In this document: in pieces, positions 1 to 44,099 of the stretch
How the letters are laid out: each line of letters opens with the position of its first letter
How positions within the stretch are numbered: position 1 is the stretch's first letter
The notes under the pieces: generated by a model
The model's input: the letters and a program-made list of their open reading frames with translations, nothing else
Told to the model about the DNA's origin: nothing
The model's database searches: none
Made by a program: the position numbers and the translations under genes
Source of the DNA: an uncultured archaeon
GTDB lineage: Archaea > Nanobdellota > Nanobdellia > Pacearchaeales > GW2011-AR1
Assembly: GCA_903873955.1 (NCBI GenBank)
Contig: CAIQQL010000042.1
Span: 1-44,099, forward strand
Direction of reading: 5' to 3'
Length of the DNA stretch: 44,099 bases

Positions 1-546
1 CGTGAAGTCTTTTTCCTGGGAAGAAGCTTGAATAAGTACATGAGCGCAGCAAACAACATCCATCAGGCCCCGTTCAAAAACCAAGTCACCTTGGTCCCTT
101 ACAAAAAACAACTTGAAAAAGTTGTCAAACGCATCGATAAACATAAAGAGCAGTATCTTGTCGTCTGTACGGGACATCAAGGAGAACCCGGGTCGATTCT
201 GGACAGAATTGCGCGAGGAGCATTACCCTTGCGGCTTTCGCAAGATGACCAGATCATTTTCTCTTCCAAGACAATCCCTACACCCGTCAATGTAGCAAAC
301 CGCGAACAGCTGGAAAAAAGACTTAAAAAGTATAAAGTACGTATATTTGATAACGTCCATGTATCAGGTCATGGAGGCAGGGAGGATTTGCGGGATTTGA
401 TCAAATTGACCAATCCGGAGCATATATTCCCATCGCATGGTGATCCTCAAAAACTTGCTGCGGGATTGGCATTGGCACAAGAAATGGGATACATCAAAGA
501 CAAAAACATTCATGTTCTTGCGGACGGCAAAGGAATAACTTTATAA
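1..546 (+). CDS. rnj: RNase J-like beta-CASP metallo-beta-lactamase ribonuclease, C-terminal part (5' end lies outside the window)
   Basis: Frame 1 is open from base 1 (REVFFLGRSLNKYM...), so the TTG at 28 is not the true start. The C-terminal block VHVSGHGGREDLRDLIKLTNPEHIFPSHGD matches the beta-CASP motif C / RNase J signature (HvSGH...P.HGe). Confidence 0.75.
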   Translation, partial: REVFFLGRSLNKYMSAANNIHQAPFKNQVTLVPYKKQLEKVVKRIDKHKEQYLVVCTGHQGEPGSILDRIARGALPLRLSQDDQIIFSSKTIPTPVNVANREQLEKRLKKYKVRIFDNVHVSGHGGREDLRDLIKLTNPEHIFPSHGDPQKLAAGLALAQEMGYIKDKNIHVLADGKGITL

Positions 547-547
547 A

Positions 548-1105
548 ATGAGGGAAGAAATCTGGGCAGGACTAAAAAATGCCATGGAAAGAGGAGCAAC
601 GCTTGAGCAAGCAGTGCAAAGTTTCATCAATTCTGGATACAGCCCCGGGGAAGTCCAGGAAGCTGCCAAGGCCCTAAGTGAAGGCGCCACTACGATAAGC
701 CAAGGGGAAGTTTCCCAACCGATTCAGCAAAAACCAATTGCACAACCGGTCAAGGAAAGGAAAGAAGAACCCTTGCGAAATGACCTGCCTTCGGTAAAGT
801 TGTCCACTGCAGAATCCCAAGAAGAGGTGAAATCAATCCAGCAGCTCCAAGCAAGCACCGATACTAAAAAGGTATTGTATGTACCTGGGTCCCAGGATCG
901 GGAGGCTAAAGAAAAAGCAGCGGCTAGCCTCCAGAAAAGCACATTGGTCGGTTATGTCCCCTATAACGGTGCCTTAAGCACCCGAAAGAAAAGGATCATC
1001 GCACTCATCATCTTTGTGTTCATCCTGCTTATCCTCCTAGCCATAGGAATTATTTTCTGGAATGATATCTTTGGATTCCTGAAGAAGTTTTATGCAACCA
1101 ACTAG
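548..1105 (+). CDS. hypothetical protein, soluble N-terminal region plus a single C-terminal TM anchor
   Basis: ATG at 548 lies 1 nt after the rnj stop. The C-terminus IIALIIFVFILLILLAIGIIFW is a clear hydrophobic helix. No recognisable catalytic motif. Confidence 0.5.
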   Translation: MREEIWAGLKNAMERGATLEQAVQSFINSGYSPGEVQEAAKALSEGATTISQGEVSQPIQQKPIAQPVKERKEEPLRNDLPSVKLSTAESQEEVKSIQQLQASTDTKKVLYVPGSQDREAKEKAAASLQKSTLVGYVPYNGALSTRKKRIIALIIFVFILLILLAIGIIFWNDIFGFLKKFYATN

Positions 1106-1826
1106 ACTTTCCTTTAACGTTTTCATTAAAACTTTTAAAACGTTAATGCATCATCCGCAAGCAATACTCCTTTTATTGCTATTTCAGGCAAGTCTCACCC
1201 TGCTCTCTTTCGGGTCCTCTGCGATTGTACCATATCTGACGTCAAACACGCTTTGGTTCATCAACACGACAGTATTCTTTGCAGTCTCCATTATATTGCT
1301 TACTTACTTTGTCGGTATAACCTTACTCATCAGCAAGAACAGCATCGAAAATGGGAAGAATGCCTTTTTCCCACGATTAGGCTGGGGTAAATTTGGAAAG
1401 CTGCTTATGTTTTTTATTGTCTTCATGTTCTTGTATGCCGGAACAAACTATCTCATCCTCATTCTTGCCAGCCTCATCCAAAAAACATTTGCTCTTTCAG
1501 GAGTTGTTGCAGCATATTTTGTCTATTTCCCCTTGCTCTTCATTATATATGCAGGGGTACTCCTCTTCCTTCTCCTCACTCCTGCCTTTGTCATTGTAAA
1601 CGACCTTCCCCTCTTGCAAGGACTCAAAGCGAGCATAGTCACCGTGAAAAAGAATTACCTGCTGGTATTCCCTTGCCTCATAGGGGTGTTGTTACTGGGT
1701 TTCGTCTTAAGCAGTTATTTCCAAAACTCTTCTCTCTATCCTTATATCTTCGCAGTCCTGGAAGCGATCATCACTCCCTACCTTCTCCTATTCTCAGCAT
1801 ACCTTTCTCTCTCCACAAAACCATGA
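1092..1826 (+). CDS. polytopic integral membrane protein (unknown function)
   Basis: 244-aa ORF with about 6 hydrophobic segments. It overlaps the upstream ORF by 14 nt and the downstream methylase by 4 nt (operon-like). Confidence 0.5.
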   Translation: MQPTRLSFNVFIKTFKTLMHHPQAILLLLLFQASLTLLSFGSSAIVPYLTSNTLWFINTTVFFAVSIILLTYFVGITLLISKNSIENGKNAFFPRLGWGKFGKLLMFFIVFMFLYAGTNYLILILASLIQKTFALSGVVAAYFVYFPLLFIIYAGVLLFLLLTPAFVIVNDLPLLQGLKASIVTVKKNYLLVFPCLIGVLLLGFVLSSYFQNSSLYPYIFAVLEAIITPYLLLFSAYLSLSTKP

Positions 1827-2368
1827 TCTACGAACCAGCAGAAGATTCCTATCTCCTTGCCCAGGAAGTAAAAAAGTACGCCAGAGGAAAGATTGTTCTT
1901 GACATGGGGGCAGGCTCAGGCATCCAAAGCAAAGCAGCACTTGATTCGGGAGCAAAAGGAGTCCTGAGTGTAGAATGCGATCCCGAATCCCTGCGCCATC
2001 TCAAACAACAAGGTTTGACGGCATTATCTTCCGACCTCTTTTCAAATGTCCAAGGCAGTTTTGACCTGATCATCTTCAATCCTCCTTACCTCCCTGAAGA
2101 CAAACAAGAAGATGACGTTAGCAGGAAAATCACCACTGGCGGGAAGAAAGGAGATGAGATCATCCTACGATTTCTCAAGGATGTCCAAAAGCACCTTGCC
2201 AAGAAAGGGACCATCCTGCTCCTCCTTTCCTCCTTGACACCGAAAAAACGAATCCAGACCCTGCTCACCAAGCTGCATCTTAAGTCCAGAACCTTAATCA
2301 CACTCCCTCTGTTCATGGAAGAACTTGAGGTCCTGGAGATTACCAACCAAAGCTTTAAAATGGATTAA
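1823..2368 (+). CDS. HemK/Mtq2-related SAM-dependent N5-glutamine methyltransferase
   Basis: SAM motif I VLDMGAGSGIQ and catalytic IIFNPPYLP (NPPY) tetrad. The size from the internal ATG at 1823 (MIYEPAEDSYLL..., 181 aa) fits archaeal HemK-related methylases. The tracked start at 1673 runs through the preceding membrane gene in another frame, so I reject it. Confidence 0.75.
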   Translation: MIYEPAEDSYLLAQEVKKYARGKIVLDMGAGSGIQSKAALDSGAKGVLSVECDPESLRHLKQQGLTALSSDLFSNVQGSFDLIIFNPPYLPEDKQEDDVSRKITTGGKKGDEIILRFLKDVQKHLAKKGTILLLLSSLTPKKRIQTLLTKLHLKSRTLITLPLFMEELEVLEITNQSFKMD

Positions 2369-2382
2369 GACCATGTCAGTTT

Positions 2383-2799
2383 ATGAATGAAGAACTCATG
2401 ATGCAAGCCTCTTTTCTTGAGAAGGAAGCACAAAAAACTGAAGAAGAACTTTCAACGATTGAACAAGAAGTCACTGAACTCAAAGAATTCCAGAAGAATC
2501 TTGCCTCCCTTTCAGAAAACAAAAGCAAAACCTTGCTCGCTTCCCTTGGCAGAGGCATCCTGGTAGAAGGGGAAATGACCAATGATAAGCTCTATGTCAA
2601 TGTCGGTGCAGGAGTCATTGTACGCAAGAGTGCCAAAGAAGTAATCGAGATCATCGACAGCCAGAACAACCGATTGTCTGAGGCAAAAGAGCACCTGCTC
2701 AAGAAAGCAGAAGTCCTAGGCAAGAGCCTCCAACAATGTCTGCAGCATATGCAAGAAGAAGAGTCTCTAGCAAAGAACGAGAAGCAAAAGAAAAACTAA
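2383..2799 (+). CDS. pfdA: prefoldin alpha subunit
   Basis: 138 aa with coiled-coil N and C termini flanking a central beta-hairpin block LASLGRGILVEGEMTNDKLYVNVGAGVIVRKSAKEVIEII. This is the typical PfdA pattern (lvplG.g.fv...d.v.V.iGaGv.ve...eA). Confidence 0.7.
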   Translation: MNEELMMQASFLEKEAQKTEEELSTIEQEVTELKEFQKNLASLSENKSKTLLASLGRGILVEGEMTNDKLYVNVGAGVIVRKSAKEVIEIIDSQNNRLSEAKEHLLKKAEVLGKSLQQCLQHMQEEESLAKNEKQKKN

Positions 2800-3596
2800 A
2801 GAGGATGTCTTCTTTCCCGTTCAGCCTGTTTCAAGAAGTCTTCAAAGGGCAAAACACCCAATTCTGAGATCACACTGATAATATACTTTTTTTCAATAAG
2901 CTCAAAAGCGGGGTCCCTTACCTTGATATGTGCGGGTGCGCTAGCCCATACCTCATGAAAATCCCTTTCTTCGATAGGGACAGTCTTAGGAGAAAACTTC
3001 CAGGAGTCAGCAATGATATAGAGAGGAAGATGATGCAACCTGGCAAGCTCAGCGATAGTCGCGCTCCCGATCTTGTTAATGGCGCCTTTGGACACGAGCG
3101 CATCAGCGCCTATCAGCACAATATCTGCTTTCGGGATGGCTTCATGAAACGCGGCATCAACATAGGTGGTAACCTTGATGCCTGCTTTTGCAAGCTCTGC
3201 GGCAGTCAGTCTTCCTTGATACAACGGTCGCGTCTCCGTGTTAAACACCTCAAAAACCCTTCCTTTCTTTTTTGCAAAGATAAGCGCGCGTACGACATTA
3301 GTTGAATGACAATGAGTGTACACCACTTTTTTCCCCTTAAGCAAACGCGTGACCAGGGCATTAATCTTATTTTGAGACCTCTCAAAATGTCCCAAGACTT
3401 TCTTTGCCGGCCATTTCTCAAGATGCCAAAGGGTATTGGAGAGGGTAGGTTCTGTAGGCCTCAGACCCAGCAATATCTTTTTTGTTTCAGGAGTAGGAGA
3501 AAGTTTATAGGCTCGGATGGCGGCCTTTGCAATATTGGTCGCCCCCTGGATCTTGACGTCTTTAATATCTGAAAAAATCTGGTCAGTCTGATTCAT
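2796..3596 (-). CDS. eIF-2B alpha/beta/delta family protein (aIF-2B-like / ribose-1,5-bisphosphate isomerase family)
   Basis: Family pattern GATNIAKAAI...VYTHCHSTNVVRAL...EVFNTETRPLYQGRLTAAELAKAGIKVT...ADIVLIGADALVSKGAINKIGSATIAELAR...PLYIIADSWKF. Confidence 0.75.
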   Translation of the reverse strand: MNQTDQIFSDIKDVKIQGATNIAKAAIRAYKLSPTPETKKILLGLRPTEPTLSNTLWHLEKWPAKKVLGHFERSQNKINALVTRLLKGKKVVYTHCHSTNVVRALIFAKKKGRVFEVFNTETRPLYQGRLTAAELAKAGIKVTTYVDAAFHEAIPKADIVLIGADALVSKGAINKIGSATIAELARLHHLPLYIIADSWKFSPKTVPIEERDFHEVWASAPAHIKVRDPAFELIEKKYIISVISELGVLPFEDFLKQAERERRHPL

Positions 3597-3664
3597 CTGC
3601 CTAGAACACGAATAGACTATAAAAAACTATTTAAGCAGCCATAGACATTTTAAAGTGAAAAAAG

Positions 3665-4519
3665 ATGTTAGAAATGTTGATGAACCCAAAGAAGGCTGAA
3701 CGCCATCCTTGGGAACTGTTTTTTGTAGGATTGTTCTACGCAAGTCTTTCCATCATCCTTGTGCAGTGGATATTTGCAAAGGATGTCGTGCTCTCCAATT
3801 ATTCTGGGATCCTCATTGTGACATTTACGGTCATGTTCTCCATGCCCTTTGTGTACTACACCATCAAATTCGAAGAAACGAAAATTGAACCTACCAGCAG
3901 AGGTTTTTTCTTGCTCAGAGAACATGAGAAAGCAGTCAAGACATTCTTATGGCTCTTTGTAGGCTTTGTTGTCGCATATGCGTTCTGGTATATTGCATTT
4001 GCATCCCCAAATAATTTCAAGGCACAAGTCGAGACGTTCTGTGCAATCAACAAACCCACAGATATCCAGGGTTGCGCTACGGATTATGGGATAAAAAGCC
4101 CTGGAACCACTGCCTATGTCACAGGAGGGGACAGATTTTTCCTCATCTTCACGAATAATGTCTTTGTCCTGATATTCACCCTTATTTTCTCGCTCATTTT
4201 CGGTGCAGGGGTCATTTTTATCCTTGCCTGGAACGCGAGCGTCATTGCGGCAGCCGTAGGAATATTCGCCAGATCCCAACTCAGTGCCATGCCTGTAGGG
4301 CTGGCAAAATATCTGATCCATGGTATTCCGGAGATAGCATCCTACTTCATCGTAGCCCTTGCAGGAGGCATCATCTCTGCTGCAGTCATCAAACATGAAG
4401 CGGGAACAGACAAATTCTGGGAAGTGCTCCAAGATTCGCTCAACCTTATCATTGTAGCGCTGATCATCCTTTTCTTTGCTGCGCTTATCGAGGTTTACAT
4501 CACTCCTGTATTATTTTAA
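3665..4519 (+). CDS. SpoIIM/DUF95-family integral membrane protein
   Basis: Multi-pass membrane protein with the family-typical LIHGIPEIASYFIVALAGG motif near the C-terminus. Confidence 0.6.
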   Translation: MLEMLMNPKKAERHPWELFFVGLFYASLSIILVQWIFAKDVVLSNYSGILIVTFTVMFSMPFVYYTIKFEETKIEPTSRGFFLLREHEKAVKTFLWLFVGFVVAYAFWYIAFASPNNFKAQVETFCAINKPTDIQGCATDYGIKSPGTTAYVTGGDRFFLIFTNNVFVLIFTLIFSLIFGAGVIFILAWNASVIAAAVGIFARSQLSAMPVGLAKYLIHGIPEIASYFIVALAGGIISAAVIKHEAGTDKFWEVLQDSLNLIIVALIILFFAALIEVYITPVLF

Positions 4520-4575
4520 AGATTCCAAACCACATCAACGTAACTACATTCAGGAAATTTAATACGGGCAGAACT

Positions 4576-5928
4576 CTACAACTTTTCGATCTTTGGTCCC
4601 TGAGGGGTGTCTTTGACTTCATATCCCCTCTCGCGGATACGTGCACGAAGAATATCTGACTCTGCCCATTTCTTATCCTTGCGGAGCTTTTCACGTTCTG
4701 CTACGAGTTGCTCAACCTCATGTGGCGCGACCACAAAGACTTCCTGCATCTCCTTAAAACCAAAACAGAGCACCCGGTCAAAGTCATAAAGGAGAGAGAG
4801 TTTCTTATGGGTGTCAAAGACCAGATCATCAAGAGCCTCCCAAATGATCTGCATCACCTTTGCCGTGTTCATATCGTCATTGAGGGCATTCACGAAAGCA
4901 GTATGATACTTTTCCGTGGCATCTTCTCCCCCATGAGGGGCCAGTTTAGTCTCTATCACTTTACGTTTAAGACGTTCATAGGCAGCCTTTGCTGCATCAA
5001 GCCGTTCTGCAGAGAAATCAATCGGCTTACGATAATGAGTAGAGATCACAAAATATCGAATGACCTCCGGATCGTAATGCGCAAACAGATCACGGATTGT
5101 CTTGAAATTTCCTAAGCTCTTGCTCATCTTCACATTATCAACATTGACCATACCATTGTGCACCCAGTAGTTTGCGACTTTTTTTCCAAAAGCAGCCTCT
5201 GATTGCGCGATCTCATCTTCATGATGAGGGAACATGAGATCCATCCCACCCCCGTGAATGTCAAAAGGTAACCCTAAAAGGGAAGAAGACATCGCAGAAC
5301 ATTCAATATGCCATCCCGGCCTCCCTGCACCCCAAGGCGAATCCCAAGCAGGCTCACCAGGCTTGCTAAATTTCCAGACAACAAAATCTTCCTTGTTTTT
5401 TTTGCCATCCGCAACCTTAATCCTTGAGAGAGCCTGTTCAGCATCCATTTTTTGCTTTGAGAGATTCCCATACTCCTTAAATTTTGAAACGTCATAATAG
5501 ACACCGTCATCATCCACAACATAGGTATAGCCTTTGGTTGCCAAAAGTGCGATGAGGTCCACCATCTCCTTGATGAATTCGGTTGCTTTAGGCTGGATAT
5601 CAGGAGCCTTCACTTTCAATGCCGCATAATCCTCGCGATGCGCAAGGGTATTGCGTTTGGTGAGCTGCTCAATATCTTCACCTAACTCGTTGGCTTTCTT
5701 GATGATCTTATCATCGACATCAGTGATATTGGAGACAAAGGTCACCTTGTATCCAGAATATTCAAGATATTTACGCAAGGTATCGAAAAAGACCTGCTGA
5801 CGTGCGTGGCCTAAATGGGGAACATCGTTGACTGTGGGTCCGCACACGTACATACGTACTTCATCTTTATGGATCGGTTTGAATACCTCTTTCTTACGGG
5901 TGAGAGTATTGTACAATTTGATTACCAT
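4576..5928 (-). CDS. cysS: cysteinyl-tRNA synthetase
   Basis: Class I motifs HLGHAR (HIGH) and KMSKSLGN (KMSKS). The CysRS-typical blocks CGPTVNDVPHLGHAR and WHIECSAM are present. Confidence 0.92.
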   Translation of the reverse strand: MVIKLYNTLTRKKEVFKPIHKDEVRMYVCGPTVNDVPHLGHARQQVFFDTLRKYLEYSGYKVTFVSNITDVDDKIIKKANELGEDIEQLTKRNTLAHREDYAALKVKAPDIQPKATEFIKEMVDLIALLATKGYTYVVDDDGVYYDVSKFKEYGNLSKQKMDAEQALSRIKVADGKKNKEDFVVWKFSKPGEPAWDSPWGAGRPGWHIECSAMSSSLLGLPFDIHGGGMDLMFPHHEDEIAQSEAAFGKKVANYWVHNGMVNVDNVKMSKSLGNFKTIRDLFAHYDPEVIRYFVISTHYRKPIDFSAERLDAAKAAYERLKRKVIETKLAPHGGEDATEKYHTAFVNALNDDMNTAKVMQIIWEALDDLVFDTHKKLSLLYDFDRVLCFGFKEMQEVFVVAPHEVEQLVAEREKLRKDKKWAESDILRARIRERGYEVKDTPQGPKIEKL

Positions 5929-5950
5929 GAATGTTGAGAAGGCAGGTTCA

Positions 5951-5958
5951 TTTATAAT
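5951..5958 (-). promoter_or_regulatory. candidate archaeal TATA box for cysS
   Basis: On the minus strand, ATTATAAA is centred about 25 nt upstream of the cysS ATG (5928). This geometry is typical of leaderless archaeal transcripts. Confidence 0.35.
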
Positions 5959-6093
5959 ATTTTGCTCTTTTTTCTCAAGGATTAACTTTAAATAGCCAGT
6001 TTTATTATTTTAAGTGAATAAATATAACACGGTTTAAAACGTGGGCTAAGAAATAGCTTACAAAGTCTATTTCTTTATTTACCTATTATTACA

Positions 6094-7368
6094 ATGGAAA
6101 AATTCAAGTCCTTAGGACTTAGCGAGGCATTCCTTGCTGAAATTGTGAAAGCAAAGTTTACTGAACCCAGTGAGATTCAAGAAAAAACAATTCCTTTAGT
6201 GTTAGCTGGAAATGATGTCATCGGGGGTTCAGCGACAGGTTCTGGAAAAACACTGGCTTTCGGTGCAGGCATTATTGAAAAAGTTGAGAAAGGCCAAGGA
6301 TTACAATCACTTATTTTGACTCCTACCCGTGAACTTGCTGAGCAGATCACCACCGTTTTACGCACATTTTCTGCCTATAAAGGCCTGGATATTGCCTCCG
6401 TCTATGGTGGCGTAGGCATCAATCCCCAGATCAGGGCCCTTGAATACGCAGATATCGCAATTGCAACTCCTGGAAGAGTCCTTGACCATTTAGAACGTGG
6501 CACTATCAACCTCAGCAGAGTCAAAATCCTTGTCCTTGATGAAGCAGATCGCATGCTTGACATGGGCTTTATCGATGATGTAGAAAAGATCATCAAGCAT
6601 TGCCCTAAGGAACGTCAGACGCTCCTTTTTTCCGCAACAATCTCACAGGAGATCAGCCGTATGGCGCAGCATTACATGAAAAATCCTATAGAGATAAGCG
6701 TCACCCACTTTGTCGATCCTTCTAAATTGAAGCAAGTGTATTATGATACTCCAAAAGAGATCAAGTTCTCCTTGCTCGTTCATCTCCTTACCCAGGAAAG
6801 AACAGGGCTGGTCATGGTATTTTGTAACACGAGAGATAATGCTGATTTTGTCGCCAGACATCTTGGGCGTGAGGGCATTGATGCGATGTCCATCCATGGA
6901 GGATTGTCCCAGGAAAAACGAAACCACATCATGGAACTATTCCATGAAAACAAGAACGCACATGTCCTGGTATGCACGGATGTTGCCGCACGAGGTCTGG
7001 ACATCAAGGGCATCTCCCATGTCTATAATTATGATATTCCGAAAACAAGCGAAGAGTATATCCATCGTATCGGAAGGACGGCACGTGCTGGCAAGGACGG
7101 GATTGCAGTAAGCATCGTTGCTTCGAGAGATTACGAAAATTTCAGGCGTGTCCTTGAAGGCGATGGAATAAAAATTGAGTCGCTCCCAGTCCCAGAAGTC
7201 CGCAGAATATTCCTCAAAATAGAACCAAGAGGAAATTTTGGCGGGAACAGGTCCTTTGGTGGACGTTCTGGCGGAAGAAGTTTTAGGGGCGGATCTTCAC
7301 GAGGCGGGTCATCACATGGCAGGGCTGGCGGATCACGTGGATTTTCTAGAAGCACTTCTCGACGATAA
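6094..7368 (+). CDS. DEAD-box ATP-dependent RNA helicase with C-terminal RGG/RS-rich tail
   Basis: Q motif FTEPSEIQ, motif I SATGSGKT, Ia PTRELA, II VLDEADRM, III SAT, VI HRIGRTARAG. The tail reads GGNRSFGGRSGGRSFRGGSSRGGSSHGRAGGSRGFSR. Confidence 0.9.
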   Translation: MEKFKSLGLSEAFLAEIVKAKFTEPSEIQEKTIPLVLAGNDVIGGSATGSGKTLAFGAGIIEKVEKGQGLQSLILTPTRELAEQITTVLRTFSAYKGLDIASVYGGVGINPQIRALEYADIAIATPGRVLDHLERGTINLSRVKILVLDEADRMLDMGFIDDVEKIIKHCPKERQTLLFSATISQEISRMAQHYMKNPIEISVTHFVDPSKLKQVYYDTPKEIKFSLLVHLLTQERTGLVMVFCNTRDNADFVARHLGREGIDAMSIHGGLSQEKRNHIMELFHENKNAHVLVCTDVAARGLDIKGISHVYNYDIPKTSEEYIHRIGRTARAGKDGIAVSIVASRDYENFRRVLEGDGIKIESLPVPEVRRIFLKIEPRGNFGGNRSFGGRSGGRSFRGGSSRGGSSHGRAGGSRGFSRSTSRR

Positions 7369-8298
7369 AGATTCTGCAAAAGCAACAATCTCCTTGAACG
7401 TCTTTTTTTGCATCAGTTCATTACGAAGCTGTCCACCGCCTTCAATTCCTTTGATGAACTTACAACAAAGATATTTTAACCTAGGAACATCCGGTTCAGG
7501 AAAGTATTTTTCAACAAGTTTCAGGTAATTATTGAGCAAGATCAGGTTCTTCTTTGGATTGAATTCTGGTTGCTTTCCAGTCTTGAGATACCTGAGCATC
7601 CTTCTAAAAATATCCGGATCCCCTATTGCTGCTCGCGCAACCATTGCCCCATCTGCAATCTCAAGCATGTGTTTGGCATCGGCCCCAGAAAAGACATCTC
7701 CGTTTCCGATAACCGGGATACCGACCTGTTTCTTGACTTTGGCAATCTCATCCCATTGTGCCCTGACATTGTACCCCTGGTTTGCCAGACGACCATGCAC
7801 CGTAAGCGCATCTGCTCCAGCATGCTCTATCTCTTTTGCCAGCTTGCAAACATTATTTTTCTTAAAACCTAGACGGATCTTAGCTGTCACCACATATCCT
7901 GCTGACTTGAGCGACCTGACCATGGTGCCAATTTTCTTAGGTTCTCGCAGCAGATAGCTTCCTGAATTGTTTCCGATAATACGATCAGAAGGGCAGCCAC
8001 AGTTAAGGTCAACAAGATCATAAGATTTTAAGTGAGGTATCAGGGACTGAATGTCTTTCAGATTGTTTCCCGTTATCTGGATCCCTAAAGGACGGTCAGC
8101 TTTTGCAGTGAGCAGTAATTGTTTTGTCTTTTTGTTTTCATGCAGAATGGCCCCCGCGTTTATCATTTCAGTATAGGCTAAAGCAGCACCAGACTTCCTG
8201 CAAAGCAGCCTGTAAGGCAGGTCTGTAACCTCAACCATTGGGGCTAACAAGAGCCGATTCTTCAAGAGAATATTTCCTATCCTGAACTTTTCTTGCAT
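7333..8298 (-). CDS. dus: tRNA-dihydrouridine synthase (Dus family flavoenzyme)
   Basis: LAPMVEVTDLPYRLLCRKSGAALAYTEMI and VDLNCGCP motifs, and a TIM-barrel-length ORF (321 aa). Confidence 0.8.
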   Translation of the reverse strand: MQEKFRIGNILLKNRLLLAPMVEVTDLPYRLLCRKSGAALAYTEMINAGAILHENKKTKQLLLTAKADRPLGIQITGNNLKDIQSLIPHLKSYDLVDLNCGCPSDRIIGNNSGSYLLREPKKIGTMVRSLKSAGYVVTAKIRLGFKKNNVCKLAKEIEHAGADALTVHGRLANQGYNVRAQWDEIAKVKKQVGIPVIGNGDVFSGADAKHMLEIADGAMVARAAIGDPDIFRRMLRYLKTGKQPEFNPKKNLILLNNYLKLVEKYFPEPDVPRLKYLCCKFIKGIEGGGQLRNELMQKKTFKEIVAFAESLSSRSASRKST

Positions 8299-8387
8299 GG
8301 ATATAGTTACGCAGCGAGGTTTTATAGTCTTTCCTTACCCAAGTATCCTTATCTGACCTTAGAAAAAAGATTGAAATGCTTCAAGCC

Positions 8388-8741
8388 TCATAAACCGAAA
8401 AAAAGAGCACCTAAAACAAATGAAGACAGATTCATGATGAAAGATAAGAGCAAGAGTTTACCTTTGGACCTATTGTCAAAAGAATACATCAAGATAGCCC
8501 ATTCAACAAGAACAACGCCCAGCTCCAAAATGATAATGAAAGCAAGACTATACGGAAGAACATGAAAGACGCGGTCCATCAAAAGAAGATAATTAACAGC
8601 GGGATTGGTGATGACATTAATCAGGATAACAATCCCAATTGAAAACTTGTCTCTATATCCAAAAAGAAAAGCGACAAAAGTTTCGATAGCGATAGTAACA
8701 AAAAAAGGGAAAAGAAGATTATTTATGAGACTTTCGAACAT
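8388..8741 (-). CDS. small integral membrane protein (about 4 TM)
   Basis: ATG-started 117-aa ORF that is almost entirely hydrophobic helices. The overlapping plus-strand ORF 8293..8565 has no such structure. Confidence 0.45.
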   Translation of the reverse strand: MFESLINNLLFPFFVTIAIETFVAFLFGYRDKFSIGIVILINVITNPAVNYLLLMDRVFHVLPYSLAFIIILELGVVLVEWAILMYSFDNRSKGKLLLLSFIMNLSSFVLGALFFGL

Positions 8742-8937
8742 GTTTCTTCTTCGTGCTCCTGATGATTGTCCAGGCCACGATTATCCCGATGAGAATCACT
8801 ATTCCCGCAATGATGATGAAATTTCTTGAGACCTCCCTTTGGACCAATTGCCCTGGAGAGATTACGTCTGCACTAACCAAGTTTAGACTGCACAGACCGA
8901 CTGCTATTCCGGTATAAAACCGTCTTAAGTCCATCAT
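8719..8937 (-). CDS. small secreted or C-terminally anchored membrane protein
   Basis: 72 aa with an N-terminal signal-like segment (IAVGLCSLNLVSA), a C-terminal TM (FIIIAGIVILIGIIVAWTII) and a basic tail. Confidence 0.4.
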   Translation of the reverse strand: MMDLRRFYTGIAVGLCSLNLVSADVISPGQLVQREVSRNFIIIAGIVILIGIIVAWTIIRSTKKKHVRKSHK

Positions 8938-8992
8938 ATAAATGAGGGCAGTTACTTAATAAGGATTACGATAGATTCAATCAGGATGGGAG

Positions 8993-10030
8993 TCATCGTT
9001 TTCTTTTTCTTAAAGCCAAAAAAAGGAATATTGCTGAAAGCAGGACCATCATAAGGACAATTACGGAGGTATAACCTTGAAGACTAATCTTAATGAACAT
9101 CGGAAAAGCTCCGCATATTAAAGCCAAGGTGGTCAGCCCAAAGGAAAATCCGGGCCTTCCTGGCAAGACATCAGAGATTGCAACCAAGGTTATCGGCATG
9201 GTCATATTAAACAAGAACATCCCCAAGATCCCCAGAAAAGGATTGCCTGCCCACAGGGACAGGAGCAACGAAGAGATGACCAAGGAAGAAACACCTACTT
9301 TTATCCATCCAAACCTGTCAGCAAATAATCCTCCCAGGCTTTTCCCAAAAAAAACACCCAAAGTTAAAAAGACCATGAGCAAAAAGTTTGATTTCCAGGG
9401 AAAAACAATGACCGATCCGACAAAGGCACGAATTGCAACAGAGAGCAACAAGAATAAGATGATCAGCTCAAAAATGTCGATGTTTTTCGCCCTTTTTCCT
9501 TTTTTGTAGTCTATGTCGGGGATCCTTGTACTGCTGACAAAAAAGAAGCAAAGCAATAGCAGGACCAAGAGAGGGAGCATACTAAATCCGGCAGACCTCC
9601 CATACAAACCACCGATAAGGAGCCCTATTGCCCCTGGAGCAACAAATATTCCGGGAGCGGTCGCCTTTCTGGGGAGGATGTTTAAACTGACCGTACCTGC
9701 GCCAATATGAAAGAGGGCATTGCCAAAACCTAAAAGAAGCATCGTAAACAAAGGAGAAAGATAGTAGAAAGCTAAAGAAAGAATCAATAAGAAAATACCT
9801 GCTAACGCAACCAATCTGGGCTTTTGCAGCCTATCGCTGTAAAGTCCAATAAATGGCTGCGTCCCAAATGCAAGCAGATTATAGGCCAGTACAAGCGTGA
9901 AAAAATAGGATGCGGAGAGATCATAGAAGCTTAACGATGCGAAAAGCAAGGCACAACACGTTGCATCTACAATACCGTGGCTCAACCCATACAAACCCAG
10001 GATCCGAACAGAAGACCTTGCATTATCCAT
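8993..10030 (-). CDS. polytopic membrane protein (about 10 TM, possible transporter)
   Basis: 345-aa hydrophobic ORF. The loop YSDRLQKPRL resembles MFS-type cytoplasmic loop motifs, but the assignment is weak. Confidence 0.45.
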   Translation of the reverse strand: MDNARSSVRILGLYGLSHGIVDATCCALLFASLSFYDLSASYFFTLVLAYNLLAFGTQPFIGLYSDRLQKPRLVALAGIFLLILSLAFYYLSPLFTMLLLGFGNALFHIGAGTVSLNILPRKATAPGIFVAPGAIGLLIGGLYGRSAGFSMLPLLVLLLLCFFFVSSTRIPDIDYKKGKRAKNIDIFELIILFLLLSVAIRAFVGSVIVFPWKSNFLLMVFLTLGVFFGKSLGGLFADRFGWIKVGVSSLVISSLLLSLWAGNPFLGILGMFLFNMTMPITLVAISDVLPGRPGFSFGLTTLALICGAFPMFIKISLQGYTSVIVLMMVLLSAIFLFLALRKRKR

Positions 10031-10074
10031 GCAGCAGTATCTGTCAACTTGTCCTTAAAAATAATTGCCTGAGT

Positions 10075-10437
10075 ATGAACATATTGGAAACCCAAGATGC
10101 CCTTATCAAGAGACAGCGAAGATTGCCACGAGAACTATATGTTTTTATAGTTCATACACCTGCCTATTTTATGGAAAAAGACATCGATAGAATCGCAAAA
10201 GGCCATGATACGGACATTGTTATCCGTATTGATGACTTTGGAGGAAAACGTGGGTTGACCATAAGAGAGTATGTGACTTCTGAAAGATACACTGGATTTA
10301 CCAAGTCAGGCCTTCGCATCCCTGCAGACAAGTTTATCCTGTTCAAAAAAATCATCAATGGGATAGACGAAAAAGAATTTGAAGCAGAGCCAACCCCTGC
10401 CCCGGCACAAGTAACCAGTGAAGAAAAGACAGAATAA
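10075..10437 (+). CDS. PC4/Sub1-like ssDNA-binding domain protein
   Basis: The core IVIRIDDFGGKRGLTIREYVTSERYTGFTKSGLRIPADKFILFKKIINGID parallels the PC4 C-terminal domain pattern (..vRdFkGk.liDIREY....g...p.kKGIsL....w..l...i..id). I chose the start at ATG 10075 because the tracked start at 9910 overlaps the convergent membrane gene. Confidence 0.6.
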   Translation: MNILETQDALIKRQRRLPRELYVFIVHTPAYFMEKDIDRIAKGHDTDIVIRIDDFGGKRGLTIREYVTSERYTGFTKSGLRIPADKFILFKKIINGIDEKEFEAEPTPAPAQVTSEEKTE

Positions 10438-10463
10438 AAGTAATTCAGTCCAGGGTTTGAGGT

Positions 10464-11339
10464 TTAATTTTCAGTGGCAGGTTTTTCGTCTTTCTTTGCG
10501 ACAATCACTTTGATCTCACCATTTTGCCAGGCCTTCAGGACATATCTTGCAGTCTTATCAAGATCAGCATTATTTCCACGAAGCATGAATCCTTTCTTAC
10601 GCCCCAAGACATCAAGCAGAACTTCTACGTCACCTTTTGCATCAATCCCATAGTACGCTTCAAATAACAAAGGATGGGCCTTCATAAGCTCGGAAAGGAC
10701 AAAATCCGGATTCTTTACTTTGTCATAGGTTCGAACACCTATCTCAGCATGTTTTTTCAGATCAGATGATTTCGTGGTAGAATCCTCGCCCTCCTTTATG
10801 ACTCCCGGGCTGTCCAGGATCAGGATATTTCTTGCAAACCTGATCTTCTGGATACCTCGAGTAAATCCTGCCTGTGCAGAGGTACCTGCAGACTTTCGTC
10901 CTGCAAGAAGATTGATGAGCGAGCTCTTACCAACATTGGGATAGCCGATAATCCCAACATGGGCAGTCTTATAGTTATTGCTCTTCCTTTTTGACTCAAT
11001 CTTGATCAAATCACGCAAACGTTTCCTTCCTATGACCGATTTACAGGAAAAAAACACATAGGGTCTTAGTTCCTGCAACTCAACATTCTTCTTTAGTTCG
11101 TTGATGTCCACTAAGTCTGCCTTATTAAAAACATAAACAAGGACCTTGCCCTGTGCCTTGATTTCATCCTCAAAAGTGATATTTCTGGTCTTTTCTATAA
11201 AACGTGCGTCAATCACCTCAAGGATGACATCTGATATGCGGATGACATCCCTCGCTAGCTTTGGGAACGGAACCCGATGGTTGTTACCAGTCTCAATCTT
11301 CCTTGTTCTTCTTGCAGAAAACGAAAAACGTACTCTCAT
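10464..11339 (-). CDS. circularly permuted ribosome-biogenesis GTPase (YlqF/RbgA/MMR1-HSR1 family)
   Basis: G4 NKADL precedes G1 GYPNVGKSSLIN and G3 DSPGV. This permuted order is diagnostic of the family. Confidence 0.8.
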   Translation of the reverse strand: MRVRFSFSARRTRKIETGNNHRVPFPKLARDVIRISDVILEVIDARFIEKTRNITFEDEIKAQGKVLVYVFNKADLVDINELKKNVELQELRPYVFFSCKSVIGRKRLRDLIKIESKRKSNNYKTAHVGIIGYPNVGKSSLINLLAGRKSAGTSAQAGFTRGIQKIRFARNILILDSPGVIKEGEDSTTKSSDLKKHAEIGVRTYDKVKNPDFVLSELMKAHPLLFEAYYGIDAKGDVEVLLDVLGRKKGFMLRGNNADLDKTARYVLKAWQNGEIKVIVAKKDEKPATEN

Positions 11340-11370
11340 AATAAACTAAGGTAAATAAGGTTTAATAACG

Positions 11371-11988
11371 TTACTTTAACGCCTCAGAGCGAGATCCTAA
11401 TAAACTACTTTCACGACCGTTTAGAAAAAGAAGCATGGCCTCTTTGGCAATCCGTTCCATCTCTGGCGCAGTGTATCCAGTTGTATCAATAATGATATCG
11501 TAATGACAAAGGTCATCAATATCCAGATGATAGTATTTTTTATATCTCAGACGCTCTGATGCCTTACGTTTCTTGATGTTCCTCAAGGTCTTTTGGAATG
11601 AGACATTCTCTTTTTCAGTAGCGCGATGCTGATTAAATATCCTTTTTGCCGATTCTTTTTCATCAACAGTCACCAGCACGCTTATAGCCTTGGGCAGGAA
11701 ATGCCATCCGATACGGGAGTCAATTACTACTTTCTTTTTTTTGGCAAGAGATCGTGTGAAATTGTCAATCTCCGTATCAATAAGAGGCGACTTCTGAGCC
11801 TGAGCTGATAATTCAAGCAATGAAACCCCTCTTCCTCTTGCCAGTTGGCGAGCATAATCTCCTGCGGAAAAGTGCTGCAAGGAGAAGGACTTCGCCAGGT
11901 ATTTTGCGATCGTTGATTTTCCTGACCCAGGTGTTCCAGAGACCACTATTTGTATATCCTTAGGCAGAGTTCTCGATTTTAGCGCCAT
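11371..11988 (-). CDS. cmk: archaeal-type cytidylate (CMP) kinase
   Basis: P-loop SGTPGSGKSTIAKYLA. The remainder follows the archaeal cmk pattern (SAGDYARQLA...IDTEID...VVIDSRIGWH...RYKKYYHLDIDDLCHYDIIIDT). Confidence 0.75.
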   Translation of the reverse strand: MALKSRTLPKDIQIVVSGTPGSGKSTIAKYLAKSFSLQHFSAGDYARQLARGRGVSLLELSAQAQKSPLIDTEIDNFTRSLAKKKKVVIDSRIGWHFLPKAISVLVTVDEKESAKRIFNQHRATEKENVSFQKTLRNIKKRKASERLRYKKYYHLDIDDLCHYDIIIDTTGYTAPEMERIAKEAMLLFLNGRESSLLGSRSEALK

Positions 11989-11991
11989 GGT

Positions 11992-13104
11992 TTATTCTTT
12001 ATAGATGAAGGAATCTAGAATCTTCTTTGCCTCTTCTTTCTTTTTTCTATGGGAGTCTAAGAAAAGATTTATCTTCTCAATAAGGATTTTCTTCAATTCT
12101 CCACTCAACATCCTTCCAGACTTATACTCCTCATAGATATGATCGAGCTTGGCATCATCAGGCTCAAAGAACATCCTGAGATATTGGTAAGAAACATCTA
12201 TGTCTGGATTTCCTCCAAGCCTGCGATGGTCTTCTATAGTTGACTGCCCACCTGAAAAGGCGTATTTGTTTATCTTTTTCTTGACTTCTTCAGGGGTGTC
12301 TGACAGGTATATGGTCCCCTCTTTTGATGCAGACATTTTTGGGTCTCCATAAAGGGAAGGAATGAACTTAGCATGGAGTGCTGCAGGTTTTGTAAAATGA
12401 AAGTCCCTATGTTCTGCCACATCACGGGTGAGCCTGATGAACGGATCCTGGTCGATGCCTACAGGAACGACCGTCATATGAGCCCCTCTCACAAACTGGG
12501 GAAAAAGTATATGCGCCGCCTGCATTGCTGGATAAAAACTCCAGCCGATGTTGTTTTCTGGCTTGAGACCAAAGACCGCTTTCGCTTCAGAGTAGGTTAT
12601 ACGCTTTGCAATCCTGGCTGCATAGCGATAGATCGAGGTATAGACAAAGTCCTCAAAAATGAACGTCTTTCCCGGTTTAAAACCCAATGCGATAAGATCC
12701 AAGATGTTATCTTCTGAATAACTGATTGCGTTCTCATAGGTTAGCTGGTCTTTGACATAGAACTTCTCATCATCGGAGATAGGTATGAACACTTCGCAGT
12801 CAAACTCATCCTGGAGGGATTTTGCGACAAGGAAAGGGACAAGATGCCCTAGATGCATACGTTCACTTGGTCCGCGACCAGTCAAAACCGAGACCTTCTT
12901 CCCGGCATCATGCGCCTCTAACCATTTATCAAAGTCACGATGGCTAAAATAGATCCCTCTTCGCAAAAGAGGATGTGCAGTCTTTAATCGGTTGTGTATT
13001 TTGTCATTGATAAAAGAAGTCCCAAAGTCCTTGACAAGCTTTTCATAGTTAACCTCTCCGGTTACATCCCAAGGTGTAACGCTAAAATTAGACTTAGTGG
13101 TCAT
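11992..13104 (-). CDS. trpS: tryptophanyl-tRNA synthetase, archaeal/eukaryal type
   Basis: VTPWDV...GRGPSERMHLGHLVPF (HIGH-type) and KMSASKEG (KMSKS-type). I prefer the start at ATG 13104 (MTTKSNFSVTPWDV) to the tracked 13179. A TATA-like TTTTTTAAAG sits about 26 nt upstream of 13104, and this start leaves room for the divergent msrB promoter. Confidence 0.88.
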   Translation of the reverse strand: MTTKSNFSVTPWDVTGEVNYEKLVKDFGTSFINDKIHNRLKTAHPLLRRGIYFSHRDFDKWLEAHDAGKKVSVLTGRGPSERMHLGHLVPFLVAKSLQDEFDCEVFIPISDDEKFYVKDQLTYENAISYSEDNILDLIALGFKPGKTFIFEDFVYTSIYRYAARIAKRITYSEAKAVFGLKPENNIGWSFYPAMQAAHILFPQFVRGAHMTVVPVGIDQDPFIRLTRDVAEHRDFHFTKPAALHAKFIPSLYGDPKMSASKEGTIYLSDTPEEVKKKINKYAFSGGQSTIEDHRRLGGNPDIDVSYQYLRMFFEPDDAKLDHIYEEYKSGRMLSGELKKILIEKINLFLDSHRKKKEEAKKILDSFIYKE

Positions 13105-13125
13105 AGAGTTATCATGAGAGGAAAC

Positions 13126-13135
13126 TTTAAAAAAG
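13126..13135 (-). promoter_or_regulatory. candidate TATA box for trpS-cmk-GTPase operon
   Basis: On the minus strand, CTTTTTTAAAG is centred about 26 nt upstream of ATG 13104. Confidence 0.35.
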
Positions 13136-13213
13136 TTTGTAGAGCGTCCAGGGGAAATAGACCCTGCCTGAAGATCCACAAACCTTAATAATTGCAGAGG
13201 GCTTCAAGATAAT

Positions 13214-13660
13214 ATGGAACAAAAGCCGGAGAGCTATTGGAAGAAAAAGCTTACCCCTTCACAGTTTAAGGTCCTACGAGAGGCAAATACTGAGATGCCT
13301 GGAACGGGAAACTTACTCCATAACAAAGAAACGGGAATCTATACCTGTGCTGGATGCGGCTCAGAACTGTTCTCTTCCGCAACAAAATTTGACTCTGGAA
13401 GCGGCTGGCCAAGTTTTTATGATGCTCTTGAAAACAATATAGAGCTTCATGAAGATACAAGTGAAGGCATGCAGCGCATCGAGGTCCGATGCCGCACTTG
13501 CGGAGGGCATCTAGGACACCTCTTTGATGACGGCCCTCTTCCTTCAGGACAAAGATACTGCATCAATTCCGCAGCATTACAGTTTAAGCAGACCATTGAT
13601 CCCTCGCCCTTAAAGAAAAAACGAGCAGGACTATCGAGCCGTAAAAAGAGACGATCCTAA
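13214..13660 (+). CDS. msrB: peptide-methionine (R)-S-oxide reductase MsrB with a short basic C-terminal tail
   Basis: Zn-binding CxxC pairs (CAGCGSELF, RCRTCGGHLGHLFDDGP), GWPSF and the catalytic RYCINS motif. Confidence 0.9.
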   Translation: MEQKPESYWKKKLTPSQFKVLREANTEMPGTGNLLHNKETGIYTCAGCGSELFSSATKFDSGSGWPSFYDALENNIELHEDTSEGMQRIEVRCRTCGGHLGHLFDDGPLPSGQRYCINSAALQFKQTIDPSPLKKKRAGLSSRKKRRS

Positions 13661-13832
13661 CAGAAAGAAAATCAGCAAAAATGAAATAAAAAACACAAAG
13701 AAATTTATCGTATTCTTTTTCATTATCACCTACCTATCCTCTTTCCCCATAAAGACCTTTCTATCCCACCTCCTCCTCGTATTCTTTACTTTAACTTCAT
13801 AGCCTTTAAAAGGACATTCACGATATATTTTT

Positions 13833-14678
13833 ATGGAATTTACCCTAAAAAAACCACTCCTTGGCGCAGAGATTGAGCTCTGTGTGTATGATATTGACAA
13901 GTCCCTTGCTGTCCCCCTACTGGAAGAAGCATTTGAAGAAGGCGTACGATTACAGAAGGTATTCAATTTCTATGATCTTGAGAGTGAGCTTTCATTATTG
14001 AATCACAAGCGAACTTTGGAAACTTCCCCAGAACTCCTGCAAGTACTCAAACAAGCCATTGCCATGGGCAAGGAAACCCAAGGAAGATACGATGTAAGCC
14101 TTGGAAAGCAGTTCCTTGAACAAAAAAGGGGGAAAAAGGTAAGTCCGGTCAATTGTTCGTACAAAAATATCCTTATCAAAGGCAATACCGTAACCCTGAC
14201 CCATCCTGATGTGTTAATTGACCTAGGAAGCATAGCCAAAGGATTCATTGGGGACCAGATTGTTGTCTTTTTTCAAAAGCAAGGCGTTGAAAACGGATTT
14301 GTTGATGTCCGAGGAGATTTACGTTTTTTCGGAACAAAGTCTGAACGCATTGCAATTGAGCACCCTCGTGACAAGACACAGTACTTCGCATTCCTTGAAC
14401 TGTCCAATGTAGGTGTTGCCACCTCAGGAGATTACCGTCAATTCACGGGAGACTACGACCATTGCCATATCCTAGGAAAGCAAGAGCTCATCTCGGTGAC
14501 GGTTGTCGCCCCAACCCTGACAGAAGCAGACGTATTTGCCACAGCGGTCTTCACTCTGGATGAACAGGAAAGGAAAAAACTGCTCGCTAAGAACCCCCAG
14601 ATCCAGGTGTTCACCATCGACCGATACTTAAAAGCAAAAACTTATAATGCGCTCATCATTAAAATGGAGGATAAGTAA
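13833..14678 (+). CDS. apbE: FAD:protein FMN transferase (ApbE family), no signal peptide visible
   Basis: IDLGSIAKGFIGD and VGVATSGDYRQF family motifs. The N-terminus MEFTLKKPLLGAEIELCVYD is not hydrophobic. Confidence 0.8.
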   Translation: MEFTLKKPLLGAEIELCVYDIDKSLAVPLLEEAFEEGVRLQKVFNFYDLESELSLLNHKRTLETSPELLQVLKQAIAMGKETQGRYDVSLGKQFLEQKRGKKVSPVNCSYKNILIKGNTVTLTHPDVLIDLGSIAKGFIGDQIVVFFQKQGVENGFVDVRGDLRFFGTKSERIAIEHPRDKTQYFAFLELSNVGVATSGDYRQFTGDYDHCHILGKQELISVTVVAPTLTEADVFATAVFTLDEQERKKLLAKNPQIQVFTIDRYLKAKTYNALIIKMEDK

Positions 14679-14679
14679 T

Positions 14680-16011
14680 ATGGGTGCCAATTCTAACATC
14701 AAATCAAAAGTCGGCCCATTGCTGATCATCCTTCTCGCTCTCGTGCCTGCAGTCATCTGGTTTATTGTCCGTCAGGGAACTGATCGGTTTAACGATTATG
14801 CAACGACTACTCACAGTCTCGGTCAACTTTCTGGGCTTATAGGCATGACTCTTTTTGCATTGTCCTTCTTGATGACCACACGTATGAAGATCATTGAAGA
14901 CTGGTTTGGAGGACTAGACAAAGTGTACAAAGCCCACCACCTGATGGGAGTTCTCGCATTTGTCCTTGTCCTCTTTCACCCTTTGTTGTTGGTAATCAAA
15001 TTTGTCCCCTCCCAGCTTTATCTTGCGGCAGTTTATCTGCTCCCCAGCTCAAGTTGGCCAGTAAATTTTGGCATTGTCGCCTTGCTTTCGATGATCCTCC
15101 TCATCGTGCTCACCATTTTTGCACATATGACCTACCAGAAATGGAAAGTCTCCCATAAATTTATGGGCCTGGTCTTCATCATAGCCTGCTTCCATGTATT
15201 TCTCGTAACTACCGATATCACCTTCTATCCTATCCTGAAATATTACATGCTAGGGATTAGTTTCTTGGGCCTTGCAGCATTTAGTTACACCTTGATCAAA
15301 CCAGTGTTACATACCTCATTACTTTATGAAGTAAGTAAAGTAAACACGCAATACCCCCAATTAACACTCATCTCTCTGAAGCCCAAGGGAAATTCACTTC
15401 AGTTCAAAGCAGGACAGTTTGTTTTTATAAAGATCAGGGGTTCAAACCTTCCTAAAGAACAGCACCCCTTCACCATAGCTTCGTCACCTAGTGAAAAGGA
15501 AATCACCCTGGCGATAAAATCGCTTGGAGACTACACTTCCCAGCTCAAGAATCTTCAGCCAGGAACCCCTGTCGAGATTGAAGGTCCCTATGGCCAGTTT
15601 GATTATCTTACCTGGAAAAGGCCGCAACTCTGGATTGCAGGAGGCATCGGGATCACACCGTTCTTAAGCATGGCTTCCTATGCTGCGGGAACTGGGCAAT
15701 TACCAGGACCAATAACGCTGTTTTATTGCACCAAGAACAGAGAAGAGTCAGTTTTCTTGCAAAAACTAGAGCAAATTTCTCAAAAGCTAGGCCAGGAAAA
15801 ATTCAAAGTCGTCCTCCATTGTTCCCAAGAAAACGGTTATCTAAATACCGAGTTCCTAGGACAACAGATGAACGGCCAAGGACAGCATATCCAAGATATG
15901 GACATCCTTCTTTGCGGTCCGCCAGCAATGATGGAGGGTCTTGCCAAAAGCTTTGAAAAGAAGGGGATAAAGAAAGGCCAGATTCATTATGAGGAGTTCA
16001 ATATCAAATGA
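14680..16011 (+). CDS. NOX/ferric-reductase-like flavocytochrome (6-TM ferric reductase domain fused to an FAD/NAD(P)H-binding FNR-like domain)
   Basis: Bis-histidine pairs in two helices: HHLMGVLAFVLVLFH (H-x13-H / H-x12-H) and HKFMGLVFIIACFH (H-x12-H). FAD motif HPFTIASSP, NAD(P)H motif IAGGIGITPF and C-terminal LLCGPP are present. GGAGG lies 10 nt upstream of ATG 14680, which is 1 nt after the apbE stop. Confidence 0.8.
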   Translation: MGANSNIKSKVGPLLIILLALVPAVIWFIVRQGTDRFNDYATTTHSLGQLSGLIGMTLFALSFLMTTRMKIIEDWFGGLDKVYKAHHLMGVLAFVLVLFHPLLLVIKFVPSQLYLAAVYLLPSSSWPVNFGIVALLSMILLIVLTIFAHMTYQKWKVSHKFMGLVFIIACFHVFLVTTDITFYPILKYYMLGISFLGLAAFSYTLIKPVLHTSLLYEVSKVNTQYPQLTLISLKPKGNSLQFKAGQFVFIKIRGSNLPKEQHPFTIASSPSEKEITLAIKSLGDYTSQLKNLQPGTPVEIEGPYGQFDYLTWKRPQLWIAGGIGITPFLSMASYAAGTGQLPGPITLFYCTKNREESVFLQKLEQISQKLGQEKFKVVLHCSQENGYLNTEFLGQQMNGQGQHIQDMDILLCGPPAMMEGLAKSFEKKGIKKGQIHYEEFNIK

Positions 16012-16364
16012 AAACAAAACTTTTAGTTGGCATATCCTTGGCAGTATTTGTTTTGCTAAGTGTGAACATTATTGCGTTTGGGTTAATTTTAGGAAATAAC
16101 CAAAACAACCAGCAACAGAAGATTATCCTACAGCAGAATACCACCGCAGCAATATCGCGTCAGCAAGACCCGCAGTCCGCAGTAATCTTAAACAACCAGA
16201 CTCAGGCAGCTACTGCCACAAGCACGGCAAGCACAAATTCTGGAAGCTCGACAAACAATGGAGCCGCATCCAGTACAACCACACAACAAAACACGATGAT
16301 GCCTCCGGTAACCACCACCCAGACTCAAACGAAGATGCCTCCACGCACCACAAGGGCCTCTTAA
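16008..16364 (+). CDS. N-terminally anchored low-complexity (Q/N/T/S-rich) extracytoplasmic protein
   Basis: ATGA overlap with the NOX-like gene. One TM (LLVGISLAVFVLLSVNIIAFGLIL) is followed by NQNNQQQKIILQQNTT...TATSTASTNSGSSTNNGAASSTTTQQ. Confidence 0.5.
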   Translation: MKTKLLVGISLAVFVLLSVNIIAFGLILGNNQNNQQQKIILQQNTTAAISRQQDPQSAVILNNQTQAATATSTASTNSGSSTNNGAASSTTTQQNTMMPPVTTTQTQTKMPPRTTRAS

Positions 16365-16411
16365 GAAGTTAAATGACTATTTTTAGGCGCAATGTCTCCA
16401 TATATTGAAGA

Positions 16412-16870
16412 TCAAGAAGAACTTAGGATATATCCATCTGCATCCACAAGTACTGCATGGTCGTCCGCCAGACTACGTTCCCCGTCAGGCGCCGCATCAT
16501 CGCCTGAAGAGCGATCTATAAAATAAAGGCTTTCGCCAGGAACAACGACATAATCCTGGTCAACATATTCAGAGGATAAAGCTTTCAAGGTTATATTCAA
16601 TGATCCGTCAGGCATCGTATTCCTTTGCAACTGAAAGCCGGATAATGCCTGTTGAGCCCCACGGTCTAGATTGACCACGGAGATAAGGTGGGCAAATGGC
16701 CAGTCAGGAGAATCAGTAATACGAACACGATTAGTTTGCATAGATGAACTCTTCAAATTAGGGCTAGGAGCATTAACCCCATATGCCCAACGCATGAGAA
16801 GATATCCTGACAAACAAACCAAAAATATTGCAAGGATGGCGAAAGTAATGGAAATCGTTTTATTTTTCAT
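16412..16870 (-). CDS. membrane-anchored or secreted hypothetical protein
   Basis: ATG start, N-terminal TM/signal segment ISITFAILAIFLVCLSGYLL and an acidic C-terminal domain. Confidence 0.45.
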   Translation of the reverse strand: MKNKTISITFAILAIFLVCLSGYLLMRWAYGVNAPSPNLKSSSMQTNRVRITDSPDWPFAHLISVVNLDRGAQQALSGFQLQRNTMPDGSLNITLKALSSEYVDQDYVVVPGESLYFIDRSSGDDAAPDGERSLADDHAVLVDADGYILSSS

Positions 16871-16987
16871 AATCAGATATATGCATCAACCCTTTTATCC
16901 TTTGTGAAAGTTACCCCCTAAAAAAGGATTTGAAAAAATCCTATAACCGGTTAGATAAAATAACGCTCAAATATAGACAGAAGAGTG

Positions 16988-17581
16988 TTATTTTGCCTTA
17001 TTCCTTCTTTTTATCAATCTAATGACCAGATAGACTGCAAGAGCAACCAAGAGCGCCACAACAAAGGAATATTGCACCAGGACCAAGAGCTCATTCCAGG
17101 TATCCTTGAAATAATATCCAATTAAGGAGTACAGTAGTGCTGCGACCAACTGCCCGAGGATAACTGCGCTGATAAATTTCCTAGGCCTTAATTTTTCAAA
17201 ACCACTTAAGTAATTTATCGCCAGACCCAAACCGGTAAAAAGAAACCTACTGAGGAAGATGTACAAAAATCCGTGCTTGTTCAAATAGGATCTTGCTCGG
17301 CCCTCATTTTTATGATACCATCTGAATTTTTTTAGATATTTTCTCAAAGCGTTTGAAAATGTCCATGCCACAGAATACGTCAATAAGTCACCAAAAACAC
17401 TCGCTATCAAAACCAAAGCGATGAGAAAGAGCAGGCTATTGAAATTTATAGCAAAGGAAGCAAAGGAAGCGACTAACACCTCTATTTCTGGAACGATGAC
17501 TATGGAGGAGGCCATAACCAGTATAAAAAGAGTAAAAAGGCTATAGGGGCTATTGAAAATAGCAGTAAGAAAAAGAACCAT
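16988..17581 (-). CDS. DedA/VTT-domain-like membrane protein
   Basis: FGDLLTYSVAW...YLNKHGFLYIFLSRFLF.GLGLAINYLSG resembles the DedA (SNARE-associated) core. I prefer ATG 17581 (TAATG overlap with the upstream gene stop) to the tracked TTG at 17623. Confidence 0.5.
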   Translation of the reverse strand: MVLFLTAIFNSPYSLFTLFILVMASSIVIVPEIEVLVASFASFAINFNSLLFLIALVLIASVFGDLLTYSVAWTFSNALRKYLKKFRWYHKNEGRARSYLNKHGFLYIFLSRFLFTGLGLAINYLSGFEKLRPRKFISAVILGQLVAALLYSLIGYYFKDTWNELLVLVQYSFVVALLVALAVYLVIRLIKRRNKAK

Positions 17582-17931
17582 TATCTTACCAAGCTGTTTA
17601 ATTCCTCTTTTACTGAGAGACAATCAAGTTTATTTTTAGTGCAAAGATTCGTTAAAGAAGTCATTAAATTTTCATCAGTAGGAGAGATGCTTAGCTCTTG
17701 AAACAATTGCGATTTGGAGATGTTAAAATGTCTTAGGATCGTGTTAGGAGTCATCCAAAGTTCGATAGCAGGAGAGTGGTTTTCTTTGAAATAGCTCTGA
17801 TGACTTCTCCAGGAATGATAAGTGTTCACGGAAGTGCTTACCAGAAAGATAACCAGGATGAGTAGACAAACCAGAACCATTGCATAGATGAAAATGTAAG
17901 GTTTCTGTCTTGGCACCTTCTTTTTTTTCAT
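17581..17931 (-). CDS. small N-terminally anchored hypothetical protein
   Basis: MKKKKVPRQK followed by the TM IFIYAMVLVCLLILVIFLV. It is translationally coupled to the DedA-like gene. Confidence 0.4.
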   Translation of the reverse strand: MKKKKVPRQKPYIFIYAMVLVCLLILVIFLVSTSVNTYHSWRSHQSYFKENHSPAIELWMTPNTILRHFNISKSQLFQELSISPTDENLMTSLTNLCTKNKLDCLSVKEELNSLVR

Positions 17932-18058
17932 ATACCCTTAAGGCCTTGGTGATATAAAAGCTTGATGTTTCACACCTTCCAAATAAGTGATTCCCGCTTC
18001 TAATCGCAATCAGCATTGTTAACAAAAAGCTTAAGTATTATTGTCAATAAATAGAGCC

Positions 18059-18778
18059 ATGGACAATTTTATCATCTTTCTTGCATTGATAACCTTCTGC
18101 TCTACCCTTATCGGAGGGGCAGTGATCATCAAGTTCAAGAAATATCTTCCCTATTTCTTTGCATTTGCTGCCGGAAGTCTGATTGCTGTCTCTTTCTTGG
18201 ATCTCCTGCCTGAGAGTCTGGAACTCTCAAACAGCATAGGCCTTCCGATACGAAACATCATGCTAGTCATCGTGTTTTCCTTCTTTTTTTATAGTTTTCT
18301 TGAAAGATTCTTCTTGACCCACCCTGCAGAAGGGCATGAAGGCCATAATCACATCATGGGTCCGATTGGCGCAGGAAGCCTGGTGATCCATAGCTTTTTG
18401 GATGGTATCGCAATTGGCGCCGCATTTCACGTAAATCCCGCGATAGGTTCGATAGTTGCCCTTGCAGTCATCTCCCATGATTTCACCGATGGCATCAATA
18501 CAGTTGCAGTCATGTTGAAGAATAAGCAGACCACCCGAAGAGCAATAACATTCCTCATCTTTGACGCCTTAGCCCCGGTTATAGGTGTAGTGGCAGCGAC
18601 TGCTTTGGATATACCTCAGACTGTATTGGCTTTGATATTGGCATTTTTTGTAGGAGAGTTCCTTTATATCGGCGCAGCAACTCTGTTCCCTGAAACCAGA
18701 AAAGAGATGTCCAAGGGAATAATCCTGGCCATGGCATTAGGCATCATCGTCATCACCATATTAACTTCCTTGATCTAA
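18059..18778 (+). CDS. ZIP-family divalent metal transporter (ZupT-like)
   Basis: HSFLDGIAIGAAF and HDFTDGI metal-binding helix motifs and a His-rich loop HPAEGHEGHNH. I prefer ATG at 18059 to the tracked TTG at 18041. Confidence 0.75.
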   Translation: MDNFIIFLALITFCSTLIGGAVIIKFKKYLPYFFAFAAGSLIAVSFLDLLPESLELSNSIGLPIRNIMLVIVFSFFFYSFLERFFLTHPAEGHEGHNHIMGPIGAGSLVIHSFLDGIAIGAAFHVNPAIGSIVALAVISHDFTDGINTVAVMLKNKQTTRRAITFLIFDALAPVIGVVAATALDIPQTVLALILAFFVGEFLYIGAATLFPETRKEMSKGIILAMALGIIVITILTSLI

Positions 18779-18818
18779 GTCAAAACATAAGTCTGGCCAG
18801 ATAAAATAACAGCTGGTT

Positions 18819-19457
18819 CTAGAACCCTAAAACTTCGTTAATTAAAATAAGATGAATCCTATTTTGAGAAGACTCCTTATTGATTATCAAGAGTTTGTTC
18901 ACATTGCTCCCTACACCATATGCTTTTTTCGCACGGGCATCCTCCAGAGGGAGCACATAATCGTAGAGCCTTTTCATCCCCTCTTCAAGAGTAGAAACAA
19001 TTTTCTGCGTCCCCACGACCCAAATGACCTGATCTGCCCCATATGCATAGGCAGGAAGCTGACTTCCCGATGCTGACGCGATAATTGCTTCTCCTTTTTC
19101 GGTTAATGCATGGATGCTCCCAATAGCATAAGAAGGCGCAGCACCCAACTGCTTCATCACATGACCTTGTTTATCCTTGTCCATAGTTGAAAACTTCTTC
19201 CTTACCGTATCAAAGTTACCGGACTCTTCAATCTCCTTCAAAATTCCCGTCTCTTCCAACGTTCTTGAACTCATGGTCATTATCTCTGAACCTTTTGGGA
19301 TTATTGAGATCACTTTATTCTTTGCTTCTTCAGACGACCCGACAAAGTAAGGGATGATACCCTTCTCCTTCAAAGACTGCATAGTCCTCTCCACAGCCTC
19401 TTTACTTGCAAGCACATTCCAGGAAGTACGGGCATCAGATTTCTTTTTAATAACCAT
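18819..19457 (-). CDS. LUD-domain (LutC/YkgG-like, DUF162) protein
   Basis: The length and C-terminal pattern IGSIHALTEKGEAIIASASGSQLP...DQVIWVVGTQKIVSTLEEGMKRL...KLLIINKE...HLILINEVLGF resemble LUD-domain proteins. No LutA/LutB partners lie nearby. Confidence 0.5.
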   Translation of the reverse strand: MVIKKKSDARTSWNVLASKEAVERTMQSLKEKGIIPYFVGSSEEAKNKVISIIPKGSEIMTMSSRTLEETGILKEIEESGNFDTVRKKFSTMDKDKQGHVMKQLGAAPSYAIGSIHALTEKGEAIIASASGSQLPAYAYGADQVIWVVGTQKIVSTLEEGMKRLYDYVLPLEDARAKKAYGVGSNVNKLLIINKESSQNRIHLILINEVLGF

Positions 19458-19591
19458 CACTTATCGAGGTTAAACCTCTATTTAAAACCCTCGGCTATCC
19501 AATCTCTCCATGGACCCCCGAGGATCCTAACCCCTAAATAATCTAAACTCCTCTTCGAGAAAATACTTAACTTTCAGAAGATTTAAAAGCA

Positions 19592-20641
19592 ATGAGTCTT
19601 AGTAAAAACATGGATGAATCAACTCCGATTAAGGAAGTAAGTACGCCCGTATCTCAGAAAGTTTCTTTTCTTGATTCTATGAAAGCTAATCTTTGGATGC
19701 CTGCAACAATCATACTTGCAGTTGTCTTGATTATAGTCTTGGTCTTTTTTGTTGGGAAGCCCGGAGCAGCAGTTAGCGGAAATACAGTCAACGCCAATAC
19801 GAATGATTTAAGTCAAACAACTATTGGTCAAAAGGGAGTTGAATTCATCAATGCACAGCTTATGAGGGGGAATGATAGCGTAACCTTGGATTCAGTTAGT
19901 GATATGGGGGCTTATTATGAAGTGATGGTCAACTATAACAACCGAAAAGTCCCAGCTGATTTCAGCAAGGATGGAAAATACTTCTTTGCCCAGGTCATCC
20001 CACTCAATGCCACATTACCTAAGACCGATACTACTACAACAGCTTCTGCTCCTACGACCCCTGTTCAGATTGAGATAGGAAACTCACCAAAGATTGGAAA
20101 TAGTTCTGCTCCAGTCACCGTAGTTGAATTTTCAGACTTCTCATGCCCATTCTGTGGCGCGGCCTCTGGCCAGGCAGCTGATTTAGTGGCTTATATGAAA
20201 AACAATGACCCTACTTGGGAAGCACCTGTTCCAGGGATTATGAAAGATTATGTTCAAACGGGAAAAGTACAATTTGTCTATAAGTATGCCTTTGGTCACA
20301 CTGGCGGGCATAGTGCAAGTTCGGTCGGCTGGTGTCTTTATGACCAAAATGCGAGCCTTTACTGGACATTCTATGATCAGGCGTTTGCCCATCAAGCAGA
20401 TGTTGAAAGCCTAGACAAGATGAAAGCACTGGCTCAAACTCTTGGTGCGGATATGACCTCATTGAATTCCTGCTTAACTGCCAAGACCCATGATGCCCAA
20501 TTTGATACTGAAGCGGCTCAGGCAACTGCTGCCGGCGTCTCAGGCACCCCTGCATTCTTTGTCAATGGCAAGCTTACAGAAGGTGCAGTTTCCTATCCTA
20601 CACTTAAAGCATCAATTGATGCAGCCCTTGCAGGTAATTAG
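19592..20641 (+). CDS. membrane-anchored DsbA-like thiol:disulfide oxidoreductase
   Basis: N-terminal TM (ATIILAVVLIIVLVFFV), a T-rich linker, and a thioredoxin-fold active site VVEFSDFSCPFCGAA (CPFC). Confidence 0.75.
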   Translation: MSLSKNMDESTPIKEVSTPVSQKVSFLDSMKANLWMPATIILAVVLIIVLVFFVGKPGAAVSGNTVNANTNDLSQTTIGQKGVEFINAQLMRGNDSVTLDSVSDMGAYYEVMVNYNNRKVPADFSKDGKYFFAQVIPLNATLPKTDTTTTASAPTTPVQIEIGNSPKIGNSSAPVTVVEFSDFSCPFCGAASGQAADLVAYMKNNDPTWEAPVPGIMKDYVQTGKVQFVYKYAFGHTGGHSASSVGWCLYDQNASLYWTFYDQAFAHQADVESLDKMKALAQTLGADMTSLNSCLTAKTHDAQFDTEAAQATAAGVSGTPAFFVNGKLTEGAVSYPTLKASIDAALAGN

Positions 20642-20659
20642 TTATTTTTTGATTCTTTT

Positions 20660-21193
20660 TTAAAGACGCTTTGAAGAGATTGCCTCATAAACCTTTTGGG
20701 TCAGAGGCATGATGAGTGGATCCTTTTTTCGCCTAAGAAACTTCACAATCACCACTTCACGTTTTTCTTCTTCATATAATGAAATTGTGTGGATTGGTAT
20801 AAATCCCAATGATTGCATAAAGACCAGAAGCTGGTGCCGTTCCTCACGAACATCCCCAATAAGAGCATCATAGTTACCTTGCGCTTCAACTTCAAGCTGC
20901 CTGACCATGAACCTGGCAAAGTCCCTGCCCCTATACTGATCATGAATTCTCAGATTTTTAATCTCCAGCAAAGAGGTAACGGTCTTGTGGGGTTGAAAGA
21001 CCAAGTTCCCTGCCAATCTCCCTCCGCTATAAGCCAAGATACTTCCTTTATAGCCGGCAGCAAGTTCAGTGCGTGCCCGGTCTACCCACTCATGATATCG
21101 GGGATACCCTAAATCCTGCCTGTGCATAAATGCTATCAGGTCACCAAGTTCATGACTGTCCCGCAAGGTAGTAAAATGAAAATCAAAAGACAT
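20660..21193 (-). CDS. GNAT-family N-acetyltransferase
   Basis: Acetyl-CoA motif A-like IKNLRIHDQYRGRDFARFMVRQLE and a typical GNAT length (177 aa). Confidence 0.55.
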   Translation of the reverse strand: MSFDFHFTTLRDSHELGDLIAFMHRQDLGYPRYHEWVDRARTELAAGYKGSILAYSGGRLAGNLVFQPHKTVTSLLEIKNLRIHDQYRGRDFARFMVRQLEVEAQGNYDALIGDVREERHQLLVFMQSLGFIPIHTISLYEEEKREVVIVKFLRRKKDPLIMPLTQKVYEAISSKRL

Positions 21194-21248
21194 CTAGTAG
21201 AAAGCCAAGCAATTATTATAAAGATTTATGTCATAAGGGAAAAATAAA

Positions 21249-21270
21249 ACCCTTACAGATCTGTAAGGGT
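21249..21270 (-). terminator. perfect 22-bp palindrome followed by a T-rich run (terminator-like) downstream of 21290..21490
   Basis: ACCCTTACAGAT/ATCTGTAAGGGT is self-complementary. On the minus strand it is followed by TTTATTTTTCC. Confidence 0.45.
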
Positions 21271-21289
21271 CATAAAAAAATTAAAAGAA

Positions 21290-21490
21290 TTATCTCCTTC
21301 TTTTTGCTTTTTGTTTAGGCAGGTCCTTGCACCATTTGCATTCAGTACCAACCCAAGTTATCAAGATAACAAACAATGCTGAGATGATGATAATGCTTTT
21401 CGACAAACCTTCATTAACTAGGTCTGGCCAAAAAGTAAAAATCAAAACGAATGCAGCAAATATAGTTATTCCTATTTTAGCACAGGTCAT
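21290..21490 (-). CDS. small 2-TM membrane protein
   Basis: 66 aa with two hydrophobic helices and a CKWCK motif plus a basic tail. Confidence 0.35.
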   Translation of the reverse strand: MTCAKIGITIFAAFVLIFTFWPDLVNEGLSKSIIIISALFVILITWVGTECKWCKDLPKQKAKRRR

Positions 21491-21553
21491 TTTTCCCTCC
21501 TTTAGGTAGGATACCCATCCGCGTTTATTAACTTTATCCTTACTTAAAACCAG

Positions 21554-22294
21554 TTACAATTGAAAGATAAAGCCATTTCTACTCCAAAACCAAAGGGGAG
21601 GATGCATGTCGATGGGATTGATTCCTGAACCTTTAAGGGCCAGTCTCCATCGTTCGGATATCCTTTCTTTTGAAAGGCTCTTTGCCTCATCAAGGGTTAT
21701 CACGCCTAAACGCACTGAACCTTGGGTGATATGCGTATCTGGCGCAATTTCGATATACTCCCTGCTTGCGAGAGGGACATGCCCGTACTCGCAGAGAATA
21801 AACGCCCAGTAATTAAAAATCTTGGGTCCAGAAAGATAAGGGAACCCTTTTTTATAGGTTTGCTGCACTATCTCCTTAAGCTGGAGATAATCTGTATTGG
21901 AAGTTAAGATCAGGTTTTGAAAGGAACCAAAATTGTAGGCAATAGTTTTTGCAAGAGTCTGCCATGTTTCAATGTGCTTGTTAGGCTGCAAAGCAAGACG
22001 GTATTTTAATAGCGACTCCCGCAGGGCATCTTTGTCCATCTTGGCAACAACGGAAATATCAAAGACCTCCTTTGTTGCCGGGTCCAGATAGGTCTTCAAC
22101 GCAGATTCCCACAGTTTATAACTGTCTCTTTGATAATTGAGAGCCATAGGAAGTGAAAAATAAGAAAGTCTTCTTTCCTGCTCAGAGGGTAAAAACATCG
22201 GGCTTGTATCCTCAGGCATTTTTGTCTGCCCAAGTTTACCTGATCTGAACGCTTCAATAAGTCTTGAACATTTCTCGATAAAAAGCCGGTCCAT
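21554..22294 (-). CDS. HhH-GPD-superfamily DNA-glycosylase-like protein (divergent)
   Basis: PYLSGPKIFNYWAFIL (helix-hairpin-helix-like GPK hairpin) is followed about 20 aa later by IEIAPDTHITQGSVRLGVI, which parallels the EndoIII/AGOG 'v.vDtHv.Rv..RLG.i' catalytic-Asp block. C-terminal INPIDMHPPLWFWSRNG resembles the AGOG C-terminus. Confidence 0.45.
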   Translation of the reverse strand: MDRLFIEKCSRLIEAFRSGKLGQTKMPEDTSPMFLPSEQERRLSYFSLPMALNYQRDSYKLWESALKTYLDPATKEVFDISVVAKMDKDALRESLLKYRLALQPNKHIETWQTLAKTIAYNFGSFQNLILTSNTDYLQLKEIVQQTYKKGFPYLSGPKIFNYWAFILCEYGHVPLASREYIEIAPDTHITQGSVRLGVITLDEAKSLSKERISERWRLALKGSGINPIDMHPPLWFWSRNGFIFQL

Positions 22295-22352
22295 CACAAT
22301 CCTATTGCGCGCTACCTAATAAATTCTTTGAAAACTAAATCAGAATCACCCT

Positions 22353-22586
22353 CTACTTTTTCTGCATAAAACTCCAAAGGGAGTACACCAGAATAAGCAC
22401 GACCACTGCAAGAGACAAGGGCAAGGGATGAAATGCAAACTGTGCCCAGGAAGGAGGAGGACAGTCGCATAAATGGCCCGAAGCACAATTGCAGTTCATT
22501 CTCGCGCTTCCCGCAATCAGATAATTAGTCAAAATGCATAAAATCAAGGAGATGAATAATTTCCAGGGCGTAGGTTTAAGATTCAT
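22353..22586 (-). CDS. small Cys-rich 2-TM membrane protein
   Basis: I prefer ATG 22586 to the tracked TTG 22604. The loop between the two TM helices reads MNCNCASGHLCDCPPP. Confidence 0.35.
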   Translation of the reverse strand: MNLKPTPWKLFISLILCILTNYLIAGSARMNCNCASGHLCDCPPPSWAQFAFHPLPLSLAVVVLILVYSLWSFMQKK

Positions 22587-22672
22587 CAAACAAGCAATTT
22601 TCAAAACTATAAATAGTTACTTATTACTCCCAGTTATTTAACATCCATATGTCAACAACAGTGACTGAAGAA

Positions 22673-23086
22673 CTAGGATGTCCTTTGCAATTGCGCAAGA
22701 AAATCAACCCCTCTTCGCCCAAGACGTTTAAATACTGGATAGACCATGTTCAGATTGTTCATCTGCGCAGCATGCTCTAGGGAGGTTTCACGCAAAGAAA
22801 AGCCTGCCCGATCACCTACTTTTTCCATCACCCAAATGTTTCTTTCTGGATCCTCAGAAGTCACCGTCACAACAAGATTGAAAGGCTGACCGGGTCTGAG
22901 CGTAGCGATACTATGGGAGACCATCAGTAAATATTCAGGGGTCTGCTCTTCAAAATAAGCGAACTGCCGGGTGTTGCCTAACACACTAGGGGTGGATTGG
23001 ATGCCTGCATTAAACGCCCTTAATCGTTGGTACACATCAATTGGCTCATATATCCCTACTCTTGTCAGTGTCGTTATTCCAGTCAT
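22673..23086 (-). CDS. hypothetical soluble protein (137 aa)
   Basis: Clean ATG-started ORF with normal amino-acid composition. I recognise no motif. Confidence 0.4.
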   Translation of the reverse strand: MTGITTLTRVGIYEPIDVYQRLRAFNAGIQSTPSVLGNTRQFAYFEEQTPEYLLMVSHSIATLRPGQPFNLVVTVTSEDPERNIWVMEKVGDRAGFSLRETSLEHAAQMNNLNMVYPVFKRLGRRGVDFLAQLQRTS

Positions 23087-23202
23087 TGTCTAGGTTCAGA
23101 AACAGTCTGAGGCTGATCACCTCAAGAAAATAAAATCATTTTTGATTAATAAATGCTTTGTCTAGGAATATAACCGGAGAGCCAATACATGAAGAGGAGT
23201 TA

Positions 23203-24036
23203 TTACTCTTTTTGAAGCTCATAACCTTGATAGGGCATCTCCTTACCCTGATAGAGAACAAAGGGGTTGCCATCCGGATGGAATTTATCCTGATGCAAAG
23301 CAAATTCTCCATGAGATATCGCTCTGAGAGCAAAGCGTAGGGAAGGCCAGTCACTGCTTTCCTTCTGAAAATTTTGATGCTTGCCCGCCTCGTTTTGAGT
23401 TATAGGGCGGTCACCAGCATAGGCAATTGATGGTCCCGTGACCAGAATTGCACCAGCATCAGTCTCTGGATCTACCAAAATAATCGAAGACCTCGTCATT
23501 GTCTCACCGGCATGCAATGCGTCAAACACAGCATTTTCACCAATGTAGGTTCTTGAGCCGTCAGGATTAAGTTTTCCAAGATAAGCAGGATGGACATTGA
23601 TCGCACGGTTAGTAAACCTTCGTTGCAATGCTCCTTTGAATAACCTCATATACCCTGCTAGCAACGCCAAATCAAAAACGAAACCTTTTTCTTCCTCAAA
23701 CCCTGCCACCAATCGAAGCAGTTCATGATTATAGACCTGTGATTTCTGTTCATAGGCAACCCTCCCTTCAATGGTTTGCTGGGCAGTTTTCCAGCTCCCA
23801 CACCATTCAAGACCTGGAAGAGTACGGTGGGCAATCCCATATTCTTTGGCATATCTAATTGCACCGATAGTCTCGCCTTTCTTTGTTTCCTTGTCAGTCA
23901 CCAAAAGGTCGATAGAGAAATTACTGCCCGGTAACCTCGACTCCAAGACCGCTTCCCTAAAATTCGTCCCGCTGCCTGATGCGAATGCGACCACTCTCAT
24001 CGTGCCACGAGCCGGATCAAAGATCATTTCACCCAT
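23203..24036 (-). CDS. purN: phosphoribosylglycinamide formyltransferase (PurN-like) with a C-terminal extension
   Basis: VVAFASGSGTNF, LAGYMRL and INVHPAYL (with an insertion before the second half), then ILVDPETDAGAIL. I prefer ATG 24036, 1 nt after the TAA of the upstream gene, to the tracked GTG at 24075. Confidence 0.75.
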   Translation of the reverse strand: MGEMIFDPARGTMRVVAFASGSGTNFREAVLESRLPGSNFSIDLLVTDKETKKGETIGAIRYAKEYGIAHRTLPGLEWCGSWKTAQQTIEGRVAYEQKSQVYNHELLRLVAGFEEEKGFVFDLALLAGYMRLFKGALQRRFTNRAINVHPAYLGKLNPDGSRTYIGENAVFDALHAGETMTRSSIILVDPETDAGAILVTGPSIAYAGDRPITQNEAGKHQNFQKESSDWPSLRFALRAISHGEFALHQDKFHPDGNPFVLYQGKEMPYQGYELQKE

Positions 24037-24037
24037 C

Positions 24038-25999
24038 TTAAAAGGTAAGTTCGGGCTCTTTTGAAGAGCCGACACCTTTATTTTTGATTAGGATACCCGT
24101 TCTCTTTGTTATTTTTCCCGCACATCTGGCTTCGATGCCGTGCTCTTGCGCAAGTTTCAGCACTTTCTCGGGCTCAGGCGTGATGACCAGCATGCCGTTC
24201 CCCATATTCCAAGTCCTATATGCCTCAGCATCTTTGATATTCCCTAACTTTTGGCAGTGCAACATAATAGGGGCTGGCTCAAACAAGTCACCCAAATCAG
24301 CACCAAGACCGCTTGGCTTGAGAATCCTCCCCAGCTTCCCCGGAATGCCTCCGCCCGTTACATGCACAACCCCGTGAAGTTTCGCTTTCGCTTCTTTTGA
24401 GATCCCTCCATGCATATCCACAATTGCATTGCAGTAAATCTTTGAGGGTGTCAGTGCCAATTTACCAAGAGAATTGCCGTTAAAATCCGTCAAATGCCAG
24501 TCTTCTCCATAGGCTTGCTTAAAGACCTTCCTGGCCAGAGAAAGCCCATTGGACCTGAATCCTGCTTCCTTCAATGCAACAACAGCATCTCCTTCTTTTA
24601 TTTCAGACCCTGTGAACAACTTGCCCTTATTTGCAAACCAGACAAGACCCGCACCCCAGTTATAATGAAAGTCTCCAAACCCTCCAACCTGGGCCCCAAG
24701 CTCAGCGAGTTCGCCATTGATGATCGCTACATTCGCCGCTTTTGCAGCATCAACATATCCTCTGGCCAACTGGAGCATCTGGACAATCTTGGAGTTATCA
24801 TCAGAGCCCAACGAGTTTACATCTAAGATTGAACCGACGAGCACAGGTTCCCCGCCCCTGACTACCGCATCATCACACACCATCGCTAAAAGGTCAAATG
24901 CGATCGTACTATGGTCGTTTAGCCTTTCAGCTATCTCGACTTTGGTGCCAATGCCATCAAATCCTAAGCACATCATGGTCCCTGCTGGAAGCCCGCTCAC
25001 ATCAATCATCCTTAATCCCGAGAAATCATCAAAGGGGACAATGACCTCGCCAAGCAGACCTTTCCGGTTCTGCCAAGTCTGCTTTGCAGCATGATACAGG
25101 ATTTTGGATGCGTCATCTCCCAACTCAATGTTGACCCCCGCATCAGCATAACTAAGCGCATCATTCTTTAACTCCCTGGAAAGCATCGGATGCTCAAGGA
25201 CATAATTTACAGCATTACGAAAAAGAGTCAAGGCCGGTTCGTAAAACTCAGGGATCTCGCGATGCTGTCTTCTGAGACTTTCCCGGACATTATGAAAATC
25301 AGGGGCATTTGCAAAAAATAGGGCCCGTTCAGGATGAGGCATCATCCCCAGGATTCTCCCGCTTTTATCGCAGATCGCGGCAATATCACTTACAGACCCG
25401 TTAGGGTTGTAAGGAAAGACCCCATCTGCAAGATCCCCATTCTGCAGGGCATATCTGAACACAATCTGCTTATTTTCTGACAGTTCCTTGAGCACCTCGC
25501 TTGTCGCATAAAACTTGCCTTCGCCATGGGCCACAGGGACATGAAGGATATCAAGATTTTTTGCAAAGACGCTGAGGTCACTTTGTTTTTTCAGGTGCAC
25601 CCATCGGCATTCATACCTTGCAGAGTTGTTGAATGTCAATGCCACTTCCCTTTCCCCATAATTGTTCTTCAGGGCAGGCAAAAGACCGAGATTCACCAGT
25701 ATCTGAAAACCGTTGCAGATGCCAATAATCAGCTTTTCTGCCTCAATGAACTCCAGCAGTTCCTTAAAAATATTCAGTCGTATCTTATTTGCCATGGCGA
25801 TGCCTGAGCCCGTATCATCACCGTAAGAAAACCCTCCTGGAAACACAAGGACCTGATAATCCTTAAGACTCTTTTCCCCGTTGATCAGGTCATTGATATG
25901 AACGATATCCGCTTCTGCGCCAGCCAACTCAAAAGTGAACTTCGTCTCCCGTTCGCAATTAATGCCATATCCTGATAAGACTAACACTTTTGGTTTCAT
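24038..25999 (-). CDS. purQ-purM: fusion protein: FGAM synthase glutaminase (PurQ-like) N-terminal domain plus AIR synthetase (PurM) C-terminal domain
   Basis: The N-terminal ~280 aa carry the triad context GICNGFQ...HGEGKF...MPHPER. From about LSYADAGVNIELGDD onward the sequence follows PurM (FDGIGTKVEIAE...DLLAMVCDDAVVRGGEPV...HVTGGGIPGK). Confidence 0.85.
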   Translation of the reverse strand: MKPKVLVLSGYGINCERETKFTFELAGAEADIVHINDLINGEKSLKDYQVLVFPGGFSYGDDTGSGIAMANKIRLNIFKELLEFIEAEKLIIGICNGFQILVNLGLLPALKNNYGEREVALTFNNSARYECRWVHLKKQSDLSVFAKNLDILHVPVAHGEGKFYATSEVLKELSENKQIVFRYALQNGDLADGVFPYNPNGSVSDIAAICDKSGRILGMMPHPERALFFANAPDFHNVRESLRRQHREIPEFYEPALTLFRNAVNYVLEHPMLSRELKNDALSYADAGVNIELGDDASKILYHAAKQTWQNRKGLLGEVIVPFDDFSGLRMIDVSGLPAGTMMCLGFDGIGTKVEIAERLNDHSTIAFDLLAMVCDDAVVRGGEPVLVGSILDVNSLGSDDNSKIVQMLQLARGYVDAAKAANVAIINGELAELGAQVGGFGDFHYNWGAGLVWFANKGKLFTGSEIKEGDAVVALKEAGFRSNGLSLARKVFKQAYGEDWHLTDFNGNSLGKLALTPSKIYCNAIVDMHGGISKEAKAKLHGVVHVTGGGIPGKLGRILKPSGLGADLGDLFEPAPIMLHCQKLGNIKDAEAYRTWNMGNGMLVITPEPEKVLKLAQEHGIEARCAGKITKRTGILIKNKGVGSSKEPELTF

Positions 26000-28977
26000 G
26001 CAAAACTCCTAAACCTTCGTTTGTAATGCTTTTCAAGCTCACCAACGTCGGTCTGCACAATCTTCGCTCCAGAAAGTCCCTGGATGATGAAGTCTCCAGA
26101 GATCACTTTACCGATTTTTGAAAATCCGGCATGGGCAAAGATACTTTCAAACTCCTTTTCCGATTCCGGAGCAACACTCACCAAGATTCGCGATTGGCTT
26201 TCACTGAAGAGAAGCGCATCATCCCGGTCCGCATCCCCGCTCCGTTTCATTTTAGCAAGATCCACTAATGCCCCGAGTTCTCCGGCGATACACATCTTGG
26301 CCAAAGCGATACCCAATCCTCCAGAATTCACAGGTATGCTGCTTGCTATGATCCCTTTATCAACTGCTTTGCTAAATTCAGAATAAAGTTCGACCGCCTT
26401 GCCGGCATTGACCTTAGGGACCTTGTTCCCGATGTAAGGCTTGCCCGTATTCTCTTTCCCAGCAAAATCAAAATATTCACTTGCCCCCAGCTCGTTTTTT
26501 GTTTCTCCCAGAAGATACAAGGTGTCCCCAGCATATTTTGCGTCAAGAGAAACTGTCTTTCGATAGTCTTCGATAACACCCAGAGAAGAGATAAGCAAGG
26601 TAGGCAGCACTGAAATCTTCACTGCATTTCCAAGTTCATCAAATCCTTTGAAATCATTAAACATACTGTCTTTGCCAGAGATGAAGGGAGTTTTGTACGC
26701 CAAGGCATAGTCATAACAAGCCTTTGCGGCAGCCTTGAGTTCACCAAGCCTTCCAGGTTCATCAGAACTGCACCAACAAAAATTGTCCAAGAGCGCCAGT
26801 TTTTGCAGATCTCCGCCTGCCGCAATTACATTCTTAATCGCGGTGTCGATTGCACAAGCAGCCATATGATACGGATTGATGAGGCTATACCTTGCGTTAA
26901 TTCCCTGGCTTGCGATAACTGCCTTCTTTGAATCTAAAAGAGGCCTTATTGCCGTCGTATAGGCATTGACCTCCCCTTTTCCTTGCACGGGCTTGAGAAT
27001 AGAACCTCCCTGGACCTCATGGTCATACTGCCTGGAGATAAAGGAAAAACTGGCAAGATTATGCTGTCTTAGCATCCCCAGCAAACTTGAAGTCAGGTTT
27101 GGAGGACAAGAAAAGGCAGGCTCATCATTCCAGGCCTTGGTTGTGATTGATTTGAGTTTCTTTTTAGGGACCCCGTCATGCAAGAACATCATGTCCAGGT
27201 CCAATATTTTTTTATTGTCATAGTTCACTACAGCCCTCCTAGATTCATTGAACTCTCCAATGATTGTTGCCTCAACACCCCGCTTTTCCATCAACTTCAG
27301 GAATTCGTCAGACTTTTCCTTAGGCACAGATAAAGTCATCCTTTCCTGCGACTCACTCACCCACATTTCCCAGAGTTGGATACCTGCATATTTTACCGGC
27401 ACTTTCTCCAAATCAACGACAAAACCTCCACATTCACGCGCCATCTCTGCGACAGAACATGACAGCCCACCTGCCCCATTATCAGTTATACTGTTATAGA
27501 GAACCGCATCTCTTGCTTCCTTGACAAGAGCATCACTCATCTTTTTTTGGGTGATTGGATCCCCAATCTGCACCGCAGTAGCGGGGCTTCCCGAGTCAAG
27601 TGCCTCTGATGAAAATGTAGCCCCGTGTATCCCATCTTTGCCTACCCTGCCACCTACAACAACAATATAGTCTCCTGCTTGCGCCTTCTTGAGATGCCCT
27701 TGAGTCCCTGCAATAGTTCGAGGTATAAGCCCCGCAGTACCTACAAAAACCAGCGGCTTGCCTTTATAGCTGTCATCAAAATAAACAAAGCCCTGTGGAG
27801 TCGGGATTCCTGAACAATTGCCACCGACCTTTACTCCATCGATGACTCCTTCCATGATCCTTAAGGGAGAAAGCGCAGGGTTGGTCTTATTTTTCCCTCT
27901 ATAGAGAATGCTCTTGTCTTCAGGATAACCAAAACAAAACCCGTACCGATTCATGATAGGGAGCGCCCCCTGACCAAAACCGATGGCATCCCTATTCACC
28001 CCGACAATGCCTGTGATTGAACCTCCAAAAGGATCAAGTGCAGAAGGGCTGTTATGGGTCTCCACTTTGTCAGTCACCAGATAGTGCTCATCAAAGATGA
28101 TCCCTCCCGAATTATCTTCAAAAACCGAGACGCAGAAATCGCGATCCCCCTTCATGGCCCGAATCTTGTTTGTGGCGTTTCTGATATAGGTCTTAAATAT
28201 CCCCTCCTTCAGTTCATCAAGCTCATTTGCAAAGATAGTATGCTTGCAATGTTCGCTCCATGTCTGGGCTATCGATTCCAGTTCAATGTCAAAAGGCATC
28301 CTCCTTTCTTCCTTCAAGAAATATTCCCGTATCACTTTCATGGACTCAAGGTCAAGAGCTAACGGACCTCTTCTTGAGCCATCAGCATTCATGATGCCTT
28401 GCTTGCCTATCTTGCTCAGCTCCTCATCACTCACCTCGAGATTAACCGTCTCAACAGCAGGAAGATCGAGGAGTTTAACTCGCGGGACAATATAGCTCAT
28501 GCCCTTCTCTTTCAGATATCTTTCCCGGCTTTTAATTGAAATACGGTTGATGAGTCCATTTGCCAACTGGTTTGCGATCTGTATTGTCTGGGGTTCGGTC
28601 AAGGTTCCTGTTACCAAGAACAGCTGCGAGCTAAAGACAGTTCCCTTCTCAAGACTCAAACGAAACAGATCAACAATCCCTTCCTGTACTGTGTTTGCTA
28701 TGTTATCCGTAACACCTGGAAGAAAACCAATCTCAATCGCCCAATCAGCTTTCATCTCCGTCGGAGCATCAATGATGAAGCGCTGTGTTATTGGATTTGC
28801 AAGCATCTGCGCGATGAATCGTAGTTGCTCTGGAGAAAAATCGTAATCAATGGTATATACCTCAACCACCTGGACATCAAGGATTTTTTCAGTTATCCCG
28901 AATGTGAGCATCTCTTTCTTTTTAACGCCGGCTCTCGCATCAGGGATTCTCGAAGAAATTTCTATCCGATGAGCCAT
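25996..28977 (-). CDS. purL: FGAM synthase, large-type N-terminal (PurS-like) domain plus synthetase domain, lacking the glutaminase domain
   Basis: 993 aa. PurL blocks ETHNSPSALDPFGGSITG, DNGAGGLS, ESQERM and GGLG are present. About 200 aa N-terminal to the synthetase core resemble the PurS-like/linker region of large PurL. ATGA overlap with purQ-purM. Confidence 0.88.
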   Translation of the reverse strand: MAHRIEISSRIPDARAGVKKKEMLTFGITEKILDVQVVEVYTIDYDFSPEQLRFIAQMLANPITQRFIIDAPTEMKADWAIEIGFLPGVTDNIANTVQEGIVDLFRLSLEKGTVFSSQLFLVTGTLTEPQTIQIANQLANGLINRISIKSRERYLKEKGMSYIVPRVKLLDLPAVETVNLEVSDEELSKIGKQGIMNADGSRRGPLALDLESMKVIREYFLKEERRMPFDIELESIAQTWSEHCKHTIFANELDELKEGIFKTYIRNATNKIRAMKGDRDFCVSVFEDNSGGIIFDEHYLVTDKVETHNSPSALDPFGGSITGIVGVNRDAIGFGQGALPIMNRYGFCFGYPEDKSILYRGKNKTNPALSPLRIMEGVIDGVKVGGNCSGIPTPQGFVYFDDSYKGKPLVFVGTAGLIPRTIAGTQGHLKKAQAGDYIVVVGGRVGKDGIHGATFSSEALDSGSPATAVQIGDPITQKKMSDALVKEARDAVLYNSITDNGAGGLSCSVAEMARECGGFVVDLEKVPVKYAGIQLWEMWVSESQERMTLSVPKEKSDEFLKLMEKRGVEATIIGEFNESRRAVVNYDNKKILDLDMMFLHDGVPKKKLKSITTKAWNDEPAFSCPPNLTSSLLGMLRQHNLASFSFISRQYDHEVQGGSILKPVQGKGEVNAYTTAIRPLLDSKKAVIASQGINARYSLINPYHMAACAIDTAIKNVIAAGGDLQKLALLDNFCWCSSDEPGRLGELKAAAKACYDYALAYKTPFISGKDSMFNDFKGFDELGNAVKISVLPTLLISSLGVIEDYRKTVSLDAKYAGDTLYLLGETKNELGASEYFDFAGKENTGKPYIGNKVPKVNAGKAVELYSEFSKAVDKGIIASSIPVNSGGLGIALAKMCIAGELGALVDLAKMKRSGDADRDDALLFSESQSRILVSVAPESEKEFESIFAHAGFSKIGKVISGDFIIQGLSGAKIVQTDVGELEKHYKRRFRSFA

Positions 28978-28997
28978 ATAAAAGAATAGTAAAACTG

Positions 28998-29005
28998 TTT
29001 AAATT
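28998..29005 (-). promoter_or_regulatory. candidate TATA box for the purL operon
   Basis: TTTAAATT (AATTTAAA on the minus strand) is centred about 24 nt upstream of the purL ATG (28977). Confidence 0.3.
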
Positions 29006-29178
29006 GATTTCTATGATTCAATCATCCATTTTATTTATCACTTTGATTGGATGAACTAACCGCCAGAGGAGGAGAAAACCCTCTCAAAAACCATTTATCC
29101 GTGATGCAGAAGAATTAATAACATCTTCCTTACAGGGCTCCCACCTTCTTTTATTATTGTTGTAGAAATTTCTTCAAC

Positions 29179-29190
29179 TTTTATTCAAAT
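29179..29190 (+). promoter_or_regulatory. candidate TATA box for the HD-rSAM-kinase operon
   Basis: TTTTATTCAAAT is centred about 28 nt upstream of ATG 29214. Confidence 0.3.
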
Positions 29191-29213
29191 AGGGTCTCAC
29201 CTCAGACACGCTG

Positions 29214-29711
29214 ATGAAAGAAGAAGACCTGAGCTACATAAGAAAAGCCCACCAGGAGCATCCAAAAAAAGCAAACAAAGCCTATCGAAAATGGGATGGC
29301 AAGACCCCCTACTACACCCATCCCCTCTGGTGTGCAACGACCATCCTCACTGAGACCTCACTCGATGAAACCACCCGAAATGAGGGCGCTCAGGTCCTTC
29401 TTTATCATGACCTCTTGGAGGATACTACCTTCGACCTCCCTTCAACACTCGAAGAGAGAGTACGAGAGCTCATCAAGGAAATGACTTTTGCAGGAGGAAG
29501 CGTAGAAGAAATGCAGAAGATATGGGAAAGACCTGCGGTGATCAGGCTTTACAAACTCTATGATAAAGTCAGTAATCTTCTGGATGGTTCTTGGATGCCA
29601 GAACAAAAAAGGCAAAGATACGAAACATACACTCAAGCACTGTGCAAGGATGTTGAAAGAAACTACGGAACACTCAACATAACTAAGATTGCACGAGGCA
29701 TCCTTAAATGA
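29214..29711 (+). CDS. small HD-domain hydrolase of the SpoT/Mesh1 ((p)ppGpp-hydrolase-type) family
   Basis: YTHPLWCATTIL...AQVLLYHDLLEDT...IRLYKLYDKVSNL parallels the RelA/SpoT hydrolase pattern HPl.VA.iL...AALLHDvvEDT...ilIKLADRLHNm. 165 aa, with no synthetase domain. Confidence 0.65.
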   Translation: MKEEDLSYIRKAHQEHPKKANKAYRKWDGKTPYYTHPLWCATTILTETSLDETTRNEGAQVLLYHDLLEDTTFDLPSTLEERVRELIKEMTFAGGSVEEMQKIWERPAVIRLYKLYDKVSNLLDGSWMPEQKRQRYETYTQALCKDVERNYGTLNITKIARGILK

Positions 29712-30577
29712 CTTATTCTGCCCTAACTCATACCTTCTCCCATAAACAGGCAGGAAATGGATTTTTTACTATCGCGCTCCAGTTTACTAGAACCTGCAAT
29801 TATCGATGCAGCCATTGCAGCGAGAGTAGCCCTCTGGAAAGTCTACCCACTAAACAGGTATACAAAATCATAGACAACCTTGCCCATGCAGGAATCAAAC
29901 GCGTGAATATTTCAGGAGGTGAGCCTACCTTGAGAGAAGACTGGTTAGACCTTATAGACTACATATCTCAAAAAAAATTGTATTCGAGCCTTGCCACGAA
30001 CTGCTCAACAATTACACCGCAGACCTTACAAGCATTACGGGGGAAAATATCAAATCTGCGCGTGAGCATCTATGGAAATGAAAGGACCCACGAGGCAATT
30101 ACAACAGTCCCCGGTAGTTTTCAAAGGACCAGAGAGACAGCGAAAAAAAGCCAGGAGATAGGAATTCCAACCTATGCCTGTATGACTGTAATGCAAGACA
30201 ACCTGGAACAAATAGCAGAGGTCAGGAACATATGCAGGGAAGTCGGTATGGAAAAGCTGTTGCTATATTCTTTGGTTCCCAAGGGCAGAGGCTCCGAGAT
30301 ATATCCGTCTCAAAGAGTATCAAAAGAGCAGGTCCAAACCCAGATCTCGAAAATCGCTCCAGACACACCGGAGATTTACTGGTCTCCTTTTGAGGATGAT
30401 GGAATTTGCGCCCTTATTCAGGCAGATGGCTCGTTGGTAGCAACACCCTATCAAGGTGAACCCTCGAGGATTAAACTAGTAGGCTGGCCCCTCAAAGAAA
30501 GCTTGACCGAACTCTGGGAAAAGTATCCTTTTAAGGAAAATTATCTCGCTTTCAACAAGGAGAAGATGAAATGCTAA
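29708..30577 (+). CDS. radical SAM enzyme (no obvious auxiliary-cluster domain)
   Basis: FTRTCNYRCSHC (CxxxCxxC), GGEP SAM-binding motif VNISGGEPTL, and later LLLYSLVPKGRG and LIQADGSLVATPY blocks. ATGA overlap with the HD gene. Confidence 0.8.
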   Translation: MTYSALTHTFSHKQAGNGFFTIALQFTRTCNYRCSHCSESSPLESLPTKQVYKIIDNLAHAGIKRVNISGGEPTLREDWLDLIDYISQKKLYSSLATNCSTITPQTLQALRGKISNLRVSIYGNERTHEAITTVPGSFQRTRETAKKSQEIGIPTYACMTVMQDNLEQIAEVRNICREVGMEKLLLYSLVPKGRGSEIYPSQRVSKEQVQTQISKIAPDTPEIYWSPFEDDGICALIQADGSLVATPYQGEPSRIKLVGWPLKESLTELWEKYPFKENYLAFNKEKMKC

Positions 30578-31428
30578 CCTCGGAGGAGACAAAGAAGATA
30601 GTTAACGAGGGTAGACTAACACGACTTTGTTGCAAGGTAGACCGCTTAGGAGCCTCATCATCCAGAGTCACTTACTCATCCGATTTTCAAAATAAAAAAT
30701 ACAAATTACGAAAATGCTTGGGTGCCGAAGATGCAAAAGCGATTGAGGAACGAGTGAAAGAGATAGCCCATCTAGGAGTCTCCCCCCATTACCTTGGACG
30801 CGACTTGGAATGGCTTTGTTTCGATTATTTGAGTCTCAGAGAGGCACAAAGAGAAGAATCACCTGCTTTTTGGGAGCATCTGGGAGGAAGCCTTGCTTTG
30901 CTGGAGTCAATACCTTCAAAAAAAGTAGATATCGCATTTACCGCATATCGAAGGCCGATAGAAGCAAAGGAATTTAGTGCCTATATCTTTCGTGCTGCTG
31001 AAGAGATCTCGAAAAAATCATACCTCGATAAAAAGGAAGTCCAAGCATTAAAGAATCGATTTGCCTACCTTCTTTCAAAAGGAGTCTCACATTGCATGGG
31101 ATATCTAGACTTGCTTCCCGGCAATGTCTTAGTGGATCAGGAGAAGAGCATCATCATTGATGAAGAGGGGTTTGCCCAGACTATAAAGGGTCTAAGCCTG
31201 ATCAGACCGATGAACATCTGGAAAGGTCAACCTCCTCACCAAGAACTTAGAGGGAATGTACGTGAGAGCTTCCTTAAAGGATATGCATTAAAGGGTGGCG
31301 ATAGAGCATATTATGAAGAACATGAACAGAATCTCGGAACAGTATATTACACCCTGAAGGCATACGCAAGCATTGTTGAAAGCGGATCGTCCCATCGCTC
31401 AGTTGCCTGGCTTAAGAACCTCCTCTAA
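30571..31428 (+). CDS. protein-kinase-like fold phosphotransferase (APH/ChoK/Kdo-like)
   Basis: Candidate ATP-lysine KYKLRKC, catalytic-loop-like GYLDLLPGNVLVD (D....N) and metal-binding IIDEEGF. The ATG lies 7 nt inside the rSAM 3' end, with AAGGAG upstream. Confidence 0.5.
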   Translation: MLTSEETKKIVNEGRLTRLCCKVDRLGASSSRVTYSSDFQNKKYKLRKCLGAEDAKAIEERVKEIAHLGVSPHYLGRDLEWLCFDYLSLREAQREESPAFWEHLGGSLALLESIPSKKVDIAFTAYRRPIEAKEFSAYIFRAAEEISKKSYLDKKEVQALKNRFAYLLSKGVSHCMGYLDLLPGNVLVDQEKSIIIDEEGFAQTIKGLSLIRPMNIWKGQPPHQELRGNVRESFLKGYALKGGDRAYYEEHEQNLGTVYYTLKAYASIVESGSSHRSVAWLKNLL

Positions 31429-31437
31429 CTTTTTTGA

Positions 31438-31965
31438 TCAGACAAGCGACTTCCAGTTCTCTTTATAGTACTGAAACTTTTTATTGAATTCCTCTTTAGG
31501 AGTCAGATTGATTTTAAGGGAACTAAGTTTCTGTTTCAACAAATCCACTTCTTTCTCCTTTGTGTCTTCAGAGCACATCTTCTCAAGTTCAATAATATAA
31601 CCATACCCTTTTGTGTAATCCAGACAAACGGTGATCCCTTCCCAGGCAAACTCAAAACGTTTCCTAAACCATTTTATCTCAACAGTGTACCCCAAAGCAA
31701 GAAACAGTTTCTCAAGATTTTCAAAATCCTCCTTATCGAACTTGACCTCTATCTCTTCTCTATGCTCATCGTGAATCTTGCCTTTTTTCATCCAGATCTT
31801 TGCATAAAAATTGTTCCTCTGGATTCTAAGGTCCTCATCGCCATCAAAGTAGAACGTTTCCTGATAGTCCTCTTTAGAAAGTTTCGCATGGCTTTTAAAA
31901 AATTCAATCAACGAAGCATATTGTTCTCGGGTGATAAAGCTCCTTACCTCTGCTTCAATATTCAT
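31438..31965 (-). CDS. CYTH-domain protein (triphosphate tunnel metalloenzyme; CyaB/ThTPase-like)
   Basis: N-terminal NIEAEVRSF (ExExK/R-type signature), EIEVKF, and C-terminal VCLDYTKGYGYIIELEKM (v.lD.v.glG.fvEiE). Confidence 0.7.
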   Translation of the reverse strand: MNIEAEVRSFITREQYASLIEFFKSHAKLSKEDYQETFYFDGDEDLRIQRNNFYAKIWMKKGKIHDEHREEIEVKFDKEDFENLEKLFLALGYTVEIKWFRKRFEFAWEGITVCLDYTKGYGYIIELEKMCSEDTKEKEVDLLKQKLSSLKINLTPKEEFNKKFQYYKENWKSLV

Positions 31966-32033
31966 CCTGGAAAGAAGCAGCGAGTAATTAATAAAACTTT
32001 AGATACCCTAGGAGGGAGTGCATAAATGGAGCC

Positions 32034-32474
32034 TTACTTTTCCAGAAACCGTTTTTTCAATACGTCGAGCTCAACCTTTGGAATTTCTTTAAAGACGTCC
32101 TTCTCAAAAATCTGACTTTTTTCATACAGCTCGTCAAAAAGCGCACGAGGTTGCAGATGGACATGCAGGTGATGTACTTTTAGCTTGTCCTCTTTTTGAA
32201 ATGGCCGATAATTTATTCGGACGTCGCATCCTGATGCGATTTTATCCAAGATTTGTTGCTGGAACTCAATAACCGTATCGAAGAGTTCTTGCTGTTCAAT
32301 AGAGGTCAACTCCTTCAGTCTTTCAACATGCCGTTTAGGCACGACCAAAAGGTGACCTGGCATCAAACGAGGGTTACTGAATATGACCCTCACAGTTTCC
32401 CCTTCTTTTAAAGTCCGCGTTATTTCCAAATTGAGATCACAAAAAGGACAGCCCATACATGCAACAGGATACAT
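32034..32474 (-). CDS. HIT-family (histidine triad) nucleotide hydrolase/transferase
   Basis: N-terminal CPFC, LLVVPKRH and the histidine triad HHLHVHLQP. Confidence 0.8.
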   Translation of the reverse strand: MYPVACMGCPFCDLNLEITRTLKEGETVRVIFSNPRLMPGHLLVVPKRHVERLKELTSIEQQELFDTVIEFQQQILDKIASGCDVRINYRPFQKEDKLKVHHLHVHLQPRALFDELYEKSQIFEKDVFKEIPKVELDVLKKRFLEK

Positions 32475-32591
32475 TTATTTAAAGGGTTTGTGCTTAGATT
32501 AGTCTAGAAGGAATGAGGAAAGAGATGGAGAATTTACCCAGCACAGCTGGGGGAAAAAAGATCAAGGAACACCAAAAAAAGAGAGAGAACA

Positions 32592-34394
32592 ATGTTAAAA
32601 AACAGAAGAATAGATGAATTTATCACAACGATCATTGTCTTGAGTTTAATCTTAGTGGCATTAGTTTTCAGTTATGCACTCTCAAACTATCCCGTGGGTC
32701 AGCTGATGCTCATAGCCGCAATCTTTGTCGGTTCCTTAGAACTGATCAAAATCACCTGGGAAAATCTTATGCACAGGAGATACAGCATCGATTATATCGC
32801 CATTTTGGCAATTACCATCGCATTATTGACACAGGAGTATCTTGCAGGATCAGTCATCGTATTGATGCTCTCAGGAGGCAATGCCCTTGAGAGATATGCC
32901 TCAAAAAAGGCAAGAGAATCATTGACAAAGCTGACACAAAGGATACCGAATGAGGTGTTCTTGTTTGAAAACGGAAAGGTGGGTGAAAAAGTAGCCATAA
33001 ATGATGTGAGGATTGGAAACCGCATCTTGATACGAAGAGGAGAAGTTATCCCGCTTGACGGGATATTACTTTCAGAAACTTCAAGAGCGGATGAGTCCTC
33101 CTTGACAGGAGAACCATTCTTAATAGACAAGGTGAACGGAGACCTTATCCGAAGCGGGACAATAAATGTTGGACCCCCGATGGTCATCAGAGTTATAAAA
33201 GAAAACCGCGATTCAACATACACCAAAATCATTGAAATGGTCAAGAAAGCCCAAGAAGAGAAGCCCAGGCTCGTACGACTTGCATCAAAATATAATATCC
33301 TGTTTACAATCGTCACTTTGCTTATTGCATTACTCACCTACCTGTTCAGCCATGACTACAAAAATGTCTTGGCAGTATTGGTTATTGCAACCCCTTGTCC
33401 GTTAATATTAGCCACACCTATCGCATTGATTGGAGGTATGAATTCAGCCGCGAAAAGGAAAATCATCATCAAACGGCTCTCAAGTCTCGAGGTGTTATCC
33501 AGGGTAGATGCATTGATATTTGACAAGACAGGCACTCTAACCTTGGGAAAACCACAGTTGATTTCAATAGAGCTGAAGAATACTAAACTGAAGGAAAAAG
33601 ATATCCTTGCTCTCGCTGCTGCAATAGAGCATAACTCATTACATCCTATCGCCAAGTCCATAGTCCATGCTGCACGATTAGCCCGAGTTAAAAAGTTAAA
33701 GGTTACACAGATAGAGGAGATAATCGGCTCGCACATTGCAGGAGCAATCAATGGAAAGAGGTACATCTTAATCAAACCAATAAACCATCATCGAGCATCC
33801 CTGGAGGTTTATGAGGAAACCAAAGGAAAACGAACGCTTCTGGCAGCGATGTATTTTGAAGACAAATTGAAAAATGACACCAAGAAGATCATAACTGAGC
33901 TTAGCAATGATGATTTGATTATGAAGATCCTTACGGGAGATAAAAATGAAACAACAAAAGCATTGGTTGAAAAAATATCAAAAAATATCGATTGGAAGGC
34001 TGAATGCACACCGGAGGATAAACAAAAAGAGATTGACACGTTAAGGTCAGAAGGACATATTGTGGCCATGGTTGGAGATGGGATCAACGATGCACCGGCG
34101 CTCGCCAAAGCTGATGTCGGGCTCGTCTTCAGTCATGAAGACAGAACTGCCGCTTCGGAAGCTGCAGATGTGGTCTTTTTAGGAGGAGATTTTTCAAGTG
34201 TTTACGATGCATTGAAGATCTCGAAACAAACCGTAAAAATTGCAAAGCAAAGCATCCTAGTCGGCATTAGCTTAAGCACGATAGGCATGCTTTTTGCCGC
34301 ATTTGGTTTTATCGTGCCCATTGCAGGAGCATTTATCCAGGAAGCGATTGACATCGCAGTCATTTTTAATTCATTAAGAACGAGCAGGTATTGA
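32592..34394 (+). CDS. P1B-type heavy-metal P-type ATPase with a PCP transmembrane motif and no N-terminal metal-binding domain
   Basis: TGEP (SSLTGEPF), phosphorylation site DKTGTLT, ILTGDK and GDGINDAPAL. The TM metal motif is ATPCPLILATP. The protein ends right after the last TM. Confidence 0.85.
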   Translation: MLKNRRIDEFITTIIVLSLILVALVFSYALSNYPVGQLMLIAAIFVGSLELIKITWENLMHRRYSIDYIAILAITIALLTQEYLAGSVIVLMLSGGNALERYASKKARESLTKLTQRIPNEVFLFENGKVGEKVAINDVRIGNRILIRRGEVIPLDGILLSETSRADESSLTGEPFLIDKVNGDLIRSGTINVGPPMVIRVIKENRDSTYTKIIEMVKKAQEEKPRLVRLASKYNILFTIVTLLIALLTYLFSHDYKNVLAVLVIATPCPLILATPIALIGGMNSAAKRKIIIKRLSSLEVLSRVDALIFDKTGTLTLGKPQLISIELKNTKLKEKDILALAAAIEHNSLHPIAKSIVHAARLARVKKLKVTQIEEIIGSHIAGAINGKRYILIKPINHHRASLEVYEETKGKRTLLAAMYFEDKLKNDTKKIITELSNDDLIMKILTGDKNETTKALVEKISKNIDWKAECTPEDKQKEIDTLRSEGHIVAMVGDGINDAPALAKADVGLVFSHEDRTAASEAADVVFLGGDFSSVYDALKISKQTVKIAKQSILVGISLSTIGMLFAAFGFIVPIAGAFIQEAIDIAVIFNSLRTSRY

Positions 34395-34423
34395 ATACAG
34401 ATTCTCGAGACTAGGACTCCTGA

Positions 34424-35281
34424 TCAGTTCATCTGGGAAATGATGGAGTGATTAATCTGTTTTGCCATGTTTAGATTCTTGGTAACACTGAGCTTAATTT
34501 CTATCTTGAGGTTTATGATCTCAGAAAATTCATTGATGTCTAGTTTTTCCAGGCTTTTTGTTTTCTTATAGCATCGATCCAGCAGAGACACAATCTCAGG
34601 AGGATATCTACTTTGCACAACTAAATCACCATACGTCCCAACAAGATACTCCTTTTCGAAAGAAGCCGAAGAAGGAATAATCGCCACTTTTACCCCGATC
34701 TTTTTATAAAATGACGCTGCGGCCTTGTCCAGGGAGGTATTTCCTGTGGAAAGAGCATAGGAGGTGACTCCTAGGCCCTGCATTTTACCCATGATCTTCT
34801 TCTCCATCTCAGGATAGAGAAGGACTTCCCAGATATGGGCAGATTGATAGCAGTTCACGGGATAATCTCCTTTTTTGTATCCCTGGAGCCAGGAGTCTAT
34901 CAAATTCTCCCAGAATTTCATCATTGACCCCAAAGAGTCAAACGTAAAGATAGAAATCTCCTGACCAATAGCATCAAACTTCTTCGGCTTTTCTTTTTCT
35001 TCGTAGATTGTGCAATACAGTTCATCAATTGTCTTTTTAGCTTCCTGCACCCATTGCTTGTTTATCGAAAAACTGTTTCCATCCTTAATCAATACTTTTT
35101 CCTCGACTAGTTCTAAAACCGCTTTTCTAACGGCCTGAAACGTGATGGCCCTGCCATAACGTTTGCGGATAAAATTCGTGAGTTCAATAAGCTTTAAAGG
35201 ATATTCTTTAGTCAATAAGGTAAAGACCAGATTTTTCACGCTGTCTTTCTTACCAAGGGGCAAGGTAATTTGTAAACTCAT
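34424..35281 (-). CDS. winged-helix DNA-binding protein with an uncharacterised C-terminal domain
   Basis: N-terminal LIELTNFIRKRYGRAITFQAVRKAVLELVEEKVLIKDGNSFSIN has the HTH-wing pattern. The remaining ~200 aa are unassigned. Confidence 0.45.
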   Translation of the reverse strand: MSLQITLPLGKKDSVKNLVFTLLTKEYPLKLIELTNFIRKRYGRAITFQAVRKAVLELVEEKVLIKDGNSFSINKQWVQEAKKTIDELYCTIYEEKEKPKKFDAIGQEISIFTFDSLGSMMKFWENLIDSWLQGYKKGDYPVNCYQSAHIWEVLLYPEMEKKIMGKMQGLGVTSYALSTGNTSLDKAAASFYKKIGVKVAIIPSSASFEKEYLVGTYGDLVVQSRYPPEIVSLLDRCYKKTKSLEKLDINEFSEIINLKIEIKLSVTKNLNMAKQINHSIISQMN

Positions 35282-35306
35282 TAAACTTAAAAGTTATATA
35301 AATAAT

Positions 35307-35324
35307 TTAAACCTTTTGGTTTAA
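35307..35324. promoter_or_regulatory. perfect inverted repeat TTAAACC-TTTT-GGTTTAA in a divergent promoter region (candidate operator)
   Basis: 7-bp arms with a 4-nt spacer, between the wHTH gene (ATG 35281, minus strand) and the SDR gene (ATG 35373, plus strand), adjacent to the TATA-like TTATATAAAT at 35294-35303. Confidence 0.4.
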
Positions 35325-35372
35325 TATCCATTTAACCAAGAAGATATAATCTCTTTTTGTTACTACTCTATT

Positions 35373-36179
35373 ATGATAATAGAAAACAACACAAATGGGC
35401 CAGGACTAGAAAAGAAGCTTATCCTCATAGCTGGGGCGACTGGAGGCATTGGAAATGCATTCTATCAATACTTCGTAAAACAGCCACACAACCAATGTCT
35501 AGGCATAGGGCGCAAAGAAGGATACGGGCCGGGCCATATCAAACTGGACCTTCTCAACGCTGAAAAGGTAAAAGAAACCGTTGAGCAGATGGATCTCCAA
35601 AACACCTCTGAGATCTTATGCATCCATACAATCGGCATTGATAAATTTGAGTTCAGTGGAAAACCAGACATCGACCAAGATGGCGATGGAATTGATGATG
35701 AAGTATACGCATCAAACGTGAGAACATTCACTAATCTGGCACACCCCCTCATAGACCGCTCGCTAAAGATGAAGATTGCGGTACATTTTGTAGGCGTTGC
35801 CTCCATTAGCGATATCTACAAAGTACCCTTCTGGCAATCCTACTCACGCTCCAAAGATGAATTGAGAAAGTTCATGCGCCAGACTCCCTCGAATGTTAGG
35901 GGAACTATGCTCAATGTAAGCAGCGTCAATACCAATCTAGAACAGTATCATAGACCCTTTGCCGAACGTACATACTGGCTATATCCAGATGATCTTGTCA
36001 CAAAGGCAATACCTCTTATAGAACGAACAGGCATAAAATATGTCGAAGCAGACATATTCAACCCTAGCCCGGATTATACTCCAGATTATTTCACCAATCA
36101 TCAAAAATTATTAGCTAAATGGTTGAAGGAGATGGGTTTTAAAAATAACCTTCAGCAACCTTCGCATTTGAGAATATAA
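35373..36179 (+). CDS. short-chain dehydrogenase/reductase (SDR) family protein
   Basis: Cofactor motif IAGATGGIGNAF (TGxxxGxG) and active-site YSRSK (YxxxK). Confidence 0.6.
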   Translation: MIIENNTNGPGLEKKLILIAGATGGIGNAFYQYFVKQPHNQCLGIGRKEGYGPGHIKLDLLNAEKVKETVEQMDLQNTSEILCIHTIGIDKFEFSGKPDIDQDGDGIDDEVYASNVRTFTNLAHPLIDRSLKMKIAVHFVGVASISDIYKVPFWQSYSRSKDELRKFMRQTPSNVRGTMLNVSSVNTNLEQYHRPFAERTYWLYPDDLVTKAIPLIERTGIKYVEADIFNPSPDYTPDYFTNHQKLLAKWLKEMGFKNNLQQPSHLRI

Positions 36180-36200
36180 TGAAAGGAGGTAGCAACTAAT

Positions 36201-36497
36201 GTGAAAAATCAAATAAAAATTCTCGGACCAATCACTTTCGCATGCCTTCTCTTGGAGGGGTGTGGTCTAGAGGACAAGGTCATGCAGGAGAGAACATTTA
36301 GTGGAGGGGGATTTTTGCAGGCTGTGGGGGAACTGAGTTATTATAGCTCTGCCCATAAAAAAACCTTCTATGTTCACGGTATAAGCACATGGAGAGATTA
36401 TCCCTGCCAAGGACCTATAAAACCACTTCCACGAGCCGAAGTAAAAGAATATACCTCTGGAAAGATAACTGTGGATCTGTATTTTCCTAAAAGATAA
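36201..36497 (+). CDS. small putative lipoprotein or secreted protein
   Basis: GTG start preceded by AAGGAGGT 11 nt upstream. The signal-like ILGPITFACLLLEGCG has a lipobox-like Cys. Confidence 0.4.
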   Translation: MKNQIKILGPITFACLLLEGCGLEDKVMQERTFSGGGFLQAVGELSYYSSAHKKTFYVHGISTWRDYPCQGPIKPLPRAEVKEYTSGKITVDLYFPKR

Positions 36498-36559
36498 CCT
36501 CCCCCTAACTTCCATAAAACCGGAGGAGAGATTATATACTTCCAGTCTCTTCTGTGGTG

Positions 36560-37384
36560 ATGGGTGCAAGAGCCGTAAAACTCCCCGATGGAACTGAAGA
36601 GAAGGAATATCTTTTTGGGTTAATCAGAAAAACCAGGCCAAAGTTTAAGTATTTCTGGCAAAAAAACGCAGAGATGAGCTATTTCTCGCCGAAGTTTTAT
36701 CCCCATGACTATGAGGGCAAGAATTACGACGAACGAAAGAAACATGCATATGGTGATGCCAAGAACACACGCCAGTTTTATCAAGACCTAATTGACAAAG
36801 GAGTATTTCCAAAGGGCGCAAAAGTCAAGGTGAAAAGAATCAGACACGAAGACGGATTTGGATTGGAATTTTTTATACCCCATTTACGACCTTTGCCAGG
36901 ACATACTTCCTTGAGATATGTCTTTACAGATACTCCCAACTCCCAGGATCGGCAGATAGCACATAAGCTTGAAGAAGGGATTACCCGATGCAAGAAAGAG
37001 ATTGAAGAAACCGCTAAACGGTATGACTATGCTGGAGGATTGAATGAAGATGTGGGGTATAGGAGAAATTATGGTCTTGATAAATCAGGAGAGGTGAGAA
37101 TCCATGATGTCCATATATTATCTGGAAGTTTACCGAGCAAGTTCAAATTAGAGAGCGGAAAAACAATCGGGCAGTTCTATGGCCTCCATAGAGAAAGAAA
37201 CCTTGAAAGAAGAGCCGTTCTCCCGATCCTGCTCATTTTAGTAGCTGCAGGTTTAAGTCTGTATGGACATGAAACGCAGGGTCTTATCATCAAAGATTTA
37301 CCCAACCCAACAAACCTTTTTTTCATCCCTCTAGCAATCCTGTTTATTGTTATGATCTGGGTAGGATATAGATTAAATAAATGA
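36560..37384 (+). CDS. hypothetical protein with a soluble ~215-aa domain and two C-terminal TM helices
   Basis: ATG 36560 (the tracked start is a GTG 6 nt upstream). C-terminal AVLPILLILVAAGLSLY and LFFIPLAILFIVMIWVGY. No recognisable motif. Confidence 0.45.
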   Translation: MGARAVKLPDGTEEKEYLFGLIRKTRPKFKYFWQKNAEMSYFSPKFYPHDYEGKNYDERKKHAYGDAKNTRQFYQDLIDKGVFPKGAKVKVKRIRHEDGFGLEFFIPHLRPLPGHTSLRYVFTDTPNSQDRQIAHKLEEGITRCKKEIEETAKRYDYAGGLNEDVGYRRNYGLDKSGEVRIHDVHILSGSLPSKFKLESGKTIGQFYGLHRERNLERRAVLPILLILVAAGLSLYGHETQGLIIKDLPNPTNLFFIPLAILFIVMIWVGYRLNK

Positions 37385-37496
37385 ATTTTTCTCTCGTCCT
37401 CAAATCCATAAATATAAGCAAGACCTGAAGGTTTCTTGCTATCAGAGGTCCAGTTAGTATAACAACGGTTAAATAATTGGCATGCAAACTTAAGGT

Positions 37497-38789
37497 ATGG
37501 TGAGGATTGTAGTGGTTGATTCCGGTGCGAGGGGCAATGCCCTATTGTACGCTTATGCCCATAGCTTAAAGGAGTCCCAACAACCCTTTGAAGGATTAGT
37601 TCTCGGTTCGCTATGCGCATCCCGTGAGGATTATGTTGACCTTGGCAATAAAGAGCAGGTATTAGACAGAATACTCAGGTATAACCCTGATCTGGTCGAT
37701 GTTGCACAGGATGAGGCACTTGCCTCGGGATTGGTCGATACACTGCGAGAAAGAGGCGTTAAGGTCTTTGGCCCAACAAAGAAAGCTTCAAGAATCGAGT
37801 GGGATAAACTTTGGGCCCGAGATTTCATGAACCGACATCAGATCCCCACTCCAAGATATGCTTCTTTTGGCCATGCGCAAGAAGCCCAAGCGCGAGAATA
37901 TGCTTTACGCTTAATCGCTGAAGGGAAAAAAATATTTTTTAAAGCCGCAGGATTATGTGCGGGAAAGGGCGTGGTCGGAGCCTCAACCAAATTGGAAGTT
38001 GAAGCAGCCATCAGAACAATGCAAGAGAGAGGGGCCGCATCGCAGGTCTATCTTATTGAAGAAGGCATCATCGGTGAAGAGTTTTCATACTTTGCCATTG
38101 CCGATGGGAAGAGCTTTCATTGCTTTAGGTCCGCACAAGACAATAAACGCATCTATGATGGAGACAACGGTCCAAACACTGGAGGTATGGGAGCACACTG
38201 TCCGGCATTGATCACTAAGGGAATAGATAAGAGGATCATCGATACCATCATCCGCCCAACTTTCCAAGGGCTTGCCCAAGAAGGAACGCCCTACACAGGG
38301 ATATTATATCTAGGAGGCATTGTAACTTCAAGCGAAGAAATAAACGTCATTGAGTTTAATTCTCGCTGGGGAGATCCGGAATGCCTGGTCGTTCTTCCAG
38401 GGATCAAAACCAATTATTTCGAACTCATAACCAAAACAATTGAGGGAAGGCTGTCAGAGATGCATCCTGAAGAAGATAGCCTGTTCAGGGTAGCGATAGT
38501 TGGTGCATCCCGAGGGTATCCAGATGCCTATGAGAAAGGGAAAAGAATCACTTTTGATTCAGGAAAATTTCCAAAGCAGTGCTGGATAGTTCCAGCCGCA
38601 GTAGTTGAAAGAGACGGCGCGCAGTATACCAACGGGGGCAGATTGTTCAGTGTAGTTGCTCAGGGAGAAAACTTGCGGGAAGCCCAAAAAATCGCTCTTC
38701 AAGGAATGTCCTGCTTTGCAGTAGAAGGGAACGGGTTGCATTTCAGAAAAGACATAGGATATCGAGATTTAAATCGGAATAAGAATTGA
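37497..38789 (+). CDS. purD: phosphoribosylamine-glycine ligase
   Basis: MVRIVVVDSGARGNAL, an ATP-grasp core (KAAGLCAGKGV, EEFSYF) and IEFNSRWGDPE. Confidence 0.9.
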   Translation: MVRIVVVDSGARGNALLYAYAHSLKESQQPFEGLVLGSLCASREDYVDLGNKEQVLDRILRYNPDLVDVAQDEALASGLVDTLRERGVKVFGPTKKASRIEWDKLWARDFMNRHQIPTPRYASFGHAQEAQAREYALRLIAEGKKIFFKAAGLCAGKGVVGASTKLEVEAAIRTMQERGAASQVYLIEEGIIGEEFSYFAIADGKSFHCFRSAQDNKRIYDGDNGPNTGGMGAHCPALITKGIDKRIIDTIIRPTFQGLAQEGTPYTGILYLGGIVTSSEEINVIEFNSRWGDPECLVVLPGIKTNYFELITKTIEGRLSEMHPEEDSLFRVAIVGASRGYPDAYEKGKRITFDSGKFPKQCWIVPAAVVERDGAQYTNGGRLFSVVAQGENLREAQKIALQGMSCFAVEGNGLHFRKDIGYRDLNRNKN

Positions 38790-38802
38790 GGTATATCAAA
38801 GA

Positions 38803-40110
38803 TTATCTAAAACGGCGACTGTTGCCTCGCTGAAATCTTCCCCGTGAACTCCCGCGATCACCACCACGATTACCGCCCCGGTTTCCACCCCAGTTACCGC
38901 GACTTGAACCACCAGATCTCTGGAATCTCCCTCTTCCTCCACCACCACGACGCATACGTGCACTCTTCCGATCGGCGTTTGAACTGAAGGTGATAGGTAT
39001 AACATTAAAGACTGGAAGCGCATCCTTTTCAATGTCTAGGGAAATTTCCCTGCAAATCTGCCTGAACTCAGTATGATCTCCAGAGGACACGAAGCTGATG
39101 GCAATACCATTTTTCCCTGCCCTTGCAGTCCTGCCAATACGGTGAATATAGTCAGTCCCTGTGCTAGGCAAATCAAAATTATAAACATGAGACACATCTT
39201 TTATATCAAGGCCTCTTGCAGCAACATCAGTACATACGAGAATAAGAGTCTGTCGTGCATGGAACGCTTCGAGAGTGTGGCTGCGTTTATTCTGTGAGAG
39301 CCCACCATGAATCGCCATGGAATGAACACCTTCATGCTTGAGGGCATCACATAAGCGATCAACATTTCTTCGAGTATTACAAAATACCATGACTACACCA
39401 TTTTTTTCCAATTTTAATAGATGTAATAATAAGGAAAACTTCTGTTCCGCTGAGACATCATAATATTTTTGATAAAGCAGCTTGGGATCAACCTTATTGT
39501 CTACTTCTATAAGAACAGGATTCACCATATGCCTATTAGCAATATGCTCAATCTCCTTGGAGATTGTTGCAGAAAAAAGAAGAGTCTGTCTCTCTTTTGG
39601 ACAAGATTGGATTATCTTCTCAACATCCCTAATAAAACCCATATCCAGCATCCTGTCGGCCTCATCCAGAACCAGGTATTTTATTCCCCGAAGGTTTAAT
39701 GTGTGGTGGTTAAGATGGTCTAAAATCCTTCCTGGAGTCCCAACAACAATATCAGCAAATCTCAGTTCACGTATCTGCGGCCCCATAGAAACGCCACCAA
39801 ATATCTCCTTTACTTTCAATCCCTGAGGTTGTGAAAACATCCTTAACGTAGTAGCCACCTGTTCAGCTAATTCTCGCGTGGGAGTAAGGACGAGCAGTTG
39901 CAGGCCGCTGCCCCGTTTCATCCTGTCAATGATACCTGCCCCGAAAGCAAGCGTCTTTCCGGAACCTGTTGCAGAGCTACCAATCACATCCTTGCCCTCT
40001 ACTACCAAAGGTATGGTTTTTGCCTGGATCTCGCTAGGTTCGCTAAATCCTTTAGCTTTTATGACCTGCAAGATGCTTTCATGCAATCCTAATTGTCTGA
40101 ATTTTTCCAT
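38803..40110 (-). CDS. DEAD-box ATP-dependent RNA helicase, paralogue of 6094..7368, with an RGG tail
   Basis: Same motif set (SATGSGKT, PTRELA, VLDEADRM, SAT, HRIGRTARAG). The tail reads RRGGGGRGRFQRSGGSSRGNWGGNRGGNRGGDRGSSRGRFQRG. Confidence 0.9.
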   Translation of the reverse strand: MEKFRQLGLHESILQVIKAKGFSEPSEIQAKTIPLVVEGKDVIGSSATGSGKTLAFGAGIIDRMKRGSGLQLLVLTPTRELAEQVATTLRMFSQPQGLKVKEIFGGVSMGPQIRELRFADIVVGTPGRILDHLNHHTLNLRGIKYLVLDEADRMLDMGFIRDVEKIIQSCPKERQTLLFSATISKEIEHIANRHMVNPVLIEVDNKVDPKLLYQKYYDVSAEQKFSLLLHLLKLEKNGVVMVFCNTRRNVDRLCDALKHEGVHSMAIHGGLSQNKRSHTLEAFHARQTLILVCTDVAARGLDIKDVSHVYNFDLPSTGTDYIHRIGRTARAGKNGIAISFVSSGDHTEFRQICREISLDIEKDALPVFNVIPITFSSNADRKSARMRRGGGGRGRFQRSGGSSRGNWGGNRGGNRGGDRGSSRGRFQRGNSRRFR

Positions 40111-40231
40111 GTTGTGAACAAAAATCTATCAGAAAATGAATCTCTGTAAATTCGTATAATTTTACCCCTCTTTAATAGTATATAAACCTATTTATTTTTT
40201 GACCATATATAGGTTTGTCTAAGAATCAAAG

Positions 40232-40271
40232 AAAAAAACTATGGAAGGAGGATCAGTTCATCACGTCCTCC
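40232..40271 (-). terminator. GC-rich hairpin plus T7 tract downstream of the HerA-like ATPase gene
   Basis: On the minus strand, GGAGGA-13 nt-TCCTCC begins 8 nt after the TAG. It is followed by TTCCATAGTTTTTTTC. Confidence 0.45.
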
Positions 40272-40279
40272 CATGACGA

Positions 40280-42469
40280 CTACTTCACCGGATAGAGCAG
40301 GATGTTTGCATGCACCAAGAGATCCTTTCGTGCAGGATTATAAGAAAGGCTTTTTGTCAGCGTATGGGACTTTTGGTAAAGCTTACTTTCAAGGGATTTT
40401 ATCTTCTCTTTGGTTTCTTGTCGGTTTTTAGCTATTTTCAGCTGCAAAAGTTTATTTTTTTGTCTGAGCTTCCTTATGAGGCGTTCCTTCTTCCGGATTT
40501 CCCGCGTCTTATCTGAAAGACGATGATTACCAAAAAGCCGCTTGACCAGGCGCCCTGCCTTTATTGCGCTTGTACGGTTACGAATTGAATTCAGTTTATG
40601 CTTATTTGCCTTCTGGACTGCAAGAATTTTCATCTCCTTTCTCCTCCCTTTTTCTATCAGAACCCGCGTTGCAGAAAGAAGCTCTTCTTTCATAAAATCA
40701 TAATTTGACTTGATCACCATACCCTTTTCTTCTCCAGTGATCTGCGTCACCTTGCTTGCATAAAGTCTTTTCTTTAGATGCGCCTGACTATCCTTGACTG
40801 CTTGGTAGATTGACTTTTTTATGCTTCTTTTCGGGGTAGGCAAATGAAAGGATTGTCTTCGAAGAGCCTTCCAGTTGCTCGACTGGATCTCATGAGCCTG
40901 GGGATCTGTCTTGTTGCTTAGGTCAAATATGTAGGGGCCAATAACCGGAAATCGGTTGCGGTTGAAAGGTTTAGGCTCAATCGTGACACATAACAGGGGA
41001 AGATACTCGCCTGCTGGCGATTCAACAACGAGGGTTTGTGTGGTATCTGCATACTGCGCTATCTGAGCCTTGAGCTTTTTTAGGATTGTAAGAGAATGAT
41101 TTTGTGCTGCCTTAGAGTATAACGTTTTTTTGGGCGCAGATATATTTGGCAGTTCAAGGGGATTTTCATTGATAGGCCTTGTTTCAGGATGGTTTATCCA
41201 ACCAATATCCTTATCCAGCAAAGGTCCAGCATGATAACTATAGAGCCAACGAGCATGAATCTTCAGACTTTTATTCTCTACCGCATTGTTGTAGAAAAAA
41301 TCTCCTGTCTTGAAAGTGATGAGTGCCTCCTTGAGGGTGGCAAGTGAAATACCTATGGCCGTTGCCACTTTGTCCATATCATTTTCCGTGCGAAGCTTGC
41401 CGATAAAACGCGTCCCGATATTACCCAAGACCTTGTAGTCAATATCTCCAGGGTTCTGGGTAGCGAGAATGATGCCCAGGCCAAATGCGCGTGCCTGGCG
41501 TATCAGTATCTCAAGAGACTTCTTGCAGGGAGGGTTTGCAGGAGGCGGAGGAAGAATTCCGGCCAGTTCATCGATATAAAGGATGTACTGCAGCTTGTCA
41601 GTGCCTCCCCTGTGTAGGAGAAATCGATAAAGTTCCTGAAGAATTTGCTCGATTGCATATTGCTTTTCTTCTGTCGACCCTGTAAACCTCAGGTCAAAGA
41701 TAGAAAGGTTACCTGGTTTTAAAAGGGCTTCAACATCAAGCTTGCTTCCCGCTTTCCATGCCTGCTTAGAAGGAGAAGAAAGAATCAAATTGATGGAAGA
41801 AGCTATCTTTTTCCTGTCCTGTTCTTTAAGAAAATCATCCATGCTCAATGTTCCCAGCTGAGTAAAAGGAGGATTAAGGATCTGTCCAATGAGTGACTCG
41901 AGAGTAAGATCCTGCCCTGCACTCCAGTTGTACAAAATCAAAGAGGAAATAAGAGACTTCGCTTTCTCATAGTTGGCAGTGAGCCCTGCAAGCTGACAGA
42001 GAGATTCTGATAAAGGATCGATCAAACTTGAAGGAAGCGAAGCATCTTTCTCAAGTTCTGTTTTAAAATCCTTTGGAGCCGCCAAATCAGGCACCAGGCT
42101 CACTTGCAGACCAACAGAGGATTTTGGAGTAAATATCTTGGTTTTAACCTTGCTCAACGCATCCAGCTTTGCAGGTTGGAAATCCTGGAAATTCGAGAGA
42201 TAAAGCGACTGGGTTTTTTCAGGATGAGCAACAAAAGGTGTAAAGTCAAAGGTTTTGTTCGTAACACCTAACCCGCCAATGTCTCCTTTTGGATCAATGG
42301 CGATAACAGGAATACCGCTGGCTAAAGCCTCTTCAATCACTACCTTGCACATCACGGTCTTTCCAGAACCCGTAGTCCCAAGAATTGCGGCATGCTGCGT
42401 CAGGCTATTTAGATCATACTGCACTTCCTTTCCTTGATCTACACTAAAACCGATACCTGCTTTTTTCAT
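40280..42469 (-). CDS. HerA/FtsK-superfamily (DUF87/DUF853-like) P-loop ATPase with a ~300-aa C-terminal extension ending in a Lys/Arg-rich coiled coil
   Basis: Walker A AILGTTGSGKT followed by IPVIAIDPKGD, Walker B YILYIDELAG, and the family-typical RAFGLGIILATQNPGDIDYKVLGNIGTRFIGKL. The C-terminus reads RKKERLIRKLRQKNKLLQLKIAKNRQETKEKIKSLESKL. Confidence 0.7.
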   Translation of the reverse strand: MKKAGIGFSVDQGKEVQYDLNSLTQHAAILGTTGSGKTVMCKVVIEEALASGIPVIAIDPKGDIGGLGVTNKTFDFTPFVAHPEKTQSLYLSNFQDFQPAKLDALSKVKTKIFTPKSSVGLQVSLVPDLAAPKDFKTELEKDASLPSSLIDPLSESLCQLAGLTANYEKAKSLISSLILYNWSAGQDLTLESLIGQILNPPFTQLGTLSMDDFLKEQDRKKIASSINLILSSPSKQAWKAGSKLDVEALLKPGNLSIFDLRFTGSTEEKQYAIEQILQELYRFLLHRGGTDKLQYILYIDELAGILPPPPANPPCKKSLEILIRQARAFGLGIILATQNPGDIDYKVLGNIGTRFIGKLRTENDMDKVATAIGISLATLKEALITFKTGDFFYNNAVENKSLKIHARWLYSYHAGPLLDKDIGWINHPETRPINENPLELPNISAPKKTLYSKAAQNHSLTILKKLKAQIAQYADTTQTLVVESPAGEYLPLLCVTIEPKPFNRNRFPVIGPYIFDLSNKTDPQAHEIQSSNWKALRRQSFHLPTPKRSIKKSIYQAVKDSQAHLKKRLYASKVTQITGEEKGMVIKSNYDFMKEELLSATRVLIEKGRRKEMKILAVQKANKHKLNSIRNRTSAIKAGRLVKRLFGNHRLSDKTREIRKKERLIRKLRQKNKLLQLKIAKNRQETKEKIKSLESKLYQKSHTLTKSLSYNPARKDLLVHANILLYPVK

Positions 42470-42582
42470 TAGTCAAAATCTCTTTCCATCATAAGAAACA
42501 AGGCAGTCTTATTAACTTTTTGCCCAGAAACATTGTGAAGGAGATAAGACAGAATCAAAGGAGACAGATTGGGAGAATACTC

Positions 42583-42744
42583 TTAAATTTGCCCAGTTTG
42601 GATAAATTTTCTCATGGCTTGTTCCAAAAGTACCTGCGGAGCAAAACCCTTCTTGCTACAAGCCTTCATAAAATCGTCATAGACGGCACCATCAACATTA
42701 TAGTCGAGTTTCTTTTTTCTTGCACCAGGTGCTGTTGCTGCCAT
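42583..42744 (-). CDS. ribbon-helix-helix (CopG/Arc-like) small DNA-binding protein, 53 aa, absent from the supplied ORF track
   Basis: My translation of the minus strand gives MAATAPGARKKKLDYNVDGAVYDDFMKACSKKGFAPQVLLEQAMRKFIQTGQI*. This has a basic N-tail, a beta-strand (KLDYNVD) and two helices, which is the canonical RHH layout. TATA and an inverted repeat lie upstream. Confidence 0.5.
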   Translation of the reverse strand: MAATAPGARKKKLDYNVDGAVYDDFMKACSKKGFAPQVLLEQAMRKFIQTGQI

Positions 42745-42765
42745 AAAAGACTGAGGCAAAGAGGT

Positions 42766-42773
42766 TTTATAAA
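42766..42773 (-). promoter_or_regulatory. candidate TATA box for the RHH / HerA-like unit
   Basis: TTTATAAA (palindromic) is centred about 26 nt upstream of the RHH ATG at 42744. Confidence 0.4.
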
Positions 42774-42774
42774 T

Positions 42775-42791
42775 GTAACTAGAAAAGTTAC
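42775..42791. promoter_or_regulatory. inverted repeat GTAACT-AGAAA-AGTTAC abutting the TATA box (candidate RHH operator)
   Basis: 6-bp perfect arms with a 5-nt spacer, immediately upstream (minus-strand sense) of the TATA box at 42766-42773. Confidence 0.35.
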
Positions 42792-42864
42792 TAATTCGAA
42801 ATCAGGCATTTCTACCGCTCGCCATAAAACAGAGGCTTACCTTTTACTGAGCAGAAATTAAATT

Positions 42865-42916
42865 AAGAGGCTGTGCCCGCCTCTTTTTAGAAAATTAAAA
42901 AAAGAAAAAAAATAAA
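42865..42916 (-). terminator. oligo-T tracts plus hairpin downstream of the pilin-like gene
   Basis: On the minus strand, TTTATTTTTTTTCTTTTTTT follows the TAA at 42930. Next comes the hairpin AAGAGGC-7 nt-GCCTCTT (42865-42885). The hairpin also has TTTTT on the plus side, so it could act in both directions. Confidence 0.4.
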
Positions 42917-42929
42917 GTTTATAACCTGA

Positions 42930-43580
42930 TTATTTAGCCCGCAGGGTAAATTCAACCCGATTCGTCTCAGAACCTGGAAACCCAGCTAAATCTTTTGGTC
43001 TATAGGTGTAGAGATTTGTGCAGTTCAGGATAAATCCTCCCTTAAGTATTGCATAACGACCCTTAGATAGAGGAGGCGTCAATTCGCCGTTAATATTTAC
43101 CATTGTTGTTAATGCTGCTCCTCCAAAATAGACTATAGATGCATTCATACGCCAAGGTCCCAGAGCAATAACTCGGTTCTCCGCATCAGTCATATTTACA
43201 AATATAGAGAGGTTACTCGTGTCAAATAGAGTAACATTTCCAAGCACTGACCAGTTCCCCACTGTACGTTGATTATTTTGCGTAAGTAAGCTTATAACAT
43301 CAATTGTATTGTTCAGAAGAACCGTCGTATAAGCCATCTGTTTTGTCAGATTTGCTATAGCACTTGCACTACTCTGCGATTTCAAGTAGGTGATGTTCCA
43401 ACTTAAAGAATTAATCTTGGTGTCTATTTCAGCCGCGGTATACACAGGTGTGCCACCTTTGACTGAGGACACTGAGATGCTGTTACCCGTTAAATTAACA
43501 GTTGCAATACTGGAGATTACAGAAACTAGTAAAGAAATTACGATTACCGTAAATATACTAACCCCTTTATTTTCAACCAT
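42930..43580 (-). CDS. surface protein with a class III (type IV pilin-like) signal peptide, rich in N-glycosylation sequons
   Basis: N-terminal MVENKG/VSIFTVIVISLLVSVISSIA has a short charged leader ending in KG and then a hydrophobic helix. There are 10 N-x-S/T sequons in 216 aa. A strong SD GGAGGTG lies 5 nt upstream of the ATG. Confidence 0.55.
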   Translation of the reverse strand: MVENKGVSIFTVIVISLLVSVISSIATVNLTGNSISVSSVKGGTPVYTAAEIDTKINSLSWNITYLKSQSSASAIANLTKQMAYTTVLLNNTIDVISLLTQNNQRTVGNWSVLGNVTLFDTSNLSIFVNMTDAENRVIALGPWRMNASIVYFGGAALTTMVNINGELTPPLSKGRYAILKGGFILNCTNLYTYRPKDLAGFPGSETNRVEFTLRAK

Positions 43581-43673
43581 TTAACCACCTCCTTTCAAAC
43601 CTATTCCTTAGGAATGTATGGGAACTGAAATATTTAAGGGTTGTTGTATTCTTTGACCTGAAGGATACGCCAA

Positions 43674-44099
43674 TCAATGAGTCTGTCTCTTAGATCTTGA
43701 TTGCTGCCTGCCTTGTTTAGGAAGAAACTCTTTTCCAATGCTAAATCTGTTCTTCGACACTACCAATATCCATCTTGGATAATTATGATGATTTTGGGCC
43801 CCATGCCATCGATTGAAAAAATCAAGATAGCCCATCTTGAACTTCTTCCCATTCCAAGGATCGTTAAAAATGATATATTTAGATGTAAAACCGACAACGA
43901 CCGCATAGTGGCCGACATCAGATGAGGGTTCGATAAAATGCACTATCACCGGTAATCCTAAATTAATAAAATGTAAAATCTCATGTAAACTCGAGTTATC
44001 ATGGACATAGCAGTAAAAACCCTCTTTTCTTGCGACCTCAATCAGGAACTTATGAGACGTCCCATCAGGAGTTGTACGAGCCAGCTTTGCAATCGCCTC
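43674..44099 (-). CDS. peptidase C39-like (papain-fold) domain protein, C-terminal part (5' end outside the window)
   Basis: The minus-strand frame is open from 44099 (EAIAKLARTTPDGTSHKFLIEVARKEGFYCYVHDNSSLHEILHFINLGLPVIVHFIE...). GHYAVVVGFTSKYIIFNDPWNG matches the C39 His-block pattern gH.vVv.G......i.DP..G. The tracked GTG at 43949 is internal. Confidence 0.55.
   Translation of the reverse strand, partial: EAIAKLARTTPDGTSHKFLIEVARKEGFYCYVHDNSSLHEILHFINLGLPVIVHFIEPSSDVGHYAVVVGFTSKYIIFNDPWNGKKFKMGYLDFFNRWHGAQNHHNYPRWILVVSKNRFSIGKEFLPKQGRQQSRSKRQTH

Follow-up and report, generated by a model that had tools for sequence, protein, structure and literature searches.

Background

SpNOX, the NADPH oxidase (NOX) homologue of Streptococcus pneumoniae (PDB 8qt6, 8qq7), is a single chain with six transmembrane (TM) helices and an FAD/NAD(P)H domain. 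Its outer haem is exposed, and the authors of that work doubt O2 as the physiological acceptor and propose an unknown protein acceptor instead (PMC11564096). A bacterial system of comparable parts, the 'MsrQ-like' system, has been described bioinformatically and consists of a PF01794 cytochrome, an NAD-binding domain, an ApbE and an FMN_bind protein (Meheust et al. 2021, PMC8238504). In these clusters the cytochrome, usually fused to PF00175, adjoins apbE, which lies downstream, the substrate is a folded FMN_bind protein (PF04205) with a canonical SGAT motif, and electrons are proposed to travel from NAD(P)H to a flavin outside the cytosol. In flavinylation systems, a flavin module can stand in for a cytochrome module and vice versa (PMC8238504). 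In the Listeria FmnB/PplA system (cited in PMC8238504 and PMC9973259), the ApbE-type enzyme FmnB, an extracytosolic lipoprotein working with exported FAD, flavinylates a membrane-tethered surface protein, which passes cytosolic NADH electrons, delivered through Ndh2, quinone and EetAB, to external acceptors in a fermentative organism.

The target of an ApbE can be very short. A 7-residue linear motif, the flavin-tag D-x-x-[S/T]-G-A-[S/T], is accepted best at a protein terminus (PMC12052999), and in FMN_red proteins, which bring their own flavin pocket, the flavinylated site lies on a C-terminal extension without structure (PMC11334425), so that a short, unstructured, terminal motif is enough for FMN attachment in both. 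An export signal is typical of ApbE, though not universal, and cytosolic ApbEs are known (PMC12052999). A dihaem membrane protein of the ferric-reductase-domain type with an exposed outer haem is also found in MsrPQ (E. coli YedYZ), where it reduces an extramembrane protein partner; MsrQ differs from the NOX proteins in having no dehydrogenase domain, drawing on quinol and serving the molybdoenzyme MsrP. Here we analyse a window of 44,099 nucleotides of archaeal DNA in which a single-chain NOX homologue is encoded together with an ApbE and a small anchored protein, referred to below as the tail protein.

Results

The genes in question lie on the forward strand. msrB (13214-13660; Pfam SelR E=5e-49; TIGR00357 175.8 bits against a cut-off of 113) is followed by apbE (13833-14678), which encodes a 281-aa FAD:protein FMN transferase (Pfam ApbE PF02424, E=5.5e-44, 151 bits against a cut-off of 25.6), by the gene for a 443-aa NOX-like flavocytochrome b (14680-16011; Pfam Ferric_reduct, FAD_binding_8 and NAD_binding_1, each above its gathering score), and by the gene for the anchored, Q/T-rich tail protein of 118 aa (16008-16364). 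An initial annotation of this DNA had given the same four open-reading frames in the same order, with a 1-nt gap and an ATGA overlap at the last two junctions, and both junctions were confirmed in the sequence. The apbE stop codon TAA (14676-14678) is separated by one base from the ATG at 14680, and the NOX-like and tail genes share the four nucleotides ATGA at 16008-16011. A NOX-like start at 14680 rather than 14647 is supported by a Shine-Dalgarno-like GGAGG (14666-14670, forward strand), 9 nt 5′ of the start codon, and homologues start at the equivalent position. msrB is not tightly coupled to this cluster, a 172-nt AT-rich spacer lying between it and apbE. Within the spacer, T-rich tracts are followed by a separate TATA-box-like element, TTTAAAA (13805-13811, forward strand; read by eye, centre 25 nt 5′ of the apbE ATG), which suggests a leaderless transcript starting the apbE operon independently of msrB. 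msrB is outside the apbE/NOX-like/tail unit.

By full-length sequence and modelled fold, the 443-aa protein belongs with the single-chain NOX homologues of prokaryotes. Among PDB sequences, SpNOX matches it best (E=5.2e-37 over residues 52-442), and the AF2 model of the protein (pLDDT 93.7, pTM 0.90), which has six TM helices (5-30, 40-65, 79-106, 126-147, 152-175 and 184-210) besides a cytosolic FAD/NAD(P)H dehydrogenase domain, finds 8qt6 (SpNOX) as its best Foldseek match (E=8e-27, TM-scores 0.80/0.88). The NADPH-oxidase/ferric-reductase hallmarks claimed for it earlier were thus seen again in Pfam domains, fold and motifs. The FAD-binding motif HPFTIASSP (residues 262-270; 15463-15489) fits the NOX filter H[PSA]F[TS][LIMV] with HPFTI at 262-266 (PMC5676040), while the NAD(P)H-binding motif GGIGITPF (residues 321-328; 15640-15663), containing GIGITP at 322-327, and CGP (residues 412-414; 15913-15921) were read in the sequence. 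The two bis-His pairs noted for their NOX-like spacing sit inside TM helices of the model, H86 and H100 (14935-14937 and 14977-14979; H86-X13-H100, 14 apart) in TM3, helix 79-106, and H159 and H172 (15154-15156 and 15193-15195; H159-X12-H172, 13 apart) in TM5, helix 152-175, as expected of prokaryotic NOX proteins with His-X12/14-His pairs in TM3 and TM5 and about six TM helices (PMC5676040). They align to SpNOX H69 and H83 and to H129 and H142, respectively, with identical spacing (14, 13), and the assignment of H86 and H159 to the inner haem and of H100 and H172 to the outer haem follows the roles of the SpNOX histidines (PMC11564096). All four are invariant among 65 homologues. The same holds for F440, the counterpart in the alignment of F397, against which FAD stacks in SpNOX; besides this C-terminal Phe, the two proteins have the FAD and NADPH motifs in common. 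Identity to SpNOX is only ~25%, however, and the window protein falls in an archaeal clade; the closest relatives bear DPANN archaeal names. It is also encoded with an ApbE and an anchored putative acceptor, whereas no such partners are present at two Streptococcus loci (L041, L042).

The window ApbE looks catalytically intact. It scores above the Pfam gathering threshold, its FAD/Mg site is present, and its motifs ATSGDY (residues 196-201), HCHIL (210-214, with the catalytic His) and TEAD (230-233) are in place; in alignment to V. cholerae ApbE (6nxi), this His matches H257, the residue mutated in 6nxj. SGDY is kept in 120/120 of the closest homologues and the His motif in 116/120. Neither a signal peptide nor a lipobox was found in the window ApbE, and an N-terminal hydrophobic segment is absent from the ApbEs of all 12 loci with the three-gene arrangement described below and from all 120 closest homologues. 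Among the flavinylation components of the cluster, only the tail protein has a signal-anchor-like N-terminus.

The tail protein consists of a basic N-terminus (MKTK), a TM helix (residues 5-27; 16020-16088), a disordered linker of ~85 aa rich in Q, T, S, N and P, and a C-terminal T115-R116-A117-S118, read in the sequence as ACA AGG GCC TCT (16350-16361, forward strand) directly before the stop codon. This conserved end of the small protein was overlooked in the initial annotation. A Pfam/NCBIfam search of the tail protein returned no family or domain, flavin-binding folds (FMN_bind, DUF2271, DUF3570, Flavodoxin_4, FMN_red) included. In an AF2 model of a fusion, the last 50 residues have pLDDT <50 and the helix 64-85, and the model offers no usable interface. 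The family, which is unannotated, comprises at least 188 clusters, and of 155 representatives, each standing for a 50%-identity cluster, 151 end in [T/S]-x-A-S-COOH (139 T-x-A-S, 12 S-x-A-S). Between these two ends, anchor and motif, the linkers cannot otherwise be aligned across the representatives, and the codons of the motif vary between loci, with both serine codon families in use. As a background, only 16 of 12,874 open-reading frames end in [ST][RG]A[ST], and 8 of these 16 are the tail proteins themselves. Net charge averages +3.7 in the flank before the helix and +0.2 after it, with the N-terminal side the more positive in 146/152 members and the reverse in none, and the tail is predicted to be extracellular. 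N-glycosylation sequons are modestly enriched in the tails (310 observed against 271±13 in shuffles), and the linker is probably glycosylated.

The C-terminal motif resembles the ApbE flavinylation motif [S/T]-G-A-[S/T], with three of the four core positions ([T/S], A and S) in agreement. The Gly position holds Arg in 116 of the 139 T-x-A-S members and Gly in 3, and the Asp usually found upstream is absent from the tails, which have Arg or Val instead; the canonical form, ideally D-x-x-[S/T]-G-A-[S/T], is thus not seen. Because of the prevailing Arg and the absent Asp, we file the tail as a protein that works like an ApbE substrate rather than as a canonical member. To our knowledge, this form of the motif occurs in no known ApbE substrate. 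No further candidate ApbE site was found in the plausible genes of the window. The anchored tail protein, encoded beside apbE and inherited with it, is likely an ApbE substrate, with S118 as the proposed FMN acceptor.

The initial annotation had asked whether the three genes stay together in related genomes, and would have given way to a sporadically acquired reductase with no conserved neighbours. The link to ApbE and the anchored protein proved to be conserved: 12 loci of DPANN archaea carry all three (the window, L001, L081, L084, L086, L088, L167, L168, L170, L172, L173 and L174), and a blind start from three tail proteins led to the same three genes in L172, L173 and L174. In a further 26 ApbE/NOX-like pairs, the two members come from contigs of identical length. 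The three genes are a conserved operon in DPANN archaea. Next to the tail gene, nothing but ApbE and the NOX-like gene is conserved, and the genes on either side of the three differ at every locus. Within the close clade, an intact tail gene is present at 9/10 loci with ApbE and at 0/11 loci without it (Fisher p=3.4e-5). At the tenth ApbE-positive locus, L087, a 1-nt deletion lies just ahead of the tail motif, and at L166, where ApbE has been lost, all that is left of the tail gene is a truncated piece, so loss of ApbE goes with loss or decay of the tail gene. In ApbE-less DPANN and CPR relatives, a TM-anchored cytochrome b5 protein takes the tail's position, and in a neighbour-joining (NJ) tree of the NOX-like proteins the clade with tails is nested among relatives with the cytochrome b5 partner.

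Discussion

We propose, with a probability of about 0.55, that the three genes make up a single operon, which builds a quinone-independent transmembrane electron-export module. Cytosolic NAD(P)H would place two electrons on the FAD of the dehydrogenase domain, from which they would pass singly to the inner haem (H86/H159) and then to the outer haem (H100/H172); the NOX-like protein has the architecture for this path, and we infer its activity by analogy with SpNOX. From FAD, ApbE would transfer FMN to the last residue of the tail, a serine, in phosphoester linkage, and the tail would sit beside the NOX-like protein by means of its conserved single TM helix. Borne by the linker on the outside of the cell, the FMN would serve as a tethered carrier of one or two electrons, to be reduced at the exposed outer haem and to give its electrons to an external acceptor, for which Fe(III), O2 and a host or mineral surface are candidates. 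In the ApbE-less relatives, the job of the tail seems to fall to a cytochrome b5 domain, carried by an anchor and linker of like kind. A conflict of compartments arises between an ApbE without an export signal and a tail predicted to lie outside. Because ApbE is leaderless, we infer that the very end of this short protein receives its FMN in the cytosol and that the tail is threaded out afterwards. We know of no precedent for flavinylation before export. That the tails act as a natural flavin-tag, loaded in the cytosol and swinging as an FMN shuttle between the outer haem and distant acceptors, is a more tentative proposal, which we consider less likely than not.

With a PF01794 gene within five genes of apbE (1-nt gap) and with PF01794 and PF00175 in one protein, the unit is classed here as a variant of the published 'MsrQ-like' flavinylation systems, a bacterial counterpart that the initial annotation did not mention and that was recovered in Actinobacteria loci such as L052, L058, L070 and L162. 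It differs from these in having no PF04205 protein in the cluster, a bare C-terminal tail as the proposed substrate, apbE upstream and a leaderless ApbE, and in the NJ tree its NOX-like proteins stand at a wide distance from theirs. As in Listeria, an ApbE-type enzyme would flavinylate a membrane-tethered surface protein, but the quinone route would give way to a NOX-like protein with two haems, and the ApbE carries no leader. Unlike the flavin-tag and the FMN_red extensions, the tail reads R-R/V-[T/S]-R-A-S-COOH and has no flavin pocket of its own.

Several other readings of the locus were weighed against the export module. The NOX-like protein may be an NAD(P)H oxidase in the strict sense, reducing O2 to superoxide or H2O2. 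The tail would then be only a subunit for stability or maturation, comparable to p22phox or DUOXA, and ApbE would serve to traffic flavin or to load it into the dehydrogenase domain, leaving the tail without covalent modification. SpNOX does reduce O2 in vitro (PMC11564096), the tail motif deviates from [S/T]GA[S/T], ApbE is cytosolic as the dehydrogenase domain is, and bare single-TM micro-ORFs stand behind many bacterial NOX-like genes, so that a TM partner is possible without a redox module. We nevertheless consider an oxidase unlikely, as it leaves unexplained the invariant [T/S]-x-A-S end of at least 151 divergent proteins, the strict co-occurrence of ApbE and tail, and the replacement of the tail by an electron carrier, cytochrome b5, where ApbE is absent. 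A leucine, L104, which is nearly invariant in the 65 homologues, also lies four residues past the outer-haem ligand H100, and we take this position, unaligned, to be the one where NOX2 has its O2-site histidine. A lower probability still is given to flavinylation of the dehydrogenase domain itself, in which cytosolic ApbE would act on the strand HPF[T/S]-I-A-S (reading T-x-A-S) and turn a site for dissociable FAD into one for covalent FMN, the tail motif being a second site or unrelated. The conflict of compartments would disappear, because enzyme and target would both be cytosolic, and 'flavin-fixing' of non-covalent flavoproteins by ApbE has been achieved by engineering (PMC12052999). The third-position Ala is indeed commoner in ApbE-linked proteins (9/10 against 3/11), a correlation confounded by phylogeny. 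Against this target, the site is a buried β-strand in the AF2 model, HPF[TS]IAS is kept in the ApbE-less L083 and L166, and among ApbE-linked proteins the acceptor Ser is Ala or Cys in 2/28 and the Ala is replaced in 4. The strand also resembles what we take to be the ordinary FAD motif of the FNR family (compare YSIAS of plant FNR).

Just as improbable, in our view, is a role of the C-terminal [T/S]-x-A-S as a docking or sorting signal, by which the tail might attach to the NOX-like protein on its outer face or be recognised by a protease or by machinery for surface attachment, with the gene for the ApbE substrate lying in another part of the genome. An electrostatic contact of the basic R-R-T-R-A-S end with haem propionates or acidic loops is conceivable, and the visible DNA is only 44 kb of the genome; yet the tail gene has ApbE and NOX-like genes as its sole conserved neighbours and is lost or decayed wherever ApbE is lost, and the plausible genes of the window include no FMN_bind or canonical-motif protein. 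Least probable by far is the link, suggested in the initial annotation, to methionine-sulfoxide repair, with the module feeding electrons to the upstream msrB in the manner of MsrPQ. MsrQ is itself a ferric-reductase-domain protein and msrB lies on the same strand, 172 nt upstream, but msrB adjoins the operon in the window and at none of the other loci examined, its product carries no signal peptide, T-rich tracts and the TATA-like element of apbE part the two genes, and no MsrP-type molybdopterin partner was found among the nine ORFs scanned (11371-18778), which include flanking genes on both sides.

Conclusions

Across the family, each NOX-like gene is directly followed by one for an anchored, single-pass protein with a cytochrome b5, an FMN_bind domain or a [T/S]-x-A-S tail. 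As partners that prokaryotic NOX homologues may reduce in vivo, the products of these downstream genes are concrete, clonable candidates, and if the flavin-tag proposal is correct, tethered b5 or flavin carriers would be the missing physiological acceptors of these enzymes. Among natural ApbE substrates, a flavinylated tail would be smaller than any other and the first to lack a flavin-binding fold; it would widen the recognised motif, and as a natural flavin-tag it would define a new class of substrate in which an anchor and a disordered, glycosylated leash ending in [T/S]-x-A-S make up the whole protein. In published actinobacterial clusters, too, a leaderless ApbE may be paired with an apparently exported substrate, and this pairing raises the possibility of FMN attachment before export. 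DPANN archaea are thought to be without respiratory chains and to depend on hosts. If true, the flavin-tag proposal would give these quinone-less archaea a minimal route to dump NAD(P)H electrons outside the cell, and a two-gene electron outlet of this kind would bear on their redox balance and on their exchange with host surfaces.

Gene organization of the cluster

All four open-reading frames of the initial annotation were found at the positions assigned to them: msrB (13214–13660), with matches to SelR and to TIGR00357 that exceed the curated cut-off; apbE (13833–14678), encoding a 281-aa ApbE domain protein; the NOX-like flavocytochrome gene (14680–16011), encoding a 443-aa protein with Ferric_reduct, FAD_binding_8 and NAD_binding_1 domains; and the tail gene (16008–16364), encoding a 118-aa protein without a family match. 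The junctions were also as described, with a single base between the TAA of apbE and the ATG of the NOX-like gene, which is preceded 9 nt upstream by GGAGG, and an ATGA overlap between the NOX-like and tail genes. One point needs correcting: msrB is not tightly coupled to this cluster, a 172-nt spacer separating it from apbE. This spacer contains T-rich tracts and a TTTAAAA element centered 25 nt before the apbE ATG, which together look like an independent leaderless archaeal transcript start for apbE. Linkage of msrB to the triad of apbE, NOX-like gene and tail gene was rejected, since the MsrB of the window, used as a query, had no match in any other fetched locus. The suggested link to methionine sulfoxide repair is not supported; among the loci examined, msrB is adjacent to the triad only in the window. 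Rfam and tRNA scans of the window gave no matches.

A flavocytochrome of the prokaryotic NOX family

The 443-aa enzyme belongs to the prokaryotic NOX (SpNOX-like) family. Its closest solved relative is the Streptococcus pneumoniae enzyme SpNOX (E = 5e-37, residues 52–442), and it passes all the sequence filters of Hajjar et al. for bacterial NOX, whose survey contained one archaeal sequence only (PMC5676040). Across 65 homologues, H86, H100, H159 and H172 are invariant, as is F440, which aligns to the FAD-stacking Phe of SpNOX, and the FAD and NAD(P)H motifs show little or no variation at most of their positions. The AlphaFold2 model (pLDDT 93.7, pTM 0.90) has six transmembrane (TM) helices and places the histidine pairs within TM3 (79–106) and TM5 (152–175). 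Foldseek ranked SpNOX first (TM-scores 0.80/0.88), with DUOX1, NOX2 and NOX5 next. By name, the nearest homologues belong to Nanoarchaeota, Pacearchaeota, Woesearchaeota and Micrarchaeota, with Patescibacteria slightly more distant.

The apbE–NOX–tail triad is conserved in related genomes

Conservation of the triad, proposed beforehand as a check, was examined in 174 fetched loci by classifying the genes flanking the NOX-like gene. The matches listed from genome and metagenome scans were mostly distant bacterial loci, and the DPANN clade was surveyed by 12 exact-protein look-ups. Among close relatives, defined as those scoring >300 bits, apbE lies immediately upstream of the NOX-like gene, overlapping it or at most 31 nt away, in ten distinct loci. 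Nine of these ten have a small ORF that runs across the NOX-like stop codon and encodes a protein with a basic N-terminal end, a single TM helix, a linker of low complexity rich in T/S/P/Q/N and the C-terminus T-[R/G/S]-A-S, whereas none of the 11 loci lacking apbE carries a tail gene (Fisher p = 3.4e-5). In the tenth apbE locus, L087, one nucleotide is missing from the tail gene shortly ahead of the motif (5030–5052, AGAAGAACT-GTGCCTCTTAA), and the frame stays open for 20 further codons; with one base restored it reads R-R-T-x-A-S-stop. Either a sequencing error or a recently formed pseudogene would account for this. The three genes very probably form one functional unit.

A neighbor-joining tree places the loci with both apbE and tail in one clade with two secondary losses, nested among DPANN and CPR sequences partnered with cytochrome b5 (b5). 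Actinobacterial clusters of a NOX-like gene, FMN_bind and ApbE lie far from this clade, so the two kinds of ApbE-linked cluster are not closest relatives, which suggests that their partners were recruited separately. A Nanoarchaeota locus without apbE, L166, contains a truncated tail-ORF remnant after the NOX-like gene (4797–4900, MNSKLVVGIALAVFVLLIVNIIIIGII-stop), consistent with decay of the tail gene once ApbE had been lost.

Other genes near the operon were considered separately. A ZIP-family metal transporter (18041–18778, + strand) and DedA (16988–17623) were rejected as conserved partners, both being absent from the gene lists of other triad loci. The ZIP transporter and a 349-aa protein with a DsbA/Thioredoxin_4 domain (19592–20641, + strand), which lie 2–4 kb downstream of the operon, both relate to extracytoplasmic redox or metal handling; neither is a conserved neighbor of the triad in other loci. 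A 152-aa ORF with an N-terminal TM helix (16412–16870, − strand) is convergent with the tail gene; it had no Pfam or NCBIfam match and was not seen beside the triad in other loci. The window also encodes a large PurL-type FGAM synthase split in two ORFs (23203–28977, − strand) and PurD (37497–38789, + strand), purine biosynthesis genes that exceed the biosynthetic capacity usually credited to DPANN-type genomes.

The tail family ends in a conserved C-terminal motif

A profile built from ten tails retrieved 13 proteins from a 5.8-billion-protein index, all 13 with a T-x-A-S end. Blind look-up of three of them (L172, L173 and L174) found the tail gene overlapping the end of a NOX-like gene by 4 nt each time, preceded by apbE in L172 and L173 and, in L174, by a gene that is cut by the contig end and recognizable as an ApbE C-terminus. 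Exhaustive HMMER screening of 1.84 billion cluster representatives returned at least 188 tail matches (E ≤ 1e-3) of 63–137 aa. Among 155 tail ends examined, 139 were T-x-A-S, 12 S-x-A-S and one A-R-A-S, with three truncated or spurious; the x position was Arg in 116 and Ser in 12, with Ala, His and Gly in 3 each, and positions −5 and −6 were mostly Arg. The linkers are unalignable, conservation being confined to the TM helix (K4, F14, G25) and the last four residues. The motif codons vary between loci, even between the two serine codon families, indicating that selection acts on the peptide. Ends of the form [ST][RG]A[ST] occurred in 16 of 12,874 ORFs from the first 165 loci, half of the 16 being tails, and the tail is the sole such ORF among 195 in the window, where the single canonical [ST]GA[ST] falls inside an antisense ORF within purL. 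When the window NOX and tail were modeled by AF2 as one fused chain, the tail helix was predicted with moderate confidence and the tail was disordered (pLDDT below 50).

The tail as a candidate ApbE substrate

To our knowledge, the only activity of ApbE is the transfer of FMN from FAD onto the last Ser/Thr of [S/T]-G-A-[S/T]. The window ApbE retains ATSGDY, the catalytic His (aligned to V. cholerae H257) and TEAD, all conserved across its clade. A seven-residue linear tag suffices for ApbE and works best at a terminus (PMC12052999), and in FMN_red proteins it is an unstructured C-terminal extension that receives the flavin (PMC11334425). The end of the tail matches three of the four core motif positions and is terminal, disordered and strictly co-inherited with apbE. 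Taken literally, a test for membership among known ApbE substrates excludes the tail, which nearly always has Arg in place of the canonical Gly and basic residues where the upstream Asp would stand. Our proposal is that the tail would work like an ApbE substrate; we do not claim that it is one.

The cryo-EM study of SpNOX describes an exposed outer haem and suggests that O2 may not be what the enzyme reduces physiologically and that a protein could take this role (PMC11564096). In the proposed mechanism, electrons would pass from NAD(P)H to FAD, the inner haem (H86/H159) and the outer haem (H100/H172), and from there to an FMN carried by S118, the last residue of the tethered tail, and on to an external acceptor. 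The sequence and the predicted structure together display the architecture for the first four carriers (NAD(P)H, FAD and two haems), while the steps beyond them, from the attachment of FMN and docking at the outer haem to the last acceptor, are inferred. We consider the flavinylated-tether mechanism as a whole somewhat favored, with a probability of about 0.55.

The dehydrogenase-domain strand HPF[T/S]IAS of the NOX-like protein also spells T-x-A-S and could serve as an alternative ApbE site, but 2 of 28 ApbE-linked NOX-like proteins have Ala or Cys instead of its acceptor Ser and the motif is retained in ApbE-less relatives, for which reasons we rank it as minor. A scan for group-specific residues between NOX-like proteins with and without a neighboring apbE found four differing columns and no new Ser/Thr, the differing column in the FAD strand being confounded by phylogeny.

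Flavinylation of the tail would have to bridge two compartments. ApbE is leaderless in all 12 triads and in all 120 closest homologues, and the tail is predicted by the positive-inside rule to lie outside, with a charge of +3.7 in the N-terminal flank versus +0.2 after the helix (N>C in 146 of 152 tails, the reverse never). Enrichment of N-glycosylation sequons in the tails (p = 0.0005 on 10 proteins, z = 2.9 on 152) weakly supports the same placement. Our preferred explanation is that FMN would be attached in the cytosol to the last-synthesized residues of the short tail protein, and that the disordered chain would then be threaded across the membrane; we know of no precedent for such an order of events. 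The ApbEs of the actinobacterial NOX-like and FMN_bind clusters (L058 8133–8936, L064, L070, L052 and L163) have no obvious signal peptide in the longest ORF, start codons being uncertain in these GC-rich loci, so the published bacterial 'MsrQ-like' systems may likewise combine an ApbE in the cytosol with a substrate that is exported. In a few ApbE homologues from the clade of the window protein (P0186, P0188, P0192, P0210 and P0251), PF27030 is a second precomputed Pfam match besides PF02424.

Cytochrome b5 and single-helix partners

Among the close relatives without apbE, a TM-anchored b5 protein (Pfam Cyt-b5, E = 1e-20 to 5e-46) is encoded beside the NOX-like gene in 7 of 11 loci, as the next gene downstream in six and just upstream in L169. 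An exchange between b5 and putative flavin modules agrees with what Meheust et al. called 'modular flavinylation/cytochrome usage' (PMC8238504). Two of the seven proteins have tandem b5 domains (L099 5287–6288 and L006 7305–8390, E = 5e-46 and 1e-39), and such an anchored downstream partner is a short 'multi-b5' chain that recalls wires with several haems or several flavins. Anchored b5 genes also occur near some triads (L081 3804–4142, directly upstream of apbE, and L173 150–569), so flavin tail and b5 can coexist in one genome. A match of a custom b5 HMM to the L167 tail was discarded as low-complexity similarity, and b5 calls were checked with Pfam.

In 19 bacterial loci, a 30–63-aa ORF consisting of just one TM helix lies directly downstream of the NOX-like gene, for example L044 2929–3024 (MRRLFADRLVVATGVIVVLLAFVFAFVRVNA) and also L121, L146, L137, L150, L062, L020, L043, L025, L034, L039, L112, L120 and L123. 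Of 159 loci overall, 60 have a downstream ORF that starts with a TM helix, and a single-pass partner subunit may, from these sequences, be a general, undescribed feature of prokaryotic NOX homologues.

Relation to known flavinylation systems

We class the cluster as a variant of the 'MsrQ-like' flavinylation systems, for which 1,797 clusters have been reported, mostly in Actinobacteria, with an NAD-binding domain in 1,437 (PMC8238504). It differs from them in its hosts, which are DPANN archaea, in its gene order, in the separate placement of its NOX-like protein in the tree and, above all, in its putative substrate, a domain-less tail of an unannotated family in place of FMN_bind. Our literature search found no paper joining DPANN with ApbE. 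DPANN archaea generally lack quinones, and for this reason the NOX-like protein with its tethered carrier would be a quinone-free analogue of the flavin-based EET of Listeria.

Follow-up and report, generated by a model that had tools for sequence, protein, structure and literature searches.

A conserved gene pair for a radical SAM enzyme and a predicted small-molecule kinase in DPANN archaea, with an interchangeable phosphohydrolase position

In viperin and MoaA the (K/R)xNxSGGEP motif provides contacts to the triphosphate, and the partner kinases of pVips are P-loop NMP kinases in fold. Gentamicin biosynthesis includes a kinase-primed deoxygenation, with GenP as its APH-fold kinase, and the route to cordycepin passes through a 3'-AMP intermediate; kinase-fold enzymes also act in some RiPP pathways. 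HD hydrolases of the Mesh1/SpoT lineage act on 2'/3'-phosphorylated nucleotides other than (p)ppGpp, including NADPH in the case of MESH1 and also pppApp, and to our knowledge (p)ppGpp signalling is not established in archaea. For the fungal cordycepin cluster Cns1-3 the roles of the genes have been published (PMC10710699), and in oxetanocin A biosynthesis the HD phosphohydrolase OxsA and the radical SAM enzyme OxsB act together on dAMP, dADP and dATP (PMC7074753). The SPASM/twitch motif of certain radical SAM enzymes, CX9-15GX4C...CX2CX5CX3C...C, binds one or two auxiliary clusters (PMC6231123), and RSH proteins are sporadic among archaea (PMC3153485). On the combination of an RSH-type HD hydrolase, a radical SAM enzyme and a kinase the literature search found no paper, in agreement with an earlier note on the present DNA, which had called it undescribed. 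It is encoded in a 44,099-nucleotide contig of an uncultured archaeon of the Pacearchaeales (CAIQQL010000042.1, assembly GCA_903873955.1), the whole of which we call the window, and the operon and its immediate downstream neighbors comprise the following features:

29180-29191, plus strand: TATA-like A/T-rich element TTTATTCAAATA, candidate archaeal promoter, read directly from the sequence
29214-29711, plus strand: stand-alone HD hydrolase of the RSH/Mesh1 type, 165 aa, facultative partner of the pair (ORF1)
29708-30577, plus strand: radical SAM enzyme, 289 aa, core component (ORF2)
30571-31428, plus strand: predicted small-molecule kinase of the choline-kinase/APH/FN3K fold, 285 aa, core component (ORF3)
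31430-31437, plus strand: T-run CTTTTTTG immediately 3' of the kinase stop, likely archaeal terminator, read directly from the sequence
31438-31965, minus strand: CYTH protein (triphosphate tunnel metalloenzyme, CyaB-like), convergent with the operon, Pfam CYTH 1.9e-8
32034-32474, minus strand: HIT-family nucleotide hydrolase/transferase, upstream of the CYTH gene, Pfam HIT 2.6e-8, context only

The tight packing of the three reading frames can be read directly from the DNA, with a 4-nt ATGA overlap (29708-29711) between the HD and radical SAM genes and a 7-nt overlap, ATGCTAA (30571-30577), between the radical SAM and kinase genes. As all three products have homologues elsewhere at 35-66% identity, these are genes rather than chance open reading frames. 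The 7-nt overlap, which is accompanied by a GGAG 7 nt upstream of the kinase start, is predicted to couple translation of the radical SAM enzyme to that of the kinase, and the three products may be made at a fixed stoichiometry. A T6 run follows the kinase stop codon. At the other end, the center of the candidate promoter TTTATTCAAATA lies about 29 nt 5' of the HD ATG, within a divergent intergenic region of 236 bp, weakly suggesting a leaderless or short-leader mRNA in these A/T-rich surroundings. The TATA-like element of the earlier note is thus present, but it is not the only one, since a second A/T-rich stretch lies at 29150-29158, and it carries little weight in DNA that is 57% A+T. The GC content of the operon equals that of its surroundings, and in the window neither a tRNA scan nor an Rfam scan gave a match.

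Across related loci the conserved unit is the pair of radical SAM and kinase genes and not the triad that the earlier note had considered. The two genes are adjacent in nine of the ten lineages found (the window, L001, L003-5, L006/13/22, L007-9, L010/26, L011, L014 and L023) and overlap by 1-19 nt in seven of these nine, which upholds the tight coupling of the genes as far as the pair is concerned; in L010, too, the start is overlapping, with a frameshift after it. The pairwise identities of the two proteins are correlated (r = 0.84, 36 pairs), that is, the members of the pair have diverged together. The family is very rare: 5.8 billion proteins contain about 12 clusters of it, and all related loci, making up only about ten lineages, come from metagenome bins of the Nanoarchaeota/Woesearchaeota type. 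When genomes, metagenomes and viral contigs were scanned, L014, L023 and L027 were the only additions and no copy was on a viral contig, and we found no evidence for mobility of the pair. The HD gene, in contrast to the constant pair, lies inside the operon in just two of the ten lineages (the window and L006/13/22) and 1-2 kb away in two more; in another two its slot is taken by a PHP phosphoesterase, and it is absent from the examined stretch in the remainder. Members of the HD family are found without the pair as well, adjoining genes for UPRTase, nucleoside phosphorylase (PNP) and generic HD proteins. The triad is thereby ruled out as a conserved unit and the HD protein is a facultative component, whose coupling here could reflect gene packing in a compact genome, given its absence from the examined stretches of about half of the lineages and its occurrence independently of the pair.

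The slot directly upstream of the radical SAM gene, and overlapping it, is occupied either by an RSH-type HD gene (the window and L006/13/22) or by a PHP gene (L011, with a fragment in L027), and hence constitutes an interchangeable phosphohydrolase position. Among NCBIfam models the L011 PHP protein matches 3',5'-nucleoside bisphosphate phosphatase best (169 bits, E 9e-50), under the cut-off of that model. Enzymes of both types dephosphorylate nucleotides at the ribose 3'(2') position, an activity that is predicted for the occupants of this slot.

Placement of the HD protein in the (p)ppGpp-hydrolase/Mesh1 family, first made from its motifs, holds on comparison with homologues. The motifs RKWDGKTPYYTHP, LLYHDLLEDT and LYKLYDKVSNL are invariant in the family alignment, as are R25, H36, H65-D66, E69-D70, D117 and N121 (n = 6 sequences), and the catalytic positions align with their counterparts in Mesh1 and MESH1, so that the H...HD...D metal ligands, the ED diad and the N-terminal R...PY..HP typical of RSH hydrolases are all found. 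Among PDB sequences the family profile (A5) matches only Mesh1/MESH1/Rel proteins at E-values of 5e-6 to 2e-4, namely Mesh1 (3nqw, 5e-6), MESH1/HDDC3 (3nr1 and 5vxa) and the HD domains of Rel (8acu and 6yxa). The single sequence recovers RelA (5xnx, 7.8e-5) and matches NCBIfam spoT_relA at 1.7e-4 with only 20 bits; the Pfam scan gave no match to it, HD_4 included. ORF1, which has every catalytic residue, is a predicted hydrolase of the Mesh1/SpoT type.

ORF2 is a radical SAM enzyme of about 290 aa, as previously recognized, with a match to PF04055 above threshold (3.3e-19, 70.1 bits against 29.5) and with C30-X3-C34-X2-C37 and SGGEP invariant among the 12 homologues. It maps to no curated housekeeping family: its best NCBIfam scores of about 95 bits (NirJ1/AhbD) compare with cut-offs of 500-650, and all 72 matches fall 3- to 7-fold under their cut-offs, such that no curated-family assignment could be accepted. 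In sequence it is nearer to SkfB (79.5 bits for the family profile), NirJ and AhbD, enzymes that modify peptides or tetrapyrroles, than to either viperin or MoaA, and the sugar-modifying enzymes DesII and BlsE are among its fold and sequence matches. Foldseek searches with its AF2 model (pLDDT 85) recovered SkfB at E 2e-17 and, aligned from end to end, viperins at TM 0.78-0.82, with CTP-bound viperin superposing at about 0.8; for the viperin structures 6q2p, 9dfw and 9dgw TMq is 0.78-0.81 and TMt 0.77-0.82, with an rmsd of about 3 Å over about 285 columns. The match to the viperin fold takes in the C-terminal extension with which viperin encloses its nucleotide, which is a resemblance and not membership, and the viperin-like TM score may come mainly from equal size. 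FTRxCNYxCxxC and (K/R)xNxSGGEP are N-terminal motifs common to this enzyme and viperin, but a confident alignment extends only over the N-terminal 100 or so residues, in which R65, N67 and S69 align with K-I-N-F-S of viperin, and the C-terminal half is not reliably alignable. The NCBIfam viperin model NF038283, whose cut-off is 180, gives 54.6 bits, over residues 22-122 only.

The earlier note had also denied this enzyme any auxiliary-cluster cysteines. The SPASM motif CX2CX5CX3C is indeed absent, leaving only the remnant C234...G241-X4-T246, but the wider claim is not established, because C158, C176 and C234 are further invariant cysteines and a C-terminal cysteine occurs in 10 of the 12 sequences; a non-canonical auxiliary-cluster site is possible. 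Judged from its sequence and model, the enzyme appears to combine a SPASM/twitch-derived core and a degenerate twitch hairpin with a viperin-like overall fold.

For ORF3 the protein-kinase-like fold, with its D....N loop and metal site, withstood structural comparison. Its AF2 model (pLDDT 90) has as top Foldseek matches ethanolamine and choline kinases, homoserine kinase II, APH(9), FN3K and macrolide 2'-phosphotransferases (E about 1e-9, TM about 0.6). The segments GYLD180LLPGN185 and D197-E-E-G, with D180, N185 and D197, are invariant in the family alignment, the β3 lysine K45 is nearly so and the LGASS loop is conserved, so the D-x4-N loop, metal-binding aspartate, β3 lysine and bilobal fold of the APH/choline-kinase clan (PF01636/PF01633) are all found. 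The Pfam APH score of 18.8 bits is under the threshold of 23.2, and within the clan ORF3 is a divergent outlier. Searching 1.84 billion representatives with a profile yielded only 7 close relatives; more distant relatives are fused to GT4 glycosyltransferases, and for P0027, the nearest outgroup kinase, a search for its gene surroundings found no locus. ORF3 is hence predicted to be a ChoK/APH-fold small-molecule kinase, active-looking in that its catalytic residues are intact.

The surroundings of the pair, in the window and at related loci, are overwhelmingly those of nucleotide and phosphate metabolism, which fits a nucleotide-like substrate. The window copy is set between the purine-biosynthesis genes purN, purQ-purM, purL and purD. 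CYTH genes lie near the pair in six lineages (the window, L001, L003, L011, L014 and L023) and fall into three subfamilies, with a fusion to an AAA_28 kinase in one case; these neighbors are not orthologous to one another, and those of L003, L014 and L023 are not independent observations because the three have synteny in common. The window CYTH protein (NCBIfam cyaB 40 bits, under the cut-off of 58; PDB sequence matches 1yem and 2een) was rejected as an orthologue of the other CYTH neighbors; it is a possible associate of the pair. For the HIT gene no counterpart was found in the related loci. An NDK gene stands beside the pair in L001, AAA_28 kinases recur nearby, and a TrmB regulator, lacking in the window, is next to the pair in five other lineages.

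Tentatively, and with a confidence that falls a little short of even, we propose that the kinase, the radical SAM enzyme and the phosphohydrolase together modify a small molecule resembling a nucleoside or nucleotide, the first two forming a two-gene module of DPANN archaea. The kinase would use ATP to phosphorylate a hydroxyl, most plausibly the ribose 2'- or 3'-OH; the radical SAM enzyme would take a hydrogen from the same molecule, leading to rearrangement or elimination of a group; and the phosphohydrolase would strip the ribose-linked phosphate, thereby finishing the product or undoing the priming. The enzyme of this last step would be the Mesh1/SpoT-type HD protein in the window and elsewhere a PHP protein like the 3',5'-bisphosphate nucleotidases. 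In this scheme we infer which class of substrate is used, in what order the steps occur and what biological role they serve; the module probably serves nucleotide handling or conflict. Of the earlier suggestion of a nucleotide-like substrate, the general idea agrees with the gene surroundings, but nothing found points to (p)ppGpp signalling as such. In favor of the proposal are the constancy and co-divergence of the pair, the intact catalytic residues of the kinase and the HD protein, the two phosphohydrolase types at the upstream position, the nucleotide-related surroundings and the likeness of the radical SAM enzyme to nucleotide-binding members of its superfamily such as viperin. Against it stand the failure of both the radical SAM enzyme and the kinase to reach any curated family, the closer sequence relation of the former to SkfB, NirJ and AhbD, the facultative nature of the HD gene, the GT4 fusions of distant kinase relatives, the lack of orthology among the CYTH neighbors and the small number of lineages, with related loci all from metagenome bins.

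A rather less probable explanation is that the substrate of the pair is not a nucleotide but another small molecule or a glycan (a sugar, sugar-nucleotide, cofactor or tetrapyrrole), in which case the HD, CYTH and purine genes would be neighbors in a compact genome and the triad partly an artefact of packing. The NirJ/AhbD- and SkfB-type sequence relatives of the radical SAM enzyme, the presence of DesII and BlsE among its matches and the independent occurrence of the HD family are in line with this explanation, as are the choline, ethanolamine, fructosamine and aminoglycoside kinases that are the structural neighbors of ORF3; its GT4-fused distant relatives would fit a sugar or glycan substrate. 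It is, however, at odds with the two types of ribose-phosphate phosphohydrolase that overlap the radical SAM start in four lineages and with the recurrence of nucleotide-handling genes near the pair in most lineages, and genes for glycan or tetrapyrrole metabolism are not recurrent beside the pair at the pair-bearing loci examined.

It is unlikely, again, that the module is a viperin-analogous antiviral or conflict system, which would convert an ordinary nucleotide to an analogue that terminates chains or is toxic, such as a 3'-deoxy or didehydro form. Priming by the kinase would here create a 3'-O-phosphate leaving group for a C4' radical, and the HD or PHP protein would act as a safeguard or finishing step. 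GenP offers one precedent for such kinase-primed deoxygenation. Cns3/Cns2 of the cordycepin pathway offer another (gene roles in PMC10710699). The full-length structural match to viperins and the common N-terminal motifs, together with a patchy distribution and variable genomic contexts, are consistent with an antiviral role, and conflict-type neighbors occur at some loci, namely a CYTH gene and then a 2TM/PycTM effector (L014), Hypoth_Ymh (L003) and a DNA methyltransferase (L007). Moreover, the closely related genomes L001 and L019 have different modules before the same TrmB gene. Yet PADLOC-DB 2.0, the defence-system check that the earlier note had called for, recognizes no system: the HD protein and the kinase have no significant match, and the 68-bit pVip match of the radical SAM enzyme was rejected as evidence for a viperin and is generic, because that model gives 49.5 bits to an unrelated radical SAM protein of L001. 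The shortfall on the NCBIfam viperin model, the location of the window copy among purine-biosynthesis genes and not in a defence island, the unexceptional GC content and the results of the viral-contig and mobility searches all tell against such a role, and the module fits no known defence system and no housekeeping family. A specific form of the idea, which we regard as quite unlikely, is a DPANN-specific counterpart of viperin in which the APH-fold kinase would phosphorylate the ribose 3'-OH and the radical SAM enzyme would generate a radical at the neighboring carbon that expels phosphate and not water; the product would be a 3'-deoxy/didehydro chain terminator directed against viruses or hosts, and the HD or PHP 3'-phosphatase a built-in safeguard.

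Maturation of a RiPP by an SkfB-like radical SAM enzyme and a peptide-phosphorylating kinase is very improbable. The sactipeptide maturase SkfB does give the best sequence and Foldseek E-values, but there is no RiPP-recognition element, the SPASM/twitch cysteine set has decayed as described above, and the enzyme has the size of viperin and not that of a maturase; a RiPP precursor was rejected since no conserved small ORF adjoins the pair, the flanking intergenic spaces being 0-400 nt and not conserved. Least credible of all is a role in signalling by (p)ppGpp or another alarmone, which the family name of the HD protein would imply, for despite the RSH-hydrolase descent and intact catalytic residues of that protein no SAS/RSH synthetase was found in the window or at any locus, archaea have RSH proteins only sporadically, the hydrolase lineage of these proteins also uses other 2'/3'-phosphorylated nucleotides, and the pair can dispense with the HD protein.

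As DPANN genomes are tiny and host-dependent, a conserved accessory module centered on a radical SAM enzyme is unexpected baggage. Were the proposed nucleotide chemistry true, it would represent a new route to modified nucleotides, in which a kinase-primed radical transformation is joined to a dedicated 3'-phosphatase, and it would provide the first functional context for archaeal hydrolases of the RSH/Mesh1 type. The scheme lends itself to direct testing in vitro because both core proteins are small and confidently modelled, with active sites that appear intact.

Among known systems, the hydrolase-only RSH proteins Mesh1 and the small alarmone hydrolases (PMC3153485) resemble the window HD protein in their single HD domain of about 165-180 aa and in the R...HP, HD, ED and D...N motifs, all of which it has; unlike them it is too divergent for Pfam, is archaeal (DPANN), has no synthetase partner that we could find and is encoded beside nucleotide-salvage genes or the radical SAM-kinase pair. 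The SPASM/twitch enzymes SkfB, PqqE, NirJ/AhbD, MoaA and BtrN (PMC6231123) are the closest sequence relatives of the radical SAM enzyme, which keeps the β-hairpin of the twitch domain; in contrast to them it lacks the seven-cysteine SPASM motif, has threonine (T246) in place of the post-hairpin cysteine, is shorter by 100-150 aa and misses the curated cut-offs by the margin given above. OxsA and OxsB likewise are a co-encoded HD phosphohydrolase and radical SAM enzyme with a phosphorylated nucleoside substrate, from which the HD enzyme removes phosphates; however, OxsB is cobalamin-dependent, OxsA is a generic HD protein and not of the RSH type, that system is bacterial and has no kinase, and no sequence relationship to the window proteins was detected beyond the superfamily level. 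Cns1-3 and GenP belong to fungal or actinobacterial secondary metabolism and involve no radical SAM enzyme, but may be analogous in logic, in that a sugar hydroxyl is phosphorylated and then eliminated or transformed, with a metal-dependent phosphohydrolase in the pathway. Viperin and the pVips differ from the present enzyme in sequence (14-18% identity, with the C-terminal half not aligning and SPASM-type descent by sequence) and in the partner kinase, which here has the predicted ChoK/APH fold and not that of P-loop NMP kinases. They nevertheless resemble it in being radical SAM enzymes of about 290 aa that have a partial TIM barrel and, toward the C-terminus, an apparently cluster-free extension, as reflected in the full-length TM of the model, and, just as some pVips are encoded beside nucleotide kinases, this radical SAM enzyme adjoins a kinase gene in the midst of nucleotide genes.

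The operon consists of three genes on one strand:

29214-29711, plus strand: ORF1, HD hydrolase, 165 aa (ORF call)
29708-30577, plus strand: ORF2, radical SAM enzyme (rSAM), 289 aa (ORF call)
30571-31428, plus strand: ORF3, kinase, 285 aa (ORF call)

Direct reading of the junctions bears out the tight packing described in the earlier note, with an ATGA overlap between ORF1 and ORF2 (AAATGACT) and a 7-nt overlap between ORF2 and ORF3 (ATGAAATGCTAACC). A GGAG lies 7 nt upstream of the ORF3 start and a T6 run 3' of its stop, while purL is divergent to ORF1 across a 236-bp spacer containing a TATA-like A/T-rich stretch about 29 nt ahead of the ORF1 ATG. The GC content of the region equals that of its surroundings, and tRNA and Rfam scans of the window found no element.

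Comparison of neighborhoods across ten lineages indicates that what is conserved as a functional unit is the rSAM-kinase pair, and not the triad with the HD protein, whose lack of conservation the earlier note had named as counting against its reading. The pair is adjacent in nine lineages, the exception (locus L012) having the most divergent rSAM; in seven of them the gene ends overlap, by 1-19 nt, and the pairwise identities of the two proteins correlate (r = 0.84). In locus L010 the kinase is frameshifted, its original start also overlapping the rSAM stop; its N-terminal ~20 residues lie in another frame (L010:6600-6900, on a 233-kb contig), so that either the gene is a pseudogene or the assembly is wrong here. 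Relatives are few: only 12 for the rSAM among 5.8 billion protein clusters, 10 for the kinase in the protein cluster search, and 7 close kinase relatives when 1.84 billion representatives were searched by profile without filters. Those with a named source come from Nanoarchaeota or Woesearchaeota MAGs and from one contig binned as Verrucomicrobiota, which is probably misbinned. Metagenome and viral scans for the pair turned up neither a novel type of locus nor a viral copy.

In the window and in one further lineage (L006/13/22), the HD gene immediately precedes the rSAM gene and overlaps it. In L003-5 and L023 it is found 1-2 kb downstream of the pair, behind a TrmB-family regulator, and in L014 a generic HD takes the place of the RSH-type HD. 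The overlapping slot upstream of the rSAM is occupied in L011 (and, as a fragment, in L027) by a PHP phosphoesterase. In NCBIfam this protein comes closest to 3',5'-nucleoside bisphosphate phosphatase (169 bits), PhnPP and RNase RNM. HD genes that occur without the pair are found coupled to UPRTase, to a generic HD, to a purine or uridine phosphorylase, and to AAA_28 and CYTH genes, again with the same TrmB regulator. The HD protein is one of several interchangeable phosphohydrolases able to couple to the pair. As judged by sequence family, both coupled-slot enzymes, the RSH-type HD and the PHP protein resembling pAp phosphatases, belong to families that take the phosphate off the 3'(2') position of a nucleotide's ribose.

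ORF1 has no Pfam match and only a weak NCBIfam match to spoT_relA (1.7e-4); a single-sequence search of PDB returned RelA, HDDC3 and MESH1. A profile of the six-member HD family matches in PDB only Drosophila Mesh1 (5e-6), human MESH1/HDDC3 and Rel enzymes, with alignments covering the entire protein, and the R...PY..HP, HD, ED and D...N motifs are invariant in the family. Therefore the initial assignment of ORF1 to the (p)ppGpp-hydrolase/Mesh1 family was right, and by family it is a Mesh1/SpoT-type HD hydrolase. RSH hydrolases are rare in archaea (PMC3153485).

ORF2 is a radical SAM enzyme (PF04055, 3e-19), as first proposed, and it reaches no curated NCBIfam cut-off: the top matches (NirJ1, AhbD, NirJ2, TIGR04053) score ~95 bits against cut-offs of 395-650, and viperin 54.6 bits against 180. 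Placement in a known housekeeping family, which would have counted against the earlier reading, was thus not found. The nearest PDB sequences are SkfB, followed by MoaA, BlsE, PqqE and viperins. SkfB also gives the lowest Foldseek E-value for the AF2 model (pLDDT 85). Over its full length this model superposes on viperins with bound CTP, at a TM of 0.78-0.82 whichever structure is the reference and an rmsd of ~3 Å. Profile-profile alignment to a viperin alignment has 97.9% probability and is confident over the N-terminal ~100 residues only, a stretch including FTRxCNYxCxxC and (K/R)xNxSGGEP. The PADLOC pVip match of the rSAM was discarded as viperin evidence, being generic and shared by a control rSAM. 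The claim that ORF2 has no auxiliary-cluster cysteines needs a correction. The CX2CX5CX3C motif of SPASM/twitch proteins (PMC6231123) was not found in the family alignment, and the twitch β-hairpin is kept at the C-terminus with its post-hairpin Cys changed to Thr (C234...G241-X4-T246); yet the family has three further invariant cysteines, C158, C176 and C234, and 10 of 12 sequences carry a terminal Cys. These extra cysteines might hold an unconventional second metal site. Residues 1-20 (window 29708-29770) form an extension before the cluster motif with conserved Y3, H8, T9 and F10 ('Y.P.THTF'), predicted to be disordered (pLDDT <50), which might serve as a lid that binds a partner or the substrate.

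The protein-kinase-like fold noted for ORF3 is corroborated by its AF2 model (pLDDT 90), which in Foldseek matches ethanolamine/choline kinases, type II homoserine kinase, APH(9), fructosamine-3-kinases and macrolide 2'-phosphotransferases. The D....N loop and metal site noted earlier are confirmed in the family alignment, where the glycine-rich LGASS loop, β3 lysine, D180-x4-N185 catalytic loop and D197-E-E metal site vary little or not at all. ORF3, slightly under the Pfam APH threshold, is a small-molecule kinase and an outlier inside the ChoK/APH clan.

CYTH proteins of three subfamilies, in one case fused to an AAA_28 kinase, occur within a few genes of the pair in six lineages; the window's CYTH gene is convergent with the operon, 10 nt past the kinase stop. 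The window copy has purine genes on both sides: purN-like, purQ-purM and purL genes before it and purD after it. These form a de novo purine biosynthesis cluster (23203-28977 and 37497-38789) in an apparently DPANN genome, comprising a purN-like formyltransferase, a 653-aa GATase_5 and AIRS/AIRS_C fusion (purQ-purM-like) that shares a 4-nt overlap with the 993-aa purL, and, at a greater distance, purD; DPANN archaea are often said to be without purine synthesis. A 600-aa ORF (32592-34394), between a HIT gene and a winged-helix-like 285-aa ORF, resembles a heavy-metal-type P-type ATPase, judging by visual inspection of its DKTGT and GDGxND motifs, and seems unrelated to the operon.

An NDK gene lies ahead of the L001 cluster. 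In L001 and L019, from two related genomes, the TrmB-family regulators are 81% identical (L001:7849-8565, L019:9277-9999), and an NDK gene and a CYTH gene of one shared subfamily lie upstream in both. The modules before TrmB differ (rSAM386-rSAM-kinase in L001, rSAM386 being a second, 386-aa radical SAM gene; UPRTase-HD-HD in L019), which looks like a variable slot inside a conserved frame. Such a larger radical SAM gene (386-412 aa, ~24% identity to ORF2, assigned to no family) accompanies the pair at L001:4813-5973, directly upstream, and L006:5320-6558. Two lineages (L001:1-3071, L007:5322-8531) share a further conserved operon in the vicinity of the pair, its three overlapping genes encoding a B12-binding radical SAM protein (~455 aa; top match HpnJ-like, far under cut-off), a dihydroorotate-dehydrogenase-like flavoprotein (113 bits, cut-off 269) and an uncharacterized protein of ~338 aa. 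In L014, after the TrmB gene beside the pair, an operon (10557-12570) encodes a generic HD (278 aa), a CYTH (209 aa) and a 180-aa protein matching Pycsar/CBASS 2TM effectors (Pfam PycTM 35.5 bits, above cut-off; PADLOC 2TM effector 45.5 bits). This class IV cyclase-like CYTH and effector may together make up a Pycsar-like defence system based on cyclic nucleotides, with a non-canonical cyclase.

The best-supported reading is that the pair's substrate is nucleoside- or nucleotide-like, because of the convergence on ribose 3'(2') phosphohydrolases, the CYTH, NDK, AAA_28 and purine/pyrimidine neighbors, and the resemblance of the rSAM to viperin in fold and N-terminal motifs. A non-nucleotide substrate is a possible alternative in view of the sequence similarity of the rSAM to SkfB, NirJ and AhbD and the GT4 fusions among distant kinase relatives. 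A defence role is possible, with no support from PADLOC, and alarmone signalling is speculative, as no synthetase was found in the window or in any of the loci; the antiviral or signalling chemistry first suggested remains speculative. RiPP maturation by the rSAM and kinase is unlikely, lacking a precursor in the loci compared and the required domains. Apart from the triad as a unit, the earlier interpretation stands in its folds and in treating the system as uncharacterized, and its nucleotide theme is plausible. We regard this as a so far uncharacterized, rSAM-centred small-molecule or nucleotide modification operon. For a nucleotide-like substrate, the likely logic is that the kinase would phosphorylate it, the rSAM would carry out a radical step and the phosphohydrolase would then dephosphorylate it. 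Parts of this logic have precedents in GenP-primed deoxygenation and in viperin-associated kinases. Others are provided by OxsA/OxsB, in which an HD protein and an rSAM act on dAMP, dADP and dATP (PMC7074753), and by the cordycepin cluster (PMC10710699).

Follow-up and report, generated by a model that had tools for sequence, protein, structure and literature searches.

A stand-alone YjgR-type ATPase with a predicted basic C-terminal hairpin, and its apparently unrelated 53-residue neighbour, in an archaeal contig

Overview of the locus

Two genes lie next to each other on the same strand of the window (the whole 44,099-nt stretch of DNA that was analysed). One encodes a 53-residue protein and the other, 113 nt further on, a 729-residue ATPase (Table 1). 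Both are real genes, conserved in Woesearchaeota and relatives. In the reading that we favour, with a probability of about 0.6, they are independent chromosomal genes of a Woesearchaeota-type archaeon (class Nanoarchaeia, DPANN) that happen to be adjacent, the larger one encoding a hexameric nucleic-acid motor equipped with basic arms and the smaller one an RHH-type protein. A first-pass annotation of the same DNA had proposed a different view, namely that the two genes form a compact unit and that this unit is a candidate for a role in defence, in DNA transfer or in a toxin-antitoxin-like system. As discussed below, neither part of this proposal is borne out by the analysis.

The ATPase stands alone and belongs to the YjgR/DUF853 clade. 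Within the HerA-FtsK superfamily, this clade is a large branch extending from E. coli to archaea, and no function has been assigned to it. Only incidental mentions of YjgR/DUF853, and no paper on its function, were found in the literature.

Table 1. Coordinates of the features in the window
Feature	Position	Strand	Basis or remarks
Small gene	42583..42744	(-)	53-aa ORF; start ATG at 42744
TATA box TTTATAAA	42766..42773	(-)	22-29 nt upstream of the ATG of the small gene
Inverted repeat GTAACT-TTTCT-AGTTAC, 6-bp arms	42775..42791	(-)	Abuts the TATA box; read from the sequence
ATPase gene	40280..42469	(-)	729-aa ORF; stop codon 40280-40282
ATPase core, aa 1-430	41180..42469	(-)	AlphaFold pLDDT mostly 85-95; alignment invariants
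Walker A GTTGSGKT, aa 31-38	42356..42379	(-)	G31, G34, S35, G36, K37 and T38 invariant in 42 homologues
DPKGD motif, aa 59-63	42281..42295	(-)	Invariant in the homologue alignment; DvKGD in E. coli YjgR, aligned to 11kk
Walker B YIDELAG, aa 298-304	41558..41578	(-)	D300 and E301 invariant in 42 homologues
ATQNPGDID, aa 336-344	41438..41464	(-)	Conserved polar residue after core strand; QNPsDI common to YjgR
Variable linker, aa 431-452	41114..41179	(-)	pLDDT <50 at aa 444-456; variable in length and sequence, K/S-rich in homologues
Family-specific C-terminal module, aa 453-729	40283..41113	(-)	Model pLDDT 89.6
Antiparallel helical hairpin, aa 582-646 and 652-703	40361..40726	(-)	AlphaFold; 30-40% K/R; apex FGNHRLSDKT
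GGAGGA/TCCTCC stem (40247-40271, 13-nt loop) and T7 (40232-40238)	40232..40271	(-)	After the ATPase stop; probable transcription stop

The ATPase core belongs to the YjgR/DUF853 clade

The HerA/DUF853-type P-loop core recognized in the first-pass annotation is confirmed. All the motifs on which it was based are present (Table 1), DPKGD being part of an IAIDPKGD stretch and ATQNPGDID being read within ILATQNPGDID. Walker A and Walker B, the polar residue, the arginines and the RecA-like fold make the protein a P-loop ATPase of the HerA-FtsK superfamily. Two Pfam families score above cut-off, DUF87 with 48.8 bits and HerA_C/DUF853 with 62.6 bits in two stretches (cut-off 22); the PF05872 alignment covers only profile positions ~10-70 and 240-330 of 502 and leaves the rest, including the whole C-terminal part, unaligned. 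Q338, R354 and R360 are also invariant across the 42 homologues. From what is known of the superfamily, R354 and R360 would be candidate arginine fingers, and a role of Q338 may be proposed on the same grounds.

The fold of the core was compared with known structures using Foldseek. A probability of 1.00 was obtained against HerA, VirB4, DndH-C and Sir2-HerA, with E-values from 1e-14 to 1e-9 (1e-14 to 1e-11 for HerA, DndH-C and VirB4), at sequence identities of 12-18%. The best structural match is archaeal HerA, the motor of the HerA-NurA end-resection machine (4d2i, E 1e-14; see also 9x1m), with a TM value of ~0.5 on the target and shared motifs. However, identity to archaeal HerA is limited to 15-18%, and the ATPase lacks the N-terminal HAS barrel, Walker A beginning at residue 31 with two short strands before it in the model. 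NurA, Mre11 and Rad50 were found neither among the scanned neighbours in the window nor among the Pfam-annotated called genes of the examined homologue loci. In addition, the scores with the NCBIfam HerA models were only 24 bits for NF040819 (cut-off 970) and 27 bits for NF040937 (cut-off 800). Because of the missing HAS barrel, the missing NurA neighbour and these low scores, an assignment to HerA sensu stricto was rejected.

By sequence, the closest solved relative is E. coli YjgR (PF05872 HerA_C, formerly DUF853; PDB 11kk, 'HerA like helicase YjgR'; E 1.5e-14). In both proteins, Walker A is near the N-terminus, a HAS barrel is absent and the motifs DxKGD and QNPxDI are present. Both also have a long insertion separating Walker A from Walker B, which is helical in the AlphaFold model of the ATPase (residues ~65-250). 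Two short stretches, of ~45 and ~120 residues, can be aligned, whereas no alignment is possible for the middle insertion or beyond residue 400. YjgR, with ~500 residues, has no counterpart of residues 453-729 of the window ATPase.

A family-specific C-terminal module

In the AlphaFold model, the module that follows the linker is made of one helix, a beta domain (residues 476-572 and 705-727) and a helical hairpin inserted in this beta domain. The length of the hairpin may be estimated at ~8-10 nm, counting 1.5 Å per residue. With a pTM of 0.60 for the ATPase, the arrangement of the domains relative to one another is uncertain. Residues 561-700 contain 30% K/R and no proline, for a net charge of +29. 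Across the ATPase family, the K/R richness of the hairpin is conserved column by column; its sequence is not. The C-terminal region had been described at first as ~300 residues long and ending in an extremely K/R-rich, heptad-like segment. An unusual basic region of ~280 residues is indeed present, but a simple periodicity test of the tail gave a power near zero at period 3.5. The tail may be described as basic and helical, but not demonstrably as a canonical coiled coil.

No structural match to the module was found by Foldseek, run with the C-terminal 278 residues, with an E-value below 0.1 in the PDB or below 0.03 in BFVD. The top matches (Wzc, IpaB, the dynein stalk, PI3K p85 iSH2, Vipp1 and SMC fragments) are non-significant and correspond to generic long helical hairpins; a fold assignment from them was discarded. 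In a search of 1.84 billion representatives, a profile of the module retrieved no more than 43 proteins. In the matches of at least ~720 residues, the module always lies C-terminal to the ATPase and begins at about residue 450-540. To judge from these matches, it seems confined to this ATPase family and fused always at the same position.

Longer paralogues or relatives of 850-900 residues, for example P0181, P0070 and P0082, occur in Woesearchaeota, Nitrososphaera and Chloroflexota. They belong to the same ATPase clade, with 37-44% identity in the core, and their parts follow one another as in the window ATPase, the WL.S.H.GPL motif and a linker leading to a beta domain, then a helical hairpin and finally a closing beta strand. 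In contrast to the window subfamily, which ends just after the closing strand, they have less basic hairpins and an additional C-terminal CxxC zinc-ribbon cluster. Cys-rich zinc ribbons are typical of nucleic-acid-binding proteins. The link between the module and these relatives runs through P0181 only, which was found by the module profile with an E-value of 6e-9; no signal emerged (probability 0.1) when the profile of the module was compared with that of P0082, from Nitrososphaera.

Distribution and genomic context of the ATPase

About 65 full-length homologues of the ATPase, 720-800 residues long, were found in Woesearchaeota/Nanoarchaeota. Apart from the window's own copy, they display at most 68% identity to it. 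The subfamily is present in ~25 GTDB species genomes, its members being counted by a Walker-B/RQARAFG pattern, as C-terminal and family-specific motifs are too poorly conserved for this purpose. It does not belong to the universal core of the class and may have a clade-restricted or patchy accessory role.

In the window, a Pfam scan identified PurD, a DEAD-box helicase and purine-synthesis genes as neighbours of the ATPase, the helicase gene being located on the side opposite to the small gene. In other genomes, the neighbours are housekeeping genes, including those for proteasome components, TruD, GatB, ProRS, FtsZ and Spt5. The ATPase has no conserved partner gene: among 26 loci, the most recurrent neighbouring gene family is seen in 4, all belonging to a single group of close synteny. 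A mobile insertion was rejected because the GC content of the ATPase gene is ordinary relative to the window and because no direct or inverted repeats beyond chance level flank the gene. Scans of the window for tRNAs and for Rfam families were both empty. Among the other ORFs of the window, that at 36554-37384 has no Pfam match, and that at 32034-32474, ~8 kb away, has one weak PADLOC match to the HIT-family profile ThsC2.

Possible functions of the ATPase

Considering the properties of characterised relatives, the ATPase most likely forms a ring hexamer. ATP would drive this ring along nucleic acid, or allow it to pump nucleic acid, the substrate being most probably double-stranded DNA; translocation of DNA is here extrapolated from distant relatives, with 12-18% identity in the structural matches. 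The flexible linker would tether the family-specific module to each subunit, and the strongly basic antiparallel hairpin would project from the beta domain. Six arms may capture and hold a polyanionic substrate, DNA or possibly RNA, around the ring. It may be imagined that these arms replace the partner proteins used by other HerA-like motors. Because the housekeeping neighbourhoods of the gene point in this direction, the role of the ATPase would be in the handling of the cellular chromosome rather than in mobile elements or defence. The appendage added by the Woesearchaeota subfamily, as modelled and with no counterpart in the structure libraries, makes the idea of arms holding nucleic acid a testable one.

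A more precise form of this motor may be envisaged, specific to a Woesearchaeota clade and devoted to the chromosome or nucleoid, in which a YjgR-type hexamer would work without partners and use its six arms to gather and translocate DNA. Such a specific role is possible, though we consider it doubtful. If true, the motor would do the work of FtsK, SMC or HerA-NurA in these reduced genomes, and it would be the first entry point to the function of the entire DUF853/YjgR clade, which reaches to E. coli.

The same arms could also serve another substrate. The basic hairpin might bind structured RNA (tRNA or rRNA), as coiled-coil arms do in certain RNA-binding enzymes, and the ATPase would then remodel RNA or ribonucleoproteins. 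A strongly basic hairpin of variable sequence is in keeping with this idea, as is the observation that in 3 of the 26 loci TruD is encoded directly downstream of the ATPase, two of these three having the genes overlapping or within 20 nt of each other, and that Spt5 or a DEAD-box helicase is found near it in some. However, these RNA-related neighbours are inconsistent across loci, and a DEAD-box helicase next to the ATPase is seen in the window only. Furthermore, all the characterised nucleic-acid-binding HerA-FtsK relatives that we know of act on DNA. A motor dedicated to RNA is therefore unlikely.

Defence systems also employ HerA-like ATPases, and those of Sir2-HerA, HerA-DUF4297, DndH, TdpA and MADS (mad8) resemble the window ATPase in core fold and in profile. 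The best PADLOC match of the ATPase is mad8 (E 2.7e-20), several other defence HerA profiles being matched as well, and only a fraction of the Nanoarchaeia species genomes carry the gene. On this basis, a single-gene antiviral ATPase could be imagined, the ring sensing foreign DNA and the C-terminal module acting as sensor or effector. However, the known ATPases act with an adjacent effector or within a multi-gene operon, and such genes are missing around the window ATPase. PADLOC was applied to the two proteins of the locus and to 10 neighbouring proteins, and Pfam to the flanking and larger proteins. No NurA, Sir2, DUF4297 or coupling protein was found in these sets, in agreement with the first-pass annotation; for the 10 neighbours, PADLOC returned only generic SF2-helicase matches for the DEAD-box protein and the weak ThsC2 match mentioned above. 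No enzymatic effector domain is recognisable in the ATPase itself, either by Pfam or by the Foldseek searches of PDB and BFVD with the C-terminal module. MADS is an 8-gene operon (bioRxiv 10.1101/2023.03.30.534895), and this identity was rejected because 8 genes are needed and no MADS component occurs among the 10 scanned neighbours. The NCBIfam model NF042943 (HerA_antiphage) gave 33.8 bits for a cut-off of 800, and the gene resides in housekeeping neighbourhoods, not in defence islands. The similarities detected by PADLOC and NCBIfam are generic to the ATPase core, and an antiviral function appears improbable.

DPANN archaea depend on hosts, and a membrane-associated ATPase of the TraD/VirB4/CedB type might serve a DPANN cell and its host in exchanging DNA or protein; in that case, the basic helices would dock on the membrane. 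The structural match to VirB4 and weak N-terminal matches to the TraD, CedB, CedD, TrwB and FtsK profiles go in this direction. These profile matches, however, cover only residues 5-64, the Walker A region, with scores far below the curated cut-offs (39.7 for a cut-off of 366 and 38.5 for one of 700). No transmembrane segment is apparent, as already stated in the first-pass annotation, the highest 19-residue Kyte-Doolittle mean (1.61) being found inside the ATPase core. In no examined locus do secretion, pilus or Ced genes lie nearby. A transfer function is thus quite improbable. More generally, identification of the protein as TraD/T4CP, CedB/CedD, VirB4 or canonical HerA was set aside, the profile matches being restricted to the Walker A region or far below curated cut-offs.

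The 53-residue protein

Homologue comparison places the start of the small gene at the ATG indicated in Table 1, because nearly all the homologues have exactly 53 residues and begin with MA(A/S)T. They form 42 protein clusters with 60-94% identity, and at least 137 Nanoarchaeia species genomes contain the gene, which is single-copy and chromosomal. It is thus far more widespread and conserved than the ATPase, found in ~25 species genomes with identities of at most 68%. The 53-residue protein ranks among the most conserved small proteins of the class, is unannotated and may merit a study of its own.

The N-terminal tail of the protein, MAATAPGARKKK, is basic, and the part behind it may adopt a strand-helix-helix arrangement that would be RHH-like. 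It had been described as a small RHH protein from the outset; the ORF proved to be real and conserved, and the matches to RHH folds remain below threshold. Pfam and NCBIfam gave no match for the window's protein. ParG (Pfam) was matched sub-threshold by 5 of 21 members of the family (best E 0.031), and PDB 1p94 gave a likewise sub-threshold E-value of 1.3. ParG and other RHH proteins resemble the 53-residue protein in size, in the flexible basic N-terminal tail and in the strand-helix-helix pattern. Unlike ParG, it has no significant match to an RHH family and no ParA/ParF-type partner, and it is conserved across a whole archaeal class. The 53-residue protein is probably an RHH-like DNA binder, active independently of the ATPase and presumably as a dimer of the RHH type.

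Probable chance adjacency and transcription signals

Searches by tblastn in both directions found no other locus with both genes. The ATPase is absent from 80 loci of the small gene (754 kb, up to 6 kb on each side), and the 53-residue protein is absent from 90 loci with wider ATPase relatives as well as from the other loci of the full-length subfamily (25 after removal of duplicate contigs). In the 80 loci from other genomes, the small gene adjoins the gene of an RGG/zinc-ribbon protein in 16 cases and an orthologue of the window's DEAD-box helicase in ~6. Because of these other neighbours and of the zero co-occurrence, the adjacency seen in the window looks like a local rearrangement. As far as gene order can tell, the small gene and the ATPase would be unrelated neighbours, side by side only in this genome, and would not constitute a module.

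The small gene has its own promoter, as initially noted. Its archaeal TATA box, TTTATAAA, is found at an equal distance in the orthologous loci L091 and L093 and farther upstream in L095. The spacing between box and ATG implies a leaderless or near-leaderless transcript. The inverted repeat reported upstream of the small gene also exists, though with arms of 6 bp only and without conservation: no equivalent is present in L091 and L093, and a different repeat overlaps the TATA box in L095. A conserved operator was rejected because the repeat has no counterpart in L091/L093; in the window, it may possibly be a putative operator of the small gene. In homologues, the ATPase gene has a TATA box of its own, roughly at -33 to -25; the corresponding TATA-like box is weaker in the window. 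Because of this weak box and because no oligo-T run separates the two genes, local co-transcription in the window is possible.

A dedicated unit of regulator and motor, either toxin-antitoxin-like or a defence pair, in which the RHH protein, acting through the repeat, would be the repressor of the operon, could draw on the common strand, the 113-nt gap free of oligo-T, the repeat abutting the TATA box and the weak TATA-like element of the ATPase, but it is very improbable, being largely refuted by synteny (co-occurrence in 0/80, 0/90 and 0/25 loci) and opposed by the much wider distribution and stronger conservation of the small gene, by its links to other genes elsewhere, by the lack of conservation of the repeat and by the TATA boxes that ATPase homologues possess. 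The apparent operon of regulator and motor would therefore be an accident of gene order, not to be catalogued as a defence or toxin-antitoxin-like system.

Finally, a hairpin followed by a T7 terminator had been reported downstream of the ATPase gene. The stem and the T7 run are both present, but the loop has 13 nt and the structure was not picked up by a standard terminator scan. Oligo-T acts as a transcription terminator in archaea, and the T7 run by itself is a plausible terminator of the ATPase gene.

Probable independence of the small gene and the ATPase

In the first-pass annotation, the 729-aa HerA/FtsK-superfamily ATPase was one half of an orphan two-gene module, the other half being the 53-aa ORF that precedes it. 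This idea is refuted by the lack of co-occurrence in the loci searched outside the window. In tblastn searches, the small protein matched nothing in 90 loci carrying ATPase relatives, nor in the other loci of the full-length subfamily (25 loci, duplicate contigs removed); reciprocally, the ATPase matched nothing in 80 small-gene loci (754 kb in total). The two genes are very probably independent of each other. The ATPase has no partner gene: ten gene-called contexts of its homologues show differing housekeeping neighbours, and when all ORFs within 4 kb were clustered over 26 loci, no family recurred in more than 4, these 4 forming a single synteny group (FKBP, Spt5, FtsZ, methyltransferase). 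In three loci (L002, L179, L182), the gene for pseudouridine synthase TruD follows the ATPase in the same orientation, starting 0-180 nt from its stop, a proximity that may reflect chance or the remnant of an older gene order.

Upstream of the ATPase homologues lies a TATA-like box of their own (about -33 to -25). In the window, this box is weak and no oligo-T run separates the two genes, so that co-transcription would be possible in this genome alone. Since the small gene and the DEAD-box helicase adjoin elsewhere, the ATPase of the window lies between genes that are neighbours in other genomes; no repeats marking a mobile insertion were found around it. With the module gone, two separate subjects are left: a motor that is uncharacterised and has an unusual appendage, and a highly conserved small protein that carries no annotation.

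Features of the locus and of the ATPase model
Feature	Position	Strand	Remark
53-aa ORF	42583-42744	-	ATG at 42744; first in transcription order
Spacer, 113 nt	between 53-aa and 729-aa ORFs	-	
729-aa ORF (ATPase)	40280-42469	-	
Spacer, 169 nt	between 729-aa ORF and DEAD-box RNA helicase	-	
DEAD-box RNA helicase	38803-40110	-	last of the minus-strand series described
TTTATAAA TATA box of small ORF	42766-42773	-	22-29 nt from ATG
Inverted repeat GTAACT-TTTCT-AGTTAC	42775-42791	-	adjoins TTTATAAA box upstream of small ORF
GGAGGA/TCCTCC stem, 13-nt loop	3' of ATPase stop	-	
T7 run	40232-40238	-	downstream of ATPase stop, with the stem
Helix	aa 453-471		ATPase model
Beta domain	aa 476-572		ATPase model
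Two long antiparallel helices	aa 582-646 and 652-703		ATPase model
Two closing strands back to beta domain	aa 705-727		ATPase model
Purine-synthesis cluster	23203-28977	-	
Purine-synthesis cluster	37497-38789	+	
216-aa ORF	42930-43580	-	
91-aa ORF	43674-43949	-	GTG start

The stem and T run assigned as a terminator behind the ATPase are present; the consensus terminator scan did not report the stem, and sigma-70-type promoter matches stayed at background level, as would be expected for an archaeon.

Outside the two genes, the window is ordinary chromosome and encodes, among others, PurD, PurL, a PurQ-like fusion, a formyltransferase, a P-type ATPase and a radical-SAM enzyme. The GC content of the two genes is 0.40-0.45, for a window mean of about 0.43. 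Neither tRNA genes nor Rfam families at the gathering threshold were detected in the 44 kb (1-44099). The purine cluster comprises the formyltransferase, a 653-aa PurQ-type amidotransferase fused with AIR-synthase-like domains, a 993-aa PurL-like protein and, further on, PurD. DPANN-type genomes often lack purine synthesis, and the cluster is notable for such a genome. The product of the 216-aa ORF has a hydrophobic segment near its N-terminus, contains many N-x-S/T sequons and matches nothing in Pfam or PADLOC; it may be a glycosylated surface or pilin-like protein. The 91-aa ORF aligns with papain-like peptidase families (C70, E 7.5e-4; C39, E 1.3e-3) at their C-terminal end only and could be a truncated gene, a gene with a wrong start, or a remnant.

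The ATPase core and its family

By Pfam thresholds, the sequence places the ATPase in the HerA-FtsK superfamily as a DUF853/HerA_C member (62.6 bits, cut-off 22; DUF87, 48.8 bits), in agreement with the P-loop core initially proposed. NCBIfam models for HerA, antiphage HerA, TraD, CedB/CedD and VirB4 reach 18-40 bits against cut-offs of 366-970, with matches confined to the Walker A or the Walker B/sensor region. Among solved structures, the sequence is nearest to that of E. coli YjgR (PDB 11kk; E 4e-11 with the single sequence, 1.5e-14 with the family profile), with which the ATPase has the DxKGD and QNPxDI motifs in common. In an AlphaFold model that drew on 42 homologues (mean pLDDT 86.5), residues 1-430 resemble HerA (4d2i, E 1e-14), DndH-C, VirB4 and defence-system HerA proteins according to Foldseek. 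Walker A starts at residue 31 and therefore the protein lacks the HAS barrel seen in true HerA; a modelled helical insertion (about aa 65-250) separates Walker A from Walker B. Invariance of Walker A, D300/E301, Q338, R354 and R360 across the homologues suggests an active enzyme, that is, a conserved and apparently catalytically competent member of the YjgR/DUF853 clade.

A first protein search gave about 65 full-length homologues (720-800 aa, 31-68% identity), those with labels being nearly all from Woesearchaeota or Nanoarchaeota, together with many core-only relatives. A subfamily-specific motif scan of GTDB species genomes yielded 36 loci, about 25 of them with the C-terminal module. Eight loci (L183, L197, L179, L184, L188, L193, L195, L200) have a Woesearchaeota-type gene on contigs labelled Acidobacteriota, UBP3 or 'uncultured Methanosarcinales', probably a matter of MAG binning or labelling errors and not of transfer. 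Homologues are named 'DUF853 family protein', 'helicase HerA-like domain-containing protein' or 'ATP-binding protein' in public databases, and a literature search found no study on them or on YjgR function.

The C-terminal module

A disordered linker (aa 444-456 have pLDDT <50) leads, in the model, to a tethered beta domain carrying a long basic hairpin whose charge is conserved; modelled alone, aa 452-729 keep the same topology (pLDDT 89.6). Residues 561-700 contain 30% K/R, with a net charge of +29 and no proline, and the same columns hold 30-41% K/R family-wide while the residues themselves vary. The tail is basic, as first described, but a simple Fourier test gave no 3.5-residue hydrophobic periodicity in this region, so that the label 'heptad-like' is not established. 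The structure search proposed for this region, run with Foldseek, returned nothing significant; its best hits in PDB (E 0.1) and BFVD (E 0.03) are generic long hairpins.

Against 1.84 billion representative proteins, the module profile retrieved 43 only. In all matches of at least about 720 aa, the module follows the ATPase part and starts around residue 450-540; shorter matches look like fragments, although one of 290 aa beginning with Met (P0163) could be a stand-alone or split copy. The module appears to be undescribed so far. Another match, P0181 (892 aa), connects the family to longer relatives (850-900 aa; also P0070 and P0082) in Woesearchaeota, Nitrososphaera and Chloroflexota. These keep ATPase, beta domain and hairpin in the same order; unlike the window subfamily, they end with about 8-10 CxxC zinc-ribbon motifs in a cluster. 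In appearance, the window subfamily is a derivative in which this cluster was lost and the charge of the hairpin increased.

Possible functions of the ATPase

By analogy with FtsK, HerA, TrwB, DndH and TdpA, the ATPase would assemble as a hexameric ring, ATP hydrolysis powering nucleic-acid translocation. Six basic arms would grip DNA at the ring and replace the partner proteins of other family members, and the gene may serve chromosome or nucleoid handling in a Woesearchaeota clade. We hold this DNA-motor mechanism tentatively, with a probability of about 0.4.

One rival is a single-gene defence ATPase. The core resembles defence-system HerA proteins, but defence HerA systems are defined by an adjacent effector, which is missing here. 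A remodeller of RNA or RNPs is another candidate. A transfer or secretion ATPase would agree with the resemblance to VirB4; coupling proteins are, however, defined by TM segments and transfer genes, and here there are no transfer genes nearby and no hydrophobic stretch qualifies as a TM segment. True HerA is likewise set apart by its HAS barrel and NurA, both lacking; the absence of the usual partners holds as first noted.

The 53-aa protein

The small protein forms 42 clusters (60-94% identity, nearly all of exactly 53 aa) with 16 invariant positions; the genomes of at least 137 species, labelled Woesearchaeota, Pacearchaeota or Nanoarchaeota, encode it. It ranks with the best-conserved small proteins of its class, and is unannotated. 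Of the promoter and inverted repeat ascribed to it, the TATA box keeps its distance from the gene in orthologous loci, whereas the repeat is not conserved in those compared. The ribbon-helix-helix identity is plausible but unproven, since contacts with ParG are weak. For the window protein itself, searches gave no significant family; ParG came up in Pfam for five of its homologues (best E 0.031) and in the PDB, as 1p94, for the profile (E 1.3).

Among the 80 small-gene loci (L097-L176), 16 have, immediately upstream and in the same orientation, a gene for an RGG-rich zinc-ribbon protein (CxxC...CxxC, about 150 aa); in about 6, an orthologue of the DEAD-box helicase (55-74% identity) directly adjoins the small gene. 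These neighbours hint at an RNA-related role. At another locus, L091, TruD is found just upstream of the 53-aa gene, again perhaps by chance or as a relic of former gene order. The helicase of the window is canonical, with an RG/RGG-rich C-terminal tail of about 70 aa, and has orthologues at 55-74% identity in other Nanoarchaeia.
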